Positions 1 to 64,000 of a stretch of DNA of 64,000 bases are shown here, piece after piece. The translations under genes were made by a program, and so were the position numbers. Within the stretch, counting starts at the first letter, position 1. Every line of letters starts with the position of its first letter. The notes beneath the pieces are model-generated. The model had not been told where the DNA came from, made no database searches, and saw only the letters and a list, made by a program, of their open reading frames with translations. The stretch is from Mytilus edulis (taxonomy: Eukaryota). The stretch is taken from NCBI RefSeq assembly GCF_963676685.1, contig NC_092353.1, positions 20,243,307 to 20,307,306 on the forward strand, in the 5' to 3' direction.

Positions 1-384
1 AATGTTGGAATCATCAGTTCCTTTACATTTGTATTAGGTTTGGAGTACAAATTAAAAACAGAGAAAGACATTGCTATATTTAATTTTAATTCATTTTTCA
101 GCAGTCAACAAACATTTTTATTGATACAAAAGTATTTACACACCACCAGACCTAGGCCAAGCCATTCCATAATACTGTACTGCAGCAAGGAACATTTAGA
201 AGGCTGACAATGATCACAGTTTTCTGTGATCTATTTTGAGGTGATACTATGTGAGTAACTTGTCATATCCCTTGATGACTTAGCTTCAAGCTCCAATAGT
301 TGACTGAAAGTCATTGTTCAATAATGGCTCAGCACTATATATATAATCCATTATATCCTCATCACTCACACTGTAGTAGCACAG

Positions 385-596
385 TCATCCATTTGCACAT
401 TGTAGCATTCTTTTTACATTGCAATCCATTTTCAATTTACCTCTGAGTTTTTCAAATTCAATTGCTGATACCATGTTAAGTGTATAGCCTTTCAGATCAT
501 TCTTTGCAGAAATACATTTTCTATGTTGTTTATTCTCAGCCTGATATTTGTATGCTTCATTGACCATTTGATCTATTTCTTTTGACCCCAAACGAC
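385..596 (-). CDS. HSP70-family C-terminal lid exon, second copy ([24 protein letters not shown]…NMVSAIEFEKLRGKLKMDCNVKRML…). 3' boundary uncertain.
   Basis: Acceptor tatttag|GTCGTTTGGGG at 597, identical to the junction at 2755. Homology to HSP70 KEEIERMVxEAEKYKAEDE…NM…EDEKLxGKI. The ORF ends ~385 with a possible donor gtgagt. Confidence 0.55.
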
Positions 597-604
597 CTAA
601 ATAA

Positions 605-2056
605 CAAAGTTAAAATTGAACCAGATGCACCGCAGGGCGCAGCTTTATACGACCGCAGAGGTCGAACCCTGAACAGTTGGGGCAAGTATGGACGCAACAT
701 TTAAGCTTGATACAGCTCTGAATTTGGATTGTGATTAAATAGTTGACACAAAATAGGTTTCTGACACAGAATGAATGTGGTCTAAGAATTTAAACTTAAA
801 AACTTGGGCATTTACCTATTATGGTCCAATATCCAAAATCTAAATACATGGTTAGATTCAGCATATCATAGAACCCCAAGAATTCAATTTTTGATGAAAT
901 CAAATAATGTTCAATTTTAGACCCTTTAGACCTCAATGTGGATCAATTTGATAACTGGGCCCAAATATTAAAAATCTAAATACATGGTTAGATTCAGCAT
1001 ATTGAAGAACCCCATATATTCCATTTTTGTTGAAATCAAACAAAGTTTAATTTTTGACCCTTTGGACCTAAATGTAGACTAATTTGGAAACAGGACAATA
1101 CTGTGCAATTAAATATTTCTTGCTATTGCCCAAAACTGTGCAATTGAAAATTTTTTGCTATTGCGCAATATTGTGCAATTAGATATTTCTTGCTATTGCA
1201 CAGTACTGTGCAATTGAAGATTTCTTGCTATTGCACAATACTGTGCAATTGAAGATTTCTTGCTATTGGGCAATACTGTGCAATTGAAAACTTCTTGCTA
1301 TTGCACAATACTGTGCAATTGAAGATTTCTTGCTATTGCGGAATACTGTGCAATTGAAAATTTCTTGCTATTGCACAATACTTAATATAATAATTTTGGA
1401 CCCCAATTTGGACCAACTTGAAAACTGGGCCCATAATCAAAAATCTAAATACATGTTTAGATTCAGCATAATTATCAAAGAACCCAAAGAATTCAATTTT
1501 TGTTAAAATCAAGCTAAGTTTAATTTTGGACCCTTTGGACCTTAGTGTAGACCAATTTGAAAACAGGACCCAAAATTAAGAATCTGAATACACAGTTACA
1601 TTTGGCATATCAAAGAACCCCAATAATTCATTTTTTGATGAAATCAAACAAAGTTTAATTTTGGACCCTTTTGGCCCCTAATTCCTAAACTGTTGGGACC
1701 CAAACTCCCAAAATCAATCCCAACCTTCCTTTTGTGGTCATAGACCTAATGTTAAAATTTCATAGATTTCTGTTTACTTGTACTAAAGTTATTGTGCTAA
1801 AACCAAGAAAAAAATGCTTATTTGGGCCCTTTTTGGCCCCTTTTTCCTAAACTGTTGGGACCAAAACACCCAAAATGAATCACAACCTTCCTTTTATGGT
1901 CATTTACCTTGTGTTTAAATTTCATAGATTTCTATTTACTTTTACTAAAGTTAGAGTGCAAAAACCAAATGTCTTCGGACTACGACGACGACAACGCCAA
2001 CCTGATACCAATATATGACCAAATTTTTTTCAATTTTTGCAGTCGTATAAAAAAAA
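605..2056. mobile_element. Composite non-autonomous element, family A. Head …CCAGATGCACCGCAGGGCGCAGCTTTATACGACCGCAGAGGTCGAACCCTGAAC…; internal ~100-bp and 40-bp minisatellites; 3' end with (GACGAC)n and terminal hairpin …TTTGCAGTCGTATAAAAAAAA. Inserted in HSP70 intron.
   Basis: The empty-site sequence is preserved in the paralogous intron copy at 2760-2800 (gttaataaaaaaatcaaaaaatca|acagtattttt), so this is a precise insertion without TSD between A and T. Same head/tail also at 26975/29258, 29935/31590 and 45733/47805. Confidence 0.65.
1100..1385. repeat. ~40-bp minisatellite (ACTGTGCAATTGAAGATTTCTTGCTATTGCACAAT)n inside the family A element. Related array at 30480-30660.
   Basis: Direct inspection. 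Confidence 0.8.
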
Positions 2057-2220
2057 TCAGCAGTTATTTTCATTGCAATATATTATGAATTTTCTCATTA
2101 TACTTTTGTTATTATGATAGAGTTAAAATTGATATATTAGGATTATATAATGACAAAAAGATTAAGAACTGTATGACAATTTTTGGCATTTGTGGTCAAC
2201 TAATAATTAAAAATCCTTAC

Positions 2221-2754
2221 CTTTGTCATTGGTAATGGTAAGGCTATTCCTCTTTCCAGTAATCATATCTTCTGCAGAAATTGTCAAAATACCATTGGCA
2301 TCAATATCAAAGGTGACAACAATCTGAGGTACTCCTTTTGGTGCAGCAGGTATTCCTGTCAGAACAAATGTTCCAAGAGAGTTATTGTTCTTGGCCAAAG
2401 TTCTCTCCCCTTCATAAACCTGAATAAACACATTGATCTGGTAGTCCTCTGAAGTAGTGAACGTCTGGCTCTTTCTAGAAGGAACTGTTGTATTACGTTT
2501 GATAACAGGTGTCATATGACCACAGACTGTTTCTATACCAAGAGATATTGGAGTGACATCTATCAAAAGTAGGTTTTGTATTTTTTCGATTCTGTAAACT
2601 TCATGTTTTTCAAAATCAATTGCTGATACCATATTAAGTGTATAGCCTTTCAAAGCATTCTTTGCAGAAATACATTTTCCCTGTTGTTCATCCTCAGCCT
2701 TGAATTTCTCTGCTTCATTGACCATTTTATTTATTTCTTTTGACCCCAAACGAC
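2221..2754 (-). CDS. Chimeric HSP70 exon: truncated C-terminal lid exon ([23 protein letters not shown]…[12 protein letters not shown]) fused in frame to a second copy of the SBD exon ([24 protein letters not shown]…ITNDKG). Possible pseudogene or internal duplication.
   Basis: Continuous 534-nt ORF. Acceptor ttctttag|GTCGTTTGG at 2755 gives G-RLGSKEI, joining the phase-1 donor of the upstream exon. Donor AAAG|gtaagg at 2220. The fusion point [11 protein letters not shown] lacks the sequence that follows in the other copies. Confidence 0.55.
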
Positions 2755-2964
2755 CTAAAGAACAAAGTTAATAAAAAAATCAAAAAATCAACAGTATTTT
2801 TCATTGCAATATATTTCCAATTTCCTCACTATTAAAAATTCTTTTGTTATTATGATAAAGTTATAATTGATATTTTAGGATTATATAATGACAAAAAGAT
2901 GAAGAACTGCAAAACAAACAGTAATGCTGTATTTTTTGGCATTTGTAGTCAACTAATCATTAAC

Positions 2965-3235
2965 AAGAATGTGTCCATAGTACACGGATGCCCCACTCGC
3001 ACTATCATTTTCAATGTTCAGTGGACCTTGAAATTGTGGTCACAAATCTAATTTGGCATTAAAAGTAGAAAGATACCATTGTACATAGGAAACATGTGTA
3101 CAAAGTTTCAAGTTGATTGGACGTCAACTTGACCAAACTCTTTAACCTGAAGTGGGACAGACAGACGAATGAATGCACAGACCAGAAAACATAATGCCCC
3201 TACTATTGTAGGTGGGGCATAAAAATCCCTACCTT
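2965..3235. mobile_element. SINE/MITE-like element with 3' hairpin (…CATAATGCCCC-TACTATTGTAGGT-GGGGCATAAAA) inserted in HSP70 intron. Homologous copy at 53975-54245; related hairpin-ended elements at 42395-42560 and 58620-59225.
   Basis: Absent from the paralogous intron copy (2057-2220). ~80% identical to 53975-54245. Confidence 0.6.
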
Positions 3236-3634
3236 TGTCATTGGTAATGGTAAGGCTATTCCTCTTTCCAGTAAGTGTATCTTCTGCAGAAATTGTCAAA
3301 ATACCATTGGCATCAATATCAAAGGTGACAACAATCTGAGGTACCCCTTTCGGTGCAGCAGGTATTCCAGTCAGAACAAATTTTCCCAGAGAGTTATTGT
3401 TCTTGGTCAAAGTTCTCTCCCCTTCATAAACCTGAATTAACACACTGATCTGGTAGTCCTCTGAAGTAGTGAACGTCTGACTCTTTCTAGTAGGAACTGT
3501 TGTATTACGTTTGATAACAGGTGTCATGTGACAATTGCCTGTTTCTATACCAAGCGACAGTGGTGTGACATCTAACAATAGTAAGTCTTGTATTTTTTCT
3601 CTTCTGTAAACTGGTGACCTGGCTGCCTGTTCAG
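3233..3634 (-). CDS. HSP70-family exon encoding the substrate-binding domain, copy 1 (…[15 protein letters not shown]…[17 protein letters not shown]…ITNDKG)
   Basis: Translation matches the HSP70 SBD beta-sandwich almost residue for residue. Acceptor tattatag|CTGAACAGG at 3635; donor GACAAAG|gtaggg at 3232, phase 1. Confidence 0.75.
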
Positions 3635-4306
3635 CTATAATATACAACATAAAATGAGAGGACTTAATTTTACAATCAATACTACTGGTTACAAAATTAA
3701 AAGTGATCATTAAAATAAAGTATTGTTGTTGTTGTTGGTATAACATTTTGCTTTAGGCCAATTGAAATGATATTTGTGGGTCCTGTTACATAAGATAAAA
3801 AAATTAGGGCATTTTTTTTGTATTGAATACATAGAGTACATATTGTCATTTTAATAGCACTCATTCAAATATACCCCCAATCTTTAGGGTAGCTTCCCAA
3901 AACAAAGAAATGGTAGAGAAAGCATAATAGAAGATATCTTTTTCTATGGCCTCACAAAAGGAAGATTTTTGTTTTGGTTTTCTTTTTTGTGAGTTTTGTA
4001 GACTGTTATCTGTCTTTAGGTCCTTTTTGTTTTTGCCATGGTGTCATCAGTTTTGAAATCAATTGCAATTGGTATAATCTACCTCTCATTTGAAACTAAG
4101 CAAATAAATTTTGAATTACAACAAATTCTTTCTTTAAGGGCCTAAACTTCTGAATGGAAAACAATTGCAATTTGATCACAACAGTTTGTTCAAGGTGATG
4201 GCTGATTGAAAATTCTAAAGTTTCCTTCTGTACTCTCATATATACTAAGACATAAAATTTTCCACATACAAATGCATGTATCATTCAATGGTAAAAACAG
4301 CTTCCA

Positions 4307-4987
4307 CTAATTTAAACACACAATGAACTGACCATTTGAAAAATTTCCAATATTTGGAATACTTAAAATATATATACTTAATTTACTCATACCATTTCTT
4401 TTTGTTTTTCTTTCAACGAAAGCAGCTCTTCTTTCATTTCTTATCTTTTCTCTCTCTCTTTCATTTTCTTCTAGTTTCTGTTTATTTTCTAGTTCCAATT
4501 GCCTTATTTCTTCTCTCCACCTGGATTCATTAGCCTGTCTTCTTCTTTCACACTGTTGTCTCTCCAACCGTTCTTGATCTAACGTTCTCCTTTTCTTTTC
4601 AGAACGCTTTTCATCTTCCCTTCCTCTGTCTTCCTTAGTACTGTGATCAATAATTTGTTTTTGTTCCTCTTGCCTTATTTCTTCTCTCCATCTGGCTTCA
4701 TCATCCTGCCTTTTTCTTTCACACCTCTGCTCCTTCAACCCTTCTTTATTTAATGTTCTCTTTTTCTTTTCATCATCCCTTCCTCTGTCTTCCTTGGTAC
4801 TGTGATAAATCATTCTTTTTTGTTCCTCTTGCCTTCTTTCTTCCTCCTTTATATTTTTTCTATATCTCTGCTCTTCATCAGATCCAAATGAAGGAGGTGA
4901 AAAGGATGAGAAATTTCTATCTTTATTCCTATCTGTTTCCGTATCAATTCTCCCATTACTAGTAGTGCTTACTTTGTAGGATTTCAC
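4307..4987 (-). CDS. Hypothetical highly charged (Glu/Arg/Lys/Gln-rich) protein ORF with two ~55-aa internal tandem repeats (…EEQKRMIYHSTKEDRGRDDEKKKRTLNKEGLKEQRCERKRQDDEARWREEIRQ… ×2). Exon may end at donor AGAAATG|gtatgag ~4400.
   Basis: 681-nt ORF with clear internal protein-level repeat. No family recognised. Low complexity. Confidence 0.3.
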   Translation of the reverse strand: MKSYKVSTTSNGRIDTETDRNKDRNFSSFSPPSFGSDEEQRYRKNIKEEERRQEEQKRMIYHSTKEDRGRDDEKKKRTLNKEGLKEQRCERKRQDDEARWREEIRQEEQKQIIDHSTKEDRGREDEKRSEKKRRTLDQERLERQQCERRRQANESRWREEIRQLELENKQKLEENEREREKIRNERRAAFVERKTKRNGMSKLSIYILSIPNIGNFSNGQFIVCLN

Positions 4988-5269
4988 AGCAGCCTGGACA
5001 GATTCTATCCCTATATTCTCTCCTCTGAAAATTTAATCATCAGATGAGAAAAGGCATATAAACAAGCTTTTATTTGTAACTTTATAGACACTGACTGTTC
5101 AAGAGCTGAAAATATTGTAAAGAAACACATCTATTGACATAACTGTCAAAGACTTAAAATAAGTTTTGTATCACCCAATCTATGGCACTATTTCATATAT
5201 TATGGGTCAAGTGCATTGCATACATTGGCCTTCTTAGTATTTTGAAAGAAGCAGCATATAAAGGGGATC

Positions 5270-5515
5270 TCATTGGGGGGTTCCGATCCCGGATCCCGCT
5301 TACTGTTTTGTCAGATTCCCGTATCCCGCTTACTGTTTTGTCAGATTCCCGTATCCCGCTTACACTATGTACGTAAGCAATTCTCATTTTTTTGTCATTT
5401 CCCAGGTCCCGCAAAACCTCATTTCCCGTTTTCACGCCACAATAATTTGACTTTCACGTGTCACGCTTACAAAAAATGGGCAATCCCGCGTCAGGCTTAG
5501 ACCCCAATGAGACCC
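5270..5515. mobile_element. SINE-like interspersed repeat (GGGGGGTTCCGATCCCGGATCCCGC… with B-box-like GGTTCCGATCC). Second copy 34962-35200 in PARP4 intron.
   Basis: ~85% identity between the two copies over ~240 bp. Confidence 0.5.
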
Positions 5516-8500
5516 ACTATAAATATATTGTTTTATTTTTTTCATTACAAATGATATCAGATACACTTTAAATATAAAAATAATAAATTCCTGCATATTT
5601 TTTCCAAAATTAAAATGACTCATTTAACTTTTTTTTCCATGCAAGGTCTGTTAAGCTTTAGGAGAACTTTTAAAAGAAATATCAATCTACATCAACTTAC
5701 TGTTTTACACTGTCTCTAATGACTGAAATATGCTTGTTGATACTGTAGCTTCCTCTTTGCACTGTTGATATAAGTGTATGGTATAAACAATGTAACGTGA
5801 CGGTACCCAAATTGCACCTATTTTGACAGTTTTTTCACCTACTTTTTTTTATGATAAAGACAAAAATGTCCATTCTGTTTTTATTTTGTAGCCGTATCCT
5901 TCTCTAATATATAGGTATACCAATTTGATTTATAATCCATATGGAATTATACAAAAATTGGTCTAAACTGACCTCCAAACCATCAATTATTCTGAAATGA
6001 GGAGTACCCAAATTGCATCCATGCTTAAATTCGCATCGTCAAAAGTCAAATAACAGAGCTTTAGTTTAATTTCTTCAAATATTTTGAACAATTGGATATT
6101 AGTCCATGCTTACTCGTCATTTTTTTTTAAATGGATACTTGTAACATATTGTATTTGATCATTTTAAAAAGATGACGTTTTGATGTTTCAGTACATTTCG
6201 CTTTTTCAGTAAACACTTCATCTATTGATAAATACTGTGAACGTTTTGTGCATATCTAAATATTTTAACCTATGTTGAAAGATGTGCATAGTATCAAATC
6301 ATAATCAAAGCACCAAAGGGTGCTATAGGCAGTTAATCAAAAACCCAAAGGCAAACTTGGCCACATTCAGATGAATAGTGTAAAGAATTAGTCAAAATAT
6401 TTATCTCAGGCATTGTTCTCAGCTATTTCTAAAGTATCAAATAATGCTTGTACAGTAATGTTTATGTTATGCAATCCTACCACTTTCAAAAGTTATTTCC
6501 AATTCATATTTATAAAGATTCAATGTTTGAGATTATACACATACACTGTCCTATTATAGGGGAGAGTTTTGTGCCAGTTAAGATGTTTAAGCCGCCACAT
6601 TCTGTATGTACCTGTCCATAGTGAGGACCCACGAATGCGGTGATTGTTGCTGTATATCATATTTATTTTTCATAATTGTTTTGTACATTTTTTTTAAATT
6701 TTATTAATTTCTTGTGTATATTTCTGATTTTAGTATGATGTCCAAGTTATTGTAAATGCTCTTTTGTTCCGACGTTGGAAAGTTCCAGGCGGAAAGAACT
6801 AACTAGACAAAAAGTTCTCCAGAACTTATTAACTACATTGTAGTTACTTTGTTCTTCCTCTGGTTTAAAAGTTCCACCTGAACAAGTGACTAGTTGAAAT
6901 AGTTTACATTTTTGTTATCATGGTTATTATGTTAAGGGGCCAGCAAAAGCAATCCTTTGGGTGTAGGAGTTTCTCCCTGCATTAATGATCCATTGGTAAC
7001 CTTCGACTGTTGTCTGCTCTAAGATCTGGTTATTGTCTCTATGACACATTCCCCATTTTCACTGTCTTTTTTTACGTCTCAAATTATAACTGAATTAAAA
7101 TATGTTGATTACAGTTTAAGTGTCTTCCATTACTAATATCATAATAAAAAAACATTTATTTAAACTTTCAATAACTGTAATAGTAAGAATTAAGAAAAAA
7201 CTTGTTTGTAACTTCAACTTGTTGAAAACATATTAAACGTTTCTCGAGTCTCGTTAGTCGACTCGTTACCTTTTTATCGTATCATGCGATTTCTTTTCTT
7301 ATTATTTTTCATGGGGAAATTGTTTACCAGCATAAAGTTGCTGAAGGAACCGCATAGAATTGATTCAATAACACTTAACGAGTGTTTAAATGTGAAAAAT
7401 TATAAAAAGAAACATAAAAAAAGTCGTATTTTTCTGTACTGGAAATGGAAAAGTCCTTGTAAATCAAAAACAATTACGGTGTGATACGCGTCACAGATTC
7501 GGACTTTTAAAATATTTTACAAAATATATGCGACTTTGAAGTTAAATAATTAGAAAACAGTTGTTAAAGTTTACATCACAATATTTATTGAACCACATCG
7601 AGCTTAATCAAAGCACGTGTAGCATTATGTTACATTGTACACAAAAGCGAAACAATCTTAAAATGACCTTGACATCGACCAATCAGAAAACTACAATAAC
7701 AACAACTTAATTTGACAAGCATGAAGGTGATTTGCTAGAAATCGGAATAATATTAACAAGAAAACAAATGAGCATACATTAAAGATTACTGAATAAAGAT
7801 GATTTAAATAATCTCAATCAGACAAAAAAAACGAATAAAATGATTAATAATAAAGTACCTATGTACAATGTATCATCAGAATTCTCCCAATTTAAAAGGT
7901 ACGTAAATTTCGTCTTCTATGTACTTTGAAATTGCCGCCAACTTATATCAGCTTATTAATAGACTACTGACGTATGTTATACGTATCGATGACAAACAAT
8001 ATTCCTACGACTTTTGCCATCTGGGAAATGTAAACGACTCATCTTTATAGATTTTCAGCGATCAAATATTTCATACAATTGTTCTTTGACATCTTTGCCC
8101 ACAGCACAGGGGGTAATAAACTATAAAAGGATTTCTATCGAGCACTACTTCCTATGTGCAACTTCAAAACTTTTGGGAAAATCGACGACCATTTAACGTT
8201 TTTATTGTAATATTTTTTATATTCAAAAATAAAAAGTATGAAAAAAGTGCCCAATTAGTTATAAATAACATGATAGCCAGCCAGATAATAAAAGTGGCAC
8301 ATATTTCAGCATTTATTGGGTAGAACATAAATCTAGGGTGCTCGCATAAAGCAGCTTAACTGCTTAAAAATACAAATTGTGTAGTCTCTAGGAAATCTTG
8401 TAAGATGTCCGCTTCTATTTTTGCTAAATATGTGCAATTTGGGTACTCGGTGCAATTTGGGTACCGTTACGTTATACCTCGTGTATATCCCAGGAAAATT

Positions 8501-8911
8501 CAAATAATGGAGGAGATTTCTGTCAACGGAAGGGATTGTGCAGAAAGAATTCAGACAAGTAAAGCTATCATGCAGGAGATAATCTGTCAAGGAAAGCTCA
8601 TGTGCAAAAATATTTGGTCAAGGAAAGCTCTTGTGCAGAAAGATAGCACACACAAGGACAAGGCTTCATTTTAATGACCTTAACTACTCATGACGGACTT
8701 GAATGGTCAATTGAACAAAAAGCCTTTATATCTGTATGATTCTGATATAAATGTATCTTTCACAGCAACTTAGTGTACTTTATAACTTTACATGCCAGCC
8801 ACTACAGTGAAATATATGTTTCTATGAATTAAGGTGAATGACAAACTTCTCTGCATTTAATCAAATATAATTCATCTTTCATTTTTGTTTACCCATAATT
8901 ATTTATATGAT

Positions 8912-9118
8912 ACTGTAAATTCAGAAATTATTGCAATGTTTTTATTATTGCGAAAAATGCGGCAGGGTCATATCGCAATAGCTTAAACTCGCATTTTGAA
9001 ATTTTGTATATGAATTAACAAATTTGTCTCAATATTGCATTAATTTTAAAATTGCATTTTATTCTAAAGTGGCAAAATCGCAATAACAAATGCATGCAAT
9101 AGTTTCTGAATTTACAGT
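8912..9118. mobile_element. MITE (~200 bp) with ~23-bp TIRs ACTGTAAATTCAGAAATTATTGC / GCAATAATTTCTGAATTTACAGT. Other copies 26020-26225, 36341-36522, 48212-48412.
   Basis: TIRs are exact reverse complements. Four copies with conserved ends and divergent interiors. Confidence 0.65.
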
Positions 9119-9665
9119 TGTCATTGTGGTGAGAATTTAAAGGTGTACTTTAGAATTGTTAGCAAATTAGTAAAATATAATTATTATTTATATAGTGTGT
9201 ATTTGTAACAACTAAAATTTTAAAAACACCAAGCAATAATGGCCAACATTCGCTATCTCCATTACTTGTCAAAAGTCAAATAACAATCTGCATAGAGAGT
9301 TGCAAACTTTCTAAAAGATGGAGGTACGAGTTAATTGACAAAATTTGTGCAAATCACAAACATAATTGTAAAAACAGAAGATACTGAAAAGTTGTTGTAG
9401 GTGGTCACATGGACAAATAATATCACAAGTTTGTATTAATCTAAATAAAGTAACAAAACAAGGGAACAGTTGTAAGACTGTTGTTCATCAGTGACAACAA
9501 AAGGAGTTGTTGTATTATTATTGTATGGGAATGATTGATTCTTAGCTTAAGTAAGATGCTATCATTGAAATTGTGTATACTTTTCTGAAAAAGACAAAAA
9601 TTCAATACAATGAATGAAGCAATAAAATATTTGATATGTTAAGCATGTAAAAGACTGATTTTTAC

Positions 9666-9750
9666 CTCTTCTTTCAGTAGTAGTGTCAAAAGCTTTCAGT
9701 TTTGAACTTCTTGTCATATTCATTGGTGGAAACATATCATTTTCTTCTTC
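9666..9750 (-). CDS. Candidate exon (EEENDMFPPMNMTRSSKLKAFDTTTERR). Phase-0 compatible with the SNAP-25-like exon at 13098. Assignment uncertain.
   Basis: Clean acceptor aatgttacag|GAAGAAG and donor AAGAAGAG|gtaaaaat. Open frame. No homology recognised. Confidence 0.25.
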
Positions 9751-10717
9751 CTGTAACATTTAATGTAAAAATTATTATTATATCAAAGTTAATTCCTTAT
9801 ATAATGCAACTTTTGGTATGTAATTGGTGAGGATAGGTCAAAGGGTAGATTTTTACTCTTTGGACAGGTTGTTGTCTCTTTGACATAATACACATTTCCA
9901 TTCTCAATTTTATTCGACTAAAGTTATTGAAAAATCTGAAAACTGGTTGAAAGTATGACTGAATCCAGGGGCTCAAATTGAATCCACTGATAGGTATTTA
10001 AAAGTACAAAAATTTCGAAAAAAGAAGCTCAAGATATCTTTAATATAGAACATAATGTTCACTGTAATGAAATTTAAAAAAAAACATTGTTTTGTTCTTT
10101 TCGTGATATGATGATCCTTCAGTAAGACTGACAAGTTTTGATTCTTCAGATTGAGTTGTATTCTCCAATGACTTGTTTCAATCATATTACTTTCAAACCA
10201 ATAAACAAGCTATTATCTCTTTACATGAACCTTTCAGAAAATGTCAGCAAATCAAAAGTCAGTGACTTTCACATCTGTTTTTCCACAAACATAAGCACAA
10301 CAAGTTTAACAAGATTGCTATATCCTAGCAAAATATCCCCTGTGATGTATTGATGTTTAGGGGGCCTTTGTAGCTTCCTGTTCCGTGTGAACAAGGCTCC
10401 ATGTTGAAGACTGTACCTTGACCTATAATGATTTACTTTTATAAAATGTGACTTGAATAGAGAGTTGTCTCATTGGCAATCATACCACATCTTCCTATAT
10501 CTATTAAATTGTGTTCCATACTGTGTCTATGTGAGACCATAGTCATAATATGGTTAAAGTCCTTTAACTCCCCTAATAAAGGGATCATCAAATGGGATCA
10601 ATTAAGGGTCAACTTTGTTAGGAAACTCAAGTCTAAAGTTAAATGGAATTGATTCCTCCTGCCTAATTCTTATATGCTTAGCTCTGATTATACTGTATAA
10701 ACACTGGGGGTTCTTTA

Positions 10718-13060
10718 AAACTAGAGGCTCTAAAGAGCCTGTGTCGCTCACCTTGGTCTATGTGCATATTAAACAAAGGACACAAATGGATTCATGACAA
10801 AATTGTATTTTGGTGATGGTGATGTGTTTGAAGTTCTTACTTTACTGAACATTCTTGCTTCTTACAATTATATCTATAATGAACTTTGCCCATTAGTAAC
10901 AGAGAAAAATATTTGGTAAAAATTTACATAAATTTACCAAATTAATGAAAATTGTTAAAAATTGACTATAAAGGGCAATAACTCCTTAAGGGGTCAATTG
11001 ACCATTTAGGTCATGTGGACTTATTTGTAGATCTTACTTTGATGAACATTATCGCTGTTTACAGTTTATTGCTATCTATAATAGTATTCAAGATAATAAC
11101 CAAAAACAGCAAAATTTCTTTAAAAATTACCAATTGGAGGGCAGCAACCCAACAACCGGATGTCCAATTCATTTGAATATTTCAGGGCAGATATATATTG
11201 ACTTGATTAACAATTTAACTCCTTGTCAGACTTCCTCTAAATGATTTGGGTTTCAGAGTTATAAGCAAAAAACTACATTTTACCCCTGTTCTATTTTTAG
11301 CCGTGGTGGCCATCTTGGTTGGATGGCCAGGTCATCGGACACATTTTTCAAACAAGGTACCTCAAAGATGATTGTGGCCAAGTTTGAATTAATTTGGCCC
11401 AGTAGTTTCAGAGGAGAAGATTTTTGTAAAAGATAACTAAGATTTACGAAAAATGGTTAAAAATTGACTATAAAGGGCAATAACTCCTAAAGGGGTCAAC
11501 TGACCATTTCGGTCATGTTGACTTATTTGTAAATCTTACTTTGATGAACATTATTGCTGTTTACAGTTTATCTCTATCTATAATAATATTCAAGATAATA
11601 ACCAAAAACAGCAAAATTTCCTCAAAATTACCAATTCAGGGGCAGCAACCCAACAACAGGTTGACCGATTCATCTGAAAATTTCAGGGCAGATAGATCTT
11701 GACCTGATAAACATTTTTACTTCATATCAGATTTCCTCTAAATGTTTTGGTTTTTGAGTTATCAGCCAAAAACTGCATTTTACCCCTATGTTCTATTTTT
11801 AGCCGTGGCGGCCATCTTGGTTGATTGATCGGGTCACGCCACACATTTTTTAAACTAGATACCCCAAAGATGATTGTGGCCAACTTTGGATTAATTTGGC
11901 CCATTAGTTTCAGAGGAGAAGATTTTTGTAAAAGATTACTTAGATTTACGAAAAATGGTTAAAAATTGACTATAAAGGGCAATAACTCCTAAAGGGGTCA
12001 ACTGACCATTTCCGTCATGTAGACTTATTTGTTAATCTTACTTTGCTTAACATTATTGCTGTTTACAGTTTATCTCTATCTATAATAATGTTCAAGATAA
12101 TAACCAAGAACGGCAAAATTTCCTTAAAATTACCAATTCAGGGGCAGCAACCCAACATCAGGTTGTCCGATTCATCTGAAAATTTCAGGGCAGATAGATC
12201 TTGACCCTATAAACAATTTTACCCCCATGTCAGATTTGCTCTAAATGCTTTAGTTTTTGAGTTATAAGCCAAAAACTGCATTTTACCCCTATGTTCTATT
12301 TTTAGCCGTGGTGGCCATCTTGGTTAGTTGGCCGGGTCACCGGACACATTTTTTAAACTAGATACCCCAATGATGATTGTGGCCAAGTTTGGTTTAATTT
12401 GGCCCAGAAGTTTCAGAGGAGAAGATTTTTCTAAAAGATAACTAAGATTTACGAAAAATGGTTAAAAATTGACTATAAAGGGCAATAACTCCTAAAGGGG
12501 TCAACTGACCATTTGGGTCAGGTTGACTTATTTGTAAATCTTACTTTGCTGAACATTATTGCTGTTTACAGTTTATCTCTATCTATAATAATATTCAAGA
12601 TAATAACCAAAAACAGGAAAATTTCCTTAAAATTACCAATTCAGGGGCAGCAACCCAACAACGGGTTGTCTGATTCATCTGAAAATTTCAGGGCAGATAG
12701 ATCTTGACCTAATGAACAATTTTATCCCGTGTCAGATTTGCTCTAAATGCTTTGGTTTTTGAGTTATAAGCCAAAAACTGCATTTTACCCCTATGTTCTA
12801 TTTTTAGCCATGGCGGCCATCTTGGTTGGTTGACCGGGTCACCAGACACATTTTTTAAACTAGATACCCCAATGATGATTGTGGCTAAGTTTGGTTAAAT
12901 TTGGCCCAGTAGTTTCAGAGGAGAAGATTTTTGTAAAAGTTAACGACGCCAGACGACGACGGACGACAGACGACGGACGACAGACGACGGACGCCGGACG
13001 CCGGACGCCAAGTGCTGGGAAAAGCTCACTTGGCCCTTTGGGCCAGGTGAGCTAAAAAGA
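10718..13060. repeat. Satellite-carrying non-autonomous element (family C). ~5 tandem ~480-bp units starting ACTAGAGGCTCTAAAGAGCCTGTGTCGCTCACCTTGGTC and ending in a (GACGRC)n microsatellite plus perfect hairpin AGCTCACTTGGCCC-TTT-GGGCCAGGTGAGCT-AAAAA.
   Basis: Direct sequence comparison of units. The same 5' head and 3' hairpin terminus recur at 16366-17220, 27146-28444 and 51178-53850. Confidence 0.8.
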
Positions 13061-13097
13061 GAGGACTTTTACACAAAAACTTTTATACTGTACTTAC

Positions 13098-13187
13098 ACT
13101 GGAATCACTTGAGTCACTTGAGTCATCAGCTAATATGCTCATAGCTTTTTTATTAGCTGCTTGTAATCGACTGTCAGATGCTAAACT
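13098..13187 (-). CDS. SNAP-25-family exon (SLASDSRLQAANKKAMSILADDSSDSSDSS), continuing the Qc motif into a Ser/Asp-rich tail
   Basis: Matches SNAP-25 ADSNKTRIDEANQRATKML. Acceptor attttcag|AGTTTAGC. Donor TCCAGT|gtaagt. Phase 0 compatible with the previous exon. Confidence 0.6.
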
Positions 13188-13299
13188 CTGAAAATATTAT
13201 AAATAATTCTATCAGTTCACTCCACAACTTACTTTCTTATTTATCCATCAAATTTCCTATCTTTCAAATTTCATTGAAAAAAACAACAAGATTTTTCAT

Positions 13300-13880
13300 G
13301 AAGAACACTTTACAGGTGAATGATGCCTCAATGATCTATGCCCATGCAATAAGCAATGCCTCAACAAAGACTTCAACTTCCTGATGCCTCAATGATCTAT
13401 GCCCATGCAATAAGCAATGCCTCAACAAAGACATCACCTTCCAGATGCCTTGAGGATCTACGCCCATGCAACAAGTAATGCCTCAACAAAGACATCACCT
13501 TCCAGATGCCTTCAGGATCTATGCCCATGTAATAAGTAATGCCTCAACAAAGACATCACCTTCCAGATGCCTTGATGATCTATGCCCATGCAATAAGCAA
13601 CAAACACATCACCTTCCAAATGCCTTGAGAATCTATGCCAATGCAACAAGCAATTCCTCAACAAAGACATCACCTTCCAGATGCCTTGAGGATCTATGCC
13701 CATGCAACAAGCAATGCCTCAACAAACACATCACCTTCCTGATGCCTCATTGATCTATGCCCATGCAACAAGCAATGCCACAACAAACACATCACCTTCC
13801 GGATGCCTCAAGGATCTATGCCCATGCAACAAGCAATGCCTCAACAAAGACATCACCTTCCAGATGCAAGATGATGCCTT
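13300..13880. repeat. ~60-bp minisatellite (TGCCTCAATGATCTATGCCCATGCAATAAGCAATGCCTCAACAAAGACATCACCTTCCAGA)n, ~10 copies, in intron of the SNAP-25-like gene
   Basis: Direct inspection. ORFs 13466..13753 and 13696..13920 are artefacts. Confidence 0.85.
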
Positions 13881-14262
13881 CAAGCATCACAGATTCATGA
13901 AAATGTTCATTTTTATTTAACCAGCTCATAGTATTGTACCCCCTTTTAGTGTAGCTTTATAATGTATTATATTTTGAAAACAAAACTATCCTGTAACAAA
14001 AAAATGTTGATTTAGAGATCTAAATGTCATATTTTTTTGACACAATTTAGCAAAAATTAGTATTGCCATGTCCAACAAACTACTTAGCCTCAAGAGTATA
14101 TTTCTGTGTATTTTAACAGTAAATCAATATCACAATCTCCTAATCTGGTGAAACACAAGTTCTACCAAAAGTATCAAACATGATAAATTATTATTGTATT
14201 GAAACATTGTTACAGCCCTGTCTTACTGAGAACATATCTGTTCATTTTAGTATATCACTAAC

Positions 14263-14371
14263 CTTGGTTGATATTCTATCCACTTGTGCATTCTGTTTGG
14301 AAATCTCAGCTTCCATATCTAGAGACATATGTCTTAGGTCTCCTAGCATTGAAGCTATATCCCCTAAATTC
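14263..14371 (-). CDS. SNAP-25-family t-SNARE, Qc SNARE-motif exon (NLGDIASMLGDLRHMSLDMEAEISKQNAQVDRISTK)
   Basis: Strong match to SNAP-25 C-terminal SNARE motif [36 protein letters not shown]. Acceptor tttaag|G at 14372; donor ACCAAG|gttagt at 14262. Confidence 0.7.
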
Positions 14372-14837
14372 CTTAAACATGGAAATTATAAAAGATTTTC
14401 TATGATAGTAGAAACTAATGCATTGTTGATTCAGCAACATAATACAAGAACAAAATAGAACAAAAAAATAATTTTCCTTGTTAATAACAAAAGCAACTGA
14501 TCATTATACCTTCATCAACTTTTATTCCTAAGGACAATTAGATTGAGGTCAAACTTTTGCATATAGACAATGAATTGTATTACATTTTGGGCTATTCCTA
14601 GCTAACTATGAGGTATGCATTTTACTCATTGGTGGAGGCGGTACAGTGACCTATATAGTTGTTAATTTCTATGTCATTTGGTCTCTGGTGAAGGAAGAGT
14701 TATCTCATTGGAAATCATACTCCATCTTCTTATTTTTATAATAGATTAGAAAACAGAGCCTTGGTAACCGAGTGGTCTAAGTAGTTTATCTACTGTATCA
14801 CTAGCCTGTCAACACTGAGGTTGTGAGTTGGAACTAA

Positions 14838-16130
14838 TCAAAGAGCTGAATAGCTCTGAGGGGAAAGACGGTCATTGTTTTTTAAAAAAAAAATTGGGGG
14901 GGGGGGGGTATCTTGATAGTCTTCATATAAAGAATGAAAAAAAGAACAGCTAAAACATAGAAAGGTTGACAATATTGAAATCAATTGTTGTTTTATGTAA
15001 TTTCATTTTCTTAGTTTAGGATTCAATTTGGACCAATGGAAGAGATCTGCATCTTCTAAATCTAAACATTTGATTAAAGTTGATAGTTAATTATCTAAAA
15101 TTCAACTGAATTCTGTCATTTAACAACTACTACTGTAACAATATATTTTGAAATTTTAATTGTGTACCACTGAACTGCAGGCTAGGGCCATCTTCCATTT
15201 TTTGTGACAGTACTCTTAAGATTTTTAATTTTTTTCTTATGAAAGTGTCTCAGGACTGAAAAATCTATTCAGCTTTAAAATTCCATTGATAAGTTCCCAG
15301 TTACAACTCTCATCACAGGGATACAGGTACTAATAAAAGCCAATATGATTGATGTTAACTGTGTGAAGCTTGTTTCCAGATCCTACATTTTGAAATATTT
15401 GTAAATTTCATGAATAAATAGGTTTAAACTACAAAATGCAACATTTTAAATAAATTTTTTTTACCATTACAATGATTATGTTGGTATTCAAAATTTAGTT
15501 TTAATGGAAGACTACTAATCATATACTAAATGTCATATTTTAAGTGTTCAGATACATTAACTTTTATTTTAGTGGATAATTACTCATCAATTGAGGTGTT
15601 CCTGTATTGGAGGAAGATTCTCAAAACAGAATTTTACAGGAAAAATGAAAAAAAAAAATTTTCTCCCCAATTCATGTATCCCCACGGCCTTTGTTTACCT
15701 TGAAAGTTACCAGTTGACCTATAAATTAAAGCATTGTATGTTGATGTTTTAATCATCTACAGCAAACATGATTATGTTTAAATTTAACAAATACCAATTT
15801 TTAATTAGTGCTTGAACTCTGAGAATGATTTAAATAACTAGTGAAGAATATTCCTGCTTCTACGTAGTGTTGCATTCCAACAAAGACGTCACTATTAAAT
15901 ATAGTTAGGTTGAATATATTTAGAATATCTCGTCATACTGATTTTTCAAGTTTGTAAAAGAAACGTAAATAGTGTAAAGGAGAGCTCAAGGTACGATAAT
16001 TTCGCAAGAAACAGAAGGGAAATGTGTAAAAAAAGGGTTTAAAGTCAATCTATTCATTTGTGTGTCTCCTTCTCATCAATCTCAGTAAGATTTGTTGGGG
16101 TGTTTTCCACACTATAAAAACAAAATGAAT
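14838..16130. repeat. Interspersed repeat family B (~1.3 kb; second copy 46026-47575)
   Basis: ~85% identity over >1.2 kb between the two loci, including (G)n tract and A-rich stretch. Confidence 0.6.
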
Positions 16131-16365
16131 GGCATGAGGGGATGTCAGTCTGGGCTTGAAGCAAAAAGGTTTACAATACCATAATTTCATAATTTCAACA
16201 AGCAAGGGTAAAACACATTGTAACTATTTGCTTTAATATTTATTCCTTTTTTATGAGTTTTAAAGTCTCTCAAATGGATAGGTTGTTAATTAGCAGGTTT
16301 AAATTATAAATCATCAACCTCTATCCAAACCCTTCATCATATTACTGGTTTGAAAACTAGAGGCT

Positions 16366-17220
16366 CTAAAGAACATGTGTAGCTAACCTTGGTCTATGTG
16401 AATATTAAACAAAGGACACAGATGGATTAATGACAAAATTGTGTTTTGATGATGGTGATGCGTTTGTAGATCTTCCTTTACTAAACTTTCTTGCTGCTTA
16501 CAATTATCTCTATCTATAATGAACTTAGCCCAGTAGTTTCAATGAAAACATGTCTGTGAAAATTTACAAATTTTATGAAAATCGTTAAAAATTGACTATA
16601 AAGGGCAATAACTCCTTAGGGGGTCAATTGACCATTTTGGTCAAGTTGACTTATTTTTAGGTCTTACTTTGCTGAACATTATTGCTGTTGTCAGTTTATC
16701 TCTATCTATAATAATAACAAAAAATGGCAAAATTTCCTTATGATGATTGTGGCCAAGTTTGGTTTAATTTGGCCCAGTAGTTTCAGAGGAGAAGATTTTT
16801 TTAAAAGAATACGAAGATTTACGAAAAATGGTTTAAAATTGACTATCAAGGGCAATAACTCCTAAAGGGGTCAACTGACCATTTTGGTCATGTTCACTTA
16901 TTTGTAAATCTTACTTTGCTGAACATTATTGCTGTTTACAATTTATCTTTATCTATAATAATATTCAAGATAATAAACAGAAACAGCAAAATTTCCTTAA
17001 TATTACCAATTTAGTGGCAGCAACCCAACAACAGATTCTCCGATTCATCTGAAAATTTCAGGGCAGATAGATTGATTGTGGTCAAGCTTGGTTAAATTTG
17101 ACCCAGTAGTTTCAGAGGAGAAGATTTTTGTAAAAGTTAACAGACGACGCAGGATGACGACGACGGACGCAAAGTGATGAGAAAAGCTCACTTGGCCCTT
17201 TGGGCCAGGTGAGCTAAAAA
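16366..17220. repeat. Family C satellite-carrying element, copy 2 (~1.7 units, same (GACGRC)n plus hairpin terminus). Lies in intron of the SNAP-25-like gene.
   Basis: Same termini as 10718-13060. Confidence 0.8.
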
Positions 17221-17294
17221 TTAAATGTCCAATCGAATCATACAAATACATACTGATCCATGCCTCTTTTTTTGTGCTTTTCAATATTTTTTAC

Positions 17295-17320
17295 AGCATC
17301 TGATCTTCTTTGCAATTCTT
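17295..17320 (-). CDS. Candidate micro-exon of the SNAP-25-like gene, N-terminal ((E)ELQRRSDA ~ SNAP-25 EEMQRRADQ)
   Basis: Acceptor ttgttgcag|AAGAATTG. Donor GATGCT|gtaaaaaat. Short, weak homology. Confidence 0.2.
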
Positions 17321-17996
17321 CTGCAACAAAACAAAAACATTTCTTTGAAATTCATACAAAAATCAAACAGCCCATTCTCTTGCATTGACTTTTCAATATT
17401 TCAGAACTAATGCTAAATAGATGGAAATGAATAAATTTTTGTTTTTAATTCTTTTTGAATGGAGTAAAAGACAATTTTGATTTGATGCTTTACTTTATTG
17501 CAGACATAATCTGGGTCTTTAAGCGTATTGGATCTGAATGCCAAGAGTTTGTGTCACAAAAAAAACTTACGATTAAGATTGAACGTAAGTCATTAACAGT
17601 TCAGAATAGTAAGGATAATCTTAGTAAGGATTTTTTTTGTGAAACCTACCCCTGGACAGTATTTCCAATTTTAATGATAAAAATCATTTTTTTATTCTTA
17701 ATTCTGCAAAAAAATCATTTGGAAAGAAATGGTTTAAGGTGTTTTCAATTTATTATCAAAATAAACAAACTGGAGGATTCAGAGAGACTGTGTTGCTCAC
17801 CTTGGTCAATGTACATCTTCAACAATTGACACTCTCTAACATTGTAGACTAGGATAGAATTGATGGTAAAAATTTCTTGTTTTAATTTTGTATTGTTTAT
17901 AATTTTTTTAGTACACTGTTTCTCTCTGTCTTCTTAAGTTTTTGCCAAAAAAAACCTCCAAAAAGGTTAAAAAACTTGAAGACCTCCCTTGGACTC

Positions 17997-18119
17997 TTAA
18001 AATGAAATATTTTTACCAAATTCAGCCAATGACATATCCGATCCTAATGGTCTTATTTCTAAGGTTTCGCCTAGTTCTTCTTGTTCTAATTCTTCTAATT
18101 CTGCTAACAGATCATCATC
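17997..18119 (-). CDS. CHMP4: CHMP4/Snf7 terminal coding exon (DDDLLAELEELEQEELGETLEIRPLGSDMSLAEFGKNISF*). Stop at 17997-17999 unless an internal donor GAATTTG|gtaaaaat is used.
   Basis: Matches CHMP4B DEDELMAELEELEQEELDKNLLEI. Acceptor gattttacag|GATGATGAT. Confidence 0.65.
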   Translation of the reverse strand, partial: DDDLLAELEELEQEELGETLEIRPLGSDMSLAEFGKNISF

Positions 18120-18431
18120 CTGTAAAATCAATTTCAAATTGAGTACAAAATACAGTTGGTTCCATAACTTGAAAGCCAAAAATCAATCAATTGATTGTTC
18201 ATTGTTTAACATTCAGTGTCAAATATTTCATACATGTTCATAATGACAAAATCCATCAATCAGCCCATTGTAAAATTCTTGAGATACCCATGCATACACG
18301 CTTTTGGACGGATGAGCTGCTATTACTTTTATCACAAATTGCCAAAAAATCCACTAAAGGCGAAGCTGGTAATCTTATGTAATTCATGTACATATCATGT
18401 CCACTGGCACTGGTATTCAGCATACTATGTC

Positions 18432-19253
18432 CACAGTGTGGGAACGGAACTGTACGGTGTTTTAATATTTTTGTCATTCGGGAGACTGTCAAGCGGTGCT
18501 CCGACATTCGAAAAACAACAAGTTGATGAATGTAAGATTTGATTAACACAAACGTTACAATATTAAGTTTCTGTTTAAAGATTTGGTAACGAAAACATTC
18601 TACACATATATATAGACCAATCAAATGCTGTAAGCAACATATACAGCCAGACGTTTTCTATTAAACGGTTGAGCTCCAAGTAAATCGCTCAAAATTCTTG
18701 TTTCTCATGAATACTGTAGTCAAAATCATTACTCTGCTCCCAAGCGACACTACAGAACTGCTCCAAGTGATAATACAGTCGAAAGTTGTTTACCGACAAG
18801 CGACCGTACAGTGAAAAATATTTAGTGACTTCTGTTTTCAAAGATTTAGAACTATTTTCTAGTGTAAACATGGTGAAGTTGAATATGATGAAAAAATATA
18901 TAATAATTCTTATTACACAACTTAAAATTTTGTTAAAAAAACCTTTTAAAGTCAGATTTTCAGCTGAATGAAGGCAATCACTTGCATAATTTGGGTCGGA
19001 GCTCTTACTTTTATTCCATTTTTTTCCATGTTTTCTTGCCTCTAGAATATTTTTTGACCCCTGGAATGTTTGAATATTATTGACAGATGCAATACTTTTC
19101 TCATATGCATTAAAAGTGAGCCCAGAGATAGTAATTATATAAAACAATTACTTCTTCGTAGCTGAAAATGCTCTCGAATGTCGGAGCCCCGCTTGACAGT
19201 CTCCGGAATGACCAAAACATTAAAACACCGTACAGTTCCGTTCCCACACTGTG
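18432..19253. mobile_element. Non-autonomous Transib-like DNA transposon (822 bp), ~95-bp TIRs beginning CACAGTG, flanked by 5-bp TSD ATGTC (18427-18431 and 19254-19258)
   Basis: Left end …catactATGTC|CACAGTGTGGGAACGGAACTGTACGGTGTTTTAAT… Right end …ATTAAAACACCGTACAGTTCCGTTCCCACACTGTG|ATGTCcc. The arms are reverse complements over ~95 bp. A 5-bp TSD with CACNGTG termini is the Transib/RAG-like hallmark. No transposase ORF. Confidence 0.7.
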
Positions 19254-20003
19254 ATGTCCCTTCTGTCAAAATTTGGGTTTTAACAAAGTTGGTTATGTGA
19301 TAGAACTACAGATTTTAAAATTATTCTTATTATCAATTTATTAATTCATTTAACAGATCTTATATGAAGTATTAAGTATAACAATTATATCAACTGGACT
19401 GTTTTTTTTAGAGAATAATTGTACCCCTTAATAAATTAATTTGTACATAATATATTTATTCATTAAATTTGAAGAATTGTCTGAGCCGTGTATATGACTT
19501 CCGTTATCAACTGCTTCTGGTATATATCATGTGCTTCTGGCTAGTATGACATGCCTTTCTTAAATGTTATTGCAAAGCATTTCGACATCATTCTGCAAAT
19601 TTTAGAAAATTAACCTCAGTGGTACATTTTAATGAAAAACATACTAGAAATGCTATGTTATAATCTATATATCGTTATCTTACATTACCTTTCCAATAAC
19701 AACACATGCAATTCCTAAATAAATACTAAGCTATTGTTGGAACATGAACTAGATTATTATTCAAATGTTTGAGAAATGTGAATAAGCCCTCAGACCTGAA
19801 TCAAGAGGGTTCCAAAAAAACTTGATTGTAGGTAATTCTTTGATTTTTGTTGTTGCTGTCTAACTGAAGTATATCGCACATCCCCTTTATTTTCTAACAG
19901 CTATCAGATCACCCTTGTGTTTCTGCAATCCATATACCATTGAGTGTAAGTTTCTTTAATGTCCAGTGGCAAATATATCAAGAGTGTGCATGACAATACT
20001 AAC

Positions 20004-20088
20004 CTCATCTGCTGTCAATCCAAAATAATTAGTAGAAATAGCATCACATATTTCATCAGACACTAGATTATGAACATGGTCAATATCC
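20004..20088 (-). CDS. CHMP4: CHMP4/Snf7 exon (RDIDHVHNLVSDEICDAISTNYFGLTADE)
   Basis: Matches CHMP4B DIDKVDELMQDIADQQELAEEISTAIS. Acceptor ttccccag|GGATATTG. Donor GATGAG|gttagt. Phase 2 to 0. Confidence 0.7.
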
Positions 20089-22274
20089 CTGGGGAAAAAA
20101 CATAAAAAGTACATTTATGTTATATAAAGAAAGAAAAAAGAATAGTCGGCTTTACATCAAAAATGATTTTTCCTCTCAGAGTCTGAAAGGAAAACTTTTC
20201 AACTTTGATCATACAAAGAGGCGAAAACTAGCTTCAAGTACTCTTTGAACTGTACTTTGTGTCTTTAGTCTTTTGGTTAGTTGTTAATTGTTTTATATGT
20301 GTCAATCTAATGAGTGTTGTCCTTTTCAATTGATTATAATAGTTTGTTTTTATGTTGTGCTGCTACACCGCTGTCCTACATATTTGTTTTTCCTTAATTG
20401 TTATAGCTTACTAAATAGTATGGGTTTTGCTCATTGTTGAAGTATGATGAAGAAAATGAAATTGGATTTTTAAGTAAAGAATTCATAAATATGAGATATT
20501 AAACATTTAAGGGAATACGATACAGTAGCAGGGGCAGATAATAACGTTGTCGAAACTTGTCATGTTGTTTCCGCGACGTTGTTAATCAGAACGTTGTGAT
20601 TTCGCGATGTTTCTAATAAGAACGATTACATTTTGCGACGTCGCTTTAGATGTATTCACATTTGCGGAAAATTCATTGACGTCATAAACCCGGTTGGGCG
20701 GATTTGAAAAAAGTACCTGCTAAAAAAATTGTCCATATCACAAGAATTGTTATATTTATTCATTATTAATTAAAGTTAAGAAGTTAAGAAGTAAACAGTA
20801 TTAACTTGAAATGAGAAAAAAAAATCAAATCCACATACAAAATTTTATATGTGTTTTATTTCATATAGGAAATGAATAAAAGATATGTAAATAATAATAC
20901 GTCGCTGAGACAGAAACCCAACTACACAAAAAGCCCAATAAGTAATTTAGGTATCAACGTACTATCTTGATAAATATTTAGTATCTACACTATTTGGCAA
21001 ACTATAAATCGTACGGAGAATTTCACTGATAATTTTAACAGACTATCAACAAAATGACAAAATAACATAATAAATAAAGAAAACGACTCCTACTGATTCT
21101 GACTTTGAATAGGTAAATTCTTGAAAACGTTAAACGGCAATTTAGAATTTAACCAAGTGTATGTGTATGAAGAAGAACTGTCAGTTAAAAAGAAACAGTC
21201 ATAAGCACGGTACGTATTATAGAACAAAGCATCCGTTGATGTGCTAAGTATATCCTTATGTACATATTGAGAGAAAAAAATGGCACTCAGGAATTAGGTA
21301 TCTGACTAACCAGGAAAGTGTTCACACGTTGCAGCTCATGATGTTAAGCTGCTGACCAAAGACAACAAATATGAAGTTACTCTGTGAGGTAGTATCTTAG
21401 ATAAGAAAAAAATATTTCTTGGACCACGGAACGGACGGACAAACAATGTGGTTGCACCTACTCCTAGATTGGAGGTCTTATTCAGAAAAGTAAGGGAACG
21501 GCCATTTAACGTCAAAGTTAGAAAGGGAGAGGGGTAATGTTTTTCCCCATAAAGAAATGTTGTGGTCAAGCAGGTGACAAAATTAATTAAAATTCTGAAT
21601 CCAGATGTTTCCTGTTCCTTAGGCTATATTGTCCAATTTGTTCAATTTTGAAAAAAAATTGATTGATGGAGTCGAAAAACGAAAACTTAAAAAAAAATGT
21701 CCTAATAAATGGTTGCTCTCTACGTCATTAATTATATGTACCATAATAAAAGAGAATACCCCGAAAACAAGCTTAGGTAACTTATCTAATGATACAGAAT
21801 CATGCAATTTCATGCTCTAATACCGACGGCTGTACTTCCAATAAAATGTTAAACTACACCGTAATGGACTATGTTGAATAATTACGACATAAATTTGTTC
21901 AAGACCGCTCTAAATATTCACTTTTTATATATGTTCAGAGTAGTGCCTAAGTTGACCTGATTTAATGTGGATATGGTTTTGTTTTCATATAATGCCTATA
22001 GAGTAGGCCGTTAGTTTTTCTTATTTGAATCGTTTCACATTTTCATATCGGGGATTTTTAAAGCTGAATAATTACATTAGATGTATGTTTCATTATAATA
22101 CTTTATTCTCATTGGCTAACTGCACATCACGTGTTATTCCGTAAGCAGTTGCATTGCTCAATACAACTTTTCATTCATGATAACACGTGGTCTAACAATA
22201 AAGTGCACAGGTGAATTAAATTAAAAAAAATATGTAAAATACGTGTTTTCATGATCAAAGCTAAAAAATGTAAT

Positions 22275-22435
22275 TATAAGTATTGAATGCTTCTTTTTGT
22301 AACTTTATAGGGTTGTAAAAGCGTTGACCGTGCGCACATTTTTAGAATGAAGCGCTTCCGCGCTTCATACAAAATGTACTTCGGTCAACGCTTTTACACT
22401 CCAATAAATTTACAAAAAGAAGCATTCAATTCTTA
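22275..22435. repeat. Nested perfect palindrome / foldback. Outer IR GAATGCTTCTTTTTGTAA…TTACAAAAAGAAGCATTC; inner IR GTAAAAGCGTTGACCG…CGGTCAACGCTTTTAC; central GAAGCGCTTCCGCGCTTC. Lies in CHMP4 intron. MITE-like.
   Basis: Reverse-complement symmetry read directly. Confidence 0.6.
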
Positions 22436-24413
22436 ACTAATCGGTGTGGCTTTTGTTTTTGTTTTGTTGCAGGCCGTATAGGTTGCACTTTGTAAATCAC
22501 GTGTGATTTGCAAGTCACGCCTCTTTTGGGGAGAAATTGAATGTGCATAAAATACTGCTACTGTTTACATAGTTGTTGCCACGGATGCAAAGTAATTTTT
22601 TTTTAATTAAGACTTGATTGGAGAATTAAATGGATATAAATAAAAATGTCTATTTATTTAACTTATTTTTCAGGAGGACTGGAAGACATTTGGGTGTTGA
22701 GTCAAATTTAATGGAAAAATTCAGTGCGAACCTGCAATGTTTATAAATGGAGGGCAGTAAAACTTGAAAATATGCCGCACAGCTATATGTTTTTATTAGT
22801 GCAAAAAAAAGTAGTGCATGTCTCCTTTCCAGGGAAATATAACATTCTCCTCAAAACTTCCTGAATGAAGAGTGACTGCATATGCAATTTAGGCAGTTCC
22901 TATGGAAAACTGCATTGCTGGTTTTACACAAGTGCAACCTATAGTGACCTTTACTTCATTTATCTTCATCATTTGTCCTGATTATAATGTTTTCACATTG
23001 TGTCATGTCGGGGCCTTTTGAATTATTAAAACTGTTATACTCAGCTGTGTTGTCTACATGAATTGTAGGACTTATGCACATTTTTTTTTTATCAGATTTA
23101 ACTTTTTTGTTTTCAAACGTCTCTTTTCTAAAAGTAATTTACTAGAATACTTTTTGTCTAGCCTTCGATTTTAGTCGACAAAGCGAGACATAGCGATCCT
23201 ACATGCCATCGTCCACAAATATTCACTCTGTTGTTAAAAGTTTTTGAAATTTTAATAACTTTTTAAACTAACCTGGAATTGTACCAAAGCTTGTGTATGA
23301 TCAATGGATAGTATCTAGAAGGAAATTTTGTTACATTTTGTACCTGTTTTCTGTATTTTACTAATAATTTGACTTAGTTTTTCTTCCAGTTAACATTACA
23401 TACAGTCTGCAATTAAAGATTTAAAAAAAAATATTAGATTCATAAACTATTCTGGAATTTTACCAAACTTGGAAAAAGCTTCTTACAATCTAAAGATATA
23501 GTATCGAAAGAAATATTTTTATTTTAATTTTTTTCTGCTTTTTTGTTGAGTCTGCTATTAATAGCAAAAGTAGGCGAGACACTGGGTTCCGCGGAGCCCT
23601 TACGAATTTTTCTATCCAAGTATCATAACAATTCATAAAGGTTTGGCAAATATTTTATACTATATTACGGATAACCACTATATTACGGATAACCAGCTTT
23701 ATAAATTTTGATGATTAATATCATTGCTTTCGAAAAAAAATCTTGGCTATACCACTGAACTTGACAGCGTAGTTGTGACCGGCGGGAAAGTTATCATGAC
23801 GTTGTTGCGATTAAAACTTATTTTAACGTAGTTTAGCGCCTTATTGGCAAACGTCCCGTTTGCCATTAAAAATCAATGTTTATTGCTTTTATTGAAAAAA
23901 CAAGCACATGGACCCCCAGTTTTTTCTTTTGCAATCAATTAAGTAATGTTAAAAGAACGCTTCGCCAAAATTTAAAGGAAAAATCAACGATCAAATTTTT
24001 TCTGCACCTCTGAATAGAATCACAAATGTTGTCAATTTCTTTATTTCACTAATACATGTAGTAATATAAATTCAGAAAATAACAATTTAGTTTAACCTTA
24101 AATTTGTTATACATTATGTTGATGCCATAGATCTAGGGATCATTTCACAAAAAACCTGGTTAAGTTATGACTGTTCGTTCAAAAGTATTGTTACTTTCCG
24201 TAAAAGTCCTTATTTATGGAATTTCTGGGTTTTTACCTCAAAGATGCAAATTTCAAACCAAATTATCTGAAAAAGTAAGTCATGAAGGTATATTTTTCTT
24301 TGCATATTTCGAAAGTACACATTAAAATTGACCTTGTACCAAACTTTCAAGAAAAAATCAACGAGGAATCTCTACTGTATCGTATGCCCTTAATGCATTT
24401 ATTGGATTTTTAC

Positions 24414-24591
24414 CTGTGCTGCTCTGTCATGTTTAAGGCTTTATTAGCCCCTCCCATACAAATCAAAACTTCTTTGTTAGTAGTTGCATGCTCCAATGCC
24501 TCTCGCTGAAATTCCATAGTTGATAGTGTTCCATCTACTTGCTGTAACTGTCGTTCATACTTCTTTTTCCTCTTTAAAGCTTGCAGAGCAA
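24414..24591 (-). CDS. CHMP4: CHMP4/Snf7 exon (VALQALKRKKKYERQLQQVDGTLSTMEFQREALEHATTNKEVL…)
   Basis: Near-identical to CHMP4B AALQALKRKKRYEKQLAQIDGTLSTIEFQREALENANTNTEVL. Acceptor cttatcaatag|TTGCTC. Donor CACAG|gtaaaaatcc. Phases consistent (1 to 2). Confidence 0.85.
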
Positions 24592-25240
24592 CTATTGATA
24601 AGCACAAACTCACTATAAATTTCCATATTAATGCACACAAAGATGAAGATTTAAATGGAATATTTATTCAATCATATTGCCATTAAATATAATAAACTCA
24701 CCATACCAGGATTAAAATTGTGTACACTGATCATGTGCTTGGTCTACAAAAGACTCATGAGTGACACTTGAATCAAAACAGGCTCCAAGGAGCAATCAAT
24801 GATCATCAAAAAACTATATGCAGACAGTTTTTATCTAGTGATTTCTAGGGGCTTGCATTAAAATAGCCATTATTTTAATTGAAGGTTTCTGTTTTGTAGT
24901 CCTATTGGATCTTTAAAGTAAAAGCAGTGCACACTTTTTACTGCAGTGCTACATACAAAATTTCTTTGGTCAATGTTTTCAAATACAGATGAAACTTCAA
25001 AAAGCAGCATATCTACCAATTACGTTTATATCTAACAATTTAAATATTCAACATACCGGTATTAGGCAAAACAGTAAATCTAAATGCTTATCAGTACTAA
25101 ATGGTAGATTGATTTAATTTATCAATGGAAGGTAAAATTAAATATTGCTTTTTATAAACATTGGTTGTAGCTGAATTAACTACAATTGTTTAAAAAAAAA
25201 GAAGATAACTCCAATTTTAAAGATTACTTGCAACAATTAC

Positions 25241-25429
25241 CTCTTTTGTTTGTGGCAGCATTTTCTTTTGCCACCTTCAGTTCCTTGTCCATCTTCTTTT
25301 CAAGGTAATCTAGTTTTTTCCCTAACATGTCTTCTTTTTTCTTTAAGTTTTCCACAGTTTCTTGTGCTGCAGGAGTTTTAAAACCACCTTTGTTCTTTGA
25401 TTGGCTTGATTTGGATCTTGTGTCTTGTT
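25241..25429 (-). CDS. CHMP4: CHMP4/Snf7 (ESCRT-III) exon (…KGGFKTPAAQETVENLKKKEDMLGKKLDYLEKKMDKELKVAKENAATNKR). No in-frame ATG, so an upstream exon is required.
   Basis: Matches CHMP4B PTPQEAIQRLRDTEEMLSKKQEFLEKKIEQELTAAKKHGTKNKR. Acceptor aatttcag|AACAAG at 25430, phase 1. Donor AAAAGAG|gtaattg. Confidence 0.75.
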
Positions 25430-25598
25430 CTGAAATTAACAGTAGATCATTTTCTATTCATATAAATGTTTGAAATTTATCTGCATATCAATGATTATTA
25501 ATGAAACCAAACAATCTGAATTTAGCAATTTTTTTTCATCTATAAGTATACTATACTATTAATCCGTTTATATTTGAAAGATAAATATACAGGACACT

Positions 25599-25906
25599 TT
25601 AATTACCTGAAGGCTGAACTGGTTCACTTTTTTCCTCGTCCATCATCCTCTTTACAAAGGCAAAATAATTAATCTGTTGGTCAGTACTGTCCACATCAGC
25701 TTCTCTCATCATTTCTTCAATCTCCTCGTCTGTTAATTTCTCCCCTAAGTTTGTCATCACGTGTCTTAAATCTGACATGCTGATAGATCCTTCACCATCT
25801 TTGTCAAATACTTTGAATGCTTCCATTATTTCTTCTTCTGCATCAGTATCTTTCATCTTATGTTGCATCAATGTGTAAAATCCTGGAAAGTCAACTGTAC
25901 CTCTAT
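25599..25906 (-). CDS. Calmodulin-like EF-hand protein exon, EF hands 3-4, with stop codon (…[102 protein letters not shown])
   Basis: Matches calmodulin [70 protein letters not shown]. Acceptor attttag|ATAGAGG. TAA stop at 25599-25601. A GT donor overlaps the stop codon: TCAG|gtaattaa. Confidence 0.75.
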
Positions 25907-26269
25907 CTAAAATATAAATTTAAAATCTAAGTCTTTGGTAGATGAAACGAGCGTCTGGCGTCAGTGTAAAATTTTAGTCCTGGTATCTATGATAAGTTTA
26001 TTTATATATTTTTTATATTGTCAATTCAGAAATTATTGCCAGGTTTTTATTAATGCACAAAATGCCACTGGGTGAGCATCCCAATGATAAGAACTCACAT
26101 TCGGACAACTGAAATATAGACCTGTATGCCCTTTTTTCCATAATCACAATAAAAGAACTCGCACTTTTGTTCATTCTGGAAAAATTGCAATAATAAATGC
26201 ACGCAATAATATCTTAATTTACAGTATATAAATTTATCTAAGTATCTTTTAACAATGACACTGAAAATA

Positions 26270-26480
26270 ATACATGATAATAACACTGAAAACAATACAT
26301 TACACTGAAAATAATACATGATAATAACACTGAAAACAATACATTACACTGAAAACAATAAATTACACTGAAAACAATACATGATAATTACACTGAAAAC
26401 AATACATTACACTGAAAACAATACATGATAATTACACTGAAAATTAAACAATACATTACACTGAAAACAATACATTACAC
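26270..26480. repeat. Short tandem repeat (CACTGAAAACAATACATTA / …ACATGATAAT…)n
   Basis: Direct inspection. Confidence 0.7.
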
Positions 26481-26668
26481 TGAAAACGATACATGAAAAT
26501 TTTGGAGCATAAAACAAGTTTTTATTTCAGTTGAGTACAGTTTATACCACAGCACAGATAAAAATTTAAATCTTAAAATTTGCTTGCTTTTAGACATTAT
26601 TTATATATTTCTATCTATATCTTATAGATTATTTTTCATTGAAACAAATTATGCTTGGAATAGGTTAC

Positions 26669-26812
26669 CATCAAAGTCAAGATCATTTATTATGATTTGT
26701 AGTTCTGCTTCTGTTGGATTTTGACCCAAAGCCCTCATGAGAGACCCAACATCTTTTGTAGAAATTGTATGCCCATCATCTTCAGAAAATATATCGAAAG
26801 CTTCTTTCAGTT
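26669..26812 (-). CDS. Calmodulin-like EF-hand protein exon, EF hands 1-2 ([48 protein letters not shown]…)
   Basis: Matches calmodulin [49 protein letters not shown]. Acceptor attttcag|AACTG, phase 1, so an upstream Met-containing exon is required. Donor TTTGATG|gtaacc. Confidence 0.7.
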
Positions 26813-26974
26813 CTGAAAATATACATATTAATAAATATCAAAATCAAAAATGTCTATATTTTTGTCAAATCAGAACCAAAAGAGGATCATTAGAAGAGGA
26901 CCTCCATTCATCATATCTTGACAAGTTTGATTAAAATCTGCCAGACCAAAAGAAGAAGATGATAATGTTGAATA

Positions 26975-29258
26975 AAATGCTCTGCAGGGCGCAGCTAGAT
27001 ACGACCGCAGAGGTTGAACTCTGAACAGTTGGAGCAAGTATGGACACAATATTCAAGCTGGATACAGCTCTGAATTTGGATTGTGATTAAATATTTGACA
27101 CAGCATAGGTTTCTGACACAGAATGAATGTGGTTTAATGAACTTAAACTAGAGGCTCTAAAGAGCCTGTGTCGCTCACCTTGGTCTATGTGAATATTAAA
27201 CAATGTACACAGATGGATTCATGACAAAATTGTGTTTTGGTGATGGTGATGTGTTTGTAGAGCCTACTTTACTAAACATTCTTGCTGCTTACAATTATCT
27301 CTATCTATAACAGTACTTTCTGTGGAAAATGTTATTGAAAATCTTCAAATTTTAAGAAAATTGTTAAAAATTGACTATGAAGGGCAATAACTCCTTAGGG
27401 GGTCAATTGACTATTTTGGTCATACTGACTTATTTTTAGTTCCTACTTTGCTGTACATTATTGCTGTTTACAGTTTATCTCTATCTATAATAATATTCAA
27501 GATAATAACCAAAAACAGCAAAATTTCCTTAAAATTACCATTTCAGGGGCAGTAACCCAACAACCGATTATCCGATTCATCAGAAAATTCCAGGGCAGAT
27601 AGATCGTGACCTGATCAACAATTTTCCTTCCTGTCAGATTTGCTCTAAATGCTTTGGCTTTTGAGTTATAAGCCAAAAACTTCATTTTACCCCTATGTTC
27701 TATTTTTAGCCATGACAGCCATCTTGGTTGGTTGGGCGGGTCACCGGACACATTTTTTAAATTGGATACCCCAATGATGATTATGGCTAAGTTTGGTTAA
27801 ATTTGGCCCAGTAGTTTCAGAGGAGAAGATTTTTCTAAAAGATTACTAAGATTTACGAAAAATGGTTAAAAATTTACTATACAGGGCAATAACTCCTAAA
27901 GTAGTCAACTGACCATTTTGGTCATGTTGACTTATTTGTAGATCTTACTTTGCTGAACATTATTGCTGTTTACAGTTTATCTCTATCTATAATAATATTC
28001 AAGATAATAACCAAAAACAGCAAAATTTCCTTAAAATTACCATTTCAGGGGCAGCAACCCAACAACGAAATGTCCGATTCATCCGAAAATTTCAGGGCAG
28101 ATAGATCTTGACCTGATGAACAATAATACCCCTGTCAGATTTGCTCTAAATGCTTTGGTTTTTGAGTTATAAGCCAAAAACTGCATTTTACCCCTATGTT
28201 CTATTTTTAGCCATGGCGGCCATTTTGGTTGGTTTGCCGGGTCACTGGACACATTTTTTAAACTAGATACCCCAATGATGATTGTGGCCAAGTTTGGTTA
28301 AATTTGGCCCAGTAGTTTCAGAGGAGAAGATTTTTGTAAAAGTTAACGCAGGACGACGACGGACGACGAACGACGACGACGGACGCCGGACGCCAAGGGA
28401 TGAGAAAAGCTCACTTGGCCTTTCTGCCAGGTGAGCTAAAAAATTTAATTTACTTATGATGTTCCAAGATCCAAAATCTACATGGCCATGGATTGATTCA
28501 GCATATCAAAGAATCACAAGAATTCATTTTTTTATGAAATCAAACAATGTTTAATTTTGGACCCTTTTGACCTCAATGGCGAAATCTAAGGATTTTCTTA
28601 TGCCAAGCATAGATTACCTTAGCCAATTTTGGCACAACTTTTTGGAATTTTGAATCCTCAATCCTCTTCAACTATGTATTTGTTTGGCTTTATATCTTTT
28701 TTAATATGAGCGTCATTGATGAGTCTTATGCAAACAAAAGGTGTGTCTGGTGTACTTAATTATAATCCTGGTACCTTTAATTTGATAACTATTGACCTAA
28801 ATGTGGACCAATTTGATAACAGGGCCCAAAAATCAGAAAATCAAAATACATGGTTAGATTTAGCATATCAAAAAACCTGTTACATTCAATTTTTGTTGAA
28901 ATCAAACAAAGTTAAATTTTGGACCCCAATTTTGACCAACTTGAAAACTAGGCCCATAATCAAAAATCTAAATACATGTCTAGATTAAATAGCATATCAA
29001 AGAACCCCAAGAATTCAATTTTTGTGAAAATCAAACTAAGTTTAATTTTGGACCCTTTGGACCTTAATGTAGACCAATTTCAATCCCAACCTCCCTTTTG
29101 TGGTTTCAAACCTTCTTTTTAAATTTCATAGAGATTCATTTTCTTAAACTAAAGTTATTGTCTGGAAACTTAGTGTCTTTGGATGATGCTGACGACTACA
29201 ACATGATACCAATATATGACCGCAAAATATTTTTGCAGTCGTATAAAAACCTAGGACC
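26975..29258. mobile_element. Family A composite element enclosing a family C satellite module (27146-28444) and ~100-bp repeat module; tail TTTTTGCAGTCGTATAAAAACC
   Basis: Head at 26975-27140 is ~90% identical to 620-790. Tail at 29225-29258 has the same hairpin motif. Confidence 0.6.
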
Positions 29259-29479
29259 ACGACGACAAACACTCAAGCAATGAAGATCATTCATAAGGGA
29301 TTTTGAGCCAGAAGAGAATTTTTTTGGTTATTATCATAAGCCTCAAAACATACCTCTGCCTTCATTACATTAACTAACCATATTTTTTCATAATGATCTT
29401 CAGTTCTTTGGTATTTTTAAAACTTGACTTTTTTTTGTCTTAATCTTAATCTCTTATAGAACAAATGCCTCTATTTTAC

Positions 29480-29602
29480 CTGAAGTAATAAGATCTTCCC
29501 CATCCACTGCTCCTCTTTGAACTCCTTTTACAAATCGTCCACTACTGAGACTTTCATCCTCACTAGTGCATTCTTCCTCACTGCTACTACTATAGACACT
29601 TC
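29480..29602 (-). CDS. PARP4: PARP4 candidate exon 26 (GSVYSSSSEEECTSEDESLSSGRFVKGVQRGAVDGEDLITS). Last PARP4 exon identified; 3' end of gene not found.
   Basis: Phase-1 acceptor tatttaag|GAAGTG compatible with exon 25. Donor TTCAG|gtaaaatag. Acidic/Ser-rich like the PARP4 region after SWQGE. No direct homology. Confidence 0.45.
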
Positions 29603-29934
29603 CTTAAATAATAAATTCATAGAGGCTCATAAACTTTCCTTTGAGCACCTTTAATGCATGAAATTATAAAATTGAGGTTGTGAGTTTTGAAATCCTGCTC
29701 GTATTGGTACACTTGACTCCAATCTTGACTAGGATTGTTTTTTTTTCCGAACGAAGGTTAGTGGTTTTCACTGGGCACACCATTAAAAACTGGCCGCTAT
29801 AAAGTGGAGTTAAACACCAACAATGAATCAATCAACTACATACAATAAGAACCAATCTTACCAAGTATGAGAAATTTTATAAAATGGTCTCATAGTAGTT
29901 GCATTCACAGGGTGTTATTGTCATAAGCTTCAAC

Positions 29935-31590
29935 CAGATGCTCCGCAGGACGTAGCTTTATACGACCGCAGAGGTTGAACCCTGAACGGTTGGGGCAAGT
30001 ATGGACACAACATTCAAGCTGGATTCAGCTCTAAATTTGGATTGTGATTAAATAGTTGACACAGCATAGGTTTCTGACACAGAATGAATGTGTTCTAATG
30101 AAGTTAAAATTTTTGTTTTCTCATAGAGCAATTCACTATGCTGTTGAATATTAATCCTCTCAAAAAAATGTTTGAAGAAATTTTCTTTTTTATTTATGAA
30201 ATTTCAAATGAGAAAAATTGAACCCAATTTTTTTAATCACATCCCCCTTTCCCTTATTCCAAAACTAATCTCAATTAAAATTTCTAATGGAGTTTGCAAC
30301 AATAACTACTCATTTAAATACATCATAAAATATTAAGATGTAAAAAAACTGCTTGTTATCACTGAATGGTAAAGATTATTTTAATTTATCAGTTGGTTGT
30401 AAAAAGTGAATATACATTGTATATTGTATATAACAAAGATTTAAGTTGATTCTGGACAAAGAAAGATAACTCCAATTAAAAAAAAATCTTGCTATTGCAC
30501 AATATTTTGCAATTAGATATTTCTTGCTTACTATTCTGGACAAAGAAAGATAACTCTAATTAAAAAAAAATTTGCTATTTCACAATATTGTGCAATTAGA
30601 TATTTCTTGCCATTGCACAATACTGTGCAATTGAAAAGACTTGCTATTGCACAATACTTAATATAATAATTTTAGATCCTGATTTGGACCAACTTGAAAA
30701 CTGGGCCCATAATAAAAAATCTAAGTACATTTTTGGATTCAGCATATCAAAGAACCCCAAGATTTCAATTTTTGTTAAAATCAGACTAAGTTTAATTTTG
30801 GACCCTTTGGACTTTAGTGTAGACCAATTTGAAAACATCACCAAAAATGAAGAATCTACATACACAGTTAGATTTGGTATATCAAAGAACCCCATTTATT
30901 CAATTTTTGATGAAATCAAACAAAGTTTAATTTTGGACCCCGATTTGGACCAACTTGAAAACTGGGCCAATAATCAAGAATCTAAGTACATTTTTAGATT
31001 CAGCATATCAAAGAACCTAACTGATTCATTTTTTGTCAAAATCAAACTAAGTTTAATTTTGGACCCTTTGGACCTTAATGTAGACCAATTTGAAAACGGG
31101 ACCAAAAGTTAAGAATCTACATACACAGTCATGACAGTTAGATTCGGCATATCAAAGAACCCCAATTATTCAATTTTAATGAAATCAAACAAAGTTTAAT
31201 TTTGGACCCTTTGGGCCCCTTATTCTGTTGGGACCAAAACTCCCAAAATCAATACCAACCTTCCTTTTATGGTCATAAACCTTGTGTTTAAATTTCATAG
31301 ATTTCTATTTACTTATACTAACGTTATGGTGCGAAAACCAAGAAAAATGCTTATTTGGGTCCCTTTTTGGCCCCTAATTCCTAAACTGTTGGGACCTAAA
31401 CTCCCAAAATCAATACCAACCTTCCTTTTGTGGTCATAAACCTTGTGTTAAAATTTCATAGATTTCCATTCACTTTTACTAAAGTTAGAGTGCGAAAACT
31501 AAAAGTATTCGGACGACGACGACGACAACGCAGACGACGACGCCAACGTGATAGCAATATACGACGAAAATTTTTTCAAATTTTGCGGTC
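29935..31590. mobile_element. Family A composite element (head 29935-30100; 40-bp minisatellite 30480-30660; ~100-bp repeats 30660-31230; (GACGAC)n plus hairpin tail TATACGACG…GCGGTCGTATAAAAAA at 31500-31590)
   Basis: Head and tail alignment with the other copies. The ORF at 30684..31112 is an artefact of repeat translation. Confidence 0.6.
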
Positions 31591-33513
31591 GTATAAAAAA
31601 TTGTCAAGGTTTCCTTACTTTTATATTTCAGAATATAATGACAGTAACAATAGTAACACATGTGAGAGCTTTCTGTGAAATGGTCTCAGAAGAGATGCCT
31701 CCACGAGGTGTTATAGTCACAAAACTCCAAAATATGTTAGGATCACACAGAAGGTTAAATATAAACATCTACAAATAATGGCATAAAATCCTTTTTTGGT
31801 AAGCAGATAAATTTTTAGAACAATAGACTATTTTCATATTACTGACTTTTGACTCCAGAGTTTGTTTTTTTTAGGCAGGTTAACTTATCTGTAGTTGGAC
31901 ATCCTGGTACTCTGACTAGTAGGAGCAACTTCGAGTTAAAGAAGTAAAAATCAAGCTTGTGACAATTTAGGGGGGAAAGGAGTAGGTCCGGTAAGGACCG
32001 ATTTTGGCCTCAAATTTCAGGTTCATCTGACGAAAGATTTTGACCACTTTTTAAACGCTTTAGGGGGTTCGCGGGTCTAAATCATTTATATAGGATTTCT
32101 CTATATTTTTCTATAAATGAACTTTATCTTATAGTTAACAGAAAAATAAAATAAAAAAGTGGGGTCACCGTTCATTTGCGCTCACAATCTGCCTTCGAAA
32201 GAAGCATACATTTTTGTAAAGGTGGTTTTTTTCTGTTGAAGTAATAGGAGAAATAAAGGTAATATCGAAAAAAAAGAAAGAAATTTATTACAGAAATCGC
32301 TCAAATTTTACAATAATTTAGTTTAAGTACAGCTTATATGGAAATTATATTAAAAAATATAGGTCACCGATGAGTTAAAAAAGATATTTCAATTTTAAAG
32401 CCAAAAAATGGCATTTTTCCACCAAAGGGAGATAATTTGGAACTTTTTCAATGATGTATACATTTTAAAAGTCATCTGGGGCCAACACGAATTGTTTGTT
32501 TTGAATGATTTTTGTACCATATGATAAGTAACAACTACAAAAGGTAACAAATAAAATTTGACATGAAAAACAAATATTTATTTTTTTTCTGAAATTCTTA
32601 TACCCTCGAGCCTCCTTAAGTGTCTATTTCATTTGATTCAATTAGTTTATGTGAAAGATTTTAACTGATTTAGTCATTAAAAATAATCCGATTCAAGCTC
32701 AAATATGAAAAATCTACCAAATATGCCGAAAAATGTCACTTTTCAGATGGTTTTTGTCAAAAATGAAAGTGGCCGCATCTGTGTTCATCCACAACCTTTA
32801 TATATGTTATGTATTATCATCAAATACAACTTACATTTCAATATTAAGGATGAACACGAATGCGGCCACTTTTGTTTTACACCGAAACCGTTTAAAATTT
32901 AACTAAAATGCTAGAATTGTGGAGATTTCAGTAATTTAGCATGACTTAATGGTGCTACTACCGGATATATGTGCATTGTATTGTCAACAGCCCATATTTA
33001 TGTAGCAGAATAAAATTGAGAATGGAAATGGGGAATGTGCCAAAGAGACAACAACCCGACCATAGAAAAAAACAACAGCAGAAGGTCACCAACAGGTCTT
33101 CAATGTAGCAAAAAATTCCCGCACCCGGAAGCGTCCTTCAGCTGGCCCCTAAACAAATATATACTAGTTCAGTGATAATGAAAGCCATACTAATTTCCAA
33201 ATTGTAAACATTCTTCTGTCCAATAAATAACTAAAAGTTTACATTTTAATAATTTTGTAAAACTGCTATATTTTGGGGCCAAAAAGGGGTCTTACTGGAC
33301 AAACTCCTTTAGTTTTACTTTTTCTTTATAGGACAAATTACGGAAAACAGAAAACTTTTCCAAAAAATCGCACCAATTAGAGGTTTGATTTTACTTCTTA
33401 TTGTTGCTCTTTCTTGACTTGAGTACTAGGATGTCTTACCACAGAATAGGTACCTTTTGAAGCAAAAAAAATCTGGAGTCATAAGTGGGTTATATGAGAA
33501 GTCTATTGAGTAC

Positions 33514-33610
33514 CTGTCTCTCCTTCCCAGTTCAGGTAGGTAAGGAAGTCCACATCTTCTCTATCAACGAACTCTGATATAAATGGTCCCTCTGACGATA
33601 CTACCTCATC
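33514..33610 (-). CDS. PARP4: PARP4 exon 25 (DEVVSSEGPFISEFVDREDVDFLTYLNWEGET)
   Basis: Matches PARP4 ENESPFPDIPKVSELIAKEDVDFLPYMSWQGEPQ. Acceptor catttgtag|GATGAGG. Donor GACAG|gtactcaat, phase 1. Confidence 0.85.
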
Positions 33611-34401
33611 CTACAAATGTTTAATAAACAATCTCTAATAAACAAGTAGAGGCTTTTAAAATGTTTGTGTATATAATCAAGACAGCCATCATAAATGTGT
33701 TGCTTTTAAAACAGTAAATTCAGATATAATTTGTGATGTTTTTAATATTGAGAAAATTGCAACAGTATAAGCTTTGCAAAAATGAAAACTTCTTTTTCAA
33801 ATTTTGCTTGTTTTATTTGTATTTAAAAATTGCAATAATTAATCTCCCAATTTTGTCAATTGATCAACAATCCATCACAATAAAAAAATTCATGCTAAAA
33901 TTTCTCAATATATTAGATCTCTTCAGGATTTTGAAAAGCCACAGACATATTCCCAAGTTTTAGAAATGGTTTAATCTTCTTTAAAAATATCTGTTAAATA
34001 TAATGGCAGTGACTCAGGTTGGATACATCAATTACAGAAGACAGATTTTATATCATTTCTAAAAAAAATAATCATAATCGGTTAATAATCAACAGTATAA
34101 AGATGTTAACATAAGTTTTAGTTTTATTTTACATTAAGGTAGCACAATACAAAGATTTTTCATCCCCAATCAGTAAACCTTAACATTAATAAAAGAACAA
34201 AAGTATTAGGTCTTTGTTTTTTAAACAGTGTGCATATTTGTTAGAATAACATGTTTTATGTGGTCTATCACTTTCGTGTAAGATATGTTATTTTACTGGT
34301 AGCTTTATAAATAGGTAATAAAAGCAATCAGCAACAAGACTTTGAGATGACTACGGATTTTTTTTTTTTTTTTTTTGTTATACACAAAATTTCAGTATTA
34401 C

Positions 34402-34503
34402 CTTTTCTCTTTTCTCTACAGCAATAAAGCTTGTCAACTGTGTAACAATGGAATATTTCTTACTCAGTTCTATTATATAGTCTTTCATATTCATCTTCTT
34501 TAA
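34402..34503 (-). CDS. PARP4: PARP4 exon 24 (LKKMNMKDYIIELSKKYSIVTQLTSFIAVEKREK)
   Basis: Matches PARP4 MKKQTLKSLIIKLSKENSLITQFTSFVAVEKRDE. Acceptor tattttag|TTAAAGAAG. Donor GAAAAG|gtaatact. 102 nt. Confidence 0.9.
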
Positions 34504-35218
34504 CTAAAATATAGAAATTGAATGCAAGATGAAGAAATAGTCAAGATGAAGTACAATTCTAATGCGATAAGTATGTAACCATTTTTTTCATTGGCTAATA
34601 GTTACCGTCAAATCCACAGTTGACCAGGCGTAACTAAGGAGGGACCCACCATTTTGAATTGATTGGATCAACAAATGTTCGATTACTACAAAATTATCGA
34701 AAGTAAAACAACAACTACCTTGAATTCTTCGTTTTAATGTAATTTTATCCAATTATATTTGAATCCTAGAGGTAACGTAATAACCTCCAGTTTGTAAGTT
34801 TTCATTTGTATGACTTCACGTTTAGCCATGACGTCTTTGCGCTAAAATCAGTCATGAAGTTTCACAGAATTTTTTTGTATGTCAAATCTATACCCTTTTT
34901 AATACTTTAATCTAAGATTCTCTTTATTTATTGATGAAAATTAGAAGTGACAATATCTATTGCATGCAGGGGGGTTCTGATCCCGGATCCCACTTACTGT
35001 TTTGTCAGATTCCCATATCCGGCTTACACTATGTATGTAAGCAATTCTCATTTTTTTGTAATTTCCCCGTGTCCCGCTAGACTTCATTTCCTGTTTTCAC
35101 GGCACAATAATTTGACTTTCACGTGTTAAGCTTACAAAAAAATCATCAATCCCGCGTCAGGTTTAGACCTCAATGAGACCCACTGCAAGGTCAGCTCTAT
35201 TATAAAGCATAATTATAC

Positions 35219-35299
35219 CTGATGGTCAATACTGTCAGGGGAGAGTACTCCATCTTCCCAGTCTCTGATCACAGCTTTAGCAGTCAGGCAGTGAAGAAC
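35219..35299 (-). CDS. PARP4: PARP4 exon 23 (VLHCLTAKAVIRDWEDGVLSPDSIDHQ)
   Basis: Matches PARP4 MIHKLAARALIRDYEDGILHENETSHE. Acceptor attgacag|GTTCTTCAC. Donor CATCAG|gtataatta. 81 nt. Confidence 0.8.
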
Positions 35300-35748
35300 C
35301 TGTCAATGTTAAAGTTACAGATTCATATTTGATGATTTAATATAGTGATTTAATTTTATATCAGAAACATTGCTTTTAACACTTTTGAAATGATGCTTTT
35401 AAATTATCTCCAGAACTTATTTTTAACATTATCTGGCCGTTTAAGTATAATCATATCTACCAATATAGATATGAATATAGTATTCAAGAATTGAAGGGGC
35501 ACTAGCTGTCAAATTTATGTTCCCACATTTGACTCATATTCTCACATTTGATTTTAATAAAACAATGTAAATAATTTATCAAAATTATAAAAAATCTGAA
35601 AAAAAACATTGCAAGTTATACACTGTCCATACTAGAGACTATATTTGTAGACAAAGAAAAGCAAAGGATGATAACTCTGTCCTCAGAACTTCTATTGTAA
35701 AACACATATAGCACCTTGTAAATTTCAAAATTGCTATTTATTTTTTAC

Positions 35749-35829
35749 CTTTCCTTTCGTCATACTTAATTCTGATGTGTACACTACTGTTGATATCTGT
35801 TGCCCTCCTATCTCAGCCTTCAATGTAGC
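35749..35829 (-). CDS. PARP4: PARP4 exon 22 (ATLKAEIGGQQISTVVYTSELSMTKGK)
   Basis: Matches PARP4 ATLCALIQEKEFRTMVSTTELQKTTG. Acceptor tattttag|GCTACATTG. Donor GGAAAG|gtaaaaaa. 81 nt. Confidence 0.75.
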
Positions 35830-36657
35830 CTAAAATATACAAAATCAAAGCCATTTCAATTGATATTGTATAGTGTTTTATATGTTGTGATGTAACATTA
35901 TTGTTTCAGGTTAGGGTGAAGGTTGGCGCCCATTAAAAGGTTTAAACCTAATGCATTTGTTAATTTGCACTAAATTTCTAAAGTCAAAAACCTGATGTTC
36001 TGTGATTGTTGTTTGTTTATATGGTTCATAAGTTTTTCTCATTTCTTGTTTTTTTTTATATATATTAGACTGTTGGCTTTACTGTTTGAATGTTTTTTTA
36101 CACCTTTATAACTTGTTGTTCAGTGTGAGCTAAGGCTCCTAGTTGAAACCTATGACCTATAATGGTTTATTATTTACAAATTATGACTTGGATAGAGAGT
36201 TCTCTCATTGGCACTCATACCACATCTTCTTATACTATTAATTTCTTGGTTATCTGTATAAATTTCAATTCATTAAAATACAATGACTATTAATACTCTT
36301 AATATGGCTAAAAAATCTGTTAAGGAGAACCATATATGTAACTGTAAATTCAGAAATTATTACGTGCATCTGTTACTGCGATTTTGTCATTTAAGTTATG
36401 CAATATTGATAAAAATCCTATTTAATTCATATAAAAAATTCAAAATGAGAGTTTAAATTATTGCCATTATAAGCCATTTTCCACAATAATAAAAACATCG
36501 CAATAATTTCTAAATTTACAGTACTGAGAGGACAATAAATCAGGTCCTAAAATACTTGTTCTAGTTTTTATACTTCAAAATCAATTGTCAAATTGTCAAT
36601 TTCCTTGAAGATGAAAAATTCCACTTTGCCGAATCAACAATTGTCCTACATAATTAC

Positions 36658-36822
36658 CATTTTGCAATTGCTGACAAATCCATATACCACAAGTCTGGAG
36701 CCATTAAACAGAGCTGTGATTTGTTGTGGAGCTTGAACTGGAGGAGGATTATCAAACTGTTGCCAAACAACTGATACAGAGGTCAGCACTGGCTGAGAGG
36801 TCTTCTGAATTTGGGATTTCAC
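36658..36822 (-). CDS. PARP4: PARP4 exon 21 (VKSQIQKTSQPVLTSVSVVWQQFDNPPPVQAPQQITALFNGSRLVVYGFVSNCKM)
   Basis: Matches PARP4 IEDQMTRLCSPSCHSVSVKWQQLNPDVPEALQAPAQVPSLFLNDRLLVYGFIPHCTQ. Acceptor gtttacag|GTGAAATCC. Donor AAAATG|gtaattatg. 165 nt. Confidence 0.9.
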
Positions 36823-37284
36823 CTGTAAACAAAGAATTAATTAGCCCCATCATATATTAAATGATCAACATATTTTTGAAAATGTCTTGCAAATTGTATA
36901 TAAAATAATAAAAGGGGCAATAAATTCTATTTTTGATAGCTCAATACCACACAATGTTTAAAGATGTACAATGCCATCACATATATATTTTAGCAGTAAA
37001 ATGTTATTTGTTTACATTTTCCCCACACTTACTCTACCACACACTTCCTCCTATCTGAACTGAGAAAAATAATAGTGAAACATAGAATTTACCATAACAT
37101 ATATATGCTATCATGAAATAAACAGTCACAAAGAAATCTTACTGAAACAACAATATAATATAAAATTACAAAAACATGTACTTACAAATATATAAAGTAA
37201 TGCTGTTCTTTGCTTATTGTAACTTATTTCCATAAACTTTAAAAAAATAAATATGCATCTATCTTTAAACATGTCACATCTTAC

Positions 37285-37384
37285 CTTACTTTCCCACTTT
37301 GATTTTGCATGAGAATCAAAATATTCAAAGGAACCTGCTCCAAGTCTGGACATAGCCTTTAATACATGTTTGTTAGCAATAGAA
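37285..37384 (-). CDS. PARP4: PARP4 exon 20, vWA end (SSIANKHVLKAMSRLGAGSFEYFDSHAKSKWESK)
   Basis: Matches PARP4 STANRHVLRILSQCGAGVFEYFNAKSKHSWRKQ. Acceptor atttcag|TTCTATTGC. Donor AGTAAG|gtaagatg. Confidence 0.85.
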
Positions 37385-37970
37385 CTGAAATATAAGTAAA
37401 CAATGTTTTTATTTACATCAATACTCACACAGCACACTACCTTTTGTCCTGAAAATGTACCTTAATAATTATCAAATTAGTACAGGTACTTCCAATCTAT
37501 TTTATTATTTGTGGCATAGCAGTGCGAAATACTAGTGTTGTTTTTTCTCTCGACACAACACAACTGCAATGGTATTTATATGGTATGGTACTCACATTGA
37601 GTGTGGAAGGGTATGGGTTTGCTTGTTATCAGAATCAAAACAAAGACTTTAAAATTGGTATTTGGCTGCTTCTCTGCTAACAATACAGTATTATTGAGTT
37701 AGAATAGAACACCAGCTGGTAAGAAATTCACATAATGTGTGCAGGTAAGTTGTCAGATCTTTATTTCAACTATTACCACAGAACTAGCACTGGAAGAATC
37801 TGAAAATCTGGCTCAGAATTCAGTCTGCTACACAACAGTGTTCATAGCCATATCAAATACTGCTTCCATCCTAAATATGCTTTCAATTATTTTTCACAAT
37901 ATAAAATACTTTTTCTTATAACTTATGAATAAATTGTAAATACACACATTTGTTTTAAACATTTGCTTAC

Positions 37971-38158
37971 CTGACACCAAATGTAAAGATCCTTGTGTGT
38001 TGACAATTGTCATGAACAGCTTTAAGAGTTGTCTCCTCATTATTAATATGGCCGTCAGATAATATAAAGACATTTCTCAAAGAGTTCTCCGGCTTTAGGA
38101 GGAAGAAACTGTGGAGAGGGCGATATACCTCTGTGCTTCCCATATTAGCATGTATTCC
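37971..38158 (-). CDS. PARP4: PARP4 exon 19, vWA (GIHANMGSTEVYRPLHSFFLLKPENSLRNVFILSDGHINNEETTLKAVHDNCQHTRIFTFGVS)
   Basis: Matches PARP4 TMGNTDFWKTLRYLSLLYPARGSRNILLVSDGHLQDESLTLQLVKRSRPHTRLFACGIG. Acceptor ttttacag|GGAATAC. Donor GTCAG|gtaagcaa. Confidence 0.8.
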
Positions 38159-38413
38159 CTGTAAAAGTATACCAGATATTCATTTATGATATTTAATCAA
38201 GACTTCCTGAAATCATTCATAATATTGTGTAGAATATTATACAAATCAAAAGACATGACTGTTTACCTTTATTTTTCATCAAGGAATTATAATTTTGCTC
38301 TCAAATCAACTTATTACATTATTATACAATACTTTATAAATTAATTCAACAATCATGAACAATAAATGTGAAGAAAATAAAAACTAAAAGCTAGTAAAGT
38401 CTAAATGCAATAC

Positions 38414-38487
38414 CTGAACAAACTGTTCTGCAACCTTCAGAGTACTTTTTGATTTCATTTGGCTGGTTGGGAATAATTCTTTATAAC
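38414..38487 (-). CDS. PARP4: PARP4 exon 18 (CYKELFPTSQMKSKSTLKVAEQFVQ)
   Basis: Matches PARP4 GYKELFSYPKHITSNTMAAEFIMSA. Acceptor ttacctag|GTTATAAAG. Donor TTCAG|gtattgc. Phase 1 to 0. Confidence 0.75.
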
Positions 38488-38805
38488 CTAGGTAATACAA
38501 AAGTTATGTCATGTGAGATAGCAAATGCATGACAACAAAATACTGTCAGATACTAATTCATGTGTAATACCACCATTGATTTTCCCCTATCAGTCTTTGT
38601 TAAATTTGCACTTTCCCAAACAAATGTGCAGAATTTATCTTTGTTTCAAATAAAGAAATACTTGGCATGAGTAAAGTTTTATCCTGTTCAGTAACATATG
38701 TTTATTGTTCTGAATTATTAAGCAAAGGTTTAATTTCAAGTGAGTTTTTTTTCAGTTTACTAAGCCTGTTAATACAGCATAACATATATGGTTCAGTTGA
38801 CTTAC

Positions 38806-38992
38806 ATGTGCCGAATACTACAATGTTAAACAAACTATGAGCTGTCAAGTGATTTAATGTCAGCAGTAAAATTTTCTTGGCTTCCAACAAAGCTTTCCCC
38901 TTCATTGAATTTGAAAGGTCAAGGACAAGTATTATCTCTGTTTCGTTGTCTTCTGCTGCTTCAAATTCTGGATAAAATGTCAACATGGCCGC
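38806..38992 (-). CDS. PARP4: PARP4 exon 17, vWA domain start (AAMLTFYPEFEAAEDNETEIILVLDLSNSMKGKALLEAKKILLLTLNHLTAHSLFNIVVFGT)
   Basis: Matches PARP4 ACMLVFQPDLDVDLPDLASESEVIICLDCSSSMEGVTFLQAKQIALHALSLVGEKQKVNIIQFGT (MIDAS DxSxS motif present). Acceptor ttttttag|GCGGCC. Donor ACAT|gtaagt, phase 1. Confidence 0.85.
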
Positions 38993-39160
38993 CTAAAAAA
39001 ACAATTGTGTGATTTTTAGTTTCTGTATACTGTATTAAATAGGTCAAAGGTCAAAATGAAAATAATGTAAAGATAACAATGTTTTACCCTCATTTCAATA
39101 ACTGATCTATTAGTTTTGTATAACATGGTTGCTTTTTTAACAAATGAAATTAACAAGTAC

Positions 39161-39295
39161 CTCAGTCTGTGTTCCTTCACTATCCATCTCAACCCACATC
39201 CTCGGAACATGTATCTCAGCAAGTCCAATCAGTAACTGAAATCCATCAGATATTTTCTGCCCAATCATCTCAATGATACAACTTGTGGCTGTTTT
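39161..39295 (-). CDS. PARP4: PARP4 exon 16 (KTATSCIIEMIGQKISDGFQLLIGLAEIHVPRMWVEMDSEGTQTE)
   Basis: Matches PARP4 KRTDCKAVISTMEGSSLDSSGFSLHIGLSAAYLPRMWVEKHPEKESE. Acceptor aattatag|AAAACAGCC. Donor ACTGAG|gtacttg. Confidence 0.85.
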
Positions 39296-39746
39296 CTATA
39301 ATTATGAAATCATTGTTATAAAGCATGAATTAAGCAATGGGCATATACTGAAATGAGACAGTATTACCTGGCAAAAAAATTTACTGAGGATTCATTTATT
39401 TTCGTGGGTTTAAATTGTGCATTTTCATGGATATTTGATTATGTGGTTTTGCCAATATCTGCTTACAAAGCCTATAGGAAATTTATAATACATTAAACAT
39501 TCTTATTTATTTTTCACCTGTACCCAGGAAACCCATGAAAATTGGTATCCATGCAACTAATAATAATGAATCCACAGTTATTAAACTATATTTAAAAGGT
39601 GCATTTTTTTAAAGGATCAATATTTTGCACTAAAACAGCTACCAAATGACACAAGAAAGTAAAACAGACATCTAGAGTGCAACCTACTGTTTTGAACATG
39701 ACTAGTGTCAATACAATATGACATGTACAGAAATAAGAATACAGAC

Positions 39747-39839
39747 CTTTTTTCTGATTTGATGTGTTAGGCATGTTATAGTTCTAATATCGAATGGCAT
39801 CTTTACGGAGACTTGTATACTACAACTGTCTTCTGAACT
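39747..39839 (-). CDS. PARP4: PARP4 exon 15 (SSEDSCSIQVSVKMPFDIRTITCLTHQIRKK)
   Basis: Matches PARP4 SFSLTMSIEMPYVIEFIFSDTHELKQKR. Acceptor ttttcag|AGTTCAG. Donor AAAAAG|gtctgt. Confidence 0.7.
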
Positions 39840-40540
39840 CTGAAAATATAATACAGTTATCATTCACATTTCTCTTTTTTTTGGTACAACAAAACACATT
39901 AACAGGTCCAAGAATACAGAAATTATTGGATTTGCAGTTTAAAAGGTAATTTTTATGTTCAATGGTATGTTTCAGTAGTTTTATTGTAATTTGTGTAGTT
40001 CTGTGGTATATATTGAGTGTTCTTTGGTATATATTGAGTGTTCTTTGGTATTCTGCAGTGTTCTGTGGTGTTCTGTGGTGTTCTGTGATAAAAAGACGCT
40101 ACTGAAATTCATTGGTACTCTTGCAACTTTGAACTATTCCAATTTGTTCTTGTATTTCCTTTTTGTTTAGAGATTACTTATAATAAAGCAATTAATAAAT
40201 CTTTCGCTTTACTTAACTTATCTCTTTTACATCAATGTTATAGGCTCTCTGCTTCTCTACTGACAAACAGAATAAAGAAATCAATCAGTTTTATATACTC
40301 TTGTATTAATTATATATCCTTCTCATTCTCCTTATAACTAACATTTGTACTGTATATTGAAAGACTTCTATTTTTGCCACAAAACATTCTAGGGATGAAC
40401 AAATTGTCTCAGTCTATTTGCAATTATCTCCATTGACTTATTACAATGATGAGTGGGCTACTTTAATCTGACAAAACAATAAGCATGATCCTGGATCAGA
40501 CCCCAAATGAGACCCTCATATTATAGATAATCTCCCTTAC

Positions 40541-40696
40541 CTCAGTATTACTGGGTCCCTGTTTCCAAGGAGCCACAGATCCAGGAATTGTGAAGTTAAT
40601 CAATTCTCCCTCCACTTGTAATTCTGATACATAAGTTATCTTGATGAGGGCTACACAACCTGGTGGTAGATTACCCACACTGACAGTAAATACATC
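40541..40696 (-). CDS. PARP4: PARP4 exon 14, VIT domain (DVFTVSVGNLPPGCVALIKITYVSELQVEGELINFTIPGSVAPWKQGPSNTE)
   Basis: Matches PARP4 DVFTVSVGNLPPKAKVLIKITYITELSILGTVGVFFMPATVAPWQQD. Acceptor ttttttag|GATGTA. Donor ACTGAG|gtaagggag. 156 nt. Confidence 0.9.
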
Positions 40697-41393
40697 CTAA
40701 AAAAGAAATTCCATATGATATCCTTTTCAAACAGAGACTTTTACAAATGTATAACAATCAGACAAAATATATCACTTATAACCTTGTTTAATAATATTTG
40801 TAATTCATAGCCTCTGTCACCAATAAAAGAATTCAATCATAATATTTTAAATGTAATCGTGTGTGAAAGTTCTTCAAACCAACTCAATTTTGATACATAT
40901 TTCAAAGTAACATGCTTGATTTAAAATCTCAATATATAAAAGTGATATCAAATAAATCCTGCAAACAGCATAATTCCTAAATTTGAAACCAGTTTTGTTG
41001 CATAGTCAAAATTATTCAACACCACACTAAAGGCTACCGCTGTTTTTAGTCCTACTTTTTTGCTGAATATAAGAAAGATGTGGTATGATTGCCAATGAGA
41101 CAACTCTCAGCAAGAGACCAAATTAAAACAGAAATAAGCAACTATAGGTCACTGTATGGCCTTCAACAATAAACAAAGGCACATACCGCATAGTTAGCTA
41201 TTAAAGGCCCTGAAATGACAATTCAAACAGGTAAACTAACAGCCTTATTAATGTACAAAAATTAAAAAAAAAAAAACATTATGTAACACATGAACAAACT
41301 ACATCCACTGAATTACAAGCTCCTTACTTGAAGTCAATAAAAACCAATCTATCAAGAGAAGATCTTAACAGCACAGAACTAGAATTTATTTAC

Positions 41394-41618
41394 CGGAGTT
41401 TCTTCATCCTGATCCATGAGATAAGCTCCATGTCCTTCACTTATTGCCTTCTTGTATTCCTTGTGAGCCGTCTCCTTCTCCTTTACTTCTCCCACAATAT
41501 GTTTACCGTTGATAAAAGCTTCAAATCCACAAACAGCAGCCATATCATCTAATGGAAACACATATTTAGCTTCTAGAGTAGAGGTACTAGTATTGTGGTA
41601 TTCTTGGAGTACTACAAC
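41394..41618 (-). CDS. PARP4: PARP4 exon 13, VIT domain (VVVLQEYHNTSTSTLEAKYVFPLDDMAAVCGFEAFINGKHIVGEVKEKETAHKEYKKAISEGHGAYLMDQDEETP)
   Basis: Near-identical to PARP4 VAQVIVFQTYTNKSHVPIEAKYIFPLDDKAAVCGFEAFINGKHIVGEIKEKEEAQQEYLEAVTQGHGAYLMSQDAP. Acceptor tgttag|GTTGTAG. Donor ACTCCG|gtaaat. 225 nt. Confidence 0.9.
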
Positions 41619-42859
41619 CTAACAATATAAAATAACAAAACTATGATAAAAGACAACATCCAGAATTTTTGCAAGGAAATGCTTTTTGGCAACTAACAGT
41701 GGCGTCTTCAGGATAATTTAATTTGCAGTTGTCTTTTTATAGGTTTATTTTCACAAGGGTTTTAAGACAACATCAGTATCCACCTTGGACTCAACTATAC
41801 CAGCTTGTACCGTTTGATGGTGATGGTCCACTTGATGTATAATATAAAATAATGTAAGAGAAATATATAATATGTTTGTAAAGTACCAGTAGAGACAAGG
41901 TTAGTGAGGTATTTTTGTGACACCTAATTATAAAATGTTGTTGTAGTACTAGATCTATTGTGTCTAATTTTCTCAAAGATATCTTATCCATTCCTATACC
42001 TGCACCATGTGAAGTTTAACTAGATTAGAGGCTGACAAAATTGTATTTTCTTTGCCTAGGAAACTAGCTAGTTGAAATTAAACCAATCCATCTGGAAAGA
42101 CAATTAATAAACAGCTGCACCATGAGCACATGATACGCCCTTCGTCTTGTTAGTGAAGTTTTATGCAATAATCATAATTAGTTTCTGAGATACAGCGTGA
42201 CATATGAAAAAAAACATTTTTTTTTACAAAAAACTTAATAAAGCAAAAATAAATTTTGAATCATCACCAAAAAGTATACAGATCTTAAGATTAATATAAC
42301 TAAGAAGTGTGTAAAGTTTTAAGCAATAATCATTAATCATTTTTGAGATTTTGAGTTAAAATCCTATTTTCACCAAAAAGTATACAGATCGTTTGACTAT
42401 CATGAGAAACAACTATGTTAAGTTTCATGAAATTTGGATAAGGGGTTCTCAAGTTACGGTGCGACATGTGGATGCTGGACAGACAGACGGACACCGGACA
42501 TTTGTATACCATAATACGTCCTGTCAAAATTTTGACAGGCGTATAAAAATGAATGGAGAGTATGTTCATGTAACACAGATGATGCCCCCATTTGCATATA
42601 ATATTATGAAGGGATATAACTCAAGAATGGTAAATGTGACATCACCCAAATTTCTAATTTGATCAGTGTTTTGTGGTAATACACACAGTGAATAAGTTTC
42701 ATAACATTTGATTGAGTCAAACTAAAGTTGGAGAAAGGAAACAAATGTCTGGAAGTACATGCCCTTATGTACCTATGTATGGACACAGGGACAATGGTTA
42801 AAATTAATGCCCCTTCGAGTGATGGTGAGGGCATTAAAAACATTTATTATAGTAACAGT

Positions 42860-43100
42860 TCTTGTGATAATCATACCTTTGAGGCCAAGTCCATAAGCTG
42901 AGCTCTGATATCGACTTATTTACATGTTAATCATACCTTTGAGGCCAAGTCCATAAGCTGAGCTCTGATATCGACTTATTTACATGTTAATCATACCTTT
43001 GAGGCCAAGTCCATAAGCTGAGCTCTGATATGGACTGATTTACATAATCATACCTTTGAAGCTAAGTCCATAAGCTGAGCTCTGATATGGACTGATTTAA
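42860..43100. repeat. 60-bp ×4 tandem repeat duplicating the last 33 nt plus donor site (AAG|gtatgatta) of PARP4 exon 12
   Basis: Unit ACATGTAAATAAGTCGATATCAGAGCTCAGCTTATGGACTTGGCCTCAAAGgtatgatta. The first copy is contiguous with the exon. Confidence 0.8.
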
Positions 43101-43187
43101 GAACACATGATTCTCCTGAGGTAGATACCAATCCTGGCTCTACTTTGGCCATGGGATTCTTTATTTCAGAAACATCTTTTAAATCAA
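43054..43187 (-). CDS. PARP4: PARP4 exon 12 (IDLKDVSEIKNPMAKVEPGLVSTSGESCVLKSVHIRAQLMDLASK). The donor region is tandemly duplicated; see the repeat at 42860-43100.
   Basis: ESCVLKSVHIRAQLMDLASK ~ PARP4 NLVPLEDVHIKGRIIDTVAQ. Acceptor atatttcag|TTGATT, phase 1. Donor AAG|gtatga. 134 nt in phase. Confidence 0.6.
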
Positions 43188-43199
43188 CTGAAATATATG

Positions 43200-44827
43200 T
43201 ATATGTTAGCGGCAATAAGTGAAATTAGGCATTAAGCTTAAATCCTAGGCAATAAGCTAACGCCTAGGCAGTAAGTCTATTGCCTAAATGATGTTAGGCA
43301 TTAGTCCTAAATCCTAGGATTTAAGCTTAAATCCTGAAAAATATGTGCAGGCATTAAGCTTAATGCCTAAAACATAAATGCGAGTAAATAAAAGTCATTT
43401 ATTCATTTAAATAACAATATAATGGTAAAATAATAACATTATGAGAACTGGGGCCTGTTTATCGAAACTGTCCTAAGATCGATCCTATAAGATATTCCTA
43501 GGACAGAAATTATGATAAAATTAGGACCGACTTACGACATGTCTCAGCATGCACATTGAAGGTATCTGAGGATTATCTTAGCTAGGATGTCCTAACCGCG
43601 TATTGACGTAACAAAATAGCAAATGAAAAAAATTATTATTGTATCAAATTTAACCAACCACTTTAATTTAAAAACCGACTAATTATTAGAAAATAAATAT
43701 TAGTTTTAAATTATAATAATTTTTACATTGTAAACTATATGAAACAAAACATAAGTAAAAATATAACTAGAGTGGGGTGCTCATTTTCACCATATCTTTC
43801 CATGTTTTCTTCAGTTTAAGTTCAGGTCTTTATGTTTTTGAAGTATACTGCTATTTCTATATGAAGATAATTTCAAATGCAAACGGGGGACACATATTCG
43901 CCGTTGTTACACATCTATTTAAAATAACTTCAGCTTTAAATAATATTTATCAAATAAATTTCATTATAGATGAATAGCAGACATTTGAAAGGTGTAAAAA
44001 ACGAAATTTAGGGCAATCAGTCAAAGAATTACTAAAGAAATACTTCTTTGAAATCGTTTTTTGCATTCAGGAAATTGGCCGAAATTCATGCTATGAGGGA
44101 GCTGAAATGGAAGTGTCACAACACTCCACAAGAGACTGGAAATAAAATCACTAATAAGATATGTTATCTATATTAAAATAATAATCTAAAAATATGAAAA
44201 CCTGATAAATATTTGTGTTCACATAATTTTGTTATCACAAGTTGTGAAACTGTTAATAAAGAAAACTTACTTATCCTATAAAAAAAAATGAAAAATGGTG
44301 TGAGCAAAAAATTCACATTTTAATTTTGTCTACTTTTGACCAGTTTAAATCAGCTCGACTATAGTGAAGTGAAATTTTTTTCAAATAAATATTAAAATTA
44401 TTTTATAGAATCTCCCCCTTGTTTAATTGGATTATAACAATCACTTTTTAATTTTTTTTTAATATTTTGTAATATCACAAAAACATGAAAAAAGTATGTG
44501 TAAATTCTGTTTTTTAACTGCTAAAATTACTAAATAAACTTACTAAATTTGAAGATCTGTCAAATGAATGTATATTTACACATGTTATATAAGAAATAAA
44601 TTAAGTAACTCCTTTATATCAAGAATAAATCACCAAATATGCATTAATTCCAGATTTCACTTATTGCCTAAAATTATGTTCGGCAATAGGACGAATAATC
44701 ATCATAAGATTTCAGGTAATAAGCTTAATGCCTGAAAATTTCAGGCAATAACTTAATGCCTAGGCGTTAGCTTATTGCCTAGGATTTAAGCTTAATGCCT
44801 AATTTCACTTATTGCCACTAACATATA
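43200..44827. mobile_element. Non-autonomous TIR DNA transposon (~1.6 kb) with ~70-bp near-perfect TIRs TATATGTTAG(C/T)GGCAATAAGTGAAATTAGGCATTAAGCTTAAATCCTAGGCAATAAGCTAACGCCTAGGC. Lies in PARP4 intron. TA flanks are compatible with Tc1/mariner but ambiguous.
   Basis: Reverse-complement identity of 43200-43270 with 44757-44827. No transposase ORF. Confidence 0.6.
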
Positions 44828-45317
44828 TAAATATTAGCCAAGGAAACAACTTTTAGGAAATACCTGAAATATATATAATTTATTGTATGAAAAATGTTTT
44901 TGCAACTGATAATATCAAGTGCACATGCCAACTATGAAGATATTTATCAAAAGATCCAATAAGTTGACATGGTTGCAATAGTTATCATATTTGAAAAAAT
45001 TAAAAATATACTGTGAATTATTAACAATATATTTTTTGAATCATAATTATGTTAGTCTGTAAGAAAACAGTTAAAGCCTGTTACAATCCTCAAAAGCAAT
45101 TTACAAGATGATTATTGTTTCAAATTATTGTTCATTGTTGAATGCTGTACAGTGATCTATAGATTTTGTGCCATTAACTTCTATGTTATTTGGTCACTGA
45201 TGGAGAGTTGTCTCATTGGCTATCAATTTTATAAATAGTACTGTGTTAAATTATGGCCTGGTAATTTGATATCCTGTATTTTATTTGAATGTATTAAAAT
45301 TATTTGGACTGATTTAC

Positions 45318-45462
45318 TTTTATCTTCTACTTCTGAGTCTTCCTCTATTTCGTCTGACAATTCTCCTATACTCAATGTCTTCTTATTATCTCCCTTGACA
45401 GAGAACTCTACCAAGTACTGTGTCATCTGTTGGTCAGTGTTGTAAATTACAAACTCATTATC
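45318..45462 (-). CDS. PARP4: PARP4 exon 11 (DNEFVIYNTDQQMTQYLVEFSVKGDNKKTLSIGELSDEIEEDSEVEDK)
   Basis: Matches PARP4 DDEFVVYKTNQVKMKYIIKFSMPGDQIKDF. Acceptor aacacag|GATAATGAG. Donor AAAA|gtaaatc, phase 1. Confidence 0.75.
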
Positions 45463-45732
45463 CTGTGTTTGAAGACAAATTATTTATTGTACAGCTAATA
45501 AAGAATTGATTCTAAATAGAAAAAAATTATGTATTACATGCTTAACACTCATTGGACATTGTATTTTCTATTTTAGAATTAGTTAGCAGAAAACTGGATT
45601 GACCGCAAAGAATTACTTTCCTTGCTTAGATTGTTAATAAGTCTTAAATGGTAAATTATTTATGTTCTGAAAAGAAAGGAAAGTTTTTTGGAATGTCTGA
45701 GTATATTGTGATGCTAAAAATCAAATAAAACC

Positions 45733-47805
45733 AGATGCTCCGCAGGGCGCAGCTTTATATGACCGCAGAGGTCGAACCCTGAACAGTTGGGGCTAGTATG
45801 GACACAACATTCAAGCTGGATAAATACACTGTTAGATTCGGTATATCAAAGAACCCCAATAGTTCAATTTTTGGTGAAATCAAACAATGTTTAATTTGTA
45901 CCCTTTTGACCCCTAATTCCTAAACTGTTGGGACCAAAACTCCAAAATCAATCCCAACCTTCCTTTTGTGGTCATAAACCTTGTGTTAAAATTTCTATTT
46001 ACTTATACTAAAGTTATTGTGCAATCAAAGAGCTGAAGAGCTCTGAGGGAAAAGACGGCCATTGTTTCAATTTTTAGGGGGGTATCTTTTAATAGTCTAC
46101 ATACAAAGAATGAGCAAAAGAACAGCTAGAACATATAGAAAGGCTGACAATAATGAAACTAATTGTTGTTTATTGTTATTTCATTTCCTTAGTCAAGAAT
46201 TCATCATAGAGACAATTTGGACCAATGAGATCTGCACCTTCTAAATCAAAACATTTAATTAAAGTTGGGAGTTAATTATCTAAAATTAAATTGAATTTAA
46301 CAACTACTACAATATACTTTAGAATTTTAATTATGTACAACTGAATGGCAGGCTAAGACCATTCTCAATTTTTTGTGACAGTATTCTCAAGAAAGTGAGG
46401 ACTGAAAAATCTATTCAGTTTTAATTTGCCATTGATAAATTTCCCAGTTACAACTCTCATCACAGGGCTACATGTACTTATAAAATCAAATATGATTGAT
46501 ATAAGCTGTGTGAAGTTTGTTTACAGATCCCACATTTTGATATATCTGTAAAATTCATGAATAAATAGCTTTAAAAGCAATATTTAAAAAAAAAAAAAAA
46601 AAAAATGACCACTACAATAATTATGTTGGTACGCAAAATTCTTTTTTTATTGATGACTACTTATCATATATACTTAATGTGACATTTTTAGTGTTCAGAT
46701 ACATTAACTTTCATTTTAGTGGGTAATTACTCATCAATTGAGGTGCCCCTTAATTGGAGAAAGATTCTAAAAACATAACTTTTCAGAAAGAATGAAAACT
46801 GCAGTTGCTCTCCCCAATCTCAATAGGAATATACTACAAAAAGCAAAATTTTTTTTTTTTTTTAACCATTTCAATAATTATGTTGGTACACAAAATTTTT
46901 TTTATATAGAAGACTACTTATCATATACTAAATGTCAAATTTTAAGTGTTCAGAAACATTTACTTTGATTTTAGAATATAATTACTCATCAATTGAGGTG
47001 CTCCTGAATTGGAGGAAGATTCTAAAAACAAAACTTTACAGAAACAATGAAAACTGCCGTTTCTCTCCCCTATCTCATGTATCCCCATTGACATTGTTTA
47101 CCGCGAAAGTTGACCTACAAATTATCTGATTATAGCCTCAGATTAAAGCATTGCATGTTGGTGTGTGAATCATCTACACTACAGCAAACATCATTAGGTT
47201 TACATTTAACAAATACGGATTTTAAATTAGTATACAAATACTGTGAATGATTTTTATAATGAATAAAGGATATCCCTGTGTAGGTCGGCATTCCAACAAT
47301 GACGTCACTAGGTTAGATATATTTAGAATATTTCGTAATACTGATTTTTCCGGACTGTAAAAGAAACGTATATAGTGTAAGGGAAAGCTCAATATACGAT
47401 AATTTCACGAGATACAGAAGGGAAATGTGTAAAAATTTTATTTAAAGTCAATCTGTTTTTCATCAATTTCAGTATGACATTTTGAGGGGGTTTCCTAACT
47501 ATCAAAACAAAATGATTGACGTGAGGGAATGATACTCTGGCCAACCCCATTAGGGAATTGACGGCTTGAAGCCGTCTTTCCCCAAAAACCAAGAAAAATG
47601 CTTATTTGGAACCTTTTTTGGCCCCTAATTCCTAAACTGTTTGGACCAAAACTCCCAAAATCAATACCAACCTTCCTTTTATGGTCATAAACCTTGCATT
47701 TAAATTTCATAGATTTCTATTCACTTATACTATAGTTATAGTGCTAAAACCAAATGTCTTCGGACGACGACGAAATATACGACAAAAAAATTTGGTCGTA
47801 TTAAA
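45733..47805. mobile_element. Family A composite element (head 45733-45830, tail 47575-47805) with nested insertion of family B repeat (46026-47575). Lies in PARP4 intron.
   Basis: Head CCAGATGCTCCGCAGGGCGCAGCTTTATATGACCGCAGAGGTCGAACC. Tail cttcggacgacgacgaaatatacgacaaaaaaatttggtcgtatt. The internal 1.5 kb matches 14838-16130. Confidence 0.55.
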
Positions 47806-47887
47806 GAAACACCCAAAACTTCAGATTGTTGTTTTTAATTTCATCCCAACACAAAAGTCACATTTGCCTCAGATTATATACATGTAC

Positions 47888-48071
47888 CTTGAATTCTGAA
47901 GGTTGATCTTCTGATGAAGCTACACCATGACAGCTTTCATAACCCTCTGGAGGCCCCTGTAGGTCTTTTTGGTATTCAGTGAAATCTTTACAGTTGCCAA
48001 GGGCAACATTACTGACTAGCATCATTCTGGTACCCTTACATTTACTTTGGTCTGAGTACTGTATACTAGTA
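47888..48071 (-). CDS. PARP4: PARP4 exon 10, catalytic core (STSIQYSDQSKCKGTRMMLVSNVALGNCKDFTEYQKDLQGPPEGYESCHGVASSEDQPSEFK)
   Basis: Matches PARP4 LSTSIKYSHPGETDGTRLLLICDVALGKCMDLHEKDFSLTEAPPGYDSVHGVSQT. Acceptor tattacag|TACTAG. Donor TTCAAG|gtacatg. Confidence 0.85.
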
Positions 48072-48497
48072 CTGTAATATAAATATACCAGGTGTTGTTA
48101 ATTATGTATTTTGACATTACCCCTTGTTTGGCCCCAAATTATACAATTAGCACTTTGCACTTTGGAAAAATAAAAGTAAGTTGCATTTTAAACATTTATG
48201 TTTCCATCTCTAAGTAAATTGATTCAAGGATTTTCATAAATGTGAATAATGGGACTTGATCGCAATAATAAGAAATCCCATTTTCTGATATTGGATACTT
48301 ATGTATATCTTTATGAAGATTAAGTTGAAATCGCAATAACCAGTCTTACATTTTGGTTAGATCTTCAAAAATGACAATTATAAATGCATGCAATAATTTC
48401 TGAACTTCCAGTATTTATATTCACATGTATCTTACCTTCTGTGAATAGATGTTATGAAAATTGGATGAATGTTACAAACAGAATCACATTTACATAC

Positions 48498-48596
48498 CTA
48501 GCAGAACTGGCAAAGTAGATTCCATTTCCCAGCATTCCTGCATCTGTTCTGGTTCCACCAAAATCATCAACTACAACTTTAGGCAGCATTAAACCT
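48498..48596 (-). CDS. PARP4: PARP4 exon 9, PARP catalytic core (RGLMLPKVVVDDFGGTRTDAGMLGNGIYFASSA)
   Basis: Near-identical to PARP4 RGLLLPKVVEDRGVQRTDVGNLGSGIYFSDS. Acceptor ttgcag|AGGTTTAATG. Donor GCTAG|gtatgtaaat. Confidence 0.85.
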
Positions 48597-48999
48597 CTGC
48601 AACAAATATTTACATTTGAAGCGGATATATGTTGTAAAGCTCTTAGCATAATTTTAATATTATGTAATGAGCTGTTATAAATACTGTATAATAATGATAA
48701 TAAAAGTAAAAGTTTCTTTCTGTATTTCAAAGTACAGGTTTAATGAGAAATTGGTTTCTCCTTTTTATATTTGTTAACATTTTGTTATCTTATCTAACAT
48801 TATGTCTTTTTCTGTAACTACTGTGGAATAATTATCAATTGTGTGAAATATCAATTTTTATGGATTTCGTTGGTTTAGATAAACTACAATTTCAAATGTT
48901 CAATGAAAGTTAAATTCCTATTATGCAGACTTTACCAAAGCCACAAAATTAACAATTAGCAAAAATACAATTGGTCCTCAATCCATAAAAATTTGTTGA

Positions 49000-49690
49000 G
49001 TAATTGAGTATTGAGGTTGAGTAATATTGAGGTTGAGTAATTAAGTATTGAGGTTGAGTAATTGAGTATTGAGGTTGAGTAATTGAGTATTGAGGCTGAG
49101 TAATTGAGTATTGAGGCTGAGTAATTGAGTATTGAGGTTGAGTAATTGAGTATTGAGTTTGAGTAATATTGAGGTTGAGTAATTGAGTATTGAGGTTGAG
49201 TAATTAAGTATTGAGGCTGAGTAATTGAGTATTGAGGTTGAGTAATATTGAGGTTGAGTAATTGAGTATTGAGGTTGAGTAATTGAGTATTGAGGTTGAG
49301 TAATATTGAGGTTGAGTAATTGAGTATTGAGGTTGAGTAATTGAGTATTGAGGCTGAGTAATTGAGTATTGAAGTGGAGTAATTGAGTATTGAAGTGGAG
49401 TAATTGAGTATTGAAGTTGAGTAATTGAGTATTGAGGTTGAGTAATTGAGTATTGAGGTTGAGTAATTGAGTATTGAGGTTGAGTAATTGAGTATTGAGG
49501 TTGAGTAATATTGAGGTTGAGTAATTGAGTATTGAGGCTGAGTAATTGAGTATTGAGGTTGAGTAATTGAGTATTGAGGTTGAGTAATTGAGTATTGAGG
49601 CTGAGTAATTGAGTATTGAGGTTGAGTAATTGAGTATTGAGGCTGAGTAATTGAGTATTGAGGCTGAGTAATTGAGTATTGAGGCATATT
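49000..49690. repeat. 21-bp minisatellite (GAGTAATTGAGTATTGAGGTT)n, ~33 copies with 16-bp variants, in PARP4 intron
   Basis: Direct inspection. The ORFs 48956..49687 and 49204..49710 are artefacts of this array. Confidence 0.9.
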
Positions 49691-50077
49691 ATGTTATGTG
49701 TTCTACTCATTATATATAATTAACACGAAAATATCATCTAAGTGGTGAATATTCATGAGCTGGTTTTTTTTTAAATTGTTGCCTTCATGCATATCAAAAA
49801 CTTCTTTTATGTACTGTTGTCTATGGAAAGTAGTCCGAATTTAGTGTAATCTACATTTTCACGAAGCTAGTACACATTTGTGATAAGAGTACAGCAAAAG
49901 TCCCCTTTAGTTGCAAGAATTTCTAAACTTGCGGTGTTGAAGACCCATTGGTGGCCTTGGGCTGTTTTCTGCTCTTTGTTTGGGTTGTTGTCTCTTTGAC
50001 TAATTCCCCATTTACATTCTCAATTTTATTACATGCCTTTAAGAAAAACGCAAATTGATATTCTATTCTATTCTTAC

Positions 50078-50215
50078 CTAGATAATATTCCAACAAAGTT
50101 CTGAACTTTTGATGCATGAAACAACAACTTCTGAGGTCTCAAATCTTTTCTAAAATTGTCTTCTTCAACTTGTCGATGAACAGAAAATATATTTTCTACT
50201 ATAATCTGGTCATTT
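50078..50215 (-). CDS. PARP4: PARP4 exon 8 (NDQIIVENIFSVHRQVEEDNFRKDLRPQKLLFHASKVQNFVGILSR)
   Basis: Matches PARP4 VDVLQIFRVGRVNETTEFLSKLGNVRPLLHGSPVQNIVGILCRG. Acceptor ttttcag|AAATGACC. Donor TCTAG|gtaagaa. Confidence 0.75.
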
Positions 50216-50613
50216 CTGAAAATAATGTGGTTGTTAGTACATTGTACTACAAAATAAAAAGATGTATATTGTTTTCAAAAAATAATACTTTATCCAGTAG
50301 TACTAGTGCATGTAAGAAATAATGCAACTGTTTAAATTGTTAATGGTTTTATTATCTCCTCATTTACTTTTAAAATATGTCAATTTATATTTTATATAGT
50401 TGTCCTTAAGTGAAAAAGCCCTTAGCTAATATACATGTATCTGTATGCAGCTTTTTTCAGAAATTGCCATAATTAATCTCAAATCATGTTGAAATTACAA
50501 AAATAAACACATGAAGTAATTTCTGAATTTCAAGTTACTAATTCAATAAATTTTACATCTGAATAACTGAATCACAAATCATTCTGAGTAGTTATGTCCA
50601 GTATAATACAAAC

Positions 50614-50774
50614 TGTTTGAGAGACTGTATAATGTGTTCCTTGATCTGTTTATATTCTGTATCTGTAATCTCTAAACCATCAAGTCTACATCGTAATGCT
50701 TTATACTTGGCCTCGGTACTACTTCTGGTTGACCAGTTTGTAGACTCACTCACAGCTACCATATCTTTAATCAT
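50614..50774 (-). CDS. PARP4: PARP4 exon 7 (MIKDMVAVSESTNWSTRSSTEAKYKALRCRLDGLEITDTEYKQIKEHIIQSLKQ)
   Basis: Matches PARP4 LIRDMVNVCETNLSKPNPPSLAKYRALRCKIEHVEQNTEEFLRVRKEVLQNHH. Acceptor tatttcag|ATGATT. Weak donor CA|gtttgt, phase 2. Confidence 0.65.
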
Positions 50775-51177
50775 CTGAAATATGACAAATTAATTTAGAG
50801 TCAAGGCTAGCTATATGTTCAGAAGTTGAAATTTACATAGTCCTACCTTAGCAGTGAAAAATTTATCAGATTTACACCTACTTTTTTATATGACCGAATG
50901 AAAAAAATAAAGATATTTACTAGTCAGTTATCTGAAACATCTCAATTGCTTGATATCCCAATGCTGCTTTGACATATGTTAAATTATAGAGTGAAAAGTG
51001 TAAATCTTAAAACAAGTAATATGCAATAATATGGAATGTGCTTTGTGTGGCTATTTAACAACTATCCACAAGAGACCAAAGGACGAGAATGTAAACAACT
51101 AAAGTAAAATAAAATTAGAAAGGGTTACGCGAAACCAGTGTCTTGCCTACTTTTGCTGTTAGTCACAGGCACAACAA

Positions 51178-53850
51178 ACTAGAGGCTCTAAAGAGTCTGT
51201 GTCGCTCACCTTGGTCTATGTGAATATTAAACAAAGGAAGCAGATGGATTCATGACAAAATTGTGTTTTGGTGATTGTGATGTGTTTGTACATCTTACTT
51301 TACTGAACATTCTTGCTGCTTACAATTATCTCTATCTATAATCAACTTGGCCCAGTAGTTTCAGTGGAAAATGTTAGTTAAAATTTACAATTTTTATGAA
51401 AATTGTTAAAAATTGACTATAAAGGACAATAACTCCTTAGGGGTCAATTGACCATTTCCGTCATGTTGACTTATTTGTAAATCTTACTTTGCTTAACATT
51501 ATTGATGTTTACAGTTTATCTCTATCTATAATAATATTCAAGATAATAACCAAAAACAGCAAAATTTCCTTAAAATTACAAATTCAGGGGCAGCAACCCA
51601 ACAACGGGTGGTCAGATTCATCTGAAAATTTCAGGGCAGATGGATGTTGACCTGATAAACAATTTTACTTATGTCAGATTTGCTCTAAAGGCTGCGGTTT
51701 CAGAGTTATAAGCCAAAATCTACATTTCACTCCTATGTTCTATTTTTAGCCATGGTGGCCATCTTGGTTGGTTGGCCGGGTCACCGGACACCAATTTTTT
51801 AAACTAGATACCCCAATGATGATTGTGGCCAAGTTTGGTTTAATTTGGCCCAGTAGTTTCAGAGGAGAAGATTTTTGTAAAAGATAACTAAGATTTATGA
51901 AAAAATGGTTAAAAATTGACTATAAAGGGCAATAACTCCTAAAGGGATCAACAGACCTATTTGTAGATCTTACTTTGCTGAACATTTTTGCTGTTTACAG
52001 TTTATCTCTATCTATAATAATATTCAAGATAATAACCAAAAACAGCAAAATTTCCTTAAAATTACCAATTCAGGAGCAGCAACCTATCAATGGGTTGTCC
52101 AATTCATCTCAAAATTTCAGGGCAGATAGATCTTGACCTGATAAACAATTTTACCTCGATGTCAGATTTGCTCTAAATGCTTTGGTTTTTGAGTGATAAG
52201 CCAAAAACTGCATTTTACCCCTATGTTCTATTTCTAGCCATGGCGTCCATCTTGGTTGGTTGGCCGGGTCACAGGACACAATTTTTTAACTAGATACCCC
52301 AATGATGATTGGGCATAGGACATTTGAGCGAAAAAGAAAAAAGCACATAGGGTCATTTGAGCGCCGACTTCATAGGACATTTGAGCGCCGGGATATTAAC
52401 CTTACCTGAGTTTTCAGACAGGACATTTGAGCGAAATTTTCCCTGATAATTTTACACGAATTAAGATTTTTTTTTAAAAGTAAGAAAAAAAAGTAAGATT
52501 TAGTTATAAATATTTTTTATTTTATTTCACACCCGAGTAATTCGACCGGTTCTGGCTGGTTTATGTAAGTGAAATCCTAAGTTGATCTCTATTTACCAAT
52601 CAATTCTACTATAATTCATTGGCTATGCAAATTTTCTTTGTTCTAAAATTCTTATATATATATCTATTAAGTGAAATGTCCCTTGGCACTTGAAATCTTA
52701 ATACTAATAATACATGTACGTGTTAAAATGGATATTATTTTGACCGAGACTAATAAGGGAAAAAGAAGCCTTGTTTGTGACAGTTTCCGATATAGAGTGG
52801 ACAAAACACTAAAAGGAGAAGAAATATCCTGGAGATGTACAGTAAGTACCTTTTTTTACAAATTTAATGTTAATGTAAACTACTTGTTCGTCTGTTACGC
52901 TTCAACTTCCATAACTTCTTTTAATTTTGATTTATATCTATATCATTATATGTCTATCTTATACCTCCTTTAGATTAATTTTTTAACACATTTGAATATA
53001 AGCTACCACATATAGGGTTAGGTATCAAGGCTCCATGTTGAAGGTCGTACTGTAACCTATATAACATTGTTAGGTTGATTTTCTAGGCACTTTACAATAT
53101 TCATACAATACACTGTAAAAATTGTGCTTAAATGTCCTAAAATTTAGGCGCTCAAATGTCCTATACTTTGGCGCTCAAACGTCCTTTTTTTTTCGCTCAA
53201 ATGTCCTGTCAATGCGCTCAAATGTCCATTGCCGTGATGATTGTGGCCAAGTTTGGTTTAATTTGGCCCAGTAGTTTCAGAGGAGAAGATTTTTGTAAAA
53301 GATTACTAAGATTTACGAAAAATGGTTAAAAATTGACTATAAAGGGCAATAACTACTAAAGGGGTCAACAGACCATTTTGGTCCTGTTGACTTATTTGTA
53401 GATCTTACTTTACTGAACATTTTTGCTGTTACAGGTTATCTCTATCTATGATAATATTCAAGATAATAACCAAAAACAGCAAAATTTCCTTAAAATTACC
53501 AATTCAGGGGCAGCAACCTATCAACAGGTTGTCCGATTCATCTCAAAAATATAGGGCAGATAGATCTTGACCTGATTAACAATTTTACCCCATCTCAGAT
53601 TTACTCTAAATGCTTTGGTTTTTGAGTTATAAGCCAAAAACTGCATTTTACCCCTATGTTCTATTTTTAGCCATGGCGGCCATCTTGGTTGGTTGGCCGG
53701 GTCACCGGACACAATTTTTAAATTAGATACCCTAATAATGATTTTGGCCATGTTTAGTTAAATTTGGCCCAGCAGTTTCAGAGGAAAAGATTTTTGTAAA
53801 AGTTAACGACGACGGACGCCAAGTGATGAGAAAAGCTCACTTGGCCCTTC
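51178..53850. repeat. Family C satellite-carrying element, copy 4 (interrupted by MULE-like insertion 52313-53234). Terminal hairpin truncated.
   Basis: Same head (ACTAGAGGCTCTAAAGAGTCTGTGTCGCTCACC) and 3' GACGRC tract; hairpin partially degraded (gctcacttggcccttcgggcag). Confidence 0.75.
52313..53234. mobile_element. Mutator-like (MULE-type) non-autonomous TIR element. 9-bp TSD TGATGATTG, ~19-bp TIRs (GGCATAGGACATTTGAGCG / CGCTCAAATGTCCATTGCC), subterminal direct repeats of CATAGGACATTTGAGCGCCG. Carries a FLYWCH-type zinc-finger exon fragment (52740-52849, …ILTETNKGKRSLVCDSFRYRVDKTLKGEEISWRCT|gtaagt).
   Basis: Inserted into one unit of the 480-bp satellite. The target site tgatgattg appears intact on both flanks. 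Internal ORF shows the FLYWCH pattern (F/L..T.KGK..LV.DG/S.F.Y…K…..ISWRC) followed by a canonical gtaagt donor. Confidence 0.65.
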
Positions 53851-54326
53851 GGGCAGTTATTAAAATTTTAAAAACTTTAACCACAGCGTGAATATTTATG
53901 ATCACCGACAAAAATGATCTAAACCAAAACCATATTGTAAGCTATAGAAGAAAATGTCATAAAACAATAATGTGTCCATTGTACACTGATGCCCCACTCA
54001 CACTATCATTTTCTAAGTTCAGTGGACCTCGAAATTGGGGTAAAAACTCTAATTTGGCATTACAATTAGAAAAATCATATCATAGGGAACATGTGTACTA
54101 AGTTTCAAGTTGATAGGAATTCAACTTCATCAAAAACTACCTTGACCAAAAACTTTAACCTGAAGTTAACCTAAAGTAGGATAGACGGATGGACTGATGG
54201 ACAGACAGACCCACAGACCAAAAAACATAATGCCCCTAGGTGGGTCCGAAAAAAAATTGAAACAATTAAAAATAGCTACCTACCAATCCTTTTTTTATAG
54301 AAATTACTTTAAAGACAGTGTTTCTT

Positions 54327-54600
54327 TTATATTTATATTAACCAGTCAAATGAGACCATTACCTGACATATATCTTGTTTTAGAGAAAGCCAGGCTCTAA
54401 GTTATGTGTCTGATGGTTTTATATTTATATTAACCAGTCAAATGAGACCATTACCTGACATATATCTTGTTTTAGAGAAAGCCAGGCTCTAAGTTATGTG
54501 TCTGATGGTTTTATATTTATATTAACCAGTCACATGAGACCATTACCTGACATATATCTTGTTTTTGAGAAAGCCAGGCTCTAAGTTCTGTGTCTGATGG
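54327..54600. repeat. 93-bp ×3 tandem repeat duplicating the 3' end plus donor (TGTCAG|gtaatgg) of PARP4 exon 6
   Basis: Copies at 54541-54600 (real exon end), 54449-54513 and 54356-54420. Downstream copies carry an in-frame TAA. Confidence 0.8.
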
Positions 54601-54714
54601 TGTATGTTTTCTCCTATGAGGCAAACAACTGTAGAATTCATCGACTAGACCGGTTCTCTGTTGGTTGTCACTGCAATTTTTACATTTTAATAAAACAGCT
54701 TCTGCTTTCTCTAT
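54547..54714 (-). CDS. PARP4: PARP4 exon 6, helical/regulatory region (IEKAEAVLLKCKNCSDNQQRTGLVDEFYSCLPHRRKHTPSDTELRAWLSQKQDICQ)
   Basis: Matches PARP4 VSKAEGILLLVKAALKNGETAEQLQKMMTEFYRLIPHKGTMPKEVNLGLLAKKADLCQ. Acceptor ttttag|ATAGAG. Donor TGTCAG|gtaatgg. 168 nt in phase. Confidence 0.7.
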
Positions 54715-55282
54715 CTAAAATGGTAACAAAAACATGATTATTTTTTAATTTATTCATAAAATACATAGGGTTGTTGTTTCTTTGGCACATTCCCCATTTC
54801 CATTCTCAATTTTATATAGTATGAACAAATAAAATACAGAATGAAATGAAAAGTGTTGAATGGAAAATTTTAGCAGTTAAAGCAGTTGAATCCTTTTAAA
54901 ATTACATTTACACTGTGATAAGTTGAATGAAAAGGATAATATGACATTTTAGGAGATCTTGAACACTTTAATTTACAGAAATTGAGCAGTGAATAAATCT
55001 GCTTCAGTGTGTGAATTTATATTATTCATTTGATGGATCTGACATAATGATGGTTTAAATGAACCATTTTTTGTACATACATTAGGTCATTAGTTTTCTC
55101 GTTTGAATTGTTTTACATTTGTCATTTCAGGGCCTTTTTTAGCTGACTATACGGTGTGGGATTTTCTCATTGTTCAAGGCCAAACAGTAACCTATAGTTG
55201 TTAATTTCTGTGTCATTTAGTCACATGTGAGGAGTTGTCTTATTGGCATGCATACCACATCTTTTTTTATATATCTACTTAC

Positions 55283-55420
55283 CTGTTCTAGTTTGAGGCT
55301 CTGTAAGGGTGAACTGATAACTTCTTCTATTTCACCTGTAGCCTCTTTCCAGATATGTTCCATCAACTCTACGACAGAGGGAGATAAGGGACTAGTATCC
55401 ATTCCATATTCTTCTACCAT
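55283..55420 (-). CDS. PARP4: PARP4 exon 5 (MVEEYGMDTSPLSPSVVELMEHIWKEATGEIEEVISSPLQSLKLEQ)
   Basis: Matches PARP4 LSQEVSDLVEMIWAEALGHLEHMLLKPVNRISLND. Acceptor ttgtag|ATGGTAG. Donor GAACAG|gtaagt. Confidence 0.65.
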
Positions 55421-55939
55421 CTACAATTTTTGTTTACATTTAATGAAATCACACTTAGTTATCATGTCAAACTTTAAGTGTGCACCTTTAAAATCTTCCA
55501 TGAAATTCTTGGATATAAAAGGCATAAAATGAATAAAAAAAATTAATACTAATCTCAACTAAAATGAAACAGACTTAAAATAACTAAATCAGTAGATTTG
55601 TACATTCCCAAAGCAAATTGGGAAAAAGATATAAATAAATTAATTTACCTGAAACACAAAAATAACATTGGAAAGGCCATACTTCTAAAAACTCAATGCA
55701 TATGATTTAAGCTCTTCATTTATTAAGCATCATCCACAGATTTCAACGATTCTTCACACACATATTACTGTGTGAACATGCATCACTCTCTTTAGACTTA
55801 TCAAATTCTTATGGTCCTTCTCAAGAACTAATAGTTTAACCTCTTTGCATTTATGTACAAAATTACTTCAAATTTTACCTAATTACATGGTTTGACCATT
55901 AACTAATGATAAAATTATCTGTTTAACAAAATGATGTAC

Positions 55940-56092
55940 CTTTTGAAATTTTCTAGATCCAATATTTCTCATCAAAGGCTGATAAATAACATTCATAATA
56001 TGTGGAGGTCTTGACTGTTCATTATACAGATAAGCATATACATGGAGTGTGTCATCTGATGTGATGACATAGCGATATTCAACAACACTTTC
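55940..56092 (-). CDS. PARP4: PARP4 exon 4 (ESVVEYRYVITSDDTLHVYAYLYNEQSRPPHIMNVIYQPLMRNIGSRKFQK)
   Basis: Acceptor atttccag|GAAAGTG. Donor CAAAAG|gtacat. 153 nt in phase. Positional correspondence to PARP4 region after FEVAKYN. Confidence 0.55.
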
Positions 56093-58012
56093 CTGGAAAT
56101 AAATTTTTTTATTATAAGGTACAGTACTTTTTTTGCAACATTGATTAAAAGCTAAATAATAACATGCATAGAGTCATAATACCAATGTCTTTCTAGAGAG
56201 ATATGCTTTGTTATGCTTATAAAAATAAGAAGGTGTGGTATGATTGCCAATGAGACAACTCTCCACAAGAGAACAAATAAACAGAAAATAGCGAATTTGG
56301 TAACCACATAACTTACAACAATGAGTAAGTCCCATATTCCATAGTAAGCCTTTGTATGAGAATTCAGATTTTCTATACCGTTATATTAAACCAAAATACA
56401 ACATATGATGAGTAGGAATGCAGACTTTTAGCTTGACAGGGTGAGAAAAAGTCGTTCAATCACATTCTGTATGCCTGAATATAAGGCAATAAAAATCATG
56501 TTTGACAAGAAGCTAGTCCATAAACATTTTTACATGAAATCAAATGCCATGTCATATTAAAAGTGTTATAGTGAAAATTGTGTCTTGTTATGCCAGTAGT
56601 GAGTGCTGATACATGTAGGAGATGAAGACTAATCTCTCAGGATGATAAACTGAAATAAGGTACATAAAGCATGCCAATTTTATTGATATTTATGTCTGTC
56701 TTTAAAATGTTTACTTCATCTGTTGAATAAGTAATTAATTAATTTTCTGTCCAAATTCTTTCTAAAAAAATTATTACAGATTGTTTTAAAATGATTAATT
56801 TGTCCTAGTCCGAGACATTTCTAAAGACTCCAAAATCTCTTTCTTAAGGTGGTACCCAACACTTTCACTAAAATTAATTTGGCTCGTTTAATTTTCATAA
56901 AATTATGACAAAGTATTTACTTTGACCTTTTAACAAAAATTTAAAAATTTAAAAAGTTTTGAACCAACCATTTTATCAGAAAAATTACACTGGTTATATA
57001 GCAGTTTGACAGACACCAATTTTGATCATTGAGAAGCTTAATATTCCCTTTACAACACAACATAATTAAAACATTTGGCTGACTTTACAGAGTTATCTCC
57101 CTGTAGTGTTAGGTACCACCTTAAACTAGATTTAGCACAACCAAGTTGTATAAGTAAAAATTCATTCTTACTGGTGTTGTGATTCATTTTGAAACAGATG
57201 AGTGCTGTTGATTATACAAGAAGTGTATGATAACCTTCTGTGCAGCATTACCTTTAAGTTCTGTGTAGAACCATAGTGTGAATAGACCCTGAATCTATAA
57301 CAGTCTGATCTGTTCAAATCTACAGGCTCAGCTACATGTATCTCCAAATTATAAAACATTGTGGCTTCTCTTAATTTATCATATTTCTGAAATATATAAT
57401 TTTCAAAGAACCTTCATGTTACTTTTGATTATAAAACCATAAAGATTTTTATATGTACATGTTACTGTATCATAATCTTTCTGAAATAAGAAAAGCATAT
57501 TCTTTTTTCTTTTCTTTGAAATGATCACTCTAACTACAATGTATAATAACAATGAATCGTTCATGTCTATCAAAAAGTCAAATCTAAAAAATACTGAACT
57601 CCAAGGAAAATTTAAAACAGAAAGTCCCTTATAATCAAATGGCAAAATCAAAAGCTCAAACACATCAAATGAATGGATAGCAACTGTCATAATCATAAAT
57701 TGAAAAGAATGTTATGAAATATTCTATAATTCTTAAATGATTTTTAAAATCTCTTCCATCTTATCAGTAATTGACACTTAAAAAGAGATTGAAAAAAACA
57801 GGGTAAGGAAAAGGAAACTTTAAAAAAATAAACGCATAACAGTGATAACACCACTTATTTTGTAAAAAAAAAAAGCAGCATCAGAAAACAATTGAAAATA
57901 CCAAAAAATGAAATCCCCTTAAAATTGAAATACATCTTTCAGCACTCAATGCAAACATTAGGTATCATGTATAAATAAAACAAATTGTGATCGTTGATAA
58001 AAAATATATTAC

Positions 58013-58155
58013 CTGAAACATAGCAAATTTGGCAACTTCATATTTCACCTCATTGTAATCAGGTGAATTTTTATTACCAGGATGCCACACTTTAACACCT
58101 TTGGGATCAATTTTGATTTTCTTCTTCGTGACATCTTTTTTTTGATACTTGGTTG
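58013..58155 (-). CDS. PARP4: PARP4 exon 3 (STKYQKKDVTKKKIKIDPKGVKVWHPGNKNSPDYNEVKYEVAKFAMFQ)
   Basis: YEVAKF ~ PARP4 FEVAKYN. Acceptor tattgtag|CAACC. Donor TTTCAG|gtaatat. Phase 1 to 0. Confidence 0.6.
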
Positions 58156-59232
58156 CTACAATATTATAAAGTAACAGGGGACATGTAAACAAATTAATTT
58201 ATCAAACTGGACATACATATTACAACACTTATCTCCCCTTGAACCAAATTGTCTGCAAAATAAATTATAATGTAAAATTTAGTGCCCTTTTTATCAGATA
58301 CTGCTACATTCCTCTAGATATATAACCATACAATTCTTCCTATAATATCTGGAAACTTTAAACCTATGACAATGGAGATAAAACTTAATGGAGTCATTGA
58401 AGTATAAAATCTAGTCATTTATTTTCATGGAATCTGCTTTATTCTATAAGATGCGATTGTAGATAAAGTATTAAATGTATCTTCTTGATGTATTCTTTTA
58501 TAAAGGTACACGTTTTATTGTCACAAAAAGTGATAAAAAATATGCCAACCTAAGTTGAAAAGTAATAAGTAAAGGGAAATACCTAAAAAAGATTCTTTTT
58601 AAAAAAAATTGATCCAATTTAAAAATAAATAAATTGGGAATGTGTACATGGGACACAGATGATGCCCCCACTTGTATATCATATAAAGGGACATAACTGA
58701 AGAATGGCAAAAGTGATGTTTCCCAAATTTGTTATTGACATGAGTTTTGTAGTAATACATTTTGTGTATAAGTGTCATTACATTTGGTGGAGGCAAACTT
58801 AAGCTAGAGAACAGAAACGAAAAATTCAGCAATTTTTTGCCATTTGTAAAGAGGCATAACTCTAGAACTGTAAAAGTGACACCACCAAAATTCAGACTTG
58901 ATCTGTATTTTGTGGTAATAAGCATTGTGTATACGTTTTATACTATTTGGTTGAGGAAAACTAAAGTTAGAGAATGGAAATAAAAATTCAGCAATTATTC
59001 CATTTGTAAAGGGGCATAACTTTAGAACTGTTAAAGTGACACCACAAAAATTCAAACTTGATCTGTATTTGATAGTAACAAGCTTTGCGTATAAGTTTCA
59101 TAATGTTTGGTTGAGGCAAACTAAAGTTAGAGAATGGAAACCAACTTTGGGACCTACGGACAGACTGACATACAGACAGACAAGGGTAAAACTTAATGCC
59201 CCCTCCACTATGACAGGGGCATAAATTCTTAC

Positions 59233-59431
59233 ATAGTATTTTGCCACTGCTGAATTCTTGTGACTTTGTTTTTCCAACAAGGATGTAATTATCTGTATTG
59301 AGTAGTCTCCCCTGGTCTACACAGTCATGGATATAATCAAGTGACACCACTGGTAATCCATACTGTGTGGCCATCTTACATTTGTAACTGATATCTGCCT
59401 TTTCTGGGTCATTACATACAACATGTGTACT
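59233..59431 (-). CDS. PARP4: PARP4 exon 2: C-terminal half of BRCT (STHVVCNDPEKADISYKCKMATQYGLPVVSLDYIHDCVDQGRLLNTDNYILVGKTKSQEFSSGKIL)
   Basis: BRCT consensus (TH.V…G.P.V…W…C…LL.E..Y). Matches PARP4 CTHIILDNADVLSQYQLNSIQKNHVHIANPDFIWKSIREKRLLDVKNYDP. Acceptor tttatttacag|AGTACA. Donor ACTAT|gtaaga, phase 1. Confidence 0.75.
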
Positions 59432-60210
59432 CTGTAAATAAACCAGAAACATATAATAAACTAGACAACAAAGATGATAATGAGCCTTTGGGTAACCATT
59501 AGGGAGGTTTTGAAATTTGTGTGAAATGTTCAGGCTCTTTTGGTGTTTTTCCATACAAACAAGGTAAAACATTTTGCCCCATAACACCTATTTATCTTTT
59601 AACATAATTAGACTTAATTGCTCATAACAAGGTCAATCATTTGACAAAATTTAAGCAGATTCTGGATTTTCTTTCTTTTGATTTGAGACCTAAATAATAC
59701 CAATGCAAATATAATGTAAAAGTCAAAGTCAGCCTTTTTCCGTCATATTTCATAAGTCAAATATCACGAAAAAAGAGCTACATGACCTATCAATATGTTT
59801 TAGCTTATTTTGATCCTGAACTAATACTCTTCCAGCTTAAAGTATCAATTTTAAATTCTTGATTTATTTAATTTTACCTTATTAATTAGATTACCTAAGT
59901 ATATCCTTAACACATTATTCTTACTCGGAGTAGACCAGTCCTTGCTCTTGCTTTTTAAAGCGGTTGCATCACAGAAAAGCAGCAAATACCCAAAAATACC
60001 CTTCTGGCTTTCAAACCCACAATGGGGAATGTGTCAAAGAGACAACAGCCCTACCATAGAACAGACAACAGCAGAAGGTTACCATTAGGTCTTCAATGCA
60101 GCGAGAAATTCTCTTTCCTGGAGGCGTCCATCAGCAAACAAATATTTATACTAGTACAGTGGTAATGGATGTCAGTCTTCATTCAAAATTTATTATTGCA
60201 TTGTACATAC

Positions 60211-60348
60211 CTTCTTGGTGACAATGTAAGAAATAATTCCTCCATTTTCAGTGATCTTTTTTCTGATTTCTGTCTTTTTCTTAAAGTTGACACTGGTAGT
60301 CAAGTCCAGGACTATCTGACAATCACTAAATATAGACATCTTAGACAT
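60211..60348 (-). CDS. PARP4: PARP4 (vault PARP) coding exon 1: ATG plus N-terminal half of BRCT domain (MSKMSIFSDCQIVLDLTTSVNFKKKTEIRKKITENGGIISYIVTKK)
   Basis: Resembles human PARP4 N-terminus (MxxGIFANCIF…QQKKKLQTDIKENGGKFSFSL). ATG at 60346-60348 immediately follows an acceptor-like ttttcag, so a 5'UTR exon lies upstream. Donor AAGAAG|gtatgtac. Confidence 0.75.
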
Positions 60349-60349
60349 C

Positions 60350-60500
60350 TTATAACTGAAAACAGAAATATATCATTACTATTTTATTTTCTATCTGAAA
60401 ACAGAAATATATCATTACTATTTTATTTTCTATCTGAAAACAGAAATATATCATTACTATTTTATTTTCTATCTGAAAACAGAAATATATCATTACTATA
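60350..60500. repeat. 39-bp ×4 tandem repeat immediately 5' of the PARP4 start codon. Each unit, read on the minus strand, ends in a polypyrimidine tract plus AG (…ATATTTCTGTTTTCAG).
   Basis: Unit CTGAAAACAGAAATATATCATTACTATTTTATTTTCTAT (plus strand). The last copy abuts TTATAAG-ATG of exon 1. Followed by a (TA)n microsatellite at 60540-60580. Confidence 0.8.
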
Positions 60501-61369
60501 ATATAATAACTAGCAATATATATGTAACTCACTAGATGTTTTATCTTAGATATATACATGTATATATATATATATACAAATCGAATCATTAGAATTTTAT
60601 CATATCAACCATGAGTAGGAGGCAGTATCACTTTACAGTAATACAGAAAGTTCTGTTTAGGAGGATTAATTGAGTAATGGCAATATTACAGCAATAAGTT
60701 TTCTGTACATGAGGAACTAGTTTTATTCAACATCCATGCACTTGTAGGTGTTTTTTATCTCATATTCTATGGATTGACTCATTTCTTATTTACATTTGTA
60801 TTTGCACTTAAAATATTATGAATGAACTTCTTTATAAATCTGTTTTTAGGTACATAGATATAGGAAGATGTGGTGTGAGTGCCAATGAGACAACTCTCCA
60901 TCCAAATAACAATTTAAAACAAGAGGCTGTCACAACGACAGTAAACCGGATTTATTAACATTTATTTGTGTCCTGGCAATATCACAAGAACCATTACTGA
61001 TGAATGGTGAAAGTGAAAATCGTCAATATCAAATTTGACCTCTATTTTGTCATTAGTATCAACATATTAAAATTTGAAAAGCTTAGACTGATATTTTTTG
61101 TCTAGTATTTCCATAAACTGAATTGATTTTAACAGCTAGATTACACTTGAAATCATTCTTCTGAGATAAAAGATTTTTTTTGGAGGGGTTAATAGGCTTC
61201 TCTTCGATGCCTTAGACACACACACACATTTCAGAAGCTGAAAATCACCAAAAATAATGTTAACCAACAAGCCATTGACCATTGATTGTGTTTATTATTG
61301 AAATACACCAAGGTAACAACATTTTTTGGTTGTAGGTCAAGTCAGAGTAAAAATAAAGTGAAACCCGAC

Positions 61370-61745
61370 CTATTAAGGTTCATGGGGACCCTTTGGCTAA
61401 AACTGCTGTATTTTCACCTCAAAATTCACTCTGAGTACAGACAAACCTGTGCATCTTGAAAAGTTTTAAGGCATAGCATGTTCTAGATAAATAGAATTGA
61501 AATGCATTGTATGATTTAATTTAACTGGATTTAGCTGTGTACTTTTTCGTCCCTGCAGATGATGATAAAATTAACAAACAAGTTTTTATTTTTCTAAAAC
61601 ATAAATCATATTTGAAATTTATTTATCTAGGGTATGCTATGCCTTAAAAATTTAACAGATGTGCAGGTTTGTCTGTACTCACAGTAAATTTTGAGGTAAA
61701 AATATGGCCTGATGATTTTAGCCAAAGGGTCCACATGAACCTTAA
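61370..61745. mobile_element. Foldback/MITE element with ~150-bp inverted arms separated by ~100 bp
   Basis: 61380-61505 is the reverse complement of 61600-61745 (…GGTTCATGGGGACCCTTTGGCTAAAACTGCTG… / …CAGCCAAAGGGTCCACATGAACC…). Confidence 0.6.
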
Positions 61746-62119
61746 ACGTCTCAAATTATCCTGAATAACTGAACAAGGTCTTTATGTAACGGTTTATTTC
61801 TTCCTCTGTGATATTTACTCGAATATTTCAGGAATTATTTTCAATGATAATTTGTAAAATTATTTGCCAATTTTTTAACAATTTAGCTTTAATTCAAATA
61901 CACTCTTAATATTTCATAATAAATAAATAGTATTTGTAAAGGTTAAGTTTTTTTCTAATAACTATTCAATAAGTTAACTACCCAGATAGAATTTCACAGC
62001 AAAGGAAAAAATATCCCAGGGAAATATTTTCCTCCGGATAAAAAAATAACAACAACTACTGTGACATTTTTACCTCCGGATCAAATTTCACCCAGATATA
62101 ATTTTGCTTTACATTTATG

Positions 62120-62550
62120 CCCCTCTTGCATGCTTAAATCCTAGTCCAAATAATTATGACGTCTGGCAAGGCTATTTTAATTTTTTTTCTGGGACGCCTT
62201 CCTACGTTATTTTTTATTCACTGGAAGTGTTGTTTCATTGATAACTGTGGGAAATCTTTTTGAAACAAAATAAACATTTGCCCGACTCAAATGGAATCGT
62301 ATCTTATTTTACCATTTCTTCTAGATATTTCTGGAAATATTTTACATCAATAAGCACAAAAACGGTAAGACTTTGTAACTACGTAAAAATTTTAAACCTG
62401 AAAGGAAAATTTTATGTCAAAATTAGGTCTCAAAGTTCCCCCCAAAGTTTGCTTTCAAACTCCAGACATAAAAATGACTTCGTAGGAAGGCGTTCCAGAA
62501 AAAATTAAAATAGCCTTGCCAGGCGTCATAATTATTTGGACTAGCTTAAA
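62120..62550. mobile_element. Foldback/MITE element with ~90-bp TIRs (GCTTAAATCCTAGTCCAAATAATTATGACGTCTGGCAAGGCTATTTTAATTTTTTTTCTGGGACGCCTTCCTACG…)
   Basis: 62125-62215 is the reverse complement of 62455-62545. Confidence 0.6.
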
Positions 62551-63359
62551 TCCTTGCCTTTATTCACAATTTGCTACTGTATATTTTTCATCATATTGAT
62601 CCATATTAGGTGAAAAAGTGTAAATCTGTTGAATCAAAATAAACTGAAACTTTAATTATTACTCACAGCAGGGTCATACATTGTATATATATTGACTTTA
62701 TATTATGTTCCCAGCTCACAGAAGATGAATTTTTTTATTTGTTCAGAATGTTATAAAAATGTAGTATACTAGACACCATATCATGATCCAATTATGTATT
62801 AATAATCTAGATTTCATCTGATATCATGTCTAAATTCATGTTCATATAATTGACTCATGACTATATAATACAAGTCAGTCATTTTTTGCTGATTTGAATC
62901 AGAGTCGTGAAACATGGAAATCCCCTTTTGTAGGTCAGCATAATATTTTTTACACGACGCATAAATATATCGACTCGGCACAAACAACAACTTTTACCTG
63001 CAGAGTTTTAAATATTATTGGAAACGTGATTATAACAACATGTGTAATAATTTGAAAGGTAAACACTGCGAATGTTGGCAAAAATTACATGTTTCAGTTT
63101 CTTCTGTCACAACTTCCTGTGTTCTAAATATAGAAATGATTTAAAGTTTCAATGGCGGGAATTTTAAAAGTAGTTTTCGTTATAAATTTCAGTTCAAACT
63201 TCGCGATTATTTCATATAAAACACATTTTAAAGTTAAATTTCCGAATTTGGAATGTGCAGTATTTCATGAGTGGTATAGTTTTCGTTATAATTTCAGTTC
63301 AAAATCAATTGACCAAATGAAAATTTCGCGATTATTTCATATAAGGGAGCTACCATATG

Positions 63360-63544
63360 ATTTTTAGGGGGGGGGGCTAGGATGAAATTTGAAAAAAAAA
63401 TAGGCAGGACAGGAGTTTTGAGTAAAAAAAAAAGGGCAGGATGAGACGCTTGCAAAAAAAAGAAGTCAGGATAAACTAAAAAAAAAAAAAATGCAGGACA
63501 GAGATTACAGCTAAAAAAAAATGCAGGACAACATTTTCATCCTA

Positions 63545-63575
<31 letters not shown>

Positions 63576-63580
63576 TTAAA
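63360..63580. repeat. Palindromic structure TTTTAG(G)9CTAGGATGAAATTT … AAATTTCATCCTAGC(C)n with an internal A-rich stretch containing GCAGGA(C/T) repeats. Flanked by a ~65-bp direct duplication (63205-63270 and 63595-63660).
   Basis: Direct inspection of G-run/C-run inverted repeat and flanking duplicated CACATTTTAAAGTTAAATTTCCGAATTTGGAATGTGCAGTATTTCATGAGTGGTAT. Confidence 0.55.
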
Positions 63581-64000
63581 ATCAAATGGTAGCCTCTAAA
63601 ACACATTTTAAAGTTAAATTTACGAATTTTGAATGTGCAGTATTTCATGAGTGGTATGAAAATGCTGGTTCTCCCCTAAGTCACAATTTTGCTCCTACTA
63701 TAGGACACTATACTGGCAAACGTACAGTAACATTCTCAAACTGAAAAGTGGTGAGAATGAATGCTGTATCGTTTGGATTGTAATGTTAGTAATAAATCTC
63801 AAATGACATTTGTACAAAAATTGGAATTATATTTATATCAAGAATAATGATTTATGTAACAAAATGCATGCTAGAGTGAGTGACCCATATTCGCCGCAAA
63901 ATTCGTTCATTTCCACTTTACATCCAACCTACATTCGAATATTTGGAACTTTTTATGTGGGTTTCAGAAATTTTACTATATGAAAAAAATGTTTGATAAA

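Follow-up and report, generated by a model that had tools for sequence, protein, structure and literature searches.

A tandemly duplicated, in-frame HSP70 substrate-binding fragment in Mytilus edulis, possibly the relic of an Hsc70-type gene

Introduction

Bivalve HSP70 families expand by tandem duplication, and the expansions seen in oysters are mainly of the HSPA12 type, not of the Hsc70 type (PMC11268181). With the cytosolic Hsc70/HSPA8-type genes of mytilid mussels, of which Mytilus californianus Hsc71 (P0103; gene in L004) is an example, the locus described below has in common the borders and phases of exon 5 and of the last exon. The non-processed pseudogenes and relics of bivalve HSP70 families are, like the locus described below, DNA-level partial copies that have kept their introns, are truncated at both ends, show relaxed constraint and have received transposable element (TE) insertions.

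Isolated HSP70 substrate-binding domains (SBDs) bind peptides without ATP. The SBDs of DnaK (1dkx/1dkz), HSPA1A (4po2) and Hsc70 (7hsc), with which each of the two units of our locus aligns across the beta-sandwich and helices A/B, are laboratory truncations, unlike the natural locus. To our knowledge, there is no natural HSP70 that lacks the nucleotide-binding domain (NBD) and carries a double SBD, and the literature, searched for HSP70s that carry two such binding domains, offered nothing relevant. The top "double-SBD" proteins in the databases (P0001 and P0122-P0126) were considered as relatives and set aside, all of them carrying NBD sequence in an unrelated architecture; most of the multi-SBD database models that were inspected resemble chimeric models or mis-assemblies, or else fused tandem genes.

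The locus reported here lies on the minus strand of a 64,000-nucleotide stretch of Mytilus edulis DNA ("the window"). A preliminary description of the window had recognized an HSP70-family 3' fragment in which the SBD exon and the start of the lid exon are duplicated in tandem and in frame, and this is borne out by the exon coordinates, by a match to the Pfam HSP70 family and by self-BLAST. The locus is a piece of an Hsc70-type gene, without head or tail and tandem-duplicated in frame, and we lean toward regarding it as a relic.

Anatomy of the locus

Table 1. Features of the HSP70 locus and its surroundings, in minus-strand order
Feature	Position	Strand	Description
E/R-rich open frame	4393-5024	(-)	phase-1 donor AATG/gtatgagt, compatible with the E1 acceptor
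E1	3233-3634	(-)	splice-flanked exon; interdomain linker and SBD-beta unit 1, (A)...ITNDK (22 protein letters not shown); counterpart, exon 5 of mytilid Hsc71 (about aa 377-509)
Intron 1	2755-3232	(-)	carries the 260-bp repeat; empty site of the 1432-bp element preserved
260-bp interspersed repeat	2961-3220	(-)	in intron 1; TA at both flanks; missing from intron 2
E2 (fusion exon)	2221-2754	(-)	splice-flanked exon, 534 nt = 178 codons, phase 1-1; lid start RLGSKEINK...FEK (2754-2605), filler (2604-2601), SBD-beta unit 2 VYRIEKIQ...ITNDK (2600-2221)
Duplication junction	2601-2604	(-)	4-nt filler ATGA, no microhomology
Intron 2	597-2220	(-)	carries the 1432-bp element
HINE-like Helentron-associated non-autonomous element	617-2048	(-)	1432 bp, wholly within intron 2
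E3	385-596	(-)	splice-flanked exon; unit 2 lid start RLGSKEIDQ...FEKLRGKLKMDCNVKRMLQCANG, then stop TGA (387-385); counterpart, first ~207 nt of the last Hsc71 exon

Three exons make up the locus (Table 1). Read in order, they form one open frame of 381 codons containing two HSP70 substrate-binding units, which upholds the earlier statement that the splice phases and the fusion junction keep the frame. All five splice sites are intact: E1 has the acceptor tatag/CT and the donor AAAG/gtaggg, E2 the acceptor ctttag/GT and the donor AAAG/gtaagg, and E3 the acceptor atttag/GT.

Self-BLAST aligns positions 2208-2600 with 3220-3612 at 92.6% identity and positions 447-613 with 2605-2771 at 90.4%, both without gaps; the introns align at 78%, with gaps. 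The duplicated segment, of 748 bp, begins 22 nt into exon 5, takes in the intron and ends 150 nt into the last exon; its two copies stand head to tail. At the fusion point, the lid sequence ...GAAAAAC (to 2605) is followed by the filler and then by AGTTTAC (from 2600), and it is the filler that restores the reading frame (150 + 4 + 380 = 534 nt). This structure is beyond chance by far. With the insertions removed, introns 1 and 2 align with 171 matches, 20 mismatches and six indel events, and each carries the empty site of the other's insertion; the duplication must therefore have come first and both insertions later, the order that had been proposed from the outset.

The larger of these insertions had been described as a composite element of 1.45 kb, and it is present, at a size of 1432 bp (2048-617). 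Its parts are two subterminal repeats, one 5' and one 3', the latter with a small hairpin behind it, a (GTC)n microsatellite and internal tandem repeats (162, 136 and 35 bp), and it sits in an oligo-T target with no target-site duplication. HINE elements are recognized by subterminal inverted repeats, a left-flank microsatellite, central tandem repeats, a 3' palindrome, a T-rich target and no target-site duplication (PMC7492417), all of which are found in the insert, its 3' hairpin being statistically undistinctive (z=-1.1). Judged on such structural criteria, it resembles Cg_HINE of Crassostrea gigas, a non-autonomous Helentron element of the HINE/DINE-1 type: the subterminal repeats are inverted, the left flank carries a GTC-type microsatellite and the centre satellite-like tandem repeats, a hairpin follows the right repeat at the 3' end, and the oligo-T target shows no target-site duplication. 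It departs from the type in the weakness of its hairpin and in the imperfection of the complementary inner repeat beside the 5' subterminal repeat. The smaller insertion, in intron 1, had been placed at 2965-3235 and called SINE-like; an insertion is indeed present, but it occupies 3220-2961 (260 bp). A SINE would be expected to have a head derived from tRNA, 5S or 7SL with a pol III promoter, and a target-site duplication of variable length; ARAGORN finds no tRNA-like head in this insertion, which is flanked by a TA/TA repeat only and is at most a putative SINE. A second copy, 85% identical, lies at 53963-54134. TE families in the window are shared with M. californianus at 80-91%.

Relationship to mytilid Hsc71

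The translated locus scores 367 bits with the Pfam HSP70 profile (PF00012; cut-off 20.6, E=1.9e-109), in two stretches at profile positions 379-551, and the best solved relatives are the SBDs of human HSPA2, HSPA1A and Hsc70. Three splice sites, namely the acceptor and the donor of exon 5 and the acceptor of the last exon, coincide in position and phase with those of M. californianus Hsc71; at the first of these, tatag/CTGAACAGGCAGCC in the locus matches cag/CTGTACAGGCAGCC in Hsc71, with identical phase. Because exon borders and phases agree in this way, the locus is an Hsc70-type gene with introns that was copied, in part, at the DNA level, and the intron positions and phases that it has in common with a bona fide Hsc70 gene place it in the Hsc70/HSPA8-type lineage.

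Over 175 gapless codons, the locus is 62-68% identical to M. californianus Hsc71 in protein and 72-75% in nucleotide sequence. It keeps the Hsc71 linker DLLLLDV and most SBD core motifs, with a dN of about 0.23-0.25 where true Hsc70s are near zero. Near-invariant Hsc70 residues have changed: AGGV has become GNCH or VCGH, PPAPRG has become PAAPKG and QIEV has become QIVV. The first of these changes falls among the loop/arch residues, as does that of Y to S in TTYSDNQ. Unlike Hsc71, the locus lacks exons 1-4 (the NBD), the distal lid and EEVD, and its SBD-plus-lid unit is doubled; its coverage of Hsc71 is limited to residues about 377-577, with the introns of the units kept.

The NBD had been reported as unrecognizable in the ~6 kb upstream, and this absence now extends to 60 kb. 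Neither a tblastn search of the whole 64 kb with Mytilus Hsc71 (E<=50) nor a search of its 3577 six-frame peptides with a two-sequence HSP70 profile (hmmsearch --max, E<=200) found an NBD. At the other end, the HSP70 profile match stops at position 577 and is followed by a stop codon, so that the C-terminal 77 codons, including EEVD, are missing. Homology to the remainder of that Hsc71 exon is absent from the 447 nt downstream (local alignment score 54, shuffle mean 61). Judged from its sequence, the fragment is thus truncated at the 3' end as well, besides lacking the NBD. Directly after the stop, the +1 frame reads "KWM", reminiscent of KWLD/KWMD, and the idea that the lid continues there past a frameshift was considered and rejected: three residues match and no others, Mytilus Hsc71 has no intron at that point, and the downstream nucleotide alignment falls below the shuffle mean. 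Of the marks of a functional HSP70 chaperone, then, the ATPase domain is absent within the 64 kb, the complete alpha-helical lid and EEVD tail are absent from the fragment, and strong purifying selection is not what a dN/dS of 0.54 between the units, or of 0.26-0.31 against Hsc71, conveys.

Database searches yielded no close relative. The best protein identity among 5.8 billion clusters is 66-69%, an exhaustive HMMER search of 1.84 billion cluster representatives gave no closer match, and metagenome contigs scanned with lineage-specific peptides gave nothing above 68%. Exact look-ups of the window ORFs that span the HSP70 exons (3108-3746 and 2207-2749) found no match; no parent gene, orthologue or product of the locus appeared in the databases searched, and the window holds no second copy of the fragment.

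Relic or expressed gene

An incomplete copy of a parent gene that retains its introns has the make-up of a non-processed pseudogene, and this is what is found here. The status of "rearranged pseudogene", which the preliminary description had offered as one option, is in our judgment the most likely, given truncation at both ends, relaxed constraint, retained introns and no product on record. The source is a divergent, intron-bearing Hsc70-type gene, and the fragment represents its exon 5 (linker plus SBD-beta) together with the first ~207 nt of its last exon (lid helices A/B). The 748-bp segment was duplicated head to tail and the copies joined non-homologously with the filler, the frame being kept at the junction by a one-in-three chance; the outcome is a symmetric phase 1-1 fusion exon within a frame that reads SBD, short lid, SBD, short lid. 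Later, a Helentron-type non-autonomous element entered intron 2 and the 260-bp repeat intron 1. The gapless, stop-free divergence from Hsc71 (dN/dS 0.26-0.31) presumably arose within a functional paralogue, of which the fragment would be a relic, whether through partial copying or as the leftover of a rearrangement. The fragment may now be drifting (dN/dS about 0.5), probably without a functional chaperone product. Unlike the relics of bivalve HSP70 families mentioned above, it has a frame that is still fully open over 381 codons and an internal in-frame duplication that yields a new symmetric exon. The frame is also better kept than simple decay predicts, a counterweight to decay.

Between the units, dN/dS is 0.54 overall, which is not significantly below 1 (about p=0.05-0.1, from substitution counts); taken separately, the SBD gives 0.42 and the lid 0.93. 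The differences are distributed 17/8/18 over the three codon positions. When polarised by an outgroup, unit 2 shows four synonymous and 14 non-synonymous changes, a neutral ratio; unit 1 shows seven and eight, for a neutral expectation of about 1 to 3.5, and a branch dN/dS of about 0.33. The final ~110 nt of the SBD exon differ between the units at three positions, and GC3 is 0.30-0.32 in a window whose GC is 0.32. Not one indel is found in 527 aligned exon nucleotides, against the six events in ~200 nt of intervening intron; such an outcome has a probability of about 2e-7 if exons and introns gain indels at equal rates, and of about 0.02 if exons are given a fourfold lower rate. The lack of stops in the exons has a probability of about 0.15-0.25, given 43 substitutions. 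The frame-disrupting mutations of a pseudogene are not seen, and the exons align without indels both between the units and with Hsc71. Constraint on the units is relaxed, to judge by the dN/dS of 0.54, yet full neutrality since the duplication is unlikely in view of exons free of stops and indels against six intron indels. As to a functional chaperone with a duplicated domain, the evidence from selection is mixed.

Much of this record can also be read in favor of an expressed NBD-less or chimeric gene, which we hold to be unlikely, though the best placed of the alternatives to a relic. E1, E2 and E3 would be spliced to encode two tandem peptide-binding beta-sandwiches, from a transcript that would start in the E/R-rich exon (5024-4393) or just 5' of E1, and the product might work without ATP, either as a putative holdase or as a decoy that draws off the clients and co-chaperones of Hsc70; skipping of the symmetric E2 would give a putative single-SBD isoform. 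The long open frame and intact splice sites speak for such a gene, as do the lack of exon indels, the dN/dS values overall and on the unit 1 branch, and the manner of divergence from Hsc71. An in-frame ATG at 3653-3651, 16 nt upstream of E1, or else the upstream open frame, would permit NBD-less translation, and an AATAAA lies at 122-117, 3' of the E3 stop; but both ATG and AATAAA are common at 32% GC. Also against expression are the missing product, the neutral ratio of unit 2, the lack of significance of the overall dN/dS, and substrate-binding-loop residues that are altered, and altered differently in the two units.

The E/R-rich frame is itself two-sided. It is free of stops where the other frames contain 26 and 14, it was open in 0/5000 shuffles and its donor fits the E1 acceptor in phase; such compatibility is, however, a one-in-three chance, and comparison with the related contig L001 gives a dN/dS of 1.4 and no conserved start. 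A third partial copy of exon 5 opening this exon (SVQAAVKSYK, compared with AVQAAILSGDK) was tried and dismissed as chance, with a Smith-Waterman score of 23 against 20-21 for random window peptides. In its fullest form, a shade more doubtful still, the locus would be a young, lineage-specific, ATPase-less gene with two tandem HSP70 peptide-binding domains, possibly including the E/R-rich exon, selected to remain in frame and either serving as an ATP-independent holdase or competing with Hsc70 for its clients, with E2 skipping to produce one- and two-domain isoforms.

Less probable origins

It is very improbable that the fragment simply forms the 3' portion of an HSP70 gene that is complete, with NBD exons more than 60 kb upstream, beyond the window, or split off by mis-assembly or inversion. 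The E1 acceptor is intact, at the position and phase of Hsc71 exon 5, and long mussel introns are possible, the Hsc71 gene in L004 spanning 13 kb with a 7.6-kb intron. Same-strand Snf7/CHMP4-like exons, whose only hits are Logan and ENA contigs at 95%, and EF-hand exons nevertheless intervene at 24-26 kb, no trace of an NBD is seen in the 64 kb even at E<=200, the 3' end is truncated as well, and a full-length relative above 69% identity is absent from the databases.

Capture and dispersal of the fragment by a Helitron or Helentron, which had been raised in the form of mobilization by a flanking element, seems just as improbable. Helentron-type elements are abundant in the window, and truncation at both ends is typical of captured fragments. 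The subterminal-repeat motif pairs, however, bracket 617-2048 only and never the fragment, with none between 2050 and the nearest motif outside the element, at 26542, so that within the window the fragment does not lie between the termini of one element. As the element is inside the fragment and not the fragment inside the element, capture is unsupported; the element is, moreover, younger than the duplication, and neither HSP70 sequence in other element copies of the window nor a second fragment copy is found there.

Least likely of all is an assembly artefact, a false tandem duplication from collapsed or alternating haplotypes: mussel genomes are highly heterozygous, and the window and a related contig show 3.5-5% divergence, but the units are 8-10% apart, with six intron indels, two different private TE insertions, and a junction inside exons with a unique 4-nt filler.

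Implications

If the locus is a relic, the likely case, it would be what the turnover of HSP70 genes ordinarily leaves behind in a mussel genome rich in TEs. It offers a clean case of a non-homologous tandem duplication making a symmetric in-frame exon, and it allows two TE insertions to be placed in time with respect to this event. For annotators it holds a caution, namely that an SBD-only open frame should not be called "HSP70". Should it prove to be expressed, its product would be a naturally occurring HSP70 derivative in which the substrate-binding domain is doubled and the ATPase is missing. Since no described natural example is known to us, chaperone biologists would find this moderately interesting.

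Structure and parentage of the fragment

The locus is well established as an orphan Hsc70 fragment made up of exon 5 and lid sequence, in which 748 bp were duplicated in tandem and in frame before two transposable elements inserted. Three minus-strand exon-like blocks, E1, E2 and E3, carry canonical splice signals and, when spliced, give a single open frame of 381 codons, encoding in order a linker with the β-subdomain of the substrate-binding domain (SBD), the start of the lid, a second linker remnant with SBD-β, and a second lid start. The product matches the Pfam HSP70 profile in two stretches (E=1.9e-109; profile positions 379-551), and its closest solved structures are the SBDs of human HSPA2, HSPA1A and Hsc70. 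In self-comparison, 2208-2600 aligns with 3220-3612 at 92.6% and 447-613 with 2605-2771 at 90.4%, both without gaps, while the intervening introns of the two units are only 78% identical, and gapped. The preliminary description, an HSP70-family fragment with an in-frame tandem duplication of the SBD exon, is borne out by the exon structure, the Pfam match, the self-comparison and the open frame.

Coordinates of features in the window (a slash marks a splice junction)
Feature	Position	Strand	Details
E1 exon	3634-3233	minus	acceptor tatag/CT, donor AAAG/gtaggg
E2 exon	2754-2221	minus	acceptor ctttag/GT, donor AAAG/gtaagg
E3 exon	596-385	minus	acceptor atttag/GT; ends TGA at 387-385
HINE-like element, intron 2	2048-617	minus	1432 bp
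Second insert, intron 1	3220-2961	minus	260 bp
E/R-rich open frame	5024-4393	minus	757 nt upstream of E1
2.7-kb insertion	5794-8473		terminal inverted repeats about 24-27 nt (GTAACG..GGTACCCAAATTGCACC)
Snf7/CHMP4-like exons and calmodulin-like EF-hand exon	24410-24640, 25224-25355, 25599-25871	minus
HINE-like element and satellite-like repeat clusters	26969-31594, 45729-47773		paired subterminal motifs 26997/29234, 29958/31584, and 45755
Long tandem array	48956-49710	minus	open in two phases (PQYSITQ..., LNTQLL...)
199-aa ORF	58988-59587	minus	weak BRCT match PF16589, E=3.5e-5, under gathering score

By tblastn, the Hsc71 gene of Mytilus californianus (locus L004, protein P0103) comprises six coding blocks, one spanning about aa 374-511 and the final one aa 509-654. 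The acceptor of E1 coincides in base and phase with that of Hsc71 exon 5 (Hsc71 cag/CTGTACAGGCAGCC, window tatag/CTGAACAGGCAGCC), its 3' end falls on the exon 5 donor, GACAAAG/GT, and the first base of both E2 and E3 is also that of the last Hsc71 exon (ag/GTCGTTTG). Such identical exon boundaries mark the fragment, on sequence comparison, as a DNA-level, intron-keeping copy of an Hsc70/HSPA8-type gene.

The absence of a nucleotide-binding domain (NBD), claimed earlier for the ~6 kb upstream (3700-10000), holds across 60 kb: tblastn with Hsc71 at E<=50 returned chance matches only, and a profile search of 3577 six-frame peptides with all filters off gave nothing at E<0.5 besides E1, E2 and E3. 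At 24-26 kb, exons of other same-strand genes (Snf7/CHMP4-like, EF-hand) separate the fragment from more distant upstream sequence. At the 3' end, HSP70 homology stops at profile position 577, followed by a stop codon, and no trace of the other 77 codons of the last Hsc71 exon, EEVD included, could be picked up in the 447 nt up to the window end (alignment score 54 vs a shuffle mean of 61). Only parent residues about 377-577 are therefore represented, twice.

The tandem duplication

The repeat unit starts at AGTTTAC (3612), 22 nt into exon 5, passes through the intron and ends at GAAAAAC (2605), 150 nt into the last exon; it now measures 1008 bp, or 748 bp once the later 260-bp insert is taken out. 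Between the unit ends lies ATGA (2604-2601), with no microhomology on either flank. This 4-nt filler restores the reading frame, the fusion exon E2 summing to 150 + 4 + 380 = 534 nt, symmetric and of phase 1-1. The junction itself is read directly from the sequence and bears the mark of a non-homologous tandem duplication; as to mechanism class, we infer end joining or template switching.

Over their final ~110 nt (2221-2332 and 3233-3344), the duplicated SBD exons are about 2% divergent, with just 3 adjacent positions changed, the remainder of these copies and the adjacent intron being ~10% different. Gene conversion over a short tract could explain this, as could local constraint, for example from a splicing enhancer.

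Evidence for and against selection on the two units

The evidence for selection is mixed. On the side of decay, dN/dS between units 1 and 2 is 0.42 in the SBD, 0.93 in the lid and 0.54 overall (14.5 synonymous and 28.5 non-synonymous differences), the overall value being not clearly lower than 1 (p about 0.05-0.1, calculated from the counts), and by codon position the differences number 17/8/18. Unit 2, polarised with Hsc71, has 4 synonymous and 14 non-synonymous changes, a neutral ratio; GC3 (0.30-0.32) is near the overall GC of the window; and near-invariant Hsc70 residues are altered in both units, differently in each. Against simple decay stand the absence of exon indels between units in 527 aligned nt, as compared with six in ~200 nt of intron (the chance of none is about 2e-7 if rates are equal and 0.02 if exons take up indels four times less readily), the lack of stops in the exons (P about 0.15-0.25), the uniformly intact splice sites, and the polarised counts for unit 1 (7 synonymous, 8 non-synonymous). 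The units also align to Hsc71 without gaps, with dS about 0.85 and dN/dS 0.26-0.31, a divergence that neutral change cannot have produced.

Possible routes to a translated product

An expressed protein with two SBDs and no ATPase domain, which the open frame would permit, is an unlikely but live minority possibility. Translation might begin at an in-frame ATG 16 nt ahead of E1 or in the upstream E/R-rich frame, which has 0 stops where the alternative frames have 26 and 14, is matched by an open frame in 0/5000 shuffles, and ends in a donor (AATG/gtatgagt) of phase 1, as the E1 acceptor needs. Yet this frame shows a dN/dS of 1.4 against its sole related sequence, and it has neither a conserved start nor known homologues. 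A product of the locus is absent from all databases searched: it was not found among 5.8 billion protein clusters (best 66-69%), among 1.84 billion cluster representatives, or in metagenome contigs scanned with lineage-specific peptides, and exact look-ups of window ORFs 3108-3746 and 2207-2749, which take in HSP70 exons, gave no match. Every database protein that matches in two SBDs also carries an NBD, and the majority resemble fusions of tandem genes or chimeric assemblies.

One of these, P0126, is a 738-aa prediction from another organism. Alongside an HSP70 NBD and one SBD it contains a second SBD that has degenerated, and its C-terminal region is TIR-like; this gene model is an unrelated case of a duplicated SBD combined with shuffled domains. 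The E/R-rich frame runs to about 210 codons, holds an internal 53-codon repeat and is an orphan that may be an exon of a fast-evolving disordered protein; its only relative is a Logan genomic contig (L001, SRR29152238), with 75% amino acid identity and one repeat fewer.

Insertions in the introns

The composite element described in intron 2 is present, at 1432 bp rather than 1.45 kb. It features a subterminal inverted repeat (2051-2029 vs 666-644), a (GTC)n microsatellite close to its 5' end, tandem repeats inside it (162, 136 and 35 bp), a small, weak hairpin beyond the 3' repeat (z=-1.1), and an oligo-T target without target-site duplication, the kinds of feature by which Helentron-associated non-autonomous elements (HINEs) are defined in the Pacific oyster (PMC7492417). 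The insert in intron 1, previously called SINE-like and placed at 2965-3235, is likewise real, though its coordinates are revised here and no tRNA-like head was found in it; a second copy lies at 53963-54134. Intron 1 keeps the empty site of the 1432-bp element, and the 260-bp repeat is absent from intron 2, so both insertions are younger than the duplication, as had been proposed.

The earlier suggestion that an element captured or mobilised the HSP70 fragment is unsupported. The window has 10 occurrences of the subterminal motif TTATACGACYGCA (1.5 expected), in pairs that bracket elements alone, with none between 2050 and 26542; the other element copies (27-31.6 kb, 45.7-47.8 kb) hold no HSP70 sequence; and the insertions postdate the duplication. 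Retrocopy origin is ruled out by the introns retained at Hsc71 positions.

Other features of the window

Window repeat families, those of the two HINE-like clusters, are 80-91% identical to repeats occupying an Hsc71 intron in M. californianus (L004 5655-7464), a likeness that would place the window in a mytilid-like mussel. A further intronic stretch of this locus (L004 7613-8029) is 77% identical to window 58820-59225, and the 199-aa ORF thus partly overlaps a dispersed repeat. The 48956-49710 array is a coding-looking repeat and no sign of a gene.

Related contigs are L001, at 86-88%, and L002 (ENA), at 95-96.5%. Its terminal inverted repeats and absence from L001 identify the 2.7-kb insertion as that of a DNA transposon; an insert of ~260 bp (5260-5519), within which a 30-bp tandem repeat occupies 5287-5363, is missing from L001 too. 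L002 covers the Snf7/EF-hand region, where the window is ~3.9 kb longer between 20510 and 24390. The same ORF pair is adjacent on Logan contig L003, and no annotated protein closer than 64% was found.

Status and history of the locus

We lean towards a gene relic as the most likely status of the locus, in keeping with the rearranged pseudogene first suggested. In the simplest reading of its history, most of the divergence from Hsc71 would have been gained inside a functional, fast-evolving Hsc70 paralogue, of which the headless fragment of today would be a later relic.

Follow-up and report, generated by a model that had tools for sequence, protein, structure and literature searches.

PARP4 exons and an early terminal exon

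The window, the whole stretch of 64,000 nucleotides that we analyzed, carries PARP4 exons followed by a chain of exons that includes copies from other gene families, and the coordinates of all of these refer to the minus strand. We compared it with the orthologous M. trossulus locus and with the M. edulis assembly, counting the window and these two as three Mytilus species. The PARP4 core exons (BRCT, PARP catalytic, VIT and vWA) lie between 36658 and approximately 59400. Pfam analysis of the concatenated open reading frame (ORF) pieces matched PARP (112 bits), VIT (126 bits) and VWA_3, while the BRCT_2 match was weak and under the Pfam cut-off. Three distal exons follow. Exon e-3 (35219-35299, phase 0 to 0, AG/GT borders) encodes a peptide identical in all three species. 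Exon e-2 (34402-34503, AG/GT borders) contains an internal phase-1 donor, CTGA/GTAAGA, after 34464. Exon e-1 (33514-33610, DEVVSSEGPF..NWEGET), delimited by its splice borders and the three-way comparison, ends in a phase-1 donor; its 5′ half occurs in ∼35 tandem copies in M. trossulus, and the exon is absent from the M. edulis assembly.

An initial annotation had found no terminal exon for PARP4 and had counted one lying elsewhere as part of what would speak against any fusion. We found a conserved terminal mini-exon, (E)YQDVQLQIS, at 31880-31911 with its stop TAA at 31882-31880, upstream of the serine/glutamate-rich (S/E) exon described below, so PARP4 does have such an exon. The mini-exon reads g/AG TAC CAG GAT GTC CAA CTA CAG ATA AGT TAA, and its 33 nt correspond to the end of the coding sequence in the 1213-aa M. 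trossulus model (L001:6389). All 33 positions are identical across the three species, compared with ∼85% identity in the flanks. A short PARP4 of ∼1213 aa that is closed by this exon and carries no fusion is therefore also a likely product.

The S/E-rich linker exon SVYSSSSEEECTSEDESLSSGRFVKGVQRGAVDGEDLITS (29480-29602, phase 1 to 1) lacks an in-frame ATG and has a TAA immediately upstream of its acceptor. Its splice sites (AG/..CAG/gtaaaa) and its ORF are kept in the three species, and its read-through tail, GKIEAFVL and a stop, shows silent changes only among them. This exon had been described as the last recognizable PARP4 exon with a phase-1 donor. The donor phase holds, but we found no recognizable PARP4 homology in the exon, and its placement in PARP4 would follow only from phase and position. 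Between the mini-exon and the S/E exon lies a speculative first exon (31619-31661) with an ATG, the sequence MCYYCYCHYILKYK and a phase-1 donor (A/GTAAGG), whose peptide and donor are identical in M. trossulus. It might start an independent transcript of the S/E and EF-hand exons, but the evidence is weak, as chance alone should yield ∼0.5 candidates of this kind in the conserved blocks.

Calmodulin-, CHMP4-, SNAP25- and HSP70-like exons

EF-hand exon A (26669-26812) matches the calmodulin family and is the homologue of a 144-nt exon that lies at the same codons, with the same phase-1 borders, in the canonical Mytilus calmodulin gene. As initially reported, it enters in phase 1 without an initiator Met; it also leaves in phase 1. 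EF-hand exon B (25607-25906) encodes the C-terminal half of EF2, EF3, EF4 and an 11-codon extension, and its end, TCAG/gtaattaa, reproduces the reported overlap between a GT donor, kept in all three species, and a read-through TAA at 25601-25599. The calmodulin copy lacks exons 1-2, begins at the 144-nt exon and has its parental stop replaced by a conserved donor. Since canonical Ca ligands are missing from three of the four EF loops, the suggested Ca-binding tail is doubtful. An ATTAAA overlaps the EF stop, which is trivial in AT-rich DNA. Upstream of exon A, the sole sequence conserved between species is the block with the S/E exon, and between that block and exon A the window and M. trossulus share just 39 nt.

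The 177-nt interval between EF-hand exon B and the first Snf7-like exon is an intron in the M. trossulus RefSeq model, where XP_063404519.1 makes this splice, and our scan of it for an ATG-to-donor exon found none. Snf7/CHMP4-like exon 1 (25241-25429) uses a new acceptor inside canonical CHMP4 exon 1. It starts in phase 1 without an ATG, in agreement with the initial annotation; its first in-frame ATG comes 33 codons in, and nucleotide homology to canonical CHMP4 begins at ∼codon 17. Exon 2 (24414-24591, AG/GT borders) shares intron positions and phases with canonical CHMP4, and exon 3 (20004-20088) was placed by its intron match to the same gene and by the three-way comparison. Exon 4 (18017-18119) has a phase-1 donor, TTTG/gtaaaa, and a read-through stop at 17999-17997; relative to the window it is 6 nt longer in M. 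trossulus and 9 nt shorter in the M. edulis assembly. The conserved donor at 18017 carries exon 4 into SNAP25-like exons, and the last CHMP4-like exon need not stop at the TAA at 17997. The copy begins at ∼codon 17, within exon 1, and extends as far as exon 4, with both termini missing, including the membrane anchor and the ALIX helix. It is ∼55% identical to its parent and thus old, and a canonical CHMP4 gene is present elsewhere. In the M. edulis assembly, Snf7 exon 1 contains a stop created by one additional nucleotide in an A6 run, and exon 4 is internally scrambled. On sequence grounds, the calmodulin and CHMP4 modules were shown to be of partial-duplicate origin, in the case of CHMP4 because intron positions and phases are common to the copy and the canonical gene.

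The SNAP25-like part comprises linker exon X (17320-17254), which is included in XP_063404519.1 and is 6 nt longer in both M. trossulus and the M. edulis assembly, a Qc SNARE exon (14371-14263) with a phase-0 donor AAG/gttagt that matches PDB SNAP25 chains (E = 3e-13), and an exon homologous to the final one of SNAP25, SLASDSRLQAANKKAMSIL... (13187-13098). The last of these has lost the parental stop, with the GTAAGT of its donor (AGT/gtaagt) in its place, and carries an in-frame 9-nt deletion in M. trossulus. A tentative bridging exon, EEENDMFPPMNMTRSSKLKAFDTTTERR (9666-9750, phase 0 to 1), is the weakest link of the chain because it is no better conserved than its flanks. It leads to an E/R/K-rich exon (4393-5022) with a phase-1 donor and an acceptor cagAG/ at 5022 (or cag/ at 5024); the links via 9750-9666 and via the 5022 acceptor are our choice. 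The E/R/K exon measures 630 nt in the window and in M. trossulus alike, with 7.8% mismatches and neither gaps nor stops, and the ATG that M. trossulus RefSeq annotates within it reads ATA in the window. Tandem in-frame exons for the HSP70 substrate-binding domain (SBD) occupy 441-3634 (H1, 3634-3233; H2, 2754-2221; H3, 596-441), for which Pfam gave 350 bits in two stretches of the chain ORF. In the orthologous models of M. trossulus and M. edulis, PARP4_MVP-ID comes after the HSP70 exons; the window does not include this domain, for which the only evidence comes from precomputed Pfam hits.

Continuity and evolution of the reading frame

The chain forms a continuous ORF with conserved splice sites and frame-preserving evolution, and public models bridge each of its junctions. 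Joining the exons from PARP4 to CHMP4 gave an uninterrupted ORF of 555 aa, and 18 minus-strand exons with AG/GT borders gave one of 1158 codons, from the PARP4 distal exons to the window edge. The initially reported same-strand, phase-compatible chain was confirmed in its exons, its phases and the TAA/donor overlap, and it extends further than had been described. Its order is S/E-rich exon, calmodulin copy, CHMP4 copy, SNAP25-like linker and Qc SNARE, E/R/K-rich exon and tandem HSP70, and most of the modules meet in phase 1; Pfam recognized EF-hand, Snf7 and two HSP70 stretches in the 1158-codon ORF.

As a benchmark against M. trossulus, we used 4671 nt of flanking non-exon DNA, which differs from the window by 8.0% mismatch and 69 gap events, 65 of them not multiples of 3. 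We observed no indels in 1758 nt of chain exons, versus 17-26 expected. The remaining exon length changes (+6, +6, +6, -9 and -9 nt) are all multiples of 3, the +1 nt in the M. edulis A6 run apart. A 432-codon ORF spanning the S/E-to-SNARE part of the chain is intact in the window and in M. trossulus, and the probability of this frame staying stop-free in M. trossulus given 85 neutral substitutions is 0.017. Each splice site of the chain is kept in all three species. At the level of these alignments, the intact frame and the indel pattern are beyond chance. The dN/dS values for the S/E, EF and Snf7 parts versus M. trossulus are 0.5-0.8, not distinguishable from 1, and the Snf7 exons diverge at the intron rate.

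M. edulis CAG2205447.1 joins PARP-VIT-VWA, S/E and EF, using the internal donor of e-2 to reach the S/E exon and splicing the latter to EF-hand exon A, and M. trossulus XP_063404519.1 joins EF, Snf7 and SNARE. These models match the two alternatives of the initial annotation, a PARP4 with an EF-hand tail and an EF-hand::Snf7 fusion. The next M. edulis gene (1579 aa) contains Snf7, HSP70 and PARP4_MVP-ID, and M. trossulus RefSeq, which closes PARP4 at the mini-exon, calls three genes, the third with HSP70 and PARP4_MVP-ID. Jointly the models bridge all module-to-module junctions, the 1579-aa model being judged by its domain content, and none of those recovered from the two annotated species examined has three separate genes for these exons. 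Gene predictors will chain any exons that stay open and in frame, so the public models do not count as independent evidence that the locus is expressed. The start codons annotated for the downstream models (one a Met within EF-hand 1, another a Met within Snf7 helix 1, the third the ATG that reads ATA in the window) are not credible.

Gene boundaries and relation to known systems

With roughly even confidence, we read the calmodulin-like and CHMP4-like exons as in-frame modules of one mosaic reading frame, probably a long PARP4 tail, and not as free-standing genes. The frame would have been assembled from partial, intron-containing genomic copies of calmodulin, CHMP4, SNAP25 and HSP70 that lack their parents' first exons, with conserved splice donors in place of the calmodulin and SNAP25 stops. 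The PARP4 3′ exons would lead into it by way of the S/E-rich exon, and it would end, as at the orthologous M. trossulus and M. edulis loci, in the PARP4 MVP-interaction domain. The locus would then have two outputs, the short form of ∼1213 aa closed by the 33-nt exon 31911-31880 and a long form skipping it, in which the linker between the vWA and MVP-interaction domains, normally disordered, would have gained these mostly helical modules by exon shuffling. We infer a single transcript that carries the whole chain and starts at the PARP4 promoter. In the vault, its modules may serve as spacer or cargo-like segments instead of working as Ca sensor, ESCRT-III subunit or SNARE.

A partition like that of RefSeq is possible but less probable. 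PARP4 would then be the 1213-aa protein only, followed by one or two mosaic genes (S/E-EF::Snf7::SNAP25-like and E/R/K::HSP70-SBD::MVP-ID) with their own promoters and small unannotated first exons. The fully conserved mini-exon, which RefSeq uses, and the conserved candidate first exon at 31661-31619, which has an ATG and a phase-1 donor, fit this partition, and the silent changes in GKIEAFVL and its stop would suit the S/E exon as a PARP4 terminal exon. However, the annotated starts are not credible, the S/E exon has an acceptor and no ATG with a stop directly upstream, the candidate first exon is no more than chance would produce, and the MVP-interaction domain is otherwise the PARP4 C-terminus. 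We consider it improbable that the exons are decaying, untranslated relics of partial duplications in DNA downstream of or intronic to PARP4, chained by homology-guided predictors because their inherited phase-1 introns fit by chance. Such decay would account for dN/dS near 1, Snf7 exons conserved no better than introns, the lost Ca ligands, CHMP4 anchor and ALIX helix, and the M. edulis frameshift in Snf7 exon 1; protein searches also returned no close relative among transcript-derived sequences, a weak negative because the same searches overlooked real models. It sits poorly with frames that stay open for 432 codons in both the window and M. trossulus (p ∼0.02) and for 1158 codons in the window, with zero indels where at least 17 were expected and other length changes in multiples of 3, with an old CHMP4 copy that is nevertheless open, and with the conservation of every splice site. 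The arrangement favored initially, three conventional, tightly packed genes (PARP4, calmodulin-like and CHMP4) each with a short unfound first exon, is not supported and now seems very unlikely. Each module does match its family clearly, and the ATTAAA overlaps the EF stop. Yet the 177-nt interval offers no first exon and is an intron in RefSeq, only 39 nt are shared between the S/E block and exon A, calmodulin and SNAP25 stops have given way to conserved donors, the CHMP4 copy, without either terminus, runs into SNAP25-like exons, a canonical gene lies elsewhere, and the exons evolve at rates very different from what calmodulin or CHMP4 should show.

The human PARP4 MVP-interaction domain covers residues 1562-1724, and long disordered regions lie between the folded domains (PMC12280208). 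The mussel locus resembles vertebrate PARP4 in the order BRCT, PARP catalytic, VIT, vWA, long non-conserved linker and C-terminal MVP-interaction domain, with orthologous mussel loci carrying PARP4_MVP-ID at the far end on the same strand. It differs in that the linker region holds calmodulin, CHMP4, SNAP25 and HSP70 exon copies, that a conserved terminal exon lies ahead of these modules, where it can end the protein early, and that the locus counts as two or three genes in public annotations. Read-through or conjoined models likewise link same-strand neighbors by splicing out an upstream terminal stop, but they join two complete genes, whereas the mussel downstream units lack credible starts or first exons.

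Chimeras formed by exon shuffling or partial duplication, such as Drosophila jingwei and primate TRIM5-CypA, usually involve one donor gene, often as a retrocopy. The mussel chain shares with them partial copies from unrelated genes spliced in frame, lost parental starts and stops and fast evolution after fusion, but it draws on at least four donors as intron-containing DNA copies in series. In engineered vault cargo, proteins are fused to the PARP4 MVP-interaction (INT) domain, which is sufficient for placement in the vault lumen. There too, arbitrary modules stand N-terminal to the MVP-interaction domain; those, however, are laboratory designs, whereas the single mussel protein and its vault entry are putative.

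An open exon chain on the minus strand

The window is AT-rich (GC 31-33%) with short repeats throughout, and all relevant features lie on its minus strand. We recovered orthologous loci from M. trossulus (L001) and M. edulis (L003), whose unique blocks are ∼88 to 96% identical to the window. Sequence reading together with scripted splicing bore out the exon coordinates and phases of the initial annotation, as well as the overlap that it had described between a TAA stop and a splice donor. An S/E-rich exon (29602-29480), in phase 1 at both entry and exit, precedes EF-hand exon A (26812-26669) and EF-hand exon B (25906-25607) on the minus strand. Exon B ends in CAG followed by gtaattaa; read-through of this donor meets a TAA at 25601-25599, and a 177-nt intron separates it from the first of four CHMP4-like minus-strand exons (25429-25241, 24591-24414, 20088-20004, and 18119-17997; Snf7 exons 1-4).

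When the last five PARP4 exons were spliced by script to the S/E, EF-hand, and CHMP4-like exons, a single 555-aa ORF was obtained, in which Pfam recognized EF-hand pairs and Snf7. Between PARP4 exon 35299 and the edge of the window, 18 exons with AG/GT borders throughout form a single 1158-codon ORF with Pfam matches to EF-hand, Snf7, and two HSP70 stretches. Two links of this chain are tentative, namely exon 9750-9666 and the acceptor choice at 5022. Since a scan of 9665-5020 gave no convincing bridging exon, the link to the E/R/K-rich exon depends on the second AG of cagAG at 5022. The only plus-strand ORFs across 17000-32000 were repeat-derived, and a polyA-signal scan found no consistent AATAAA after the three possible stops. 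We consider it about an even bet that a single mosaic ORF contains the EF-hand and CHMP4-like exons as modules; it would be entered from PARP4 and would end beyond the window in the MVP-interaction domain.

Composition of the modules

In the calmodulin-like module, Pfam returned EF-hand_7 (81 bits) along with EF-hand_8, EF-hand_6, and EF-hand_1; the EF-hand pairs are detectable, and the exons are 60 to 70% identical to calmodulin. The module does not have four canonical 12-residue Ca loops. Taking ligands at positions 1, 3, 5, and 12 and Gly at position 6 as canonical, we found that three of the four loops lack the canonical Ca ligands: EF1 carries S1, G5, H6, and D12, EF2 carries R5 and G12, and EF4 has one extra residue and lacks an acidic side chain at position 12. 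EF3 is the sole near-canonical loop. Exon A is entered in phase 1 at a codon that corresponds to Glu11/Phe12, no initiator exon of its own with a Met and the start of helix A was found, and no conserved candidate first exon lies between the S/E block and exon A. The canonical Mytilus calmodulin gene (L004) contains a 144-nt exon with phase-1 borders that spans exactly the codons of exon A and is preceded by further exons, which the copy lacks. Exons A and B are separated by an intron that contains a 19/44-bp tandem array (26254-26500).

The Snf7 core scored 90 bits in Pfam over profile positions 2-158 of 171, with helices 1-4 detectable, and the copy is ∼55% identical to canonical Mytilus CHMP4. 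Both functional ends of CHMP4 are absent. In place of the N-terminal hydrophobic membrane-insertion motif (MSGLISKMFGGG in Mytilus CHMP4) there is a new acceptor followed by (E)QDTRSKSSQSKN, and nucleotide homology to canonical CHMP4 exon 1 starts only at about codon 17. The C-terminal ALIX-binding helix (DDDELKELEAWAS in Mytilus CHMP4) is missing, and canonical exon 5 has no counterpart; instead, Snf7 exon 4 either joins SNAP25-like exons by splicing or, when read through, terminates in ...GKNISF*. Introns 1-3 of the copy interrupt the same codons in the same phases as those of canonical M. trossulus CHMP4 (L002), and intron 4 has the same phase. By sequence, the calmodulin and CHMP4 modules are partial duplicates made at the DNA level, not retrocopies, and the phase-1 borders noted in the initial annotation are partly inherited.

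Two SNAP25-like exons (17320-17254 and 14371-14263, minus strand) are reached from the donor at 18017 and are included in the M. trossulus model XP_063404519.1. A Qc SNARE motif is present, as query residues 17-79 matched PDB chains of the SNAP25 C-terminal SNARE with E = 3e-13 to 1e-11. The Qb SNARE and the Cys-rich palmitoylated linker expected upstream of Qc are absent, the Snf7 copy lying directly upstream of the linker exon, and no Qb-like exon was found in the chain. The homologue of the last SNAP25 exon (13187-13098, minus strand) has lost the parental stop, and its ORF continues to a strong GTAAGT donor that is kept in M. trossulus and M. edulis. A 61-bp tandem array of nine copies (13322-13867) occupies the intron between the two SNARE exons; the orthologous arrays are far longer (L001:19693-21358 in M. 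trossulus and L003:37673-40461 in M. edulis).

The E/R/K-rich exon (5022-4393, minus strand) had no Pfam match. It measures 630 nt in both the window and M. trossulus; the two versions differ at 7.8% of positions, contain neither indels nor stops, and are nearly identical over their last ∼150 nt. Downstream, HSP70 substrate-binding-domain exons follow in tandem and in frame (3634-3233, 2754-2221, and 596-441, minus strand). They cover, repeatedly, only positions 379-551 of the 599-position HSP70 profile, where the substrate-binding domain and the first part of the lid lie; the nucleotide-binding domain is absent. The M. trossulus and M. edulis models that contain these exons (441-3634, minus strand) end in the PARP4 MVP-interaction domain.

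PARP4 ends and public gene models

Pfam analysis of the concatenated upstream ORFs yielded PARP (112 bits), VIT (126 bits), and VWA_3 (42 bits), as well as a BRCT_2 match at 22.6 bits, under its 27.3-bit cut-off. The PARP4 order of BRCT, PARP catalytic, VIT, and vWA domains is thus present with a weak BRCT match, and on these domains we identified the upstream gene as PARP4. One of its introns contains a long imperfect tandem repeat (48950-49720) that translates as peptide repeats and accounts for the strong GC skew of +0.33 in bin 48001-50000. The hallmark C-terminal domain of PARP4 is the MVP-interaction domain (human residues 1562-1724; PMC12280208). It lies outside the window; precomputed hits in M. 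trossulus and M. edulis place PF26156 at the same-strand 3′ end of the chain, in models annotated as genes separate from PARP4.

The initial annotation had reported no PARP4 terminal exon, which needs correcting. In M. trossulus, the last PARP4 coding exon is a 33-nt mini-exon encoding (E)YQDVQLQIS*, with the CDS end at L001:6389, and it is present in the window at 31911-31880. Because it is identical at 33 of 33 positions in the window, M. trossulus, and M. edulis, compared with flanks that are ∼85% identical, a short PARP4 of ∼1213 aa ending before the S/E exon is likely real. Read-through of the S/E donor (29456-29479, minus strand) encodes GKIEAFVL*, and the three loci differ there only silently (GTT/GTG, TAA/TAG); since this tail is kept, the S/E exon might also be usable as a terminal exon. 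The last common PARP4 exon (33610-33514) is unstable. An 82-bp unit comprising its acceptor and 5′ half is single-copy in the window (33643-33561) and repeated ∼35 times in tandem in M. trossulus (L001:3076-5946), and the M. edulis assembly lacks the whole exon (L003 ∼26150-27850).

Public models divide the chain differently. The M. trossulus RefSeq models comprise PARP4 (1213 aa), an EF::Snf7::SNARE protein (376 aa), and an HSP70 plus PARP4_MVP-ID protein (1316 aa). In M. edulis, CAG2205447.1 (775 aa) runs from PARP-VIT-VWA through the S/E exon, which it enters via an internal donor in exon 34503-34402, into both EF exons and ends in the read-through SGN*; the next gene (1579 aa) combines Snf7, HSP70, and PARP4_MVP-ID. 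The EF-to-Snf7 splice considered in the initial annotation is used by XP_063404519.1 (“CHMP4c-like”, 376 aa), and the PARP4 with an EF-hand tail that it had envisaged exists as CAG2205447.1. Each junction between modules is bridged by at least one public model. All model starts downstream of PARP4 are internal Met codons: XP_063404519.1 begins inside EF-hand 1, the 1579-aa model inside Snf7 exon 1, and the M. trossulus HSP70 model at an ATG within the E/R/K exon that is ATA in the window. For annotation, this means that one open chain has been cut at differing, arbitrary points by pipelines, and the resulting truncated “CHMP4c-like”, “PARP2_3_4”, and “HSP70” entries then spread through databases.

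A word-indexed protein search returned XP_063404519.1 as the sole near relative of the EF/Snf7 parts and no Mytilus PARP4. An exhaustive search found CAG2205447.1 (97% identical to 188 query residues), which the word-indexed search had missed along with all models >1000 aa; the 1213-, 1316-, and 1579-aa models were never recovered by protein search. Because long models are missed in this way, the absence of another model or of a transcript-derived ORF from the word-indexed results is a weak negative. The two spliced junctions had no exact match in metagenome contigs, a collection where mussel cDNA is not expected.

Frame maintenance and competing readings

We compared the window with M. trossulus by pairwise alignment, using alignable non-exon DNA as the yardstick. 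Over 4671 nt, this non-exon DNA had a mismatch rate of 8.0% and 69 gap events, 65 of them not multiples of 3 and 44 outside low-complexity contexts. The S/E, EF, Snf7 1-3, SNARE, and E/R/K exons contained no gap in 1758 nt, where 17 to 26 would be expected, and the remaining exons changed in length by +6, +6, and -9 nt. With 85 random substitutions, just 1.7% of simulations left the S/E-to-SNARE frame without a stop, and donors and acceptors are all conserved in the three loci. The dN/dS ratio was 0.16 for the last three PARP4 exons, 0.76 for the S/E exon, 0.51 for the EF exons, and 0.70 for the Snf7 exons, which diverge at the same pace as their introns. Amino-acid constraint on the S/E, EF, and Snf7 modules is weak. 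This combination of a guarded frame and lax residue constraint is consistent with linker-like segments that matter for what lies downstream of them.

Under such weak constraint the exons might instead be decaying relics. In the M. edulis assembly, Snf7 exon 1 has gained 1 nt in an A6 run, giving a stop, and exon 4 contains an internal frameshift with a net change of -9 nt, and for this reason the M. edulis annotation breaks the chain at Snf7. These changes could be homopolymer assembly error or real decay, and with the gap-free exons and conserved splice sites we judge relics improbable. The initial annotation had favored three tightly packed genes and kept fusions or read-through as alternatives; the alternatives hold up better, and three conventional genes now seem very unlikely. 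Both readings are less likely than either the mosaic or its main rival, in which the mosaic constitutes one or two independent genes whose first exons have escaped annotation. A scan of 33513-26813 for first exons running from an ATG to a phase-1 donor gave five candidates, one of which is conserved (31661-31619, minus strand): an ATG mini-ORF (MCYYCYCHYILKYK) with a phase-1 donor, ∼220 nt downstream of the mini-exon stop. It is possibly an independent first exon, but one such candidate is within chance expectation, and we regard independent genes as rather doubtful. Another candidate, near 29890, was rejected since its phase differs between species.

For the PARP4-entered mosaic, we propose that four housekeeping genes would have contributed intron-containing fragments, which would have lost their starts and stops and been stitched together in frame, with the mini-exon providing an alternative short PARP4 form. 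Mussel PARP4 might then exceed 2500 aa, its vWA-to-MVP-interaction linker having captured partial calmodulin, CHMP4, and SNAP25 modules and repeated HSP70 modules by exon shuffling, and the 33-nt mini-exon might switch between a vault-anchored mosaic and a short, anchor-less PARP4; we advance this fuller version tentatively. If true, the >2500-aa protein would parallel, in nature, the vault cargo that has been engineered with INT tags. Pending transcript proof, the locus can be classed as a mosaic assembled within the PARP4 linker by exon shuffling from several donors. Neither this locus nor a mosaic PARP4 from any invertebrate was described in the literature that we searched. Should the chain be one protein, it would offer an unusually clear case of multi-donor exon shuffling caught in a living lineage, and a first indication that, in an invertebrate vault PARP, additional folded modules separate the enzymatic head from the vault anchor. 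Proteomics offers a route to testing for a vault-targeted mosaic, since M. edulis gill is rich in major vault protein (PMC5302490).

A short repeat family with the ORF fragment PNLATIIIGVSSLKNVSGDP.NQPRWPPWLKIEHRGKMQFLAYNSKTKAFRANL, present in many copies at ∼11283-12894, 16709-17290, 27500-28505, and 51749-53757, fills the species-specific intron segments. Among these is the block at 26975-29258 that the initial annotation had marked as repetitive.

Follow-up and report, generated by a model that had tools for sequence, protein, structure and literature searches.

A non-autonomous DNA transposon with Transib-like termini within a CHMP4-like gene of Mytilus

An 822-bp stretch of Mytilus edulis DNA, bounded by inverted repeats that start with CACAGTG, lies within an intron of a gene related to CHMP4/Snf7. 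Its ends recall those of the Transib transposons and the heptamer of the RSS, and the original prediction, made from the letters of the sequence, was that of a Transib-like non-autonomous element. The locus raises the question of whether this stretch is a transposon and, if so, to which superfamily it belongs and which enzyme would have moved it.

The host intron and the anatomy of the element

The window, i.e. the whole 64-kb stretch of DNA that was analysed, is eukaryotic, repeat-rich and has a G+C content of 32%. Pfam matches that form recognisable genes correspond to HSP70, EF-hand, Snf7 and a PARP4 set (BRCT, PARP, VIT and VWA); the remainder consists of one FLYWCH finger and a small number of weak matches that stand in isolation. 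This zinc-finger match occurs in an isolated ORF of the plus strand (52671-52970; E = 7e-5), and the FLYWCH domain is frequently tied to transposon-derived genes. Two fragments of the HSP70 substrate-binding domain, which are 92.6% identical to each other, were found on the minus strand (2208-2600 and 3220-3612) and represent either duplicated exons or pieces of a pseudogene.

The CHMP4/Snf7-like gene is carried by the minus strand, with exons located at ca. 25391-25239, 24592-24434, 20088-20004 and 18119-18000. Identity to its best database matches reaches only 56-57%, which indicates a divergent paralogue, and protein searches with CHMP4 and PARP4 returned, among the matches listed, none above ca. 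57% identity over most of the query together with short stretches of ca. 80%. The element sits within a 1.9-kb intron (ca. 18120-20003) between the last two recognisable exons. The upstream one (20004-20088; …RDIDHVHNLVSDEICDAISTNYFGLTADE) has AG/GT boundaries that were read from the sequence; the downstream one (18000-18119; DDDLLAELEELEQEELGETLEIRPLGSDMSLAEF…) is open to a stop codon and overlaps a segment (18007-18235) that is conserved at 34897-35125 of a second M. edulis contig, L001 (see below). Judging from its sequence, the downstream exon is probably the last coding one. The element had been placed in the last CHMP4 intron: its position between the last two recognisable exons stands, and the term "last" is plausible because the downstream exon reaches a stop codon. 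The insertion is intronic and has no demonstrated effect on the host gene.

Reading the region directly and with repeat finders delineated an element of 822 bp, the length first proposed, at 18432-19253. Its left terminal inverted repeat (TIR) occupies 18432-18511 on the plus strand and its right one, defined by repeat finders and by gapped alignment, 19174-19253 on the minus strand. Both arms are 80 nt long and complementary, without gap, at 76 of 80 positions (blastn E = 4e-31), the outermost 35 nt being identical between them. The ca. 95 bp initially attributed to the TIRs was an overestimate, since similarity collapses past position 80 when the terminal 130 nt are aligned with gaps allowed. 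The terminal sequence is CACAGTGTGGGAACGG. The outer edge of the arms is exactly CACAGTG, found at 18432-18438 on the left and as the last bases, CACTGTG, on the right, and this motif is identical to the RSS heptamer (7/7), a likeness that had been noted from the start. No complementarity extends into the flanks. These share no similarity, whether compared directly or as inverted sequences, and the possibility that the element visibly lies within a larger inverted-repeat element was rejected on these grounds.

Both ends are abutted by a perfect direct repeat, ATGTC (18427-18431 and 19254-19258), the target-site duplication (TSD) that the original prediction had recognised. When duplication lengths of n = 2-10 were tried at the boundaries of the element, n = 5 was the only one to match, and the probability of a five-base match arising by chance, given the composition of the window (68% A+T), is p = 0.283^5 or ca. 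0.002. When the 64 kb were scanned for CAC...GTG termini that combine 12 or more complementary bases out of 14 with a 5-bp duplication, this element was the sole match, and none was obtained in 20 shuffles. Taken as single-stranded DNA, the element forms a long terminal stem (z = -13 relative to shuffles).

The TIR is roughly half G+C outside positions 29-41, which form an A/T-rich island, TTTTAATATTTTT (18460-18472, plus strand), located where the nonamer of a Transib or RSS23 end would fall; this island is suggestive only. Between the arms lies a non-coding region of 662 bp (18512-19173), in which three loose repeats of CAAGCGAC-N2-TACAG give a weak signal on the plus strand (18734-18812). 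These motifs and the TIR arms have short words in common (CAAGCG, GCTCC and CCGTACAG), and could be vestigial binding sites or a product of chance.

Being short and non-coding, with 80-nt TIRs and a 5-bp duplication, the element has the structure of a MITE; 822 bp is at the upper size end for this class. With this anatomy, an exact 5-bp duplication, no coding capacity and an intronic position, the stretch at 18432-19253 is, with high confidence, a non-autonomous cut-and-paste DNA transposon.

Coding capacity, copies and the corresponding locus of a second contig

None of the ORFs of at least 55 aa overlapping the element (the one of 152 aa at 18692-19147 and those at 18259-18657, 18774-18968, 18210-18539 and 19138-19305) matches a Pfam transposase, and the 152-aa ORF matches no Pfam family whatsoever. 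Likewise, the 64-kb window contains 232 open stretches of 55 aa or more, and no transposase or RAG1 family and no transposon-related Pfam domain was detected among them, in keeping with the prediction that the element has no transposase ORF. The element region has no Rfam match, and comparing all of its six-frame peptides to 5.8 billion proteins, with the aim of finding ORFs called on other copies, revealed no homologue.

A second copy was found neither in the remaining 63 kb of the window nor in the 41-kb M. edulis locus L001, the copy count thus covering ca. 105 kb of Mytilus DNA. Two TIR patterns (the 26-nt tip, and a 31-nt inner block with 30 bases specified) had no match in IMG/VR, JGI metagenomes and GTDB genomes, these collections being essentially without mussel DNA, and a literature search on the terminal sequence returned nothing relevant. 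Exact look-ups covered 20 ORFs from the element, its surroundings and other parts of the window (18 distinct ones, plus two versions of the EF-hand exon ORF with alternative starts) and gave matches for the EF-hand exon alone. The Logan contigs that match this conserved exon are at most 2.1 kb long and terminate 5 kb before reaching the element. Identity to the window amounts to 96.5-97.5% in short Logan contigs, which come from a series of sequencing runs. Two gene calls of this collection (L004, 805-1095, and L005, 502-768) contain in-frame stops under the standard and bacterial codes, which indicates that some calls in it use another code or are artefacts.

The contig L001 (GCA_905397895.1) was reached through the PARP4 query, which matched a Mytilus edulis protein also bearing EF-hand domains. 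This contig encodes that PARP4/EF-hand protein and its gene order, PARP4, EF-hand, Snf7 and HSP70, matches that of the window. The two sequences are collinear and display 85-96% DNA identity, introns and intergenic DNA included. At the protein level, exons are mostly 88-100% identical where the gene model of L001 uses the same exons, with lower values where the model departs from them. These comparisons place the window in a Mytilus genome that is near to, yet distinct from, the assembly of L001. Two L001 gene models fuse neighbours: the first (10001-31082) joins PARP4 to the EF-hand gene and the second (31353-41082) joins Snf7, HSP70 and a PARP4_MVP-ID piece. Such fusions may be why the CHMP4 query shows no close Mytilus match among the matches listed.

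Homology between the window and L001 reaches 19762 and restarts at 18235. The segment in between (window 18236-19761; 1526 bp) is replaced in L001 by 645 bp of other repeats (34252-34896), so that haplotypes or species differ in structure here. The 1526-bp segment is composed of the element and of 196 bp and 508 bp of flank, both of which are unique; the 645 bp of L001 are made up of two different repeat families similar to window positions 58765-59205 and 41071-41197. The haplotype represented by L001 lacks the element and the insertion site too. An empty site in a related haplotype or species would read ...GCATACT ATGTC CCTTCTG... (...GCATACTATGTCCCTTCTG...), with a single ATGTC; L001 does not provide it, the element having been replaced together with both of its flanks.

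A positive control for the empty-site approach was provided by a second element of the same locus. In the adjacent intron of the CHMP4-like gene, a non-coding element of 3879 bp (20511-24389) is bordered by TTAA at 20507-20510 and 24390-24393 and has inverted ends of ca. 18 bp (GGGAATACGATACAGTAG / GGGCATACGATACAGTAG); from its sequence, the TTAA would represent a duplication as in Kolobok or piggyBac. This element is absent, leaving a perfect single-TTAA empty site, from L001 (32284-32287) and from the Logan contigs L002 and L003. Such clean empty sites designate it as a polymorphic or lineage-specific insertion, and indicate that cut-and-paste transposition has taken place at this locus. Inside the TTAA element (22277-22435) is a near-palindrome of 159 bp with 83% self-complementarity, which resembles a small MITE of the hairpin type and may have a TA or TTA duplication.

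Several other repeats were observed in the window and in L001. A satellite with a 61-bp unit spans ca. 0.55 kb in the window (13321-13867) and ca. 2.8 kb at the same position in L001 (37673-40461), and a 39-bp unit that is single in the window (19846-19893) occurs as a minisatellite of ca. 20 copies in an intron of L001 (33355-34134). A dispersed repeat is present in five copies (10700-13050, 16350-17220, 27145-28450, 51176-52314 and 53235-53818); it contains internal tandem units of ca. 500 bp that are 85-93% identical and resembles the tandem-repeat-bearing mobile elements known from bivalves. A second abundant interspersed family, with short internal tandem units, is found at 800-2050, 28450-29160, 30570-31600, 45720-46030 and 47585-47770 of the window and in several copies in L001 (3800-6760). 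Finally, a PARP4 intron contains a 21-bp tandem array of ca. 33 units (48995-49685) giving rise to spurious long ORFs (…SITQPQY…).

Superfamily assignment and proposed mechanism

Transib elements are defined by 5-bp duplications and by ends composed of CACAATG, a 23-bp spacer and the A-rich nonamer AAAAAAATC, in which CAC is invariant (PMC1131882, Kapitonov & Jurka 2005). CAC and a 5-bp duplication are also what RAG, ProtoRAG and RAG-like elements have in common (PMC7204232). The CAC...GTG ends and the 5-bp duplication of the mussel element are hallmarks of this Transib/RAG-like group, and make Transib its best structural fit; on both arms, the heptamer agrees with the Transib consensus at 6 of 7 positions. 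On a broader scale, members of the CMCT clade (EnSpm-Mirage-Chapaev-Transib) have CA...TG termini and duplications of 2-5 bp (PMC12730594). Since Transib is the 5-bp member of this clade (PMC1131882), the combination of CA...TG ends with a 5-bp duplication again favours it. Overall, we moderately favour the view that the element belongs to Transib sensu lato (Transib or RAG-like) and represents a single intronic insertion in the CHMP4-like gene. Of the original classification as Transib-like, the non-autonomous nature, the CAC ends and the 5-bp TSD are retained, but the superfamily is not established, owing to the nonamer, the G+C content of the target, the RAG-like consensus and the hAT5 group, as detailed hereafter.

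The region where the nonamer is expected agrees with AAAAAAATC at 4/9 positions in the left arm and at 3/9 in the right one, when ca. 3/9 is expected by chance, and it is T-rich on the heptamer strand. The target ATGTC has a GC content of 40%, whereas Transib/RAG targets are GC-rich, as described for Transib in PMC1131882; because this preference is statistical, a single site that departs from it is weak evidence. The 80-bp TIR also exceeds the 38-bp region that is conserved among Transib families. Finally, a DDE survey of mollusc genomes, mostly from bivalves, recorded one Transib signature vs thousands for hAT and Tc1/mariner (PMC10294476), and this near-absence lowers the prior for Transib relative to hAT5.

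The hAT5 group is composed of hAT elements having 5-bp rather than 8-bp duplications, as defined in PMC12730594, which cites Kapitonov & Jurka (2007); a 5-bp TSD is hence not exclusive to Transib, and ATGTC would fit a non-autonomous hAT5 element moved by a hAT transposase. Such an origin agrees with hAT being among the richest DDE superfamilies of the surveyed mollusc genomes, in which Transib is nearly absent (PMC10294476), and with CACAG matching the hAT motif YARNG at 4 of 5 positions, the A of position 2 and the G of position 5 being among those that fit. We nevertheless regard it as unlikely, if worth serious consideration, because the third base of the element is C where YARNG demands a purine (PMC3014272), the score being against the general hAT motif and not against the ends of hAT5 families, and where G is found in 22 of 22 hAT families compared (PMC1131882). 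The partner enzyme could otherwise be that of the RAG-like (RAG1L-RAG2L) family B of pteriomorph bivalves, the element then being a non-autonomous derivative of this family and a sub-case of Transib sensu lato. In oysters and pearl oysters, family B elements, some of them non-autonomous, have CAC ends and invariably 5-bp duplications, and RAG1L/RAG2L genes are present in the mytilids Modiolus and Bathymodiolus (PMC7204232). This derivation appears very unlikely, however, as the terminus of the element agrees with the protostome RAG-like consensus CACTWMCAAACKTYKBB (PMC7204232) at 6 of 17 positions only, three of which are CAC itself, and has TGG in place of the AAA conserved at positions 8-10; in addition, Mytilus is not named in the RAG-like survey (PMC7204232).

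The combination of 5-bp duplications and CA...TG ends might also belong to another or undescribed lineage, for instance to an uncharacterised branch of the CMCT clade, which new lineages are still joining and whose members have CA...TG termini in common and duplications of 2-5 bp (PMC12730594). We consider this distinctly unlikely, given that the 5-bp class within CMCT is Transib and that nothing observed demands a new lineage. That there is no transposon at all, and that a local inverted duplication or foldback happens to be flanked by an ATGTC repeat, is scarcely credible: although a single copy was seen and L001 differs from the window by a larger rearrangement (1526 bp vs 645 bp) instead of a clean presence or absence of 822 bp, complementarity stops exactly at CAC/GTG, a perfect 5-bp repeat (p of ca. 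0.002) abuts both ends, the flanks are mutually unrelated and shuffles yielded no such structure. Tc1/mariner, piggyBac, Kolobok, PIF, CACTA/Chapaev/Mirage, canonical hAT, P, Mutator, Merlin, Polinton and Ginger were all rejected by duplication length or by termini. Duplications correspond to TA for Tc1/mariner, to TTAA for piggyBac and Kolobok, and measure 3 bp for PIF, 2-4 bp for CACTA/Chapaev/Mirage and 7-10 bp for canonical hAT, P, Mutator and Merlin; Polinton has 6-bp duplications with AG...CT ends, and the ends of Ginger are TG...CA.

Under the Transib assignment that is preferred here, both inverted repeats would be bound by a RAG1-like DDE transposase whose gene lies elsewhere in the genome; this enzyme would nick the DNA beside the terminal CAC and free the element, with hairpins remaining on the flanking DNA. 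The two 3'-OH ends of the element would then attack the target 5 bp apart, and gap repair would duplicate the 5 bp into ATGTC/ATGTC. These transposition steps are drawn by analogy from HzTransib, ProtoRAG and RAG. A nick-and-hairpin mechanism is likewise used by hAT transposases. As for the partner, a single-gene Transib is favoured over the RAG-like B family known from bivalves. The Transib label is provisional, with a single copy behind it, and we infer the superfamily, the partner enzyme and the chemistry alike.

The element is an ordinary non-autonomous DNA transposon that probably adds to a known superfamily. Its arms differ at just 4 of 80 positions, which argues against an ancient insertion. 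Should the Transib assignment hold, a mussel family would join a superfamily with few records in molluscs, and the element would point to a RAG1-like transposase in Mytilus which, from the same 4 of 80 differences, would have been active fairly recently. A more specific proposal is that Mytilus has a recently active, canonical Transib lineage, with one RAG1-like gene and distinct from RAG-like B, of which the 822-bp element would be a passenger. This proposal is rather unlikely; were it true, a phylum with one Transib signature in the DDE survey would contain ends in which a perfect RSS heptamer is joined, at a spacing like that of RSS23, by an A/T-rich block. An element belonging to Transib would be of modest interest for the natural history of RAG and Transib; taken alone, it alters nothing that is known on transposition or on the origins of V(D)J recombination.

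Relation to known systems

Among the systems compared, hAT5 elements (Kapitonov & Jurka 2007, cited in PMC12730594), which carry short terminal repeats, resemble the mussel element by their 5-bp duplications. The mussel element also has the A at position 2 and the G at position 5 that are typical of hAT, but its third base is C and not the purine of YARNG. HzTransib of Helicoverpa zea is the source of the assumed mechanism, i.e. a nick and hairpin at CAC followed by 5-bp staggered integration. HzTransib is an autonomous insect element whose transposase has been characterised both biochemically and structurally (cited in PMC10629977 and PMC7204232), and it is likened to the mussel element by mechanism and not by end sequence.

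The RAG-like family B (Martin et al. 2020, PMC7204232) resembles the mussel element by its pteriomorph bivalve hosts, which include mytilids, by its CAC termini and 5-bp duplications, and by the existence of copies reduced to TIR-TIR without genes. The mussel heptamer is closer, however, to Transib CACAATG (6/7) and to RSS CACAGTG (7/7) than the terminus is to the consensus of family B (6/17).

Finally, the non-autonomous Transibs TransibN1-3_AG, TransibN1_DP, TransibN1_DM and TransibN1_SP (PMC1131882) were defined from many copies and tied to autonomous Transibs, whereas the mussel element is known from one copy. They were described in insects and sea urchin vs a mollusc for the element reported here, and their conserved terminus extends over 38 bp vs an 80-bp TIR; unlike them, the mussel element has a target that is not GC-rich and an unconvincing A-rich nonamer. 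Both are nonetheless short and non-coding, have TIRs that start with CAC in an RSS-like heptamer, are flanked by 5-bp duplications and are assumed to depend for their mobility on a RAG1-like enzyme acting in trans.

Follow-up and report, generated by a model that had tools for sequence, protein, structure and literature searches.

Tandem arrays that reiterate splice signals in a Mytilus PARP4-like gene are probably young, allele-specific minisatellites

Introduction

Three tandem arrays are found at splice signals of a PARP4-like Mytilus gene, which maps to the minus strand of a 64-kb stretch of Mytilus edulis DNA (the window, 64,000 nucleotides in all). The question raised by this locus is whether three such arrays in one gene call for a special mechanism or a regulatory use, as proposed in a sequence-only reading of the window, or whether they are of a kind that a repeat-rich gene is expected to contain.

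In human genes, splice-site-reiterating minisatellites that differ between alleles were described decades ago. Human minisatellites in which the first monomer spans an exon-intron boundary occur in F7, LMNB2, PDGF, CBS and IFI6 (PMC1557585). The F7 array, located in intron 7, is composed of 5-9 copies of a 37-bp monomer, the first of which lies across the exon 7-IVS7 boundary; the others include LMNB2 (100 bp, 10-15 copies), PDGF (intron 4; 81 bp, 16-18 copies), IFI6 (also named 6-16) and CBS (intron 13) (PMC1557585). Only the upstream-most donor is used in F7, LMNB2 and PDGF, and the two nearest pseudo-donors are used in IFI6 and CBS (PMC1557585).

Results

Organization of the PARP4-like gene

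Exon ends were set by protein-guided splicing. With the first donors used, the spliced model encodes an open 1137-aa N-terminal protein featuring the PARP4 domain set. A Pfam scan of this protein revealed BRCT (residues 3-84), PARP catalytic (397-573), VIT (630-742) and VWA (867-1017) domains, in that order. The protein is 96-96.5% identical to Mytilus PARP4-like proteins and its top database matches carry this name, confirming as a PARP4 homologue the gene that had been called PARP4 from its sequence. The M. galloprovincialis model is 3045 aa long and the window stops near its residue 2294, so that the region in which a C-terminal major-vault-protein interaction domain would be expected falls outside the window; at the M. 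edulis locus L003, the downstream gene model carries PF26156 (PARP4_MVP-ID). The haplotypes used for comparison are from M. trossulus (L001), M. edulis (L003 and L005) and M. galloprovincialis (L004 and L006), in addition to the divergent L002.

Coding exon 1 (60211-60348, minus strand), which encodes MSKMSIFSDC...TKK and the start of the BRCT domain, was located by tblastn with proteins P0001 and P0116 and by the spliced model, and ends at the donor AAGAAG|gtatgt. A 9-bp in-frame tandem duplication at its start codon (AAGATGTCT, 2.2 copies by TRF; 60333-60352, minus strand) leads to MSKMS in place of MS, and is absent from L001, L002, L004, L005 and L006 in the haplotype comparison. Coding exon 7 (54547-54714, minus strand; IEKAEAV...SQKQDICQ, phase 0) ends at the donor CAG|gtaatg, the G of which is at 54546. 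Coding exon 13 (43054-43187, minus strand; ..DLKDVSEIK...AQLMDLASK), in which the VIT domain starts, ends at the donor AAG|gtatga, with G at 43053. The exon 7 junction, ICQ|MIKDM, is uninterrupted in proteins P0001, P0116 and P0118, as is the exon 13 junction, ASK|VVVLQ, in orthologous proteins.

Arrays at splice signals

Array 1 (60356-60499, minus strand; 39-bp unit, 3.7 copies, 100% match in TRF) precedes the first coding exon. Its four copies of tttctgttttcag finish at 60473, 60434, 60395 and 60356, the last one 7 nt upstream of the ATG. The terminal AG (60357-60356) is the putative acceptor of the first coding exon and is kept in six haplotypes; the divergent L002 features a pyrimidine tract and CAG at the same place, yet the sequence upstream is unrelated. 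Copy number is 1 in L001, L004 and L005, 3.0 in L006 and 3.7 in the window, and array 1 is the only one of the three to recur elsewhere, namely in the M. galloprovincialis contig L006. If used, its upstream acceptor copies would add an open reading frame (MIYFCFQ...) ending beside the main ATG. The description of four 39-bp units finishing in a pyrimidine tract plus AG is upheld; by way of correction, the array holds no exon sequence, and the acceptor that it abuts is putative.

Array 2 (54325-54601, minus strand; 92-bp unit, 3.0 copies, 98% match in TRF) has a unit that takes in 54 nt at the 3' end of coding exon 7, the GT donor and 38 intronic nt. Pseudo-donors (GATATATGTCAG|gtaatggtctca) at 54454 and 54362 are identical to the authentic donor 9-mer. 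Copies 2 and 3 have one and the same sequence, which departs from that of copy 1 at three sites; for instance, they have in common a derived GAA>TAA change, while the exon-contiguous copy retains the ancestral GAA. Read-through of exon 7 into the intron gives VMVSCDWLI*, a TAA stop after 9 extra codons. The region is single copy in L001 (15525-15610), L004 (8865-8957) and L005 (8067-8158). A second, independent array occurs at the same donor in L006, where a 100-bp unit consisting of about 86 nt of exon and about 14 nt of intron is repeated approximately 39 times, with breakpoints that differ from those in the window. Microhomology at the array 2 breakpoints is limited to 1 nt, and no hairpin potential as DNA was found at the single-copy exon 7 donor region (z=-0.97).

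Array 3 (42868-43099, minus strand; 57/60-bp unit, 3.9 copies, 96% match in TRF at 60 bp) reiterates 45 nt from the 3' end of coding exon 13, along with its GT donor and 12-15 intronic nt, the first spacing being 57 bp. Pseudo-donors (AAG|gtatga) at 42996, 42936 and 42876 are again identical to the authentic 9-mer. Two synonymous changes are found in copy 1 (TTA GCT versus ancestral TTG GCC), which is otherwise in the ancestral state, and copies 3 and 4 have derived changes in common. Read-through of exon 13 gives V*, a TGA stop after 1 codon. The region is single copy in L001, L002, L003, L004 and L005.

The sequence-only reading had placed three 93-bp units (about 50 nt of exon plus GT) 3' of exon 6, and four 60-bp units (last 33 nt plus donor) 3' of exon 12. 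Both arrays, their donor copies and the two predicted in-frame stops hold; the period of array 2 is 92 bp, the exonic part of array 3 is 45 nt with a first spacing of 57 bp, and the exons are coding exons 7 and 13.

Distribution of the arrays

The three units are mutually unrelated, are found nowhere else in the window and consist of unique sequence that is not transposon-borne. TRF detects all three arrays, in keeping with the earlier view of three independent tandem duplications reiterating splice signals. Monomers of 39-92 bp, within the range of roughly 10-100 bp that defines an F7-type minisatellite, are arranged head-to-tail, and their copy number varies between alleles across Mytilus assemblies. 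The terminal monomer holds the authentic junction in arrays 2 and 3; array 1 finishes at the putative acceptor AG.

At all three positions, M. trossulus (L001), M. galloprovincialis (L004) and M. edulis (L005) have one copy of the unit, and arrays 2 and 3 are found in this assembly only, in a comparison of assemblies of related Mytilus taxa that is not a population sample. Different haplotypes have arrays at different exons. The arrays are recent in origin and polymorphic in copy number, and the check suggested earlier, their presence and copy number in relatives, shows that they are not conserved. Only the exon-contiguous copy of arrays 2 and 3 looks constrained, and the pseudo-copies collect nonsense and indel changes.

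Frequency of junction-spanning arrays

Minisatellites abound in the PARP4-like gene, in which a splice junction occurs about every 500-800 bp. Expected numbers of boundary-spanning arrays were derived, at the unit level, from the product of unit length and junction density. In the window alone, 3 arrays are observed versus 0.73 expected (P=0.03, a post hoc value uncorrected for scanning many windows); P becomes 0.26 when transposon-borne arrays are counted. Within the range covered by the sequence-only reading, the 3 arrays compare with 0.37 expected (P=0.003), and in M. trossulus alone 4 arrays are observed versus 1.06 expected (P=0.013). Nine of the 55 non-transposon arrays in seven Mytilus haplotypes, discovery set included, span a junction, versus 4.4 expected (P=0.024).

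The excess is small in independent data. Mytilus haplotypes independent of discovery have 6 such arrays versus 4.0 expected (P=0.2). The scallop and abalone PARP4 genes, 37-45% of which is minisatellite, have 5 versus 3.1 expected (P=0.19), near the expected rate. The independent sets combined give 11 versus 7-8 expected (P=0.10-0.17). The number of arrays in the window is close to the chance yield of a repeat-rich gene. Given this small excess and the absence of the arrays from orthologous haplotypes, the claim that a gene with three of them requires a special mechanism or puts them to regulatory use is not supported.

Discussion

We consider it probable (roughly 0.7) that the three arrays are young, allele-specific minisatellites (VNTRs) that arose by local tandem duplication and include a splice signal by happenstance. 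Each array would have been born from a 39-92-bp stretch of unique sequence, duplicated locally together with a splice signal, which in array 1 lies at its end. As mollusc PARP4 genes combine many small exons with dense minisatellites, a share of arrays straddling junctions would be expected, and these two features would account for the presence of three arrays in one gene. Junction-straddling duplications, presumably neutral, would be tolerated, whereas out-of-frame duplications inside exons would not.

In donor arrays 2 and 3, the first monomer would supply the real exon end and donor, with later monomers acting as intronic pseudo-copies; in acceptor array 1, the real AG would be carried by the last monomer. 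Going by human F7, LMNB2 and PDGF, it is probably the exon-proximal donor that is spliced, and since this site alone leaves a reading frame open, the gene would stay functional. In relatives with arrays of this kind, the gene models splice at the first donor or the last acceptor. [quoted passage not shown] Since the two nearest pseudo-donors are used in human IFI6 and CBS, some unproductive splicing at the window arrays is possible. The Logan sequences in the protein cluster are confined to the C-terminal region.

The arrays belong to a kind already known, the allele-specific, splice-site-reiterating minisatellites of human genes (F7 type), of which PARP4 provides an ordinary, if tidy, case. 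As in F7, the first monomer of the donor arrays holds the authentic donor and is followed by identical intronic 5' pseudo-sites, copy number is polymorphic, and the open reading frame needs the upstream-most site. In contrast, the F7 monomer includes 4 nt of exon, versus 54 and 45 nt in arrays 2 and 3, and F7 has a single array, while the PARP4 allele described here has two donor arrays and one on the acceptor side. Moreover, first-site-only splicing was shown by experiment in F7, whereas at the PARP4 arrays it is a prediction by analogy. LMNB2 and PDGF are similar in architecture and unit size, and the L006 array (100 bp, about 39 copies) and an M. trossulus array (82 bp, 37 copies) closely resemble them. 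IFI6 and CBS demonstrate that proximal pseudo-sites are usable. These four are human genes with transcript evidence. Use of the IFI6 pseudo-sites gives rise to in-frame isoforms, whereas a stop follows from every PARP4 pseudo-donor.

A model of intron gain or intron sliding, of which there is reportedly a Drosophila example, likewise starts from a tandemly duplicated exon segment with AG|GT inside. Here, too, a within-gene tandem duplication includes splice-site sequence, and the extra copy is spliced out. However, no new intron is formed at the PARP4 arrays: the junctions pre-existed, at positions common to all orthologues. Intron gain by tandem duplication was rejected, as all junctions involved are common to M. 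trossulus, M. galloprovincialis and M. edulis.

Chance inclusion of splice signals has to be weighed against use of the arrays, in which ladders of equivalent sites would divert a tunable share of transcripts either to premature-stop isoforms (NMD-coupled dosage control) or to 5'UTR variants with an upstream ORF. We regard this as very unlikely. Pseudo-donors do match authentic sites over at least 9 nt, each of them leads to an early stop (after 9 extra codons at exon 7 and 1 at exon 13, as is typical of regulated unproductive splicing), the upstream acceptor copies of array 1 add an ORF, and proximal pseudo-donors are used in human IFI6 and CBS. However, the pseudo-sites of F7, LMNB2 and PDGF are silent, the pseudo-copies degenerate, copy number at one site ranges from 1 to about 39 and the exons hit differ per haplotype. 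The arrays are missing in M. trossulus as well as in other haplotypes of M. edulis and M. galloprovincialis; therefore, no conserved function can be argued, and a regulatory role is unsupported. Regulated unproductive splicing through a conserved site was discarded, given that the pseudo-sites are absent from L001, L004 and L005 (all three arrays) and from L002 and L003 (array 3). Still less probable is an artefact from assembling a highly heterozygous genome. Arrays 2 and 3 are confined to this assembly, and the 10-14% indels between copies of the L006 array resemble unpolished long-read sequence, but the array 1 unit is present in an independent assembly at another copy number, substitutions among copies are structured and nested (neighbouring pairs are identical and differ from the rest), and similar arrays are present in five further assemblies representing four species.

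Exon boundaries, or the adjoining exon sequence, might instead be preferred birth sites of tandem duplications, so that the arrays would still be non-functional VNTRs at non-random positions. Although unlikely in our view, such a bias would explain what pure chance placement does not predict, i.e., the second exon 7 donor array in L006 alongside the 92-bp array (54 + 38 nt) of the window, and the exon-rich units: 11/12 boundary-spanning units contain more exon than intron (P=0.006). M. trossulus and M. galloprovincialis have five further boundary-spanning arrays at other exons, and the scallop and abalone genes another five. The pooled Mytilus excess rises for periods of at least 29 (9 versus 3.4 expected, P=0.003), and 7 young arrays (at least 96% match) are observed versus 1.3 expected. 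Nonetheless, these strong P values rest on the discovery set or on post hoc classes, and the excess, small in the independent sets, vanishes when transposon-borne arrays are counted (9 observed versus 10.7 expected). The exon skew weakens to P=0.06 once two arrays merely abutting an acceptor are included, and neither DNA hairpins nor extended microhomology mark the exon 7 donor region. The earlier idea of a local mechanism is alive as a weak possibility. One speculative route builds on the observation that exons form homology islands between very divergent haplotypes: repair synthesis could start in an exon, fall off in the heterologous intron, re-invade, and repeatedly recopy the exon end plus a few intron bases. 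It is similarly doubtful that minisatellite birth in mollusc genes is biased to exon sequence at splice sites, or that PARP4, in view of its 37-45% array content in scallop and abalone, is minisatellite-prone across molluscs, with selection keeping only the duplications that are spliced out. If true, either alternative would yield one gene in which identical natural splice sites are laddered 3 to about 39 times, and would also indicate that mutation is linked to exon boundaries, possibly through homologue-templated repair involving highly divergent haplotypes.

The weak boundary excess and the exon-rich units frame the question of a boundary-linked duplication bias in hyper-heterozygous genomes. 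Natural alleles, in which identical donors or acceptors number from 1 to about 39, offer material for examining the mammalian "first site wins" rule in an invertebrate. The arrays also carry a warning for annotation: in the M. galloprovincialis contig UYJE01007902.1, the gene model is split in two at the exon 7 array.

Structure of the three arrays

TRF confirmed three tandem arrays in the minus-strand PARP4-like gene, at the places where a sequence-only reading had put them. Array 1 (60356-60499; 39 bp, 3.7 copies, 100% match) lies on the 5' side of coding exon 1, array 2 (54325-54601; 92 bp, 3.0 copies, 98% match) at the donor of coding exon 7, and array 3 (42868-43099; 60 bp, 3.9 copies, 96% match) at the donor of coding exon 13; the exon numbers initially assigned to the latter two were one too low. 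The proposal that all three copy a splice junction holds for arrays 2 and 3, which carry an exon end together with its donor, but only conditionally for array 1, which contains no exon sequence.

Array 1 consists of four copies of a unit ending in atgatatatttctgttttcag. Its final AG is at 60357-60356, and the ATG is found at 60348, 7 nt further on. The AG motif occupies the same position in six haplotypes, including the M. galloprovincialis locus L002, in which the upstream sequence is wholly unrelated, and we infer that the last AG is the acceptor of the first coding exon. At the start codon itself (60333-60352), a 9-bp in-frame tandem duplication (AAGATGTCT, 2.2 copies), missing in five other Mytilus haplotypes, doubles the start codon, owing to which the N-terminus reads MSKMSIF and not MSIF.

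The array 2 unit, 92 bp long and not 93 bp as first described, combines the last 54 nt of exon 7 with the donor and 38 intronic nt. Its three donors (54546, 54454 and 54362) match one another exactly over 24 nt or more. In array 3, the unit includes the last 45 nt of exon 13 (not 33 nt, as originally reported), the donor and 12-15 nt of intron; its four donors are spaced by 57, 60 and 60 bp, and all share AAG/gtatga. As the sequence-only reading had anticipated, downstream donor copies lead to early stops: any exon 7 pseudo-donor is predicted to add nine codons (VMVSCDWLI) before a stop, and any exon 13 pseudo-donor a single codon (V). Use of an upstream acceptor copy of array 1 would add an upstream ORF ending beside the main ATG.

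Conservation of the arrays

Orthologous or allelic loci were retrieved from M. trossulus (L001), M. galloprovincialis (L002, L004 and L006) and M. edulis (L003 and L005). In L001, L004 and L005, the copies of each array all map to one single-copy site, and L002 and L003 likewise have one copy of the array 3 unit; the L006 locus stops a short way before exon 13. The sole array found again is array 1, whose 39-bp unit is present in 3.0 copies in L006. Since single copies prevail at the six loci, a conserved function was rejected. This comparison of orthologues, suggested along with the original observation, thus argues against the regulatory use that had been proposed. Regulated unproductive splicing would be expected to involve conserved sites, and the mussel arrays are not conserved.

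Differences between copies were polarised with the single-copy orthologous sequences. In array 2, the ancestral GAA survives in the exon-contiguous copy; copies 2 and 3 are mutually identical and both carry a derived TAA. The exon-contiguous copy of array 3 departs from the ancestral state by two synonymous changes only, and copies 3 and 4 have non-synonymous-type changes in common. These differences mark arrays 2 and 3 as products of recent stepwise duplication, with coding constraint on the first copy only.

Similar arrays are known. In the human F7 intron 7 VNTR, made of 5-9 copies of 37-bp monomers, the junction of exon 7 with intron 7 lies within the first monomer, and every pseudo-donor is functional, yet the most upstream site alone is selected (Borensztajn et al., PMC1557585). 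The introduction of the same paper lists minisatellites in LMNB2 (100 bp, 10-15 copies) and PDGF intron 4 (81 bp, 16-18 copies), 25 pseudo-sites in IFI6 (6-16) and 15-20 repeats in CBS intron 13; IFI6 and CBS also splice from their two nearest pseudo-sites (PMC1557585). The mussel arrays share the structure of this class and show allelic copy-number variation, and are a known kind of object. They are best read as young VNTR alleles of this type that probably have a neutral or mildly deleterious effect. Intron gain does not apply, since all junctions involved are common to relatives.

Junction arrays in other haplotypes and molluscs

Minisatellites make up 37% of PARP4 in the scallop Ylistrum balloti (L007) and 45% in the abalone Haliotis rubra (L008), both used as outside controls, with periods of 27-111 and up to 68 copies. 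Arrays are much scarcer in one flank of the gene (3.6% and 5.7%, respectively) and more abundant in the opposite flank (71% and 21%). In the scallop, a 51-bp unit (17 copies) joins 17 nt of exon to the donor and 34 nt of intron, and a 33-bp unit (28 copies) comprises an acceptor and 20 nt of exon. In the abalone, 68-bp (27.6 copies) and 70-bp units span donors, and a 30-bp array ends at an acceptor.

Other Mytilus haplotypes carry junction arrays of their own. In M. trossulus L001, they are found at the exon 2 acceptor (7750-8318; 191 bp, 3.1 copies), the exon 15 donor (29357-29794; 143 bp, 3.1 copies), a later donor (42623-42803; 68 bp, 2.7 copies) and an acceptor (45101-48135; 82 bp, 37 copies, 96% match). 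In M. galloprovincialis L004, an 80-bp unit (12448-12607; 2.0 copies) includes the exon 11 acceptor and 68 exonic nt, with a newly arisen TAA in the upstream pseudo-copy; a 53-bp unit (69847-69997; 2.8 copies) repeats the final 33 nt of the CDS and the stop codon in the 3'UTR.

The exon 7 donor is also spanned in M. galloprovincialis L006 (contig UYJE01007902.1, 17205-21091) by approximately 39 copies of a 100-bp unit. This unit combines an exon end of about 86 nt with the donor and about 14 nt of intron, versus 54 and 38 nt in array 2, and the event is independent of array 2 because the breakpoints differ. The L006 gene model is split in two at this array, with P0115 ending in donor read-through; a 230-residue 'gene' is annotated inside the array. 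The exon-contiguous copy shows the array's own variants (PLDIE vs PSDTE/PSDIE), a hint that the array may have converted the exon.

Frequency and origin of junction arrays

We counted all TRF arrays with a period of at least 12 in the window and the six Mytilus loci. Arrays with a unit recurring elsewhere, which correspond to a composite transposon with 35/135/160-bp internal arrays, were removed, and arrays common by descent were merged before counting. The null expectation was, for each array, the chance that a randomly placed unit of its length in the gene contains a splice junction. In the window alone, three of 12 arrays span junctions against 0.73 expected (P=0.031), a post hoc value uncorrected for the many windows scanned; the range chosen in the sequence-only reading gives three of five against 0.37 (P=0.003, likewise post hoc and uncorrected), and inclusion of transposon-borne arrays gives three of 21 against 1.80 (P=0.26, post hoc). 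For the pooled Mytilus haplotypes, the figures are nine of 55 against 4.38 (P=0.024). Without the window-only arrays, hence independently of the discovery, they are six of 48 against 3.98 (P=0.20), or six of 21 against 3.13 (P=0.076) for periods of at least 29 bp. In scallop and abalone PARP4, with array-collapsed gene lengths, five boundary-spanning arrays were observed versus 3.1 expected (P=0.19), an expectation that is too low because some exons were missed. All independent data combined yield 11 observed versus 7-8 expected (P=0.10-0.17). The coincidence of three arrays in the window therefore largely reflects the frequency to be expected in a gene rich in minisatellites and divided into many small exons. 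Their number is mostly explained by minisatellite load and exon density, and the data are compatible both with no boundary excess and with one of up to about two-fold.

The special mechanism invoked for three arrays in one gene is thus largely dispensable, but a birth of arrays biased towards boundaries or exons, although unlikely, is still a live explanation. Three observations, each unexpected under chance, point weakly to it: the same exon 7 donor was hit twice independently (92 bp in the window, 100 bp in L006), junction arrays occur at further exons in M. trossulus and M. galloprovincialis L004, and the exon part exceeds the intron part in 11 of 12 boundary-spanning units (mean 0.68; P=0.006). 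However, the last value becomes P=0.057 when two acceptor-abutting arrays are counted on the opposite side. The exon 7 donor was rejected as a hotspot due to a hairpin or palindrome, as DNA folding gave z=-0.97 with short imperfect inverted repeats only. At the breakpoints of arrays 2 and 3, microhomology is limited to 0-1 nt, with small filler sequences or deletions. Array 1 is the only one for which slippage between direct repeats on its flanks is plausible: in L001, its single-copy unit is flanked by ATAGAAAAT and ATAAAAAAT. A selection filter accounts for the restriction of exon-overlapping duplications to intron or UTR copies and in-frame cases, but not for the exon-rich units; a bias from repair at the edges of homology between divergent haplotypes is purely speculative. 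A transposon origin of the units was rejected, since BLAST of each unit returned single-copy orthologous matches only, in contrast to the many recurrences of the 35/135/160-bp composite family.

This composite dispersed element (828-1968, 28806-31214 and 58762-59141), with internal tandem arrays of 35, about 135 and about 160 bp, has several copies in the window and as many as seven in a related locus; most long-period arrays of non-local origin are due to it. Two intronic VNTRs common to several haplotypes also differ widely in copy number between them. A G-rich 21-bp repeat (48995-49684), the source of a strong GC-skew peak at 48-50 kb, has 34 copies in the window, 13 in L004 and, as a 42-bp unit, eight in L005. 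A 61-bp repeat (13322-13867) has nine copies in the window, 41 in L003 and about 45 in L004.

The gene and its protein

The window is AT-rich eukaryotic DNA (G+C approximately 31%), and its minus strand carries a long run of short open exons. In a database search, the best matches of a rough exon concatenate were Mytilus 'PARP4-like' proteins. Exact protein-guided splicing gives an open frame for the first 1137 residues, which share 95-96.5% identity with the proteins of M. trossulus, M. galloprovincialis and M. edulis and feature BRCT, PARP, VIT and VWA domains arranged in the PARP4 order. Over 19-21 kb, the nucleotide sequence is approximately 93.5% identical to the loci of M. galloprovincialis and M. 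edulis, compared with 88% for M. trossulus, which places the source within the edulis complex of Mytilus or close to it. Overall, the minus-strand interval 436-60348 is colinear with the 3045-residue RefSeq model XP_076077943.1 to residue 2294.

Beyond the BRCT-PARP-VIT-VWA core, the gene encodes calmodulin-like EF-hands (about 26822-25608, minus strand), an Snf7 domain (about 25433-24416, minus), a coiled coil and two HSP70 substrate-binding-domain repeats (about 3635-2216, minus), an unusual architecture for PARP4. Four independent gene models connect at least some of these parts. Logan assembly members of the protein cluster cover the C-terminal part of the long protein only, and a PARP4_MVP-ID match is recorded for the downstream gene model at M. 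edulis L003.

What the first reader, a model, noticed from the sequence alone, without database searches (positions are those of the whole stretch)
52304..53243. MULE-like element carrying a FLYWCH zinc-finger exon, inserted into a satellite monomer
A 922-bp element with 19-bp TIRs, multiple subterminal repeats of CATAGGACATTTGAGCGCCG and a 9-bp TSD (TGATGATTG) interrupts one unit of the 480-bp satellite. The 9-bp TSD together with subterminal repeats points to the Mutator superfamily. Inside is an ORF segment with the FLYWCH/WRKY-GCM1-type zinc-finger signature (…KGKRSLVCDSFRYRVDKTLKGEEISWRCT) ending exactly at a canonical gtaagt donor. This could be a relic exon of the family's transposase DNA-binding domain or a captured host exon.
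Basis: partly seen in the sequence, partly recalled or inferred. Interest (0 to 1): 0.55.

Follow-up and report, generated by a model that had tools for sequence, protein, structure and literature searches.

The report
Deleted mussel Mutator transposon copy
This is an ordinary, very young, internally deleted copy of a Mutator-type (Phantom-like) DNA transposon of Mytilus mussels that kept only the first exon of its own transposase gene. It is real and well formed, but it is a known kind of element.

Summary
A 924-bp element (window 52311-53234) sits in one ~490-bp repeat unit. It has 20-bp imperfect terminal inverted repeats and nine copies of the 13-mer GGACATTTGAGCG, which occurs nowhere else in the window. 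Eight uninterrupted sister units show the empty site.

The exon peptide passes Pfam FLYWCH (25.8 bits, cut-off 23.6) but covers only the N-terminal half of the domain.

Longer family members were found: ~2.6-2.85-kb elements in Mytilus edulis, M. galloprovincialis and M. trossulus. They carry the same exon 1, an intron of about 555 bp, and an exon 2. The spliced product is a 461-aa FLYWCH + MULE transposase, identical to RefSeq "uncharacterized protein" XP_071131712.1. It has an invariant D186/D252/E375 triad and a CxxH motif.

The window copy matches a full-length copy with no mismatch over 820 + 104 bp and lacks the internal 1830 bp. So the exon is a relic of the family's own transposase gene, not a captured host exon.

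One correction: the target-site duplication is 8 bp (TGATGATT), not 9. Four further genomic copies also show 8 bp. This does not indicate hAT, because the encoded protein is MULE and animal MULEs are reported to make 8-9-bp duplications.

Verdict: a new member of a known kind, of low interest.

The parts
52303..52310 (+). Left copy of the 8-bp target-site duplication, TGATGATT
   Evidence: Read directly from the sequence. The empty site AATGATGATTGTGGCC is seen in 8 sister repeat units. The 8-bp length is supported by four other genomic copies.
52311..53234 (+). Non-autonomous, internally deleted element of the Mutator (Phantom-like) superfamily, 924 bp
   Evidence: No mismatch to full-length copy L002 over the 5' 820 bp and the 3' 104 bp; the internal 1830 bp is absent.
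52311..52330 (+). 5' terminal inverted repeat, GGGCATAGGACATTTGAGCG
   Evidence: 17 of 20 bases complementary to the 3' end. The same terminus is present at nine different insertion sites, this one included.
52318..52433 (+). Four direct copies of the 13-mer GGACATTTGAGCG (52318, 52351, 52375, 52421). These are inferred to be transposase-binding sites.
   Evidence: The binding role is an inference by analogy with other elements that have subterminal repeats.
52434..52727 (+). Region upstream of the start codon, presumed to hold the promoter and 5' untranslated region of the transposase gene
   Evidence: Colinear with and identical to the full-length copies. Promoter function was not tested.
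52728..52841 (+). Transposase exon 1: 38 codons, MDIILTETNKGKRSLVCDSFRYRVDKTLKGEEISWRCT, the N-terminal half of the FLYWCH zinc finger
   Evidence: Pfam FLYWCH at 25.8 bits against a cut-off of 23.6, profile positions 2-33 of 62. Identical to residues 1-38 of RefSeq XP_071131712.1.
52842..53130 (+). First 289 bp of the transposase intron, starting with the GTAAGT splice donor
   Evidence: In L002 the intron runs from the donor after WRCT to the acceptor ...TTTTTCAG|GCAAAAGG. The conceptual splice equals the RefSeq protein.
53126..53137 (.). Internal deletion junction (breakpoint 53130|53131), with 1 bp of exact microhomology and 5 bp of imperfect microhomology (GCTTA / GCTCA)
   Evidence: Three-way comparison of the window with the 5' and 3' sides of L002.
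53149..53227 (-). Four intact inverted copies of the 13-mer (53149, 53172, 53194, 53215). The full-length element has six; one was lost and one was halved by the deletion.
53215..53234 (+). 3' terminal inverted repeat, CGCTCAAATGTCCATTGCCG
53235..53242 (+). Right copy of the 8-bp target-site duplication, TGATGATT
51176..53854 (+). Host interspersed repeat with an internal array of ~490-bp units, into which the element inserted
   Evidence: Self-BLAST finds copies at 10718-13043, 16354-17205 and 27145-28424 with the same start and end. Unit spacing is 486-503 bp.

Best explanation
The feature is a non-autonomous, internally deleted copy of a cut-and-paste DNA transposon of the Mutator (MULE) superfamily. 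Its architecture is the one called Phantom, and the family lives in Mytilus mussels.

The autonomous element:
- It is about 2.6-2.85 kb long.
- It has 20-bp imperfect terminal inverted repeats.
- It carries four (left) and six (right, inverted) subterminal copies of GGACATTTGAGCG.
- It holds one two-exon gene for a 461-aa transposase. The N-terminus is a FLYWCH zinc finger, presumably the part that recognises the ends. The catalytic core is a MULE DDE domain (D186, D252, E375, plus C273xxH276).

How the window copy arose:
- It lost the internal 1830 bp: the rest of the intron, all of exon 2 and two of the right-hand 13-mers.
- The junction shows 1 bp of exact microhomology (5 bp imperfect), which is the usual outcome of interrupted repair of the gap left by an excision.
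- It kept both ends, the upstream region, exon 1 and 289 bp of intron.
- It inserted into a ~490-bp repeat unit and made an 8-bp duplication (TGATGATT).

What it can and cannot do:
- It encodes no working protein. Exon 1 holds only the first of the four zinc ligands.
- It should still be movable in trans by transposase from full-length copies.

Shown here: the anatomy, the deletion, the 8-bp duplications, the domain content, the conservation of catalytic residues, and the multi-copy, multi-species distribution.

Inferred: the 13-mers are transposase-binding sites; the deletion arose by abortive gap repair; the family is still active.
For: - Motif enrichment and end structure.
- Empty-site sister units.
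- FLYWCH hit on the exon.
- The window's exact 100-aa ORF lies next to a MULE-domain ORF on three independent assemblies.
- The window element equals the 5' 820 bp plus the 3' 104 bp of those elements with no mismatch.
- Exon 2 is intact in L001-L003.
- The splice product is identical to RefSeq XP_071131712.1, XP_071134799.1 and XP_071159972.1 of M. edulis. Variants that differ by 1-2 residues occur in M. trossulus and M. galloprovincialis.
- Pfam gives MULE at 2.2e-12 and FLYWCH at 1.2e-10, and nothing else.
- D186, D252, E375, C273 and H276 are invariant in 17 relatives that are 35-55% identical to the Mytilus protein.
- 8-bp duplications are seen at five sites.
- A second, independent deletion derivative (L013) has a 2-bp junction microhomology.
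- Literature: FLYWCH + MULE defines Phantom transposases (PMC3169594; PMC6446971). Muta1 and Muta5 make 8-9-bp duplications, and Muta5 has a 15-bp subterminal tandem repeat (PMC5225508).
Against: - MULEs typically have long (>100 bp) inverted repeats and 9-11-bp duplications. Here the strict inverted repeat is only 20 bp and imperfect (first base G versus C), and the duplication is 8 bp, which on its own would suggest hAT.
- No transposition assay, excision footprint or polymorphic empty site at this exact locus was available.
- The metagenome and Logan contigs (L001, L002) show no duplication, probably because their flanks are chimeric assemblies of a multi-copy repeat.
- One genomic copy (L014) has a damaged right tip and shows no duplication.
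- Placement inside the Phantom clade rests on domain architecture and on similarity to aphid and crustacean FLYWCH-MULE proteins, not on a phylogeny.
Confidence: 0.93

Rival explanations
1. It is a hAT-superfamily element, as an 8-bp target-site duplication and short inverted repeats would suggest.
For: The duplication is 8 bp in five of five informative copies. The strict inverted repeat is short, at 20 bp.
Against: - The full-length copies encode a protein whose only catalytic-domain hit is Pfam MULE PF10551 (47.7 bits against a cut-off of 27.6). No hAT dimerisation or BED domain is found at E <= 0.1.
- A CxxH motif follows the second catalytic D. From my own knowledge of Hua-Van and Capy 2008, this is a MULE signature.
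- Animal MULEs with 8-bp or 8-9-bp duplications are documented (PMC5225508; PMC6446971).
Confidence: 0.02
2. It is a Pack-MULE-like element that captured an exon from a host FLYWCH gene.
For: FLYWCH domains also occur in host transcription factors. Many FLYWCH-only proteins were among the representative hits. MULEs are known to capture gene fragments (PMC6446971).
Against: - The exon, its upstream region and 289 bp of intron are colinear with, and identical to, exon 1 and intron 1 of the family's own transposase gene in full-length copies.
- The only difference from those copies is a single internal deletion.
Confidence: 0.02
3. The FLYWCH-MULE genes are domesticated host genes, as their RefSeq labels 'uncharacterized protein' might suggest, and the window feature is a pseudogene fragment rather than a mobile element.
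For: RefSeq models them as genes. The ORFs are intact and nearly identical across three Mytilus species.
Against: - There are many copies on different chromosomes.
- Each is bounded by the same inverted repeats and by a different 8-bp duplication.
- Deletion derivatives exist.
- One copy is inserted inside another repeat, with intact sister sites nearby.
Confidence: 0.02

Closest known systems
Phantom subclass of Mutator-like elements (Marquez and Pritham 2010, as described in PMC3169594 and PMC6446971), including the Aedes aegypti Muta elements
   Same: - The transposase has an N-terminal FLYWCH finger and a MULE DDE domain, and is about 460-500 aa long.
- The hosts are animals.
- The duplication (8 bp here) falls within the 8-10 bp reported for Phantom, and the 20-bp inverted repeat falls within the reported 18-613 bp range.
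[quoted passage not shown]
- A short tandem duplication directly follows the ORF. Aphid Phantom elements are noted to have a mini-satellite after the ORF (PMC6446971, Table 1).
   Different: - The host phylum, Mollusca, is not listed for the Phantom group in PMC6446971. There the mollusc MULE groups are listed without a zinc finger.
- The duplication was 8 bp in every informative copy sampled here.
- The subterminal 13-mers are interspersed rather than strictly tandem on the left side.
- Phylogenetic placement was not tested.
Tm1-A of root-knot nematodes (PMC3169594)
   Same: - It has a FLYWCH (residues 5-66) plus MULE (197-294) transposase of 496 aa, with almost the same domain positions as here (6-64 and 183-277).
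- It has non-autonomous, MITE-like derivatives.
   Different: - Tm1 has Foldback-like long inverted repeats and 9-bp duplications.
- Its FLYWCH domain lacks the last histidine, whereas the Mytilus protein keeps C37, C42, H62 and H64.
Ac/Ds-type and Mu-type internal deletion derivatives
   Same: A non-autonomous copy arises from an autonomous one by an internal deletion with short junction microhomology, and keeps the ends and subterminal binding motifs.
   Different: This is an analogy of process only. Ac/Ds belongs to hAT, and maize Mu elements have ~200-bp inverted repeats.

Membership tests
Mutator / MULE superfamily | The transposase carries the MULE DDE domain (Pfam PF10551) | tested here: met
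   P0070 scores 47.7 bits, E = 2.2e-12, against a cut-off of 27.6, at residues 183-277. The gene calls on L001-L003 also carry PF10551. The window copy itself has lost this part.
Mutator / MULE superfamily | A conserved D..D..E triad with a C/DxxH motif after the second D | tested here: met
   D186, D252, E375, C273 and H276 are invariant in 17 relatives. Naming these as the catalytic residues is an inference from the Hua-Van and Capy motif, recalled from my own knowledge.
Mutator / MULE superfamily | Target-site duplication of 8-11 bp | tested here: met
   8 bp in the window and in L012, L013, L015 and L017. This is the lower bound of the range quoted in PMC6446971 and PMC5225508.
Mutator / MULE superfamily | Long terminal inverted repeats (typically >100 bp) | tested here: not met
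   The strict inverted repeat is 20 bp with 17 of 20 matches. The inverted subterminal 13-mers extend the symmetric region to ~125-140 bp. Long inverted repeats are typical rather than obligatory: Phantom is reported at 18-613 bp, and MULEs without inverted repeats exist (PMC6446971).
Phantom subclass of MULEs | [quoted passage not shown] | tested here: met
   FLYWCH scores 41.8 bits at residues 6-64, with MULE at residues 183-277. C37, C42, H62 and H64 are conserved. The definition is taken from PMC3169594.
Phantom subclass of MULEs | The transposase groups phylogenetically with canonical Phantom/Muta sequences | not tested
The only support is indirect: 35-41% identity over nearly the full length to aphid FLYWCH-MULE proteins, and ~50% to crustacean ones.
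hAT superfamily | hAT transposase (hAT C-terminal dimerisation domain, usually with a BED finger) | tested here: not met
   The Pfam scan of the full-length protein at E <= 0.1 returns only MULE and FLYWCH.
Pack-MULE (gene-fragment capture) | The internal sequence derives from a host gene unrelated to the element's own transposase gene | tested here: not met
   The internal sequence is identical to the autonomous element's own upstream region, exon 1 and intron.
Active (currently transposing) element | Observed excision or new insertion, or transposition in an assay | not testable with these tools
   Support is indirect only: no mismatch over 924 bp, perfect duplications, and at least 8 RefSeq loci with intact 461-aa ORFs.

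The most novel reading that the evidence does not exclude
The family may be a currently active, compact (~2.6-2.85 kb, single-gene) Phantom-type MULE in Mytilus. If so, it would extend this FLYWCH-MULE clade to molluscs and offer a natural autonomous/non-autonomous pair (the 461-aa transposase and this 924-bp derivative) for a bivalve transposition or transgenesis system. The evidence does not exclude this: the window copy shows no divergence, the ORFs are intact and nearly identical in three species, and independent deletion derivatives exist.
Probability: 0.45. Interest if true: 0.3.

Novelty: new member of a known kind. Interest (0 to 1): 0.18.

Why it matters
The biological weight is modest.

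- It documents a young, probably still mobile FLYWCH-MULE (Phantom-like) transposon family in Mytilus. Its ends, 8-bp duplication, autonomous copy and deletion derivatives are now defined.
- It shows that several RefSeq "uncharacterized protein" genes in M. edulis, M. trossulus and M. galloprovincialis are transposase genes of this family. At least one gene model (P0002, CDS of GCA_900618805.1) is a chimera of an element copy with flanking sequence.
- For the genome scan, it gives a caution. A duplication length read from a single copy can be off by one when the first base of the element matches the next base of the target. Duplication length alone does not separate hAT from animal MULEs.

Tried and rejected
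Padded to 43 aa, it found nothing because no three 5-mers were shared. The exhaustive HMMER search was needed instead.
2. I looked for the second half of the FLYWCH finger (C...HxH) in all six frames of the element. It is absent.
3. I tried to read duplications from the metagenome and Logan contigs L001 and L002. Their flanks do not match each other, most likely because they are chimeric assemblies of a multi-copy repeat. I did not use them for duplication length, only for the left boundary base.
4. Exact-product look-ups of P0070 and P0180 were not on record. Other cluster members supplied the chromosomal loci.
5. L014 (damaged right tip) and L016 (5'-truncated) gave no duplication.
6. The PDB sequence search gave only a weak hit to the human FLYWCH1 finger (2rpr, E = 0.005) and no solved relative of the catalytic domain.
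7. The Marquez and Pritham 2010 Phantom paper is not held, so its definitions are quoted second-hand.
8. I rejected the hAT, captured-exon and domesticated-gene readings (see the rival explanations).
9. I did not run structure prediction, fold search or Rfam. They would not change the verdict.

Full report

Yes, with corrections.

- The 13-mer GGACATTTGAGCG (up to 2 mismatches) occurs nine times in the 64-kb window, and all nine lie in the flagged interval. Four are on the + strand at 52318-52433 and five on the - strand at 53125-53227. Shuffled sequence gives 0.4 on average and never nine. The repeat finder shows the same picture.
- The surrounding DNA is a tandem array of ~486-503-bp units.
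- Eight other units in the window carry the uninterrupted site CCCAATGATGATTGTGGCCAAG, three of them perfectly. The interval is therefore an insertion into one unit.
- The peptide MDIILTETNKGKRSLVCDSFRYRVDKTLKGEEISWRCT (52728-52841) is followed directly by GTAAGT. It passes Pfam's FLYWCH threshold at 25.8 bits against 23.6, E = 1.2e-5. It covers only profile positions 2-33 of 62.
- No second half of the finger is present in any frame of the element.

**2. What is it?**

An exhaustive HMMER search with the 38-aa exon found two key hits:
- The window's own 100-aa read-through ORF, P0001.
- P0002, a 363-aa Mytilus galloprovincialis protein that is 97% identical over the exon.

It also found more distant proteins such as P0028, which carries FLYWCH and a Pfam MULE domain.

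I then looked up where the exact 100-aa ORF is encoded. This returned three independent assemblies (L001-L003) in which the ORF is followed by a 359-464-aa MULE-domain ORF.

BLAST shows how the window element relates to these ~2.7-2.84-kb elements. A base-by-base comparison gives no mismatch over 820 + 104 = 924 bp, with 1830 bp missing in between. The breakpoint is 53130|53131. It has one exact shared base and an imperfect 5-bp microhomology, GCTTA versus GCTCA. The innermost right-hand "13-mer" at 53125-53137 is the hybrid formed by this junction.

**3. The autonomous element**

- In L002 the donor after WRCT and the acceptor TTTTTCAG|GCAAAAGG define a phase-0 intron of about 555 bp.
- Exon 2 is open in L001-L003.
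- The conceptual splice gives a 461-aa protein. It is identical to P0180, which is RefSeq XP_071131712.1, XP_071134799.1 and XP_071159972.1 of M. edulis. It differs at only 1-2 residues from entries of M. edulis, M. trossulus and M. galloprovincialis.
- Pfam finds MULE (residues 183-277, E = 2.2e-12) and FLYWCH (residues 6-64, E = 1.2e-10), and nothing else.
- In an alignment with 16 relatives that are 35-55% identical, D186, D252, E375, C273 and H276 are invariant. The finger ligands C42 and H62 are invariant, and C37 and H64 are nearly so.
- The relatives come from molluscs, crustaceans, aphids and a tick.
- The window copy retains only C37 of the four zinc ligands, so it cannot encode a working finger.
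- The full-length element has four left and six right 13-mers.

**4. Target-site duplication**

At eight further insertion sites with different flanks, the base before GGCATAGG is always G. The element therefore starts GGGCATAGG at 52311, and the window duplication is TGATGATT, 8 bp.

Chromosomal copies confirm 8 bp:

| Locus | Species and record | Duplication |
|---|---|---|
| L012 | M. galloprovincialis UYJE01004551.1 | CACTGATT |
| L013 | M. galloprovincialis OZ263146.1 | CTAATTTT |
| L015 | M. trossulus CM071708.1 | CACTAGAC |
| L017 | M. trossulus CM071710.1 | CGGATGTG (eroded 5' tip) |

In none does a ninth base match. L013 is an independent deletion derivative with a 2-bp junction microhomology.

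**5. Mechanism**

Shown:
- The structure of the element, its single internal deletion and its duplications.
- The transposase domains and the conserved catalytic residues.
- The multi-copy distribution over several chromosomes and three species.

Inferred from established knowledge of DDE cut-and-paste elements:
- The FLYWCH finger probably recognises the terminal and subterminal 13-mers.
- The DDE core cuts and rejoins the DNA.
- Staggered cuts 8 bp apart give the duplication.
- The deletion arose during interrupted repair of an excision gap, which is consistent with the short microhomologies.
- The 924-bp copy keeps both ends and most of the 13-mers, so it should be mobilised in trans.
- Identity to a full-length copy from another sample and perfect duplications point to very recent activity.

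**6. Comparison with known families**

- According to PMC3169594, Phantom transposases are characterised by an N-terminal FLYWCH finger plus a MULE domain. The domain positions in Tm1-A (5-66 and 197-294) nearly match those here.
- PMC6446971 lists Phantom with 8-10-bp duplications, 18-613-bp inverted repeats and hosts in several invertebrate phyla, but not Mollusca. It lists two mollusc MULE groups without a zinc finger.
- PMC5225508 shows that Muta1 makes 8- or 9-bp duplications. It also shows that Muta5 has an 8-bp terminal motif plus a 15-bp subterminal repeat, with many derivatives.
- MULEs are reported as common in bivalves, with 39 curated consensus sequences (PMC10294476).

So this is a MULE by protein criteria, Phantom-like by architecture, and untested by phylogeny. 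It is not hAT, because no hAT domain is found. It is not a Pack-MULE, because the internal DNA is the element's own.

**7. Verdict**

This is a real, cleanly delimited and ordinary feature: a new member of a known kind. The duplication length and the term "satellite" need correcting. Interest is low. The only mildly notable points are the apparent youth of the family and the labelling of its copies as host genes in RefSeq.

Noticed in passing
window 51176-53854; also 10718-13043, 16354-17205, 27145-28424: The '480-bp satellite' is the internal tandem array (~490-bp units, 1.5-4.7 copies) of an interspersed repeat present four times in the window. All copies share the same 5' start (ACTAGAGGCTCTAAAGAG...). 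The 3' end carries a (GACGACG)n microsatellite and a hairpin (GCCAAGTGATGAGAAAAGCTCACTTGGC). It resembles the tandem-repeat-bearing MITE-like or Helitron-like elements described in bivalves. That resemblance is recalled from my own knowledge and was not tested.
   Followed up: partly
L002 2421-2588 (full-length element coordinates 2381-2548): A tandem duplication of ~77-90 bp (91% identity) lies directly after the transposase stop codon in the full-length copies. [quoted passage not shown]
   Followed up: no
L001, L002, L003-L011, L015, L016 (intron region, full-length coordinates ~670-1030): The full-length copies fall into intron-length variants: a 119-bp segment, a 41-bp segment or an extra ~77 bp, and a 176-bp intron deletion in the M. 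trossulus copies. The family therefore has several sub-lineages, although the coding sequence is nearly identical.
   Followed up: partly
L012 4001-12367 (M. galloprovincialis GCA_900618805.1, UYJE01004551.1): Gene model P0002 (363 aa, 'Hypothetical predicted protein') fuses parts of an element copy (FLYWCH exon plus partial MULE) with unrelated downstream sequence. It looks like an annotation chimera caused by the transposon.
   Followed up: partly
window 58988-59587 (-) and 48452-48730 (-): One minus-strand ORF has sub-threshold BRCT hits (BRCT_2 at 24.5 bits against a cut-off of 27.3). Another contains the motif GNGIYFASSA, which is reminiscent of a PARP catalytic motif but gave no Pfam hit. 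The element may lie antisense in an intron of a BRCT/PARP-like host gene.
   Followed up: partly
window 48995-49684: A 21-bp minisatellite (GTTGAGTAATTGAGTATTGAG, 34 copies, 89% matches) causes a strong local GC skew (+0.33).
   Followed up: no
window 54325-54601 and 60356-60499: Two very young tandem arrays: 92 bp x 3.0 copies (98% matches) and 39 bp x 3.7 copies (100% matches).
   Followed up: no
L017 2055-2090 and 4301-4330 (M. trossulus CM071710.1): This is an older copy (97% identity in its 5' part). Its 5' tip GGGC is eroded to AC, yet it is still flanked by the 8-bp duplication CGGATGTG. The target itself lies in a short repeated motif (GGATGTGGTAGGGT).
   Followed up: no
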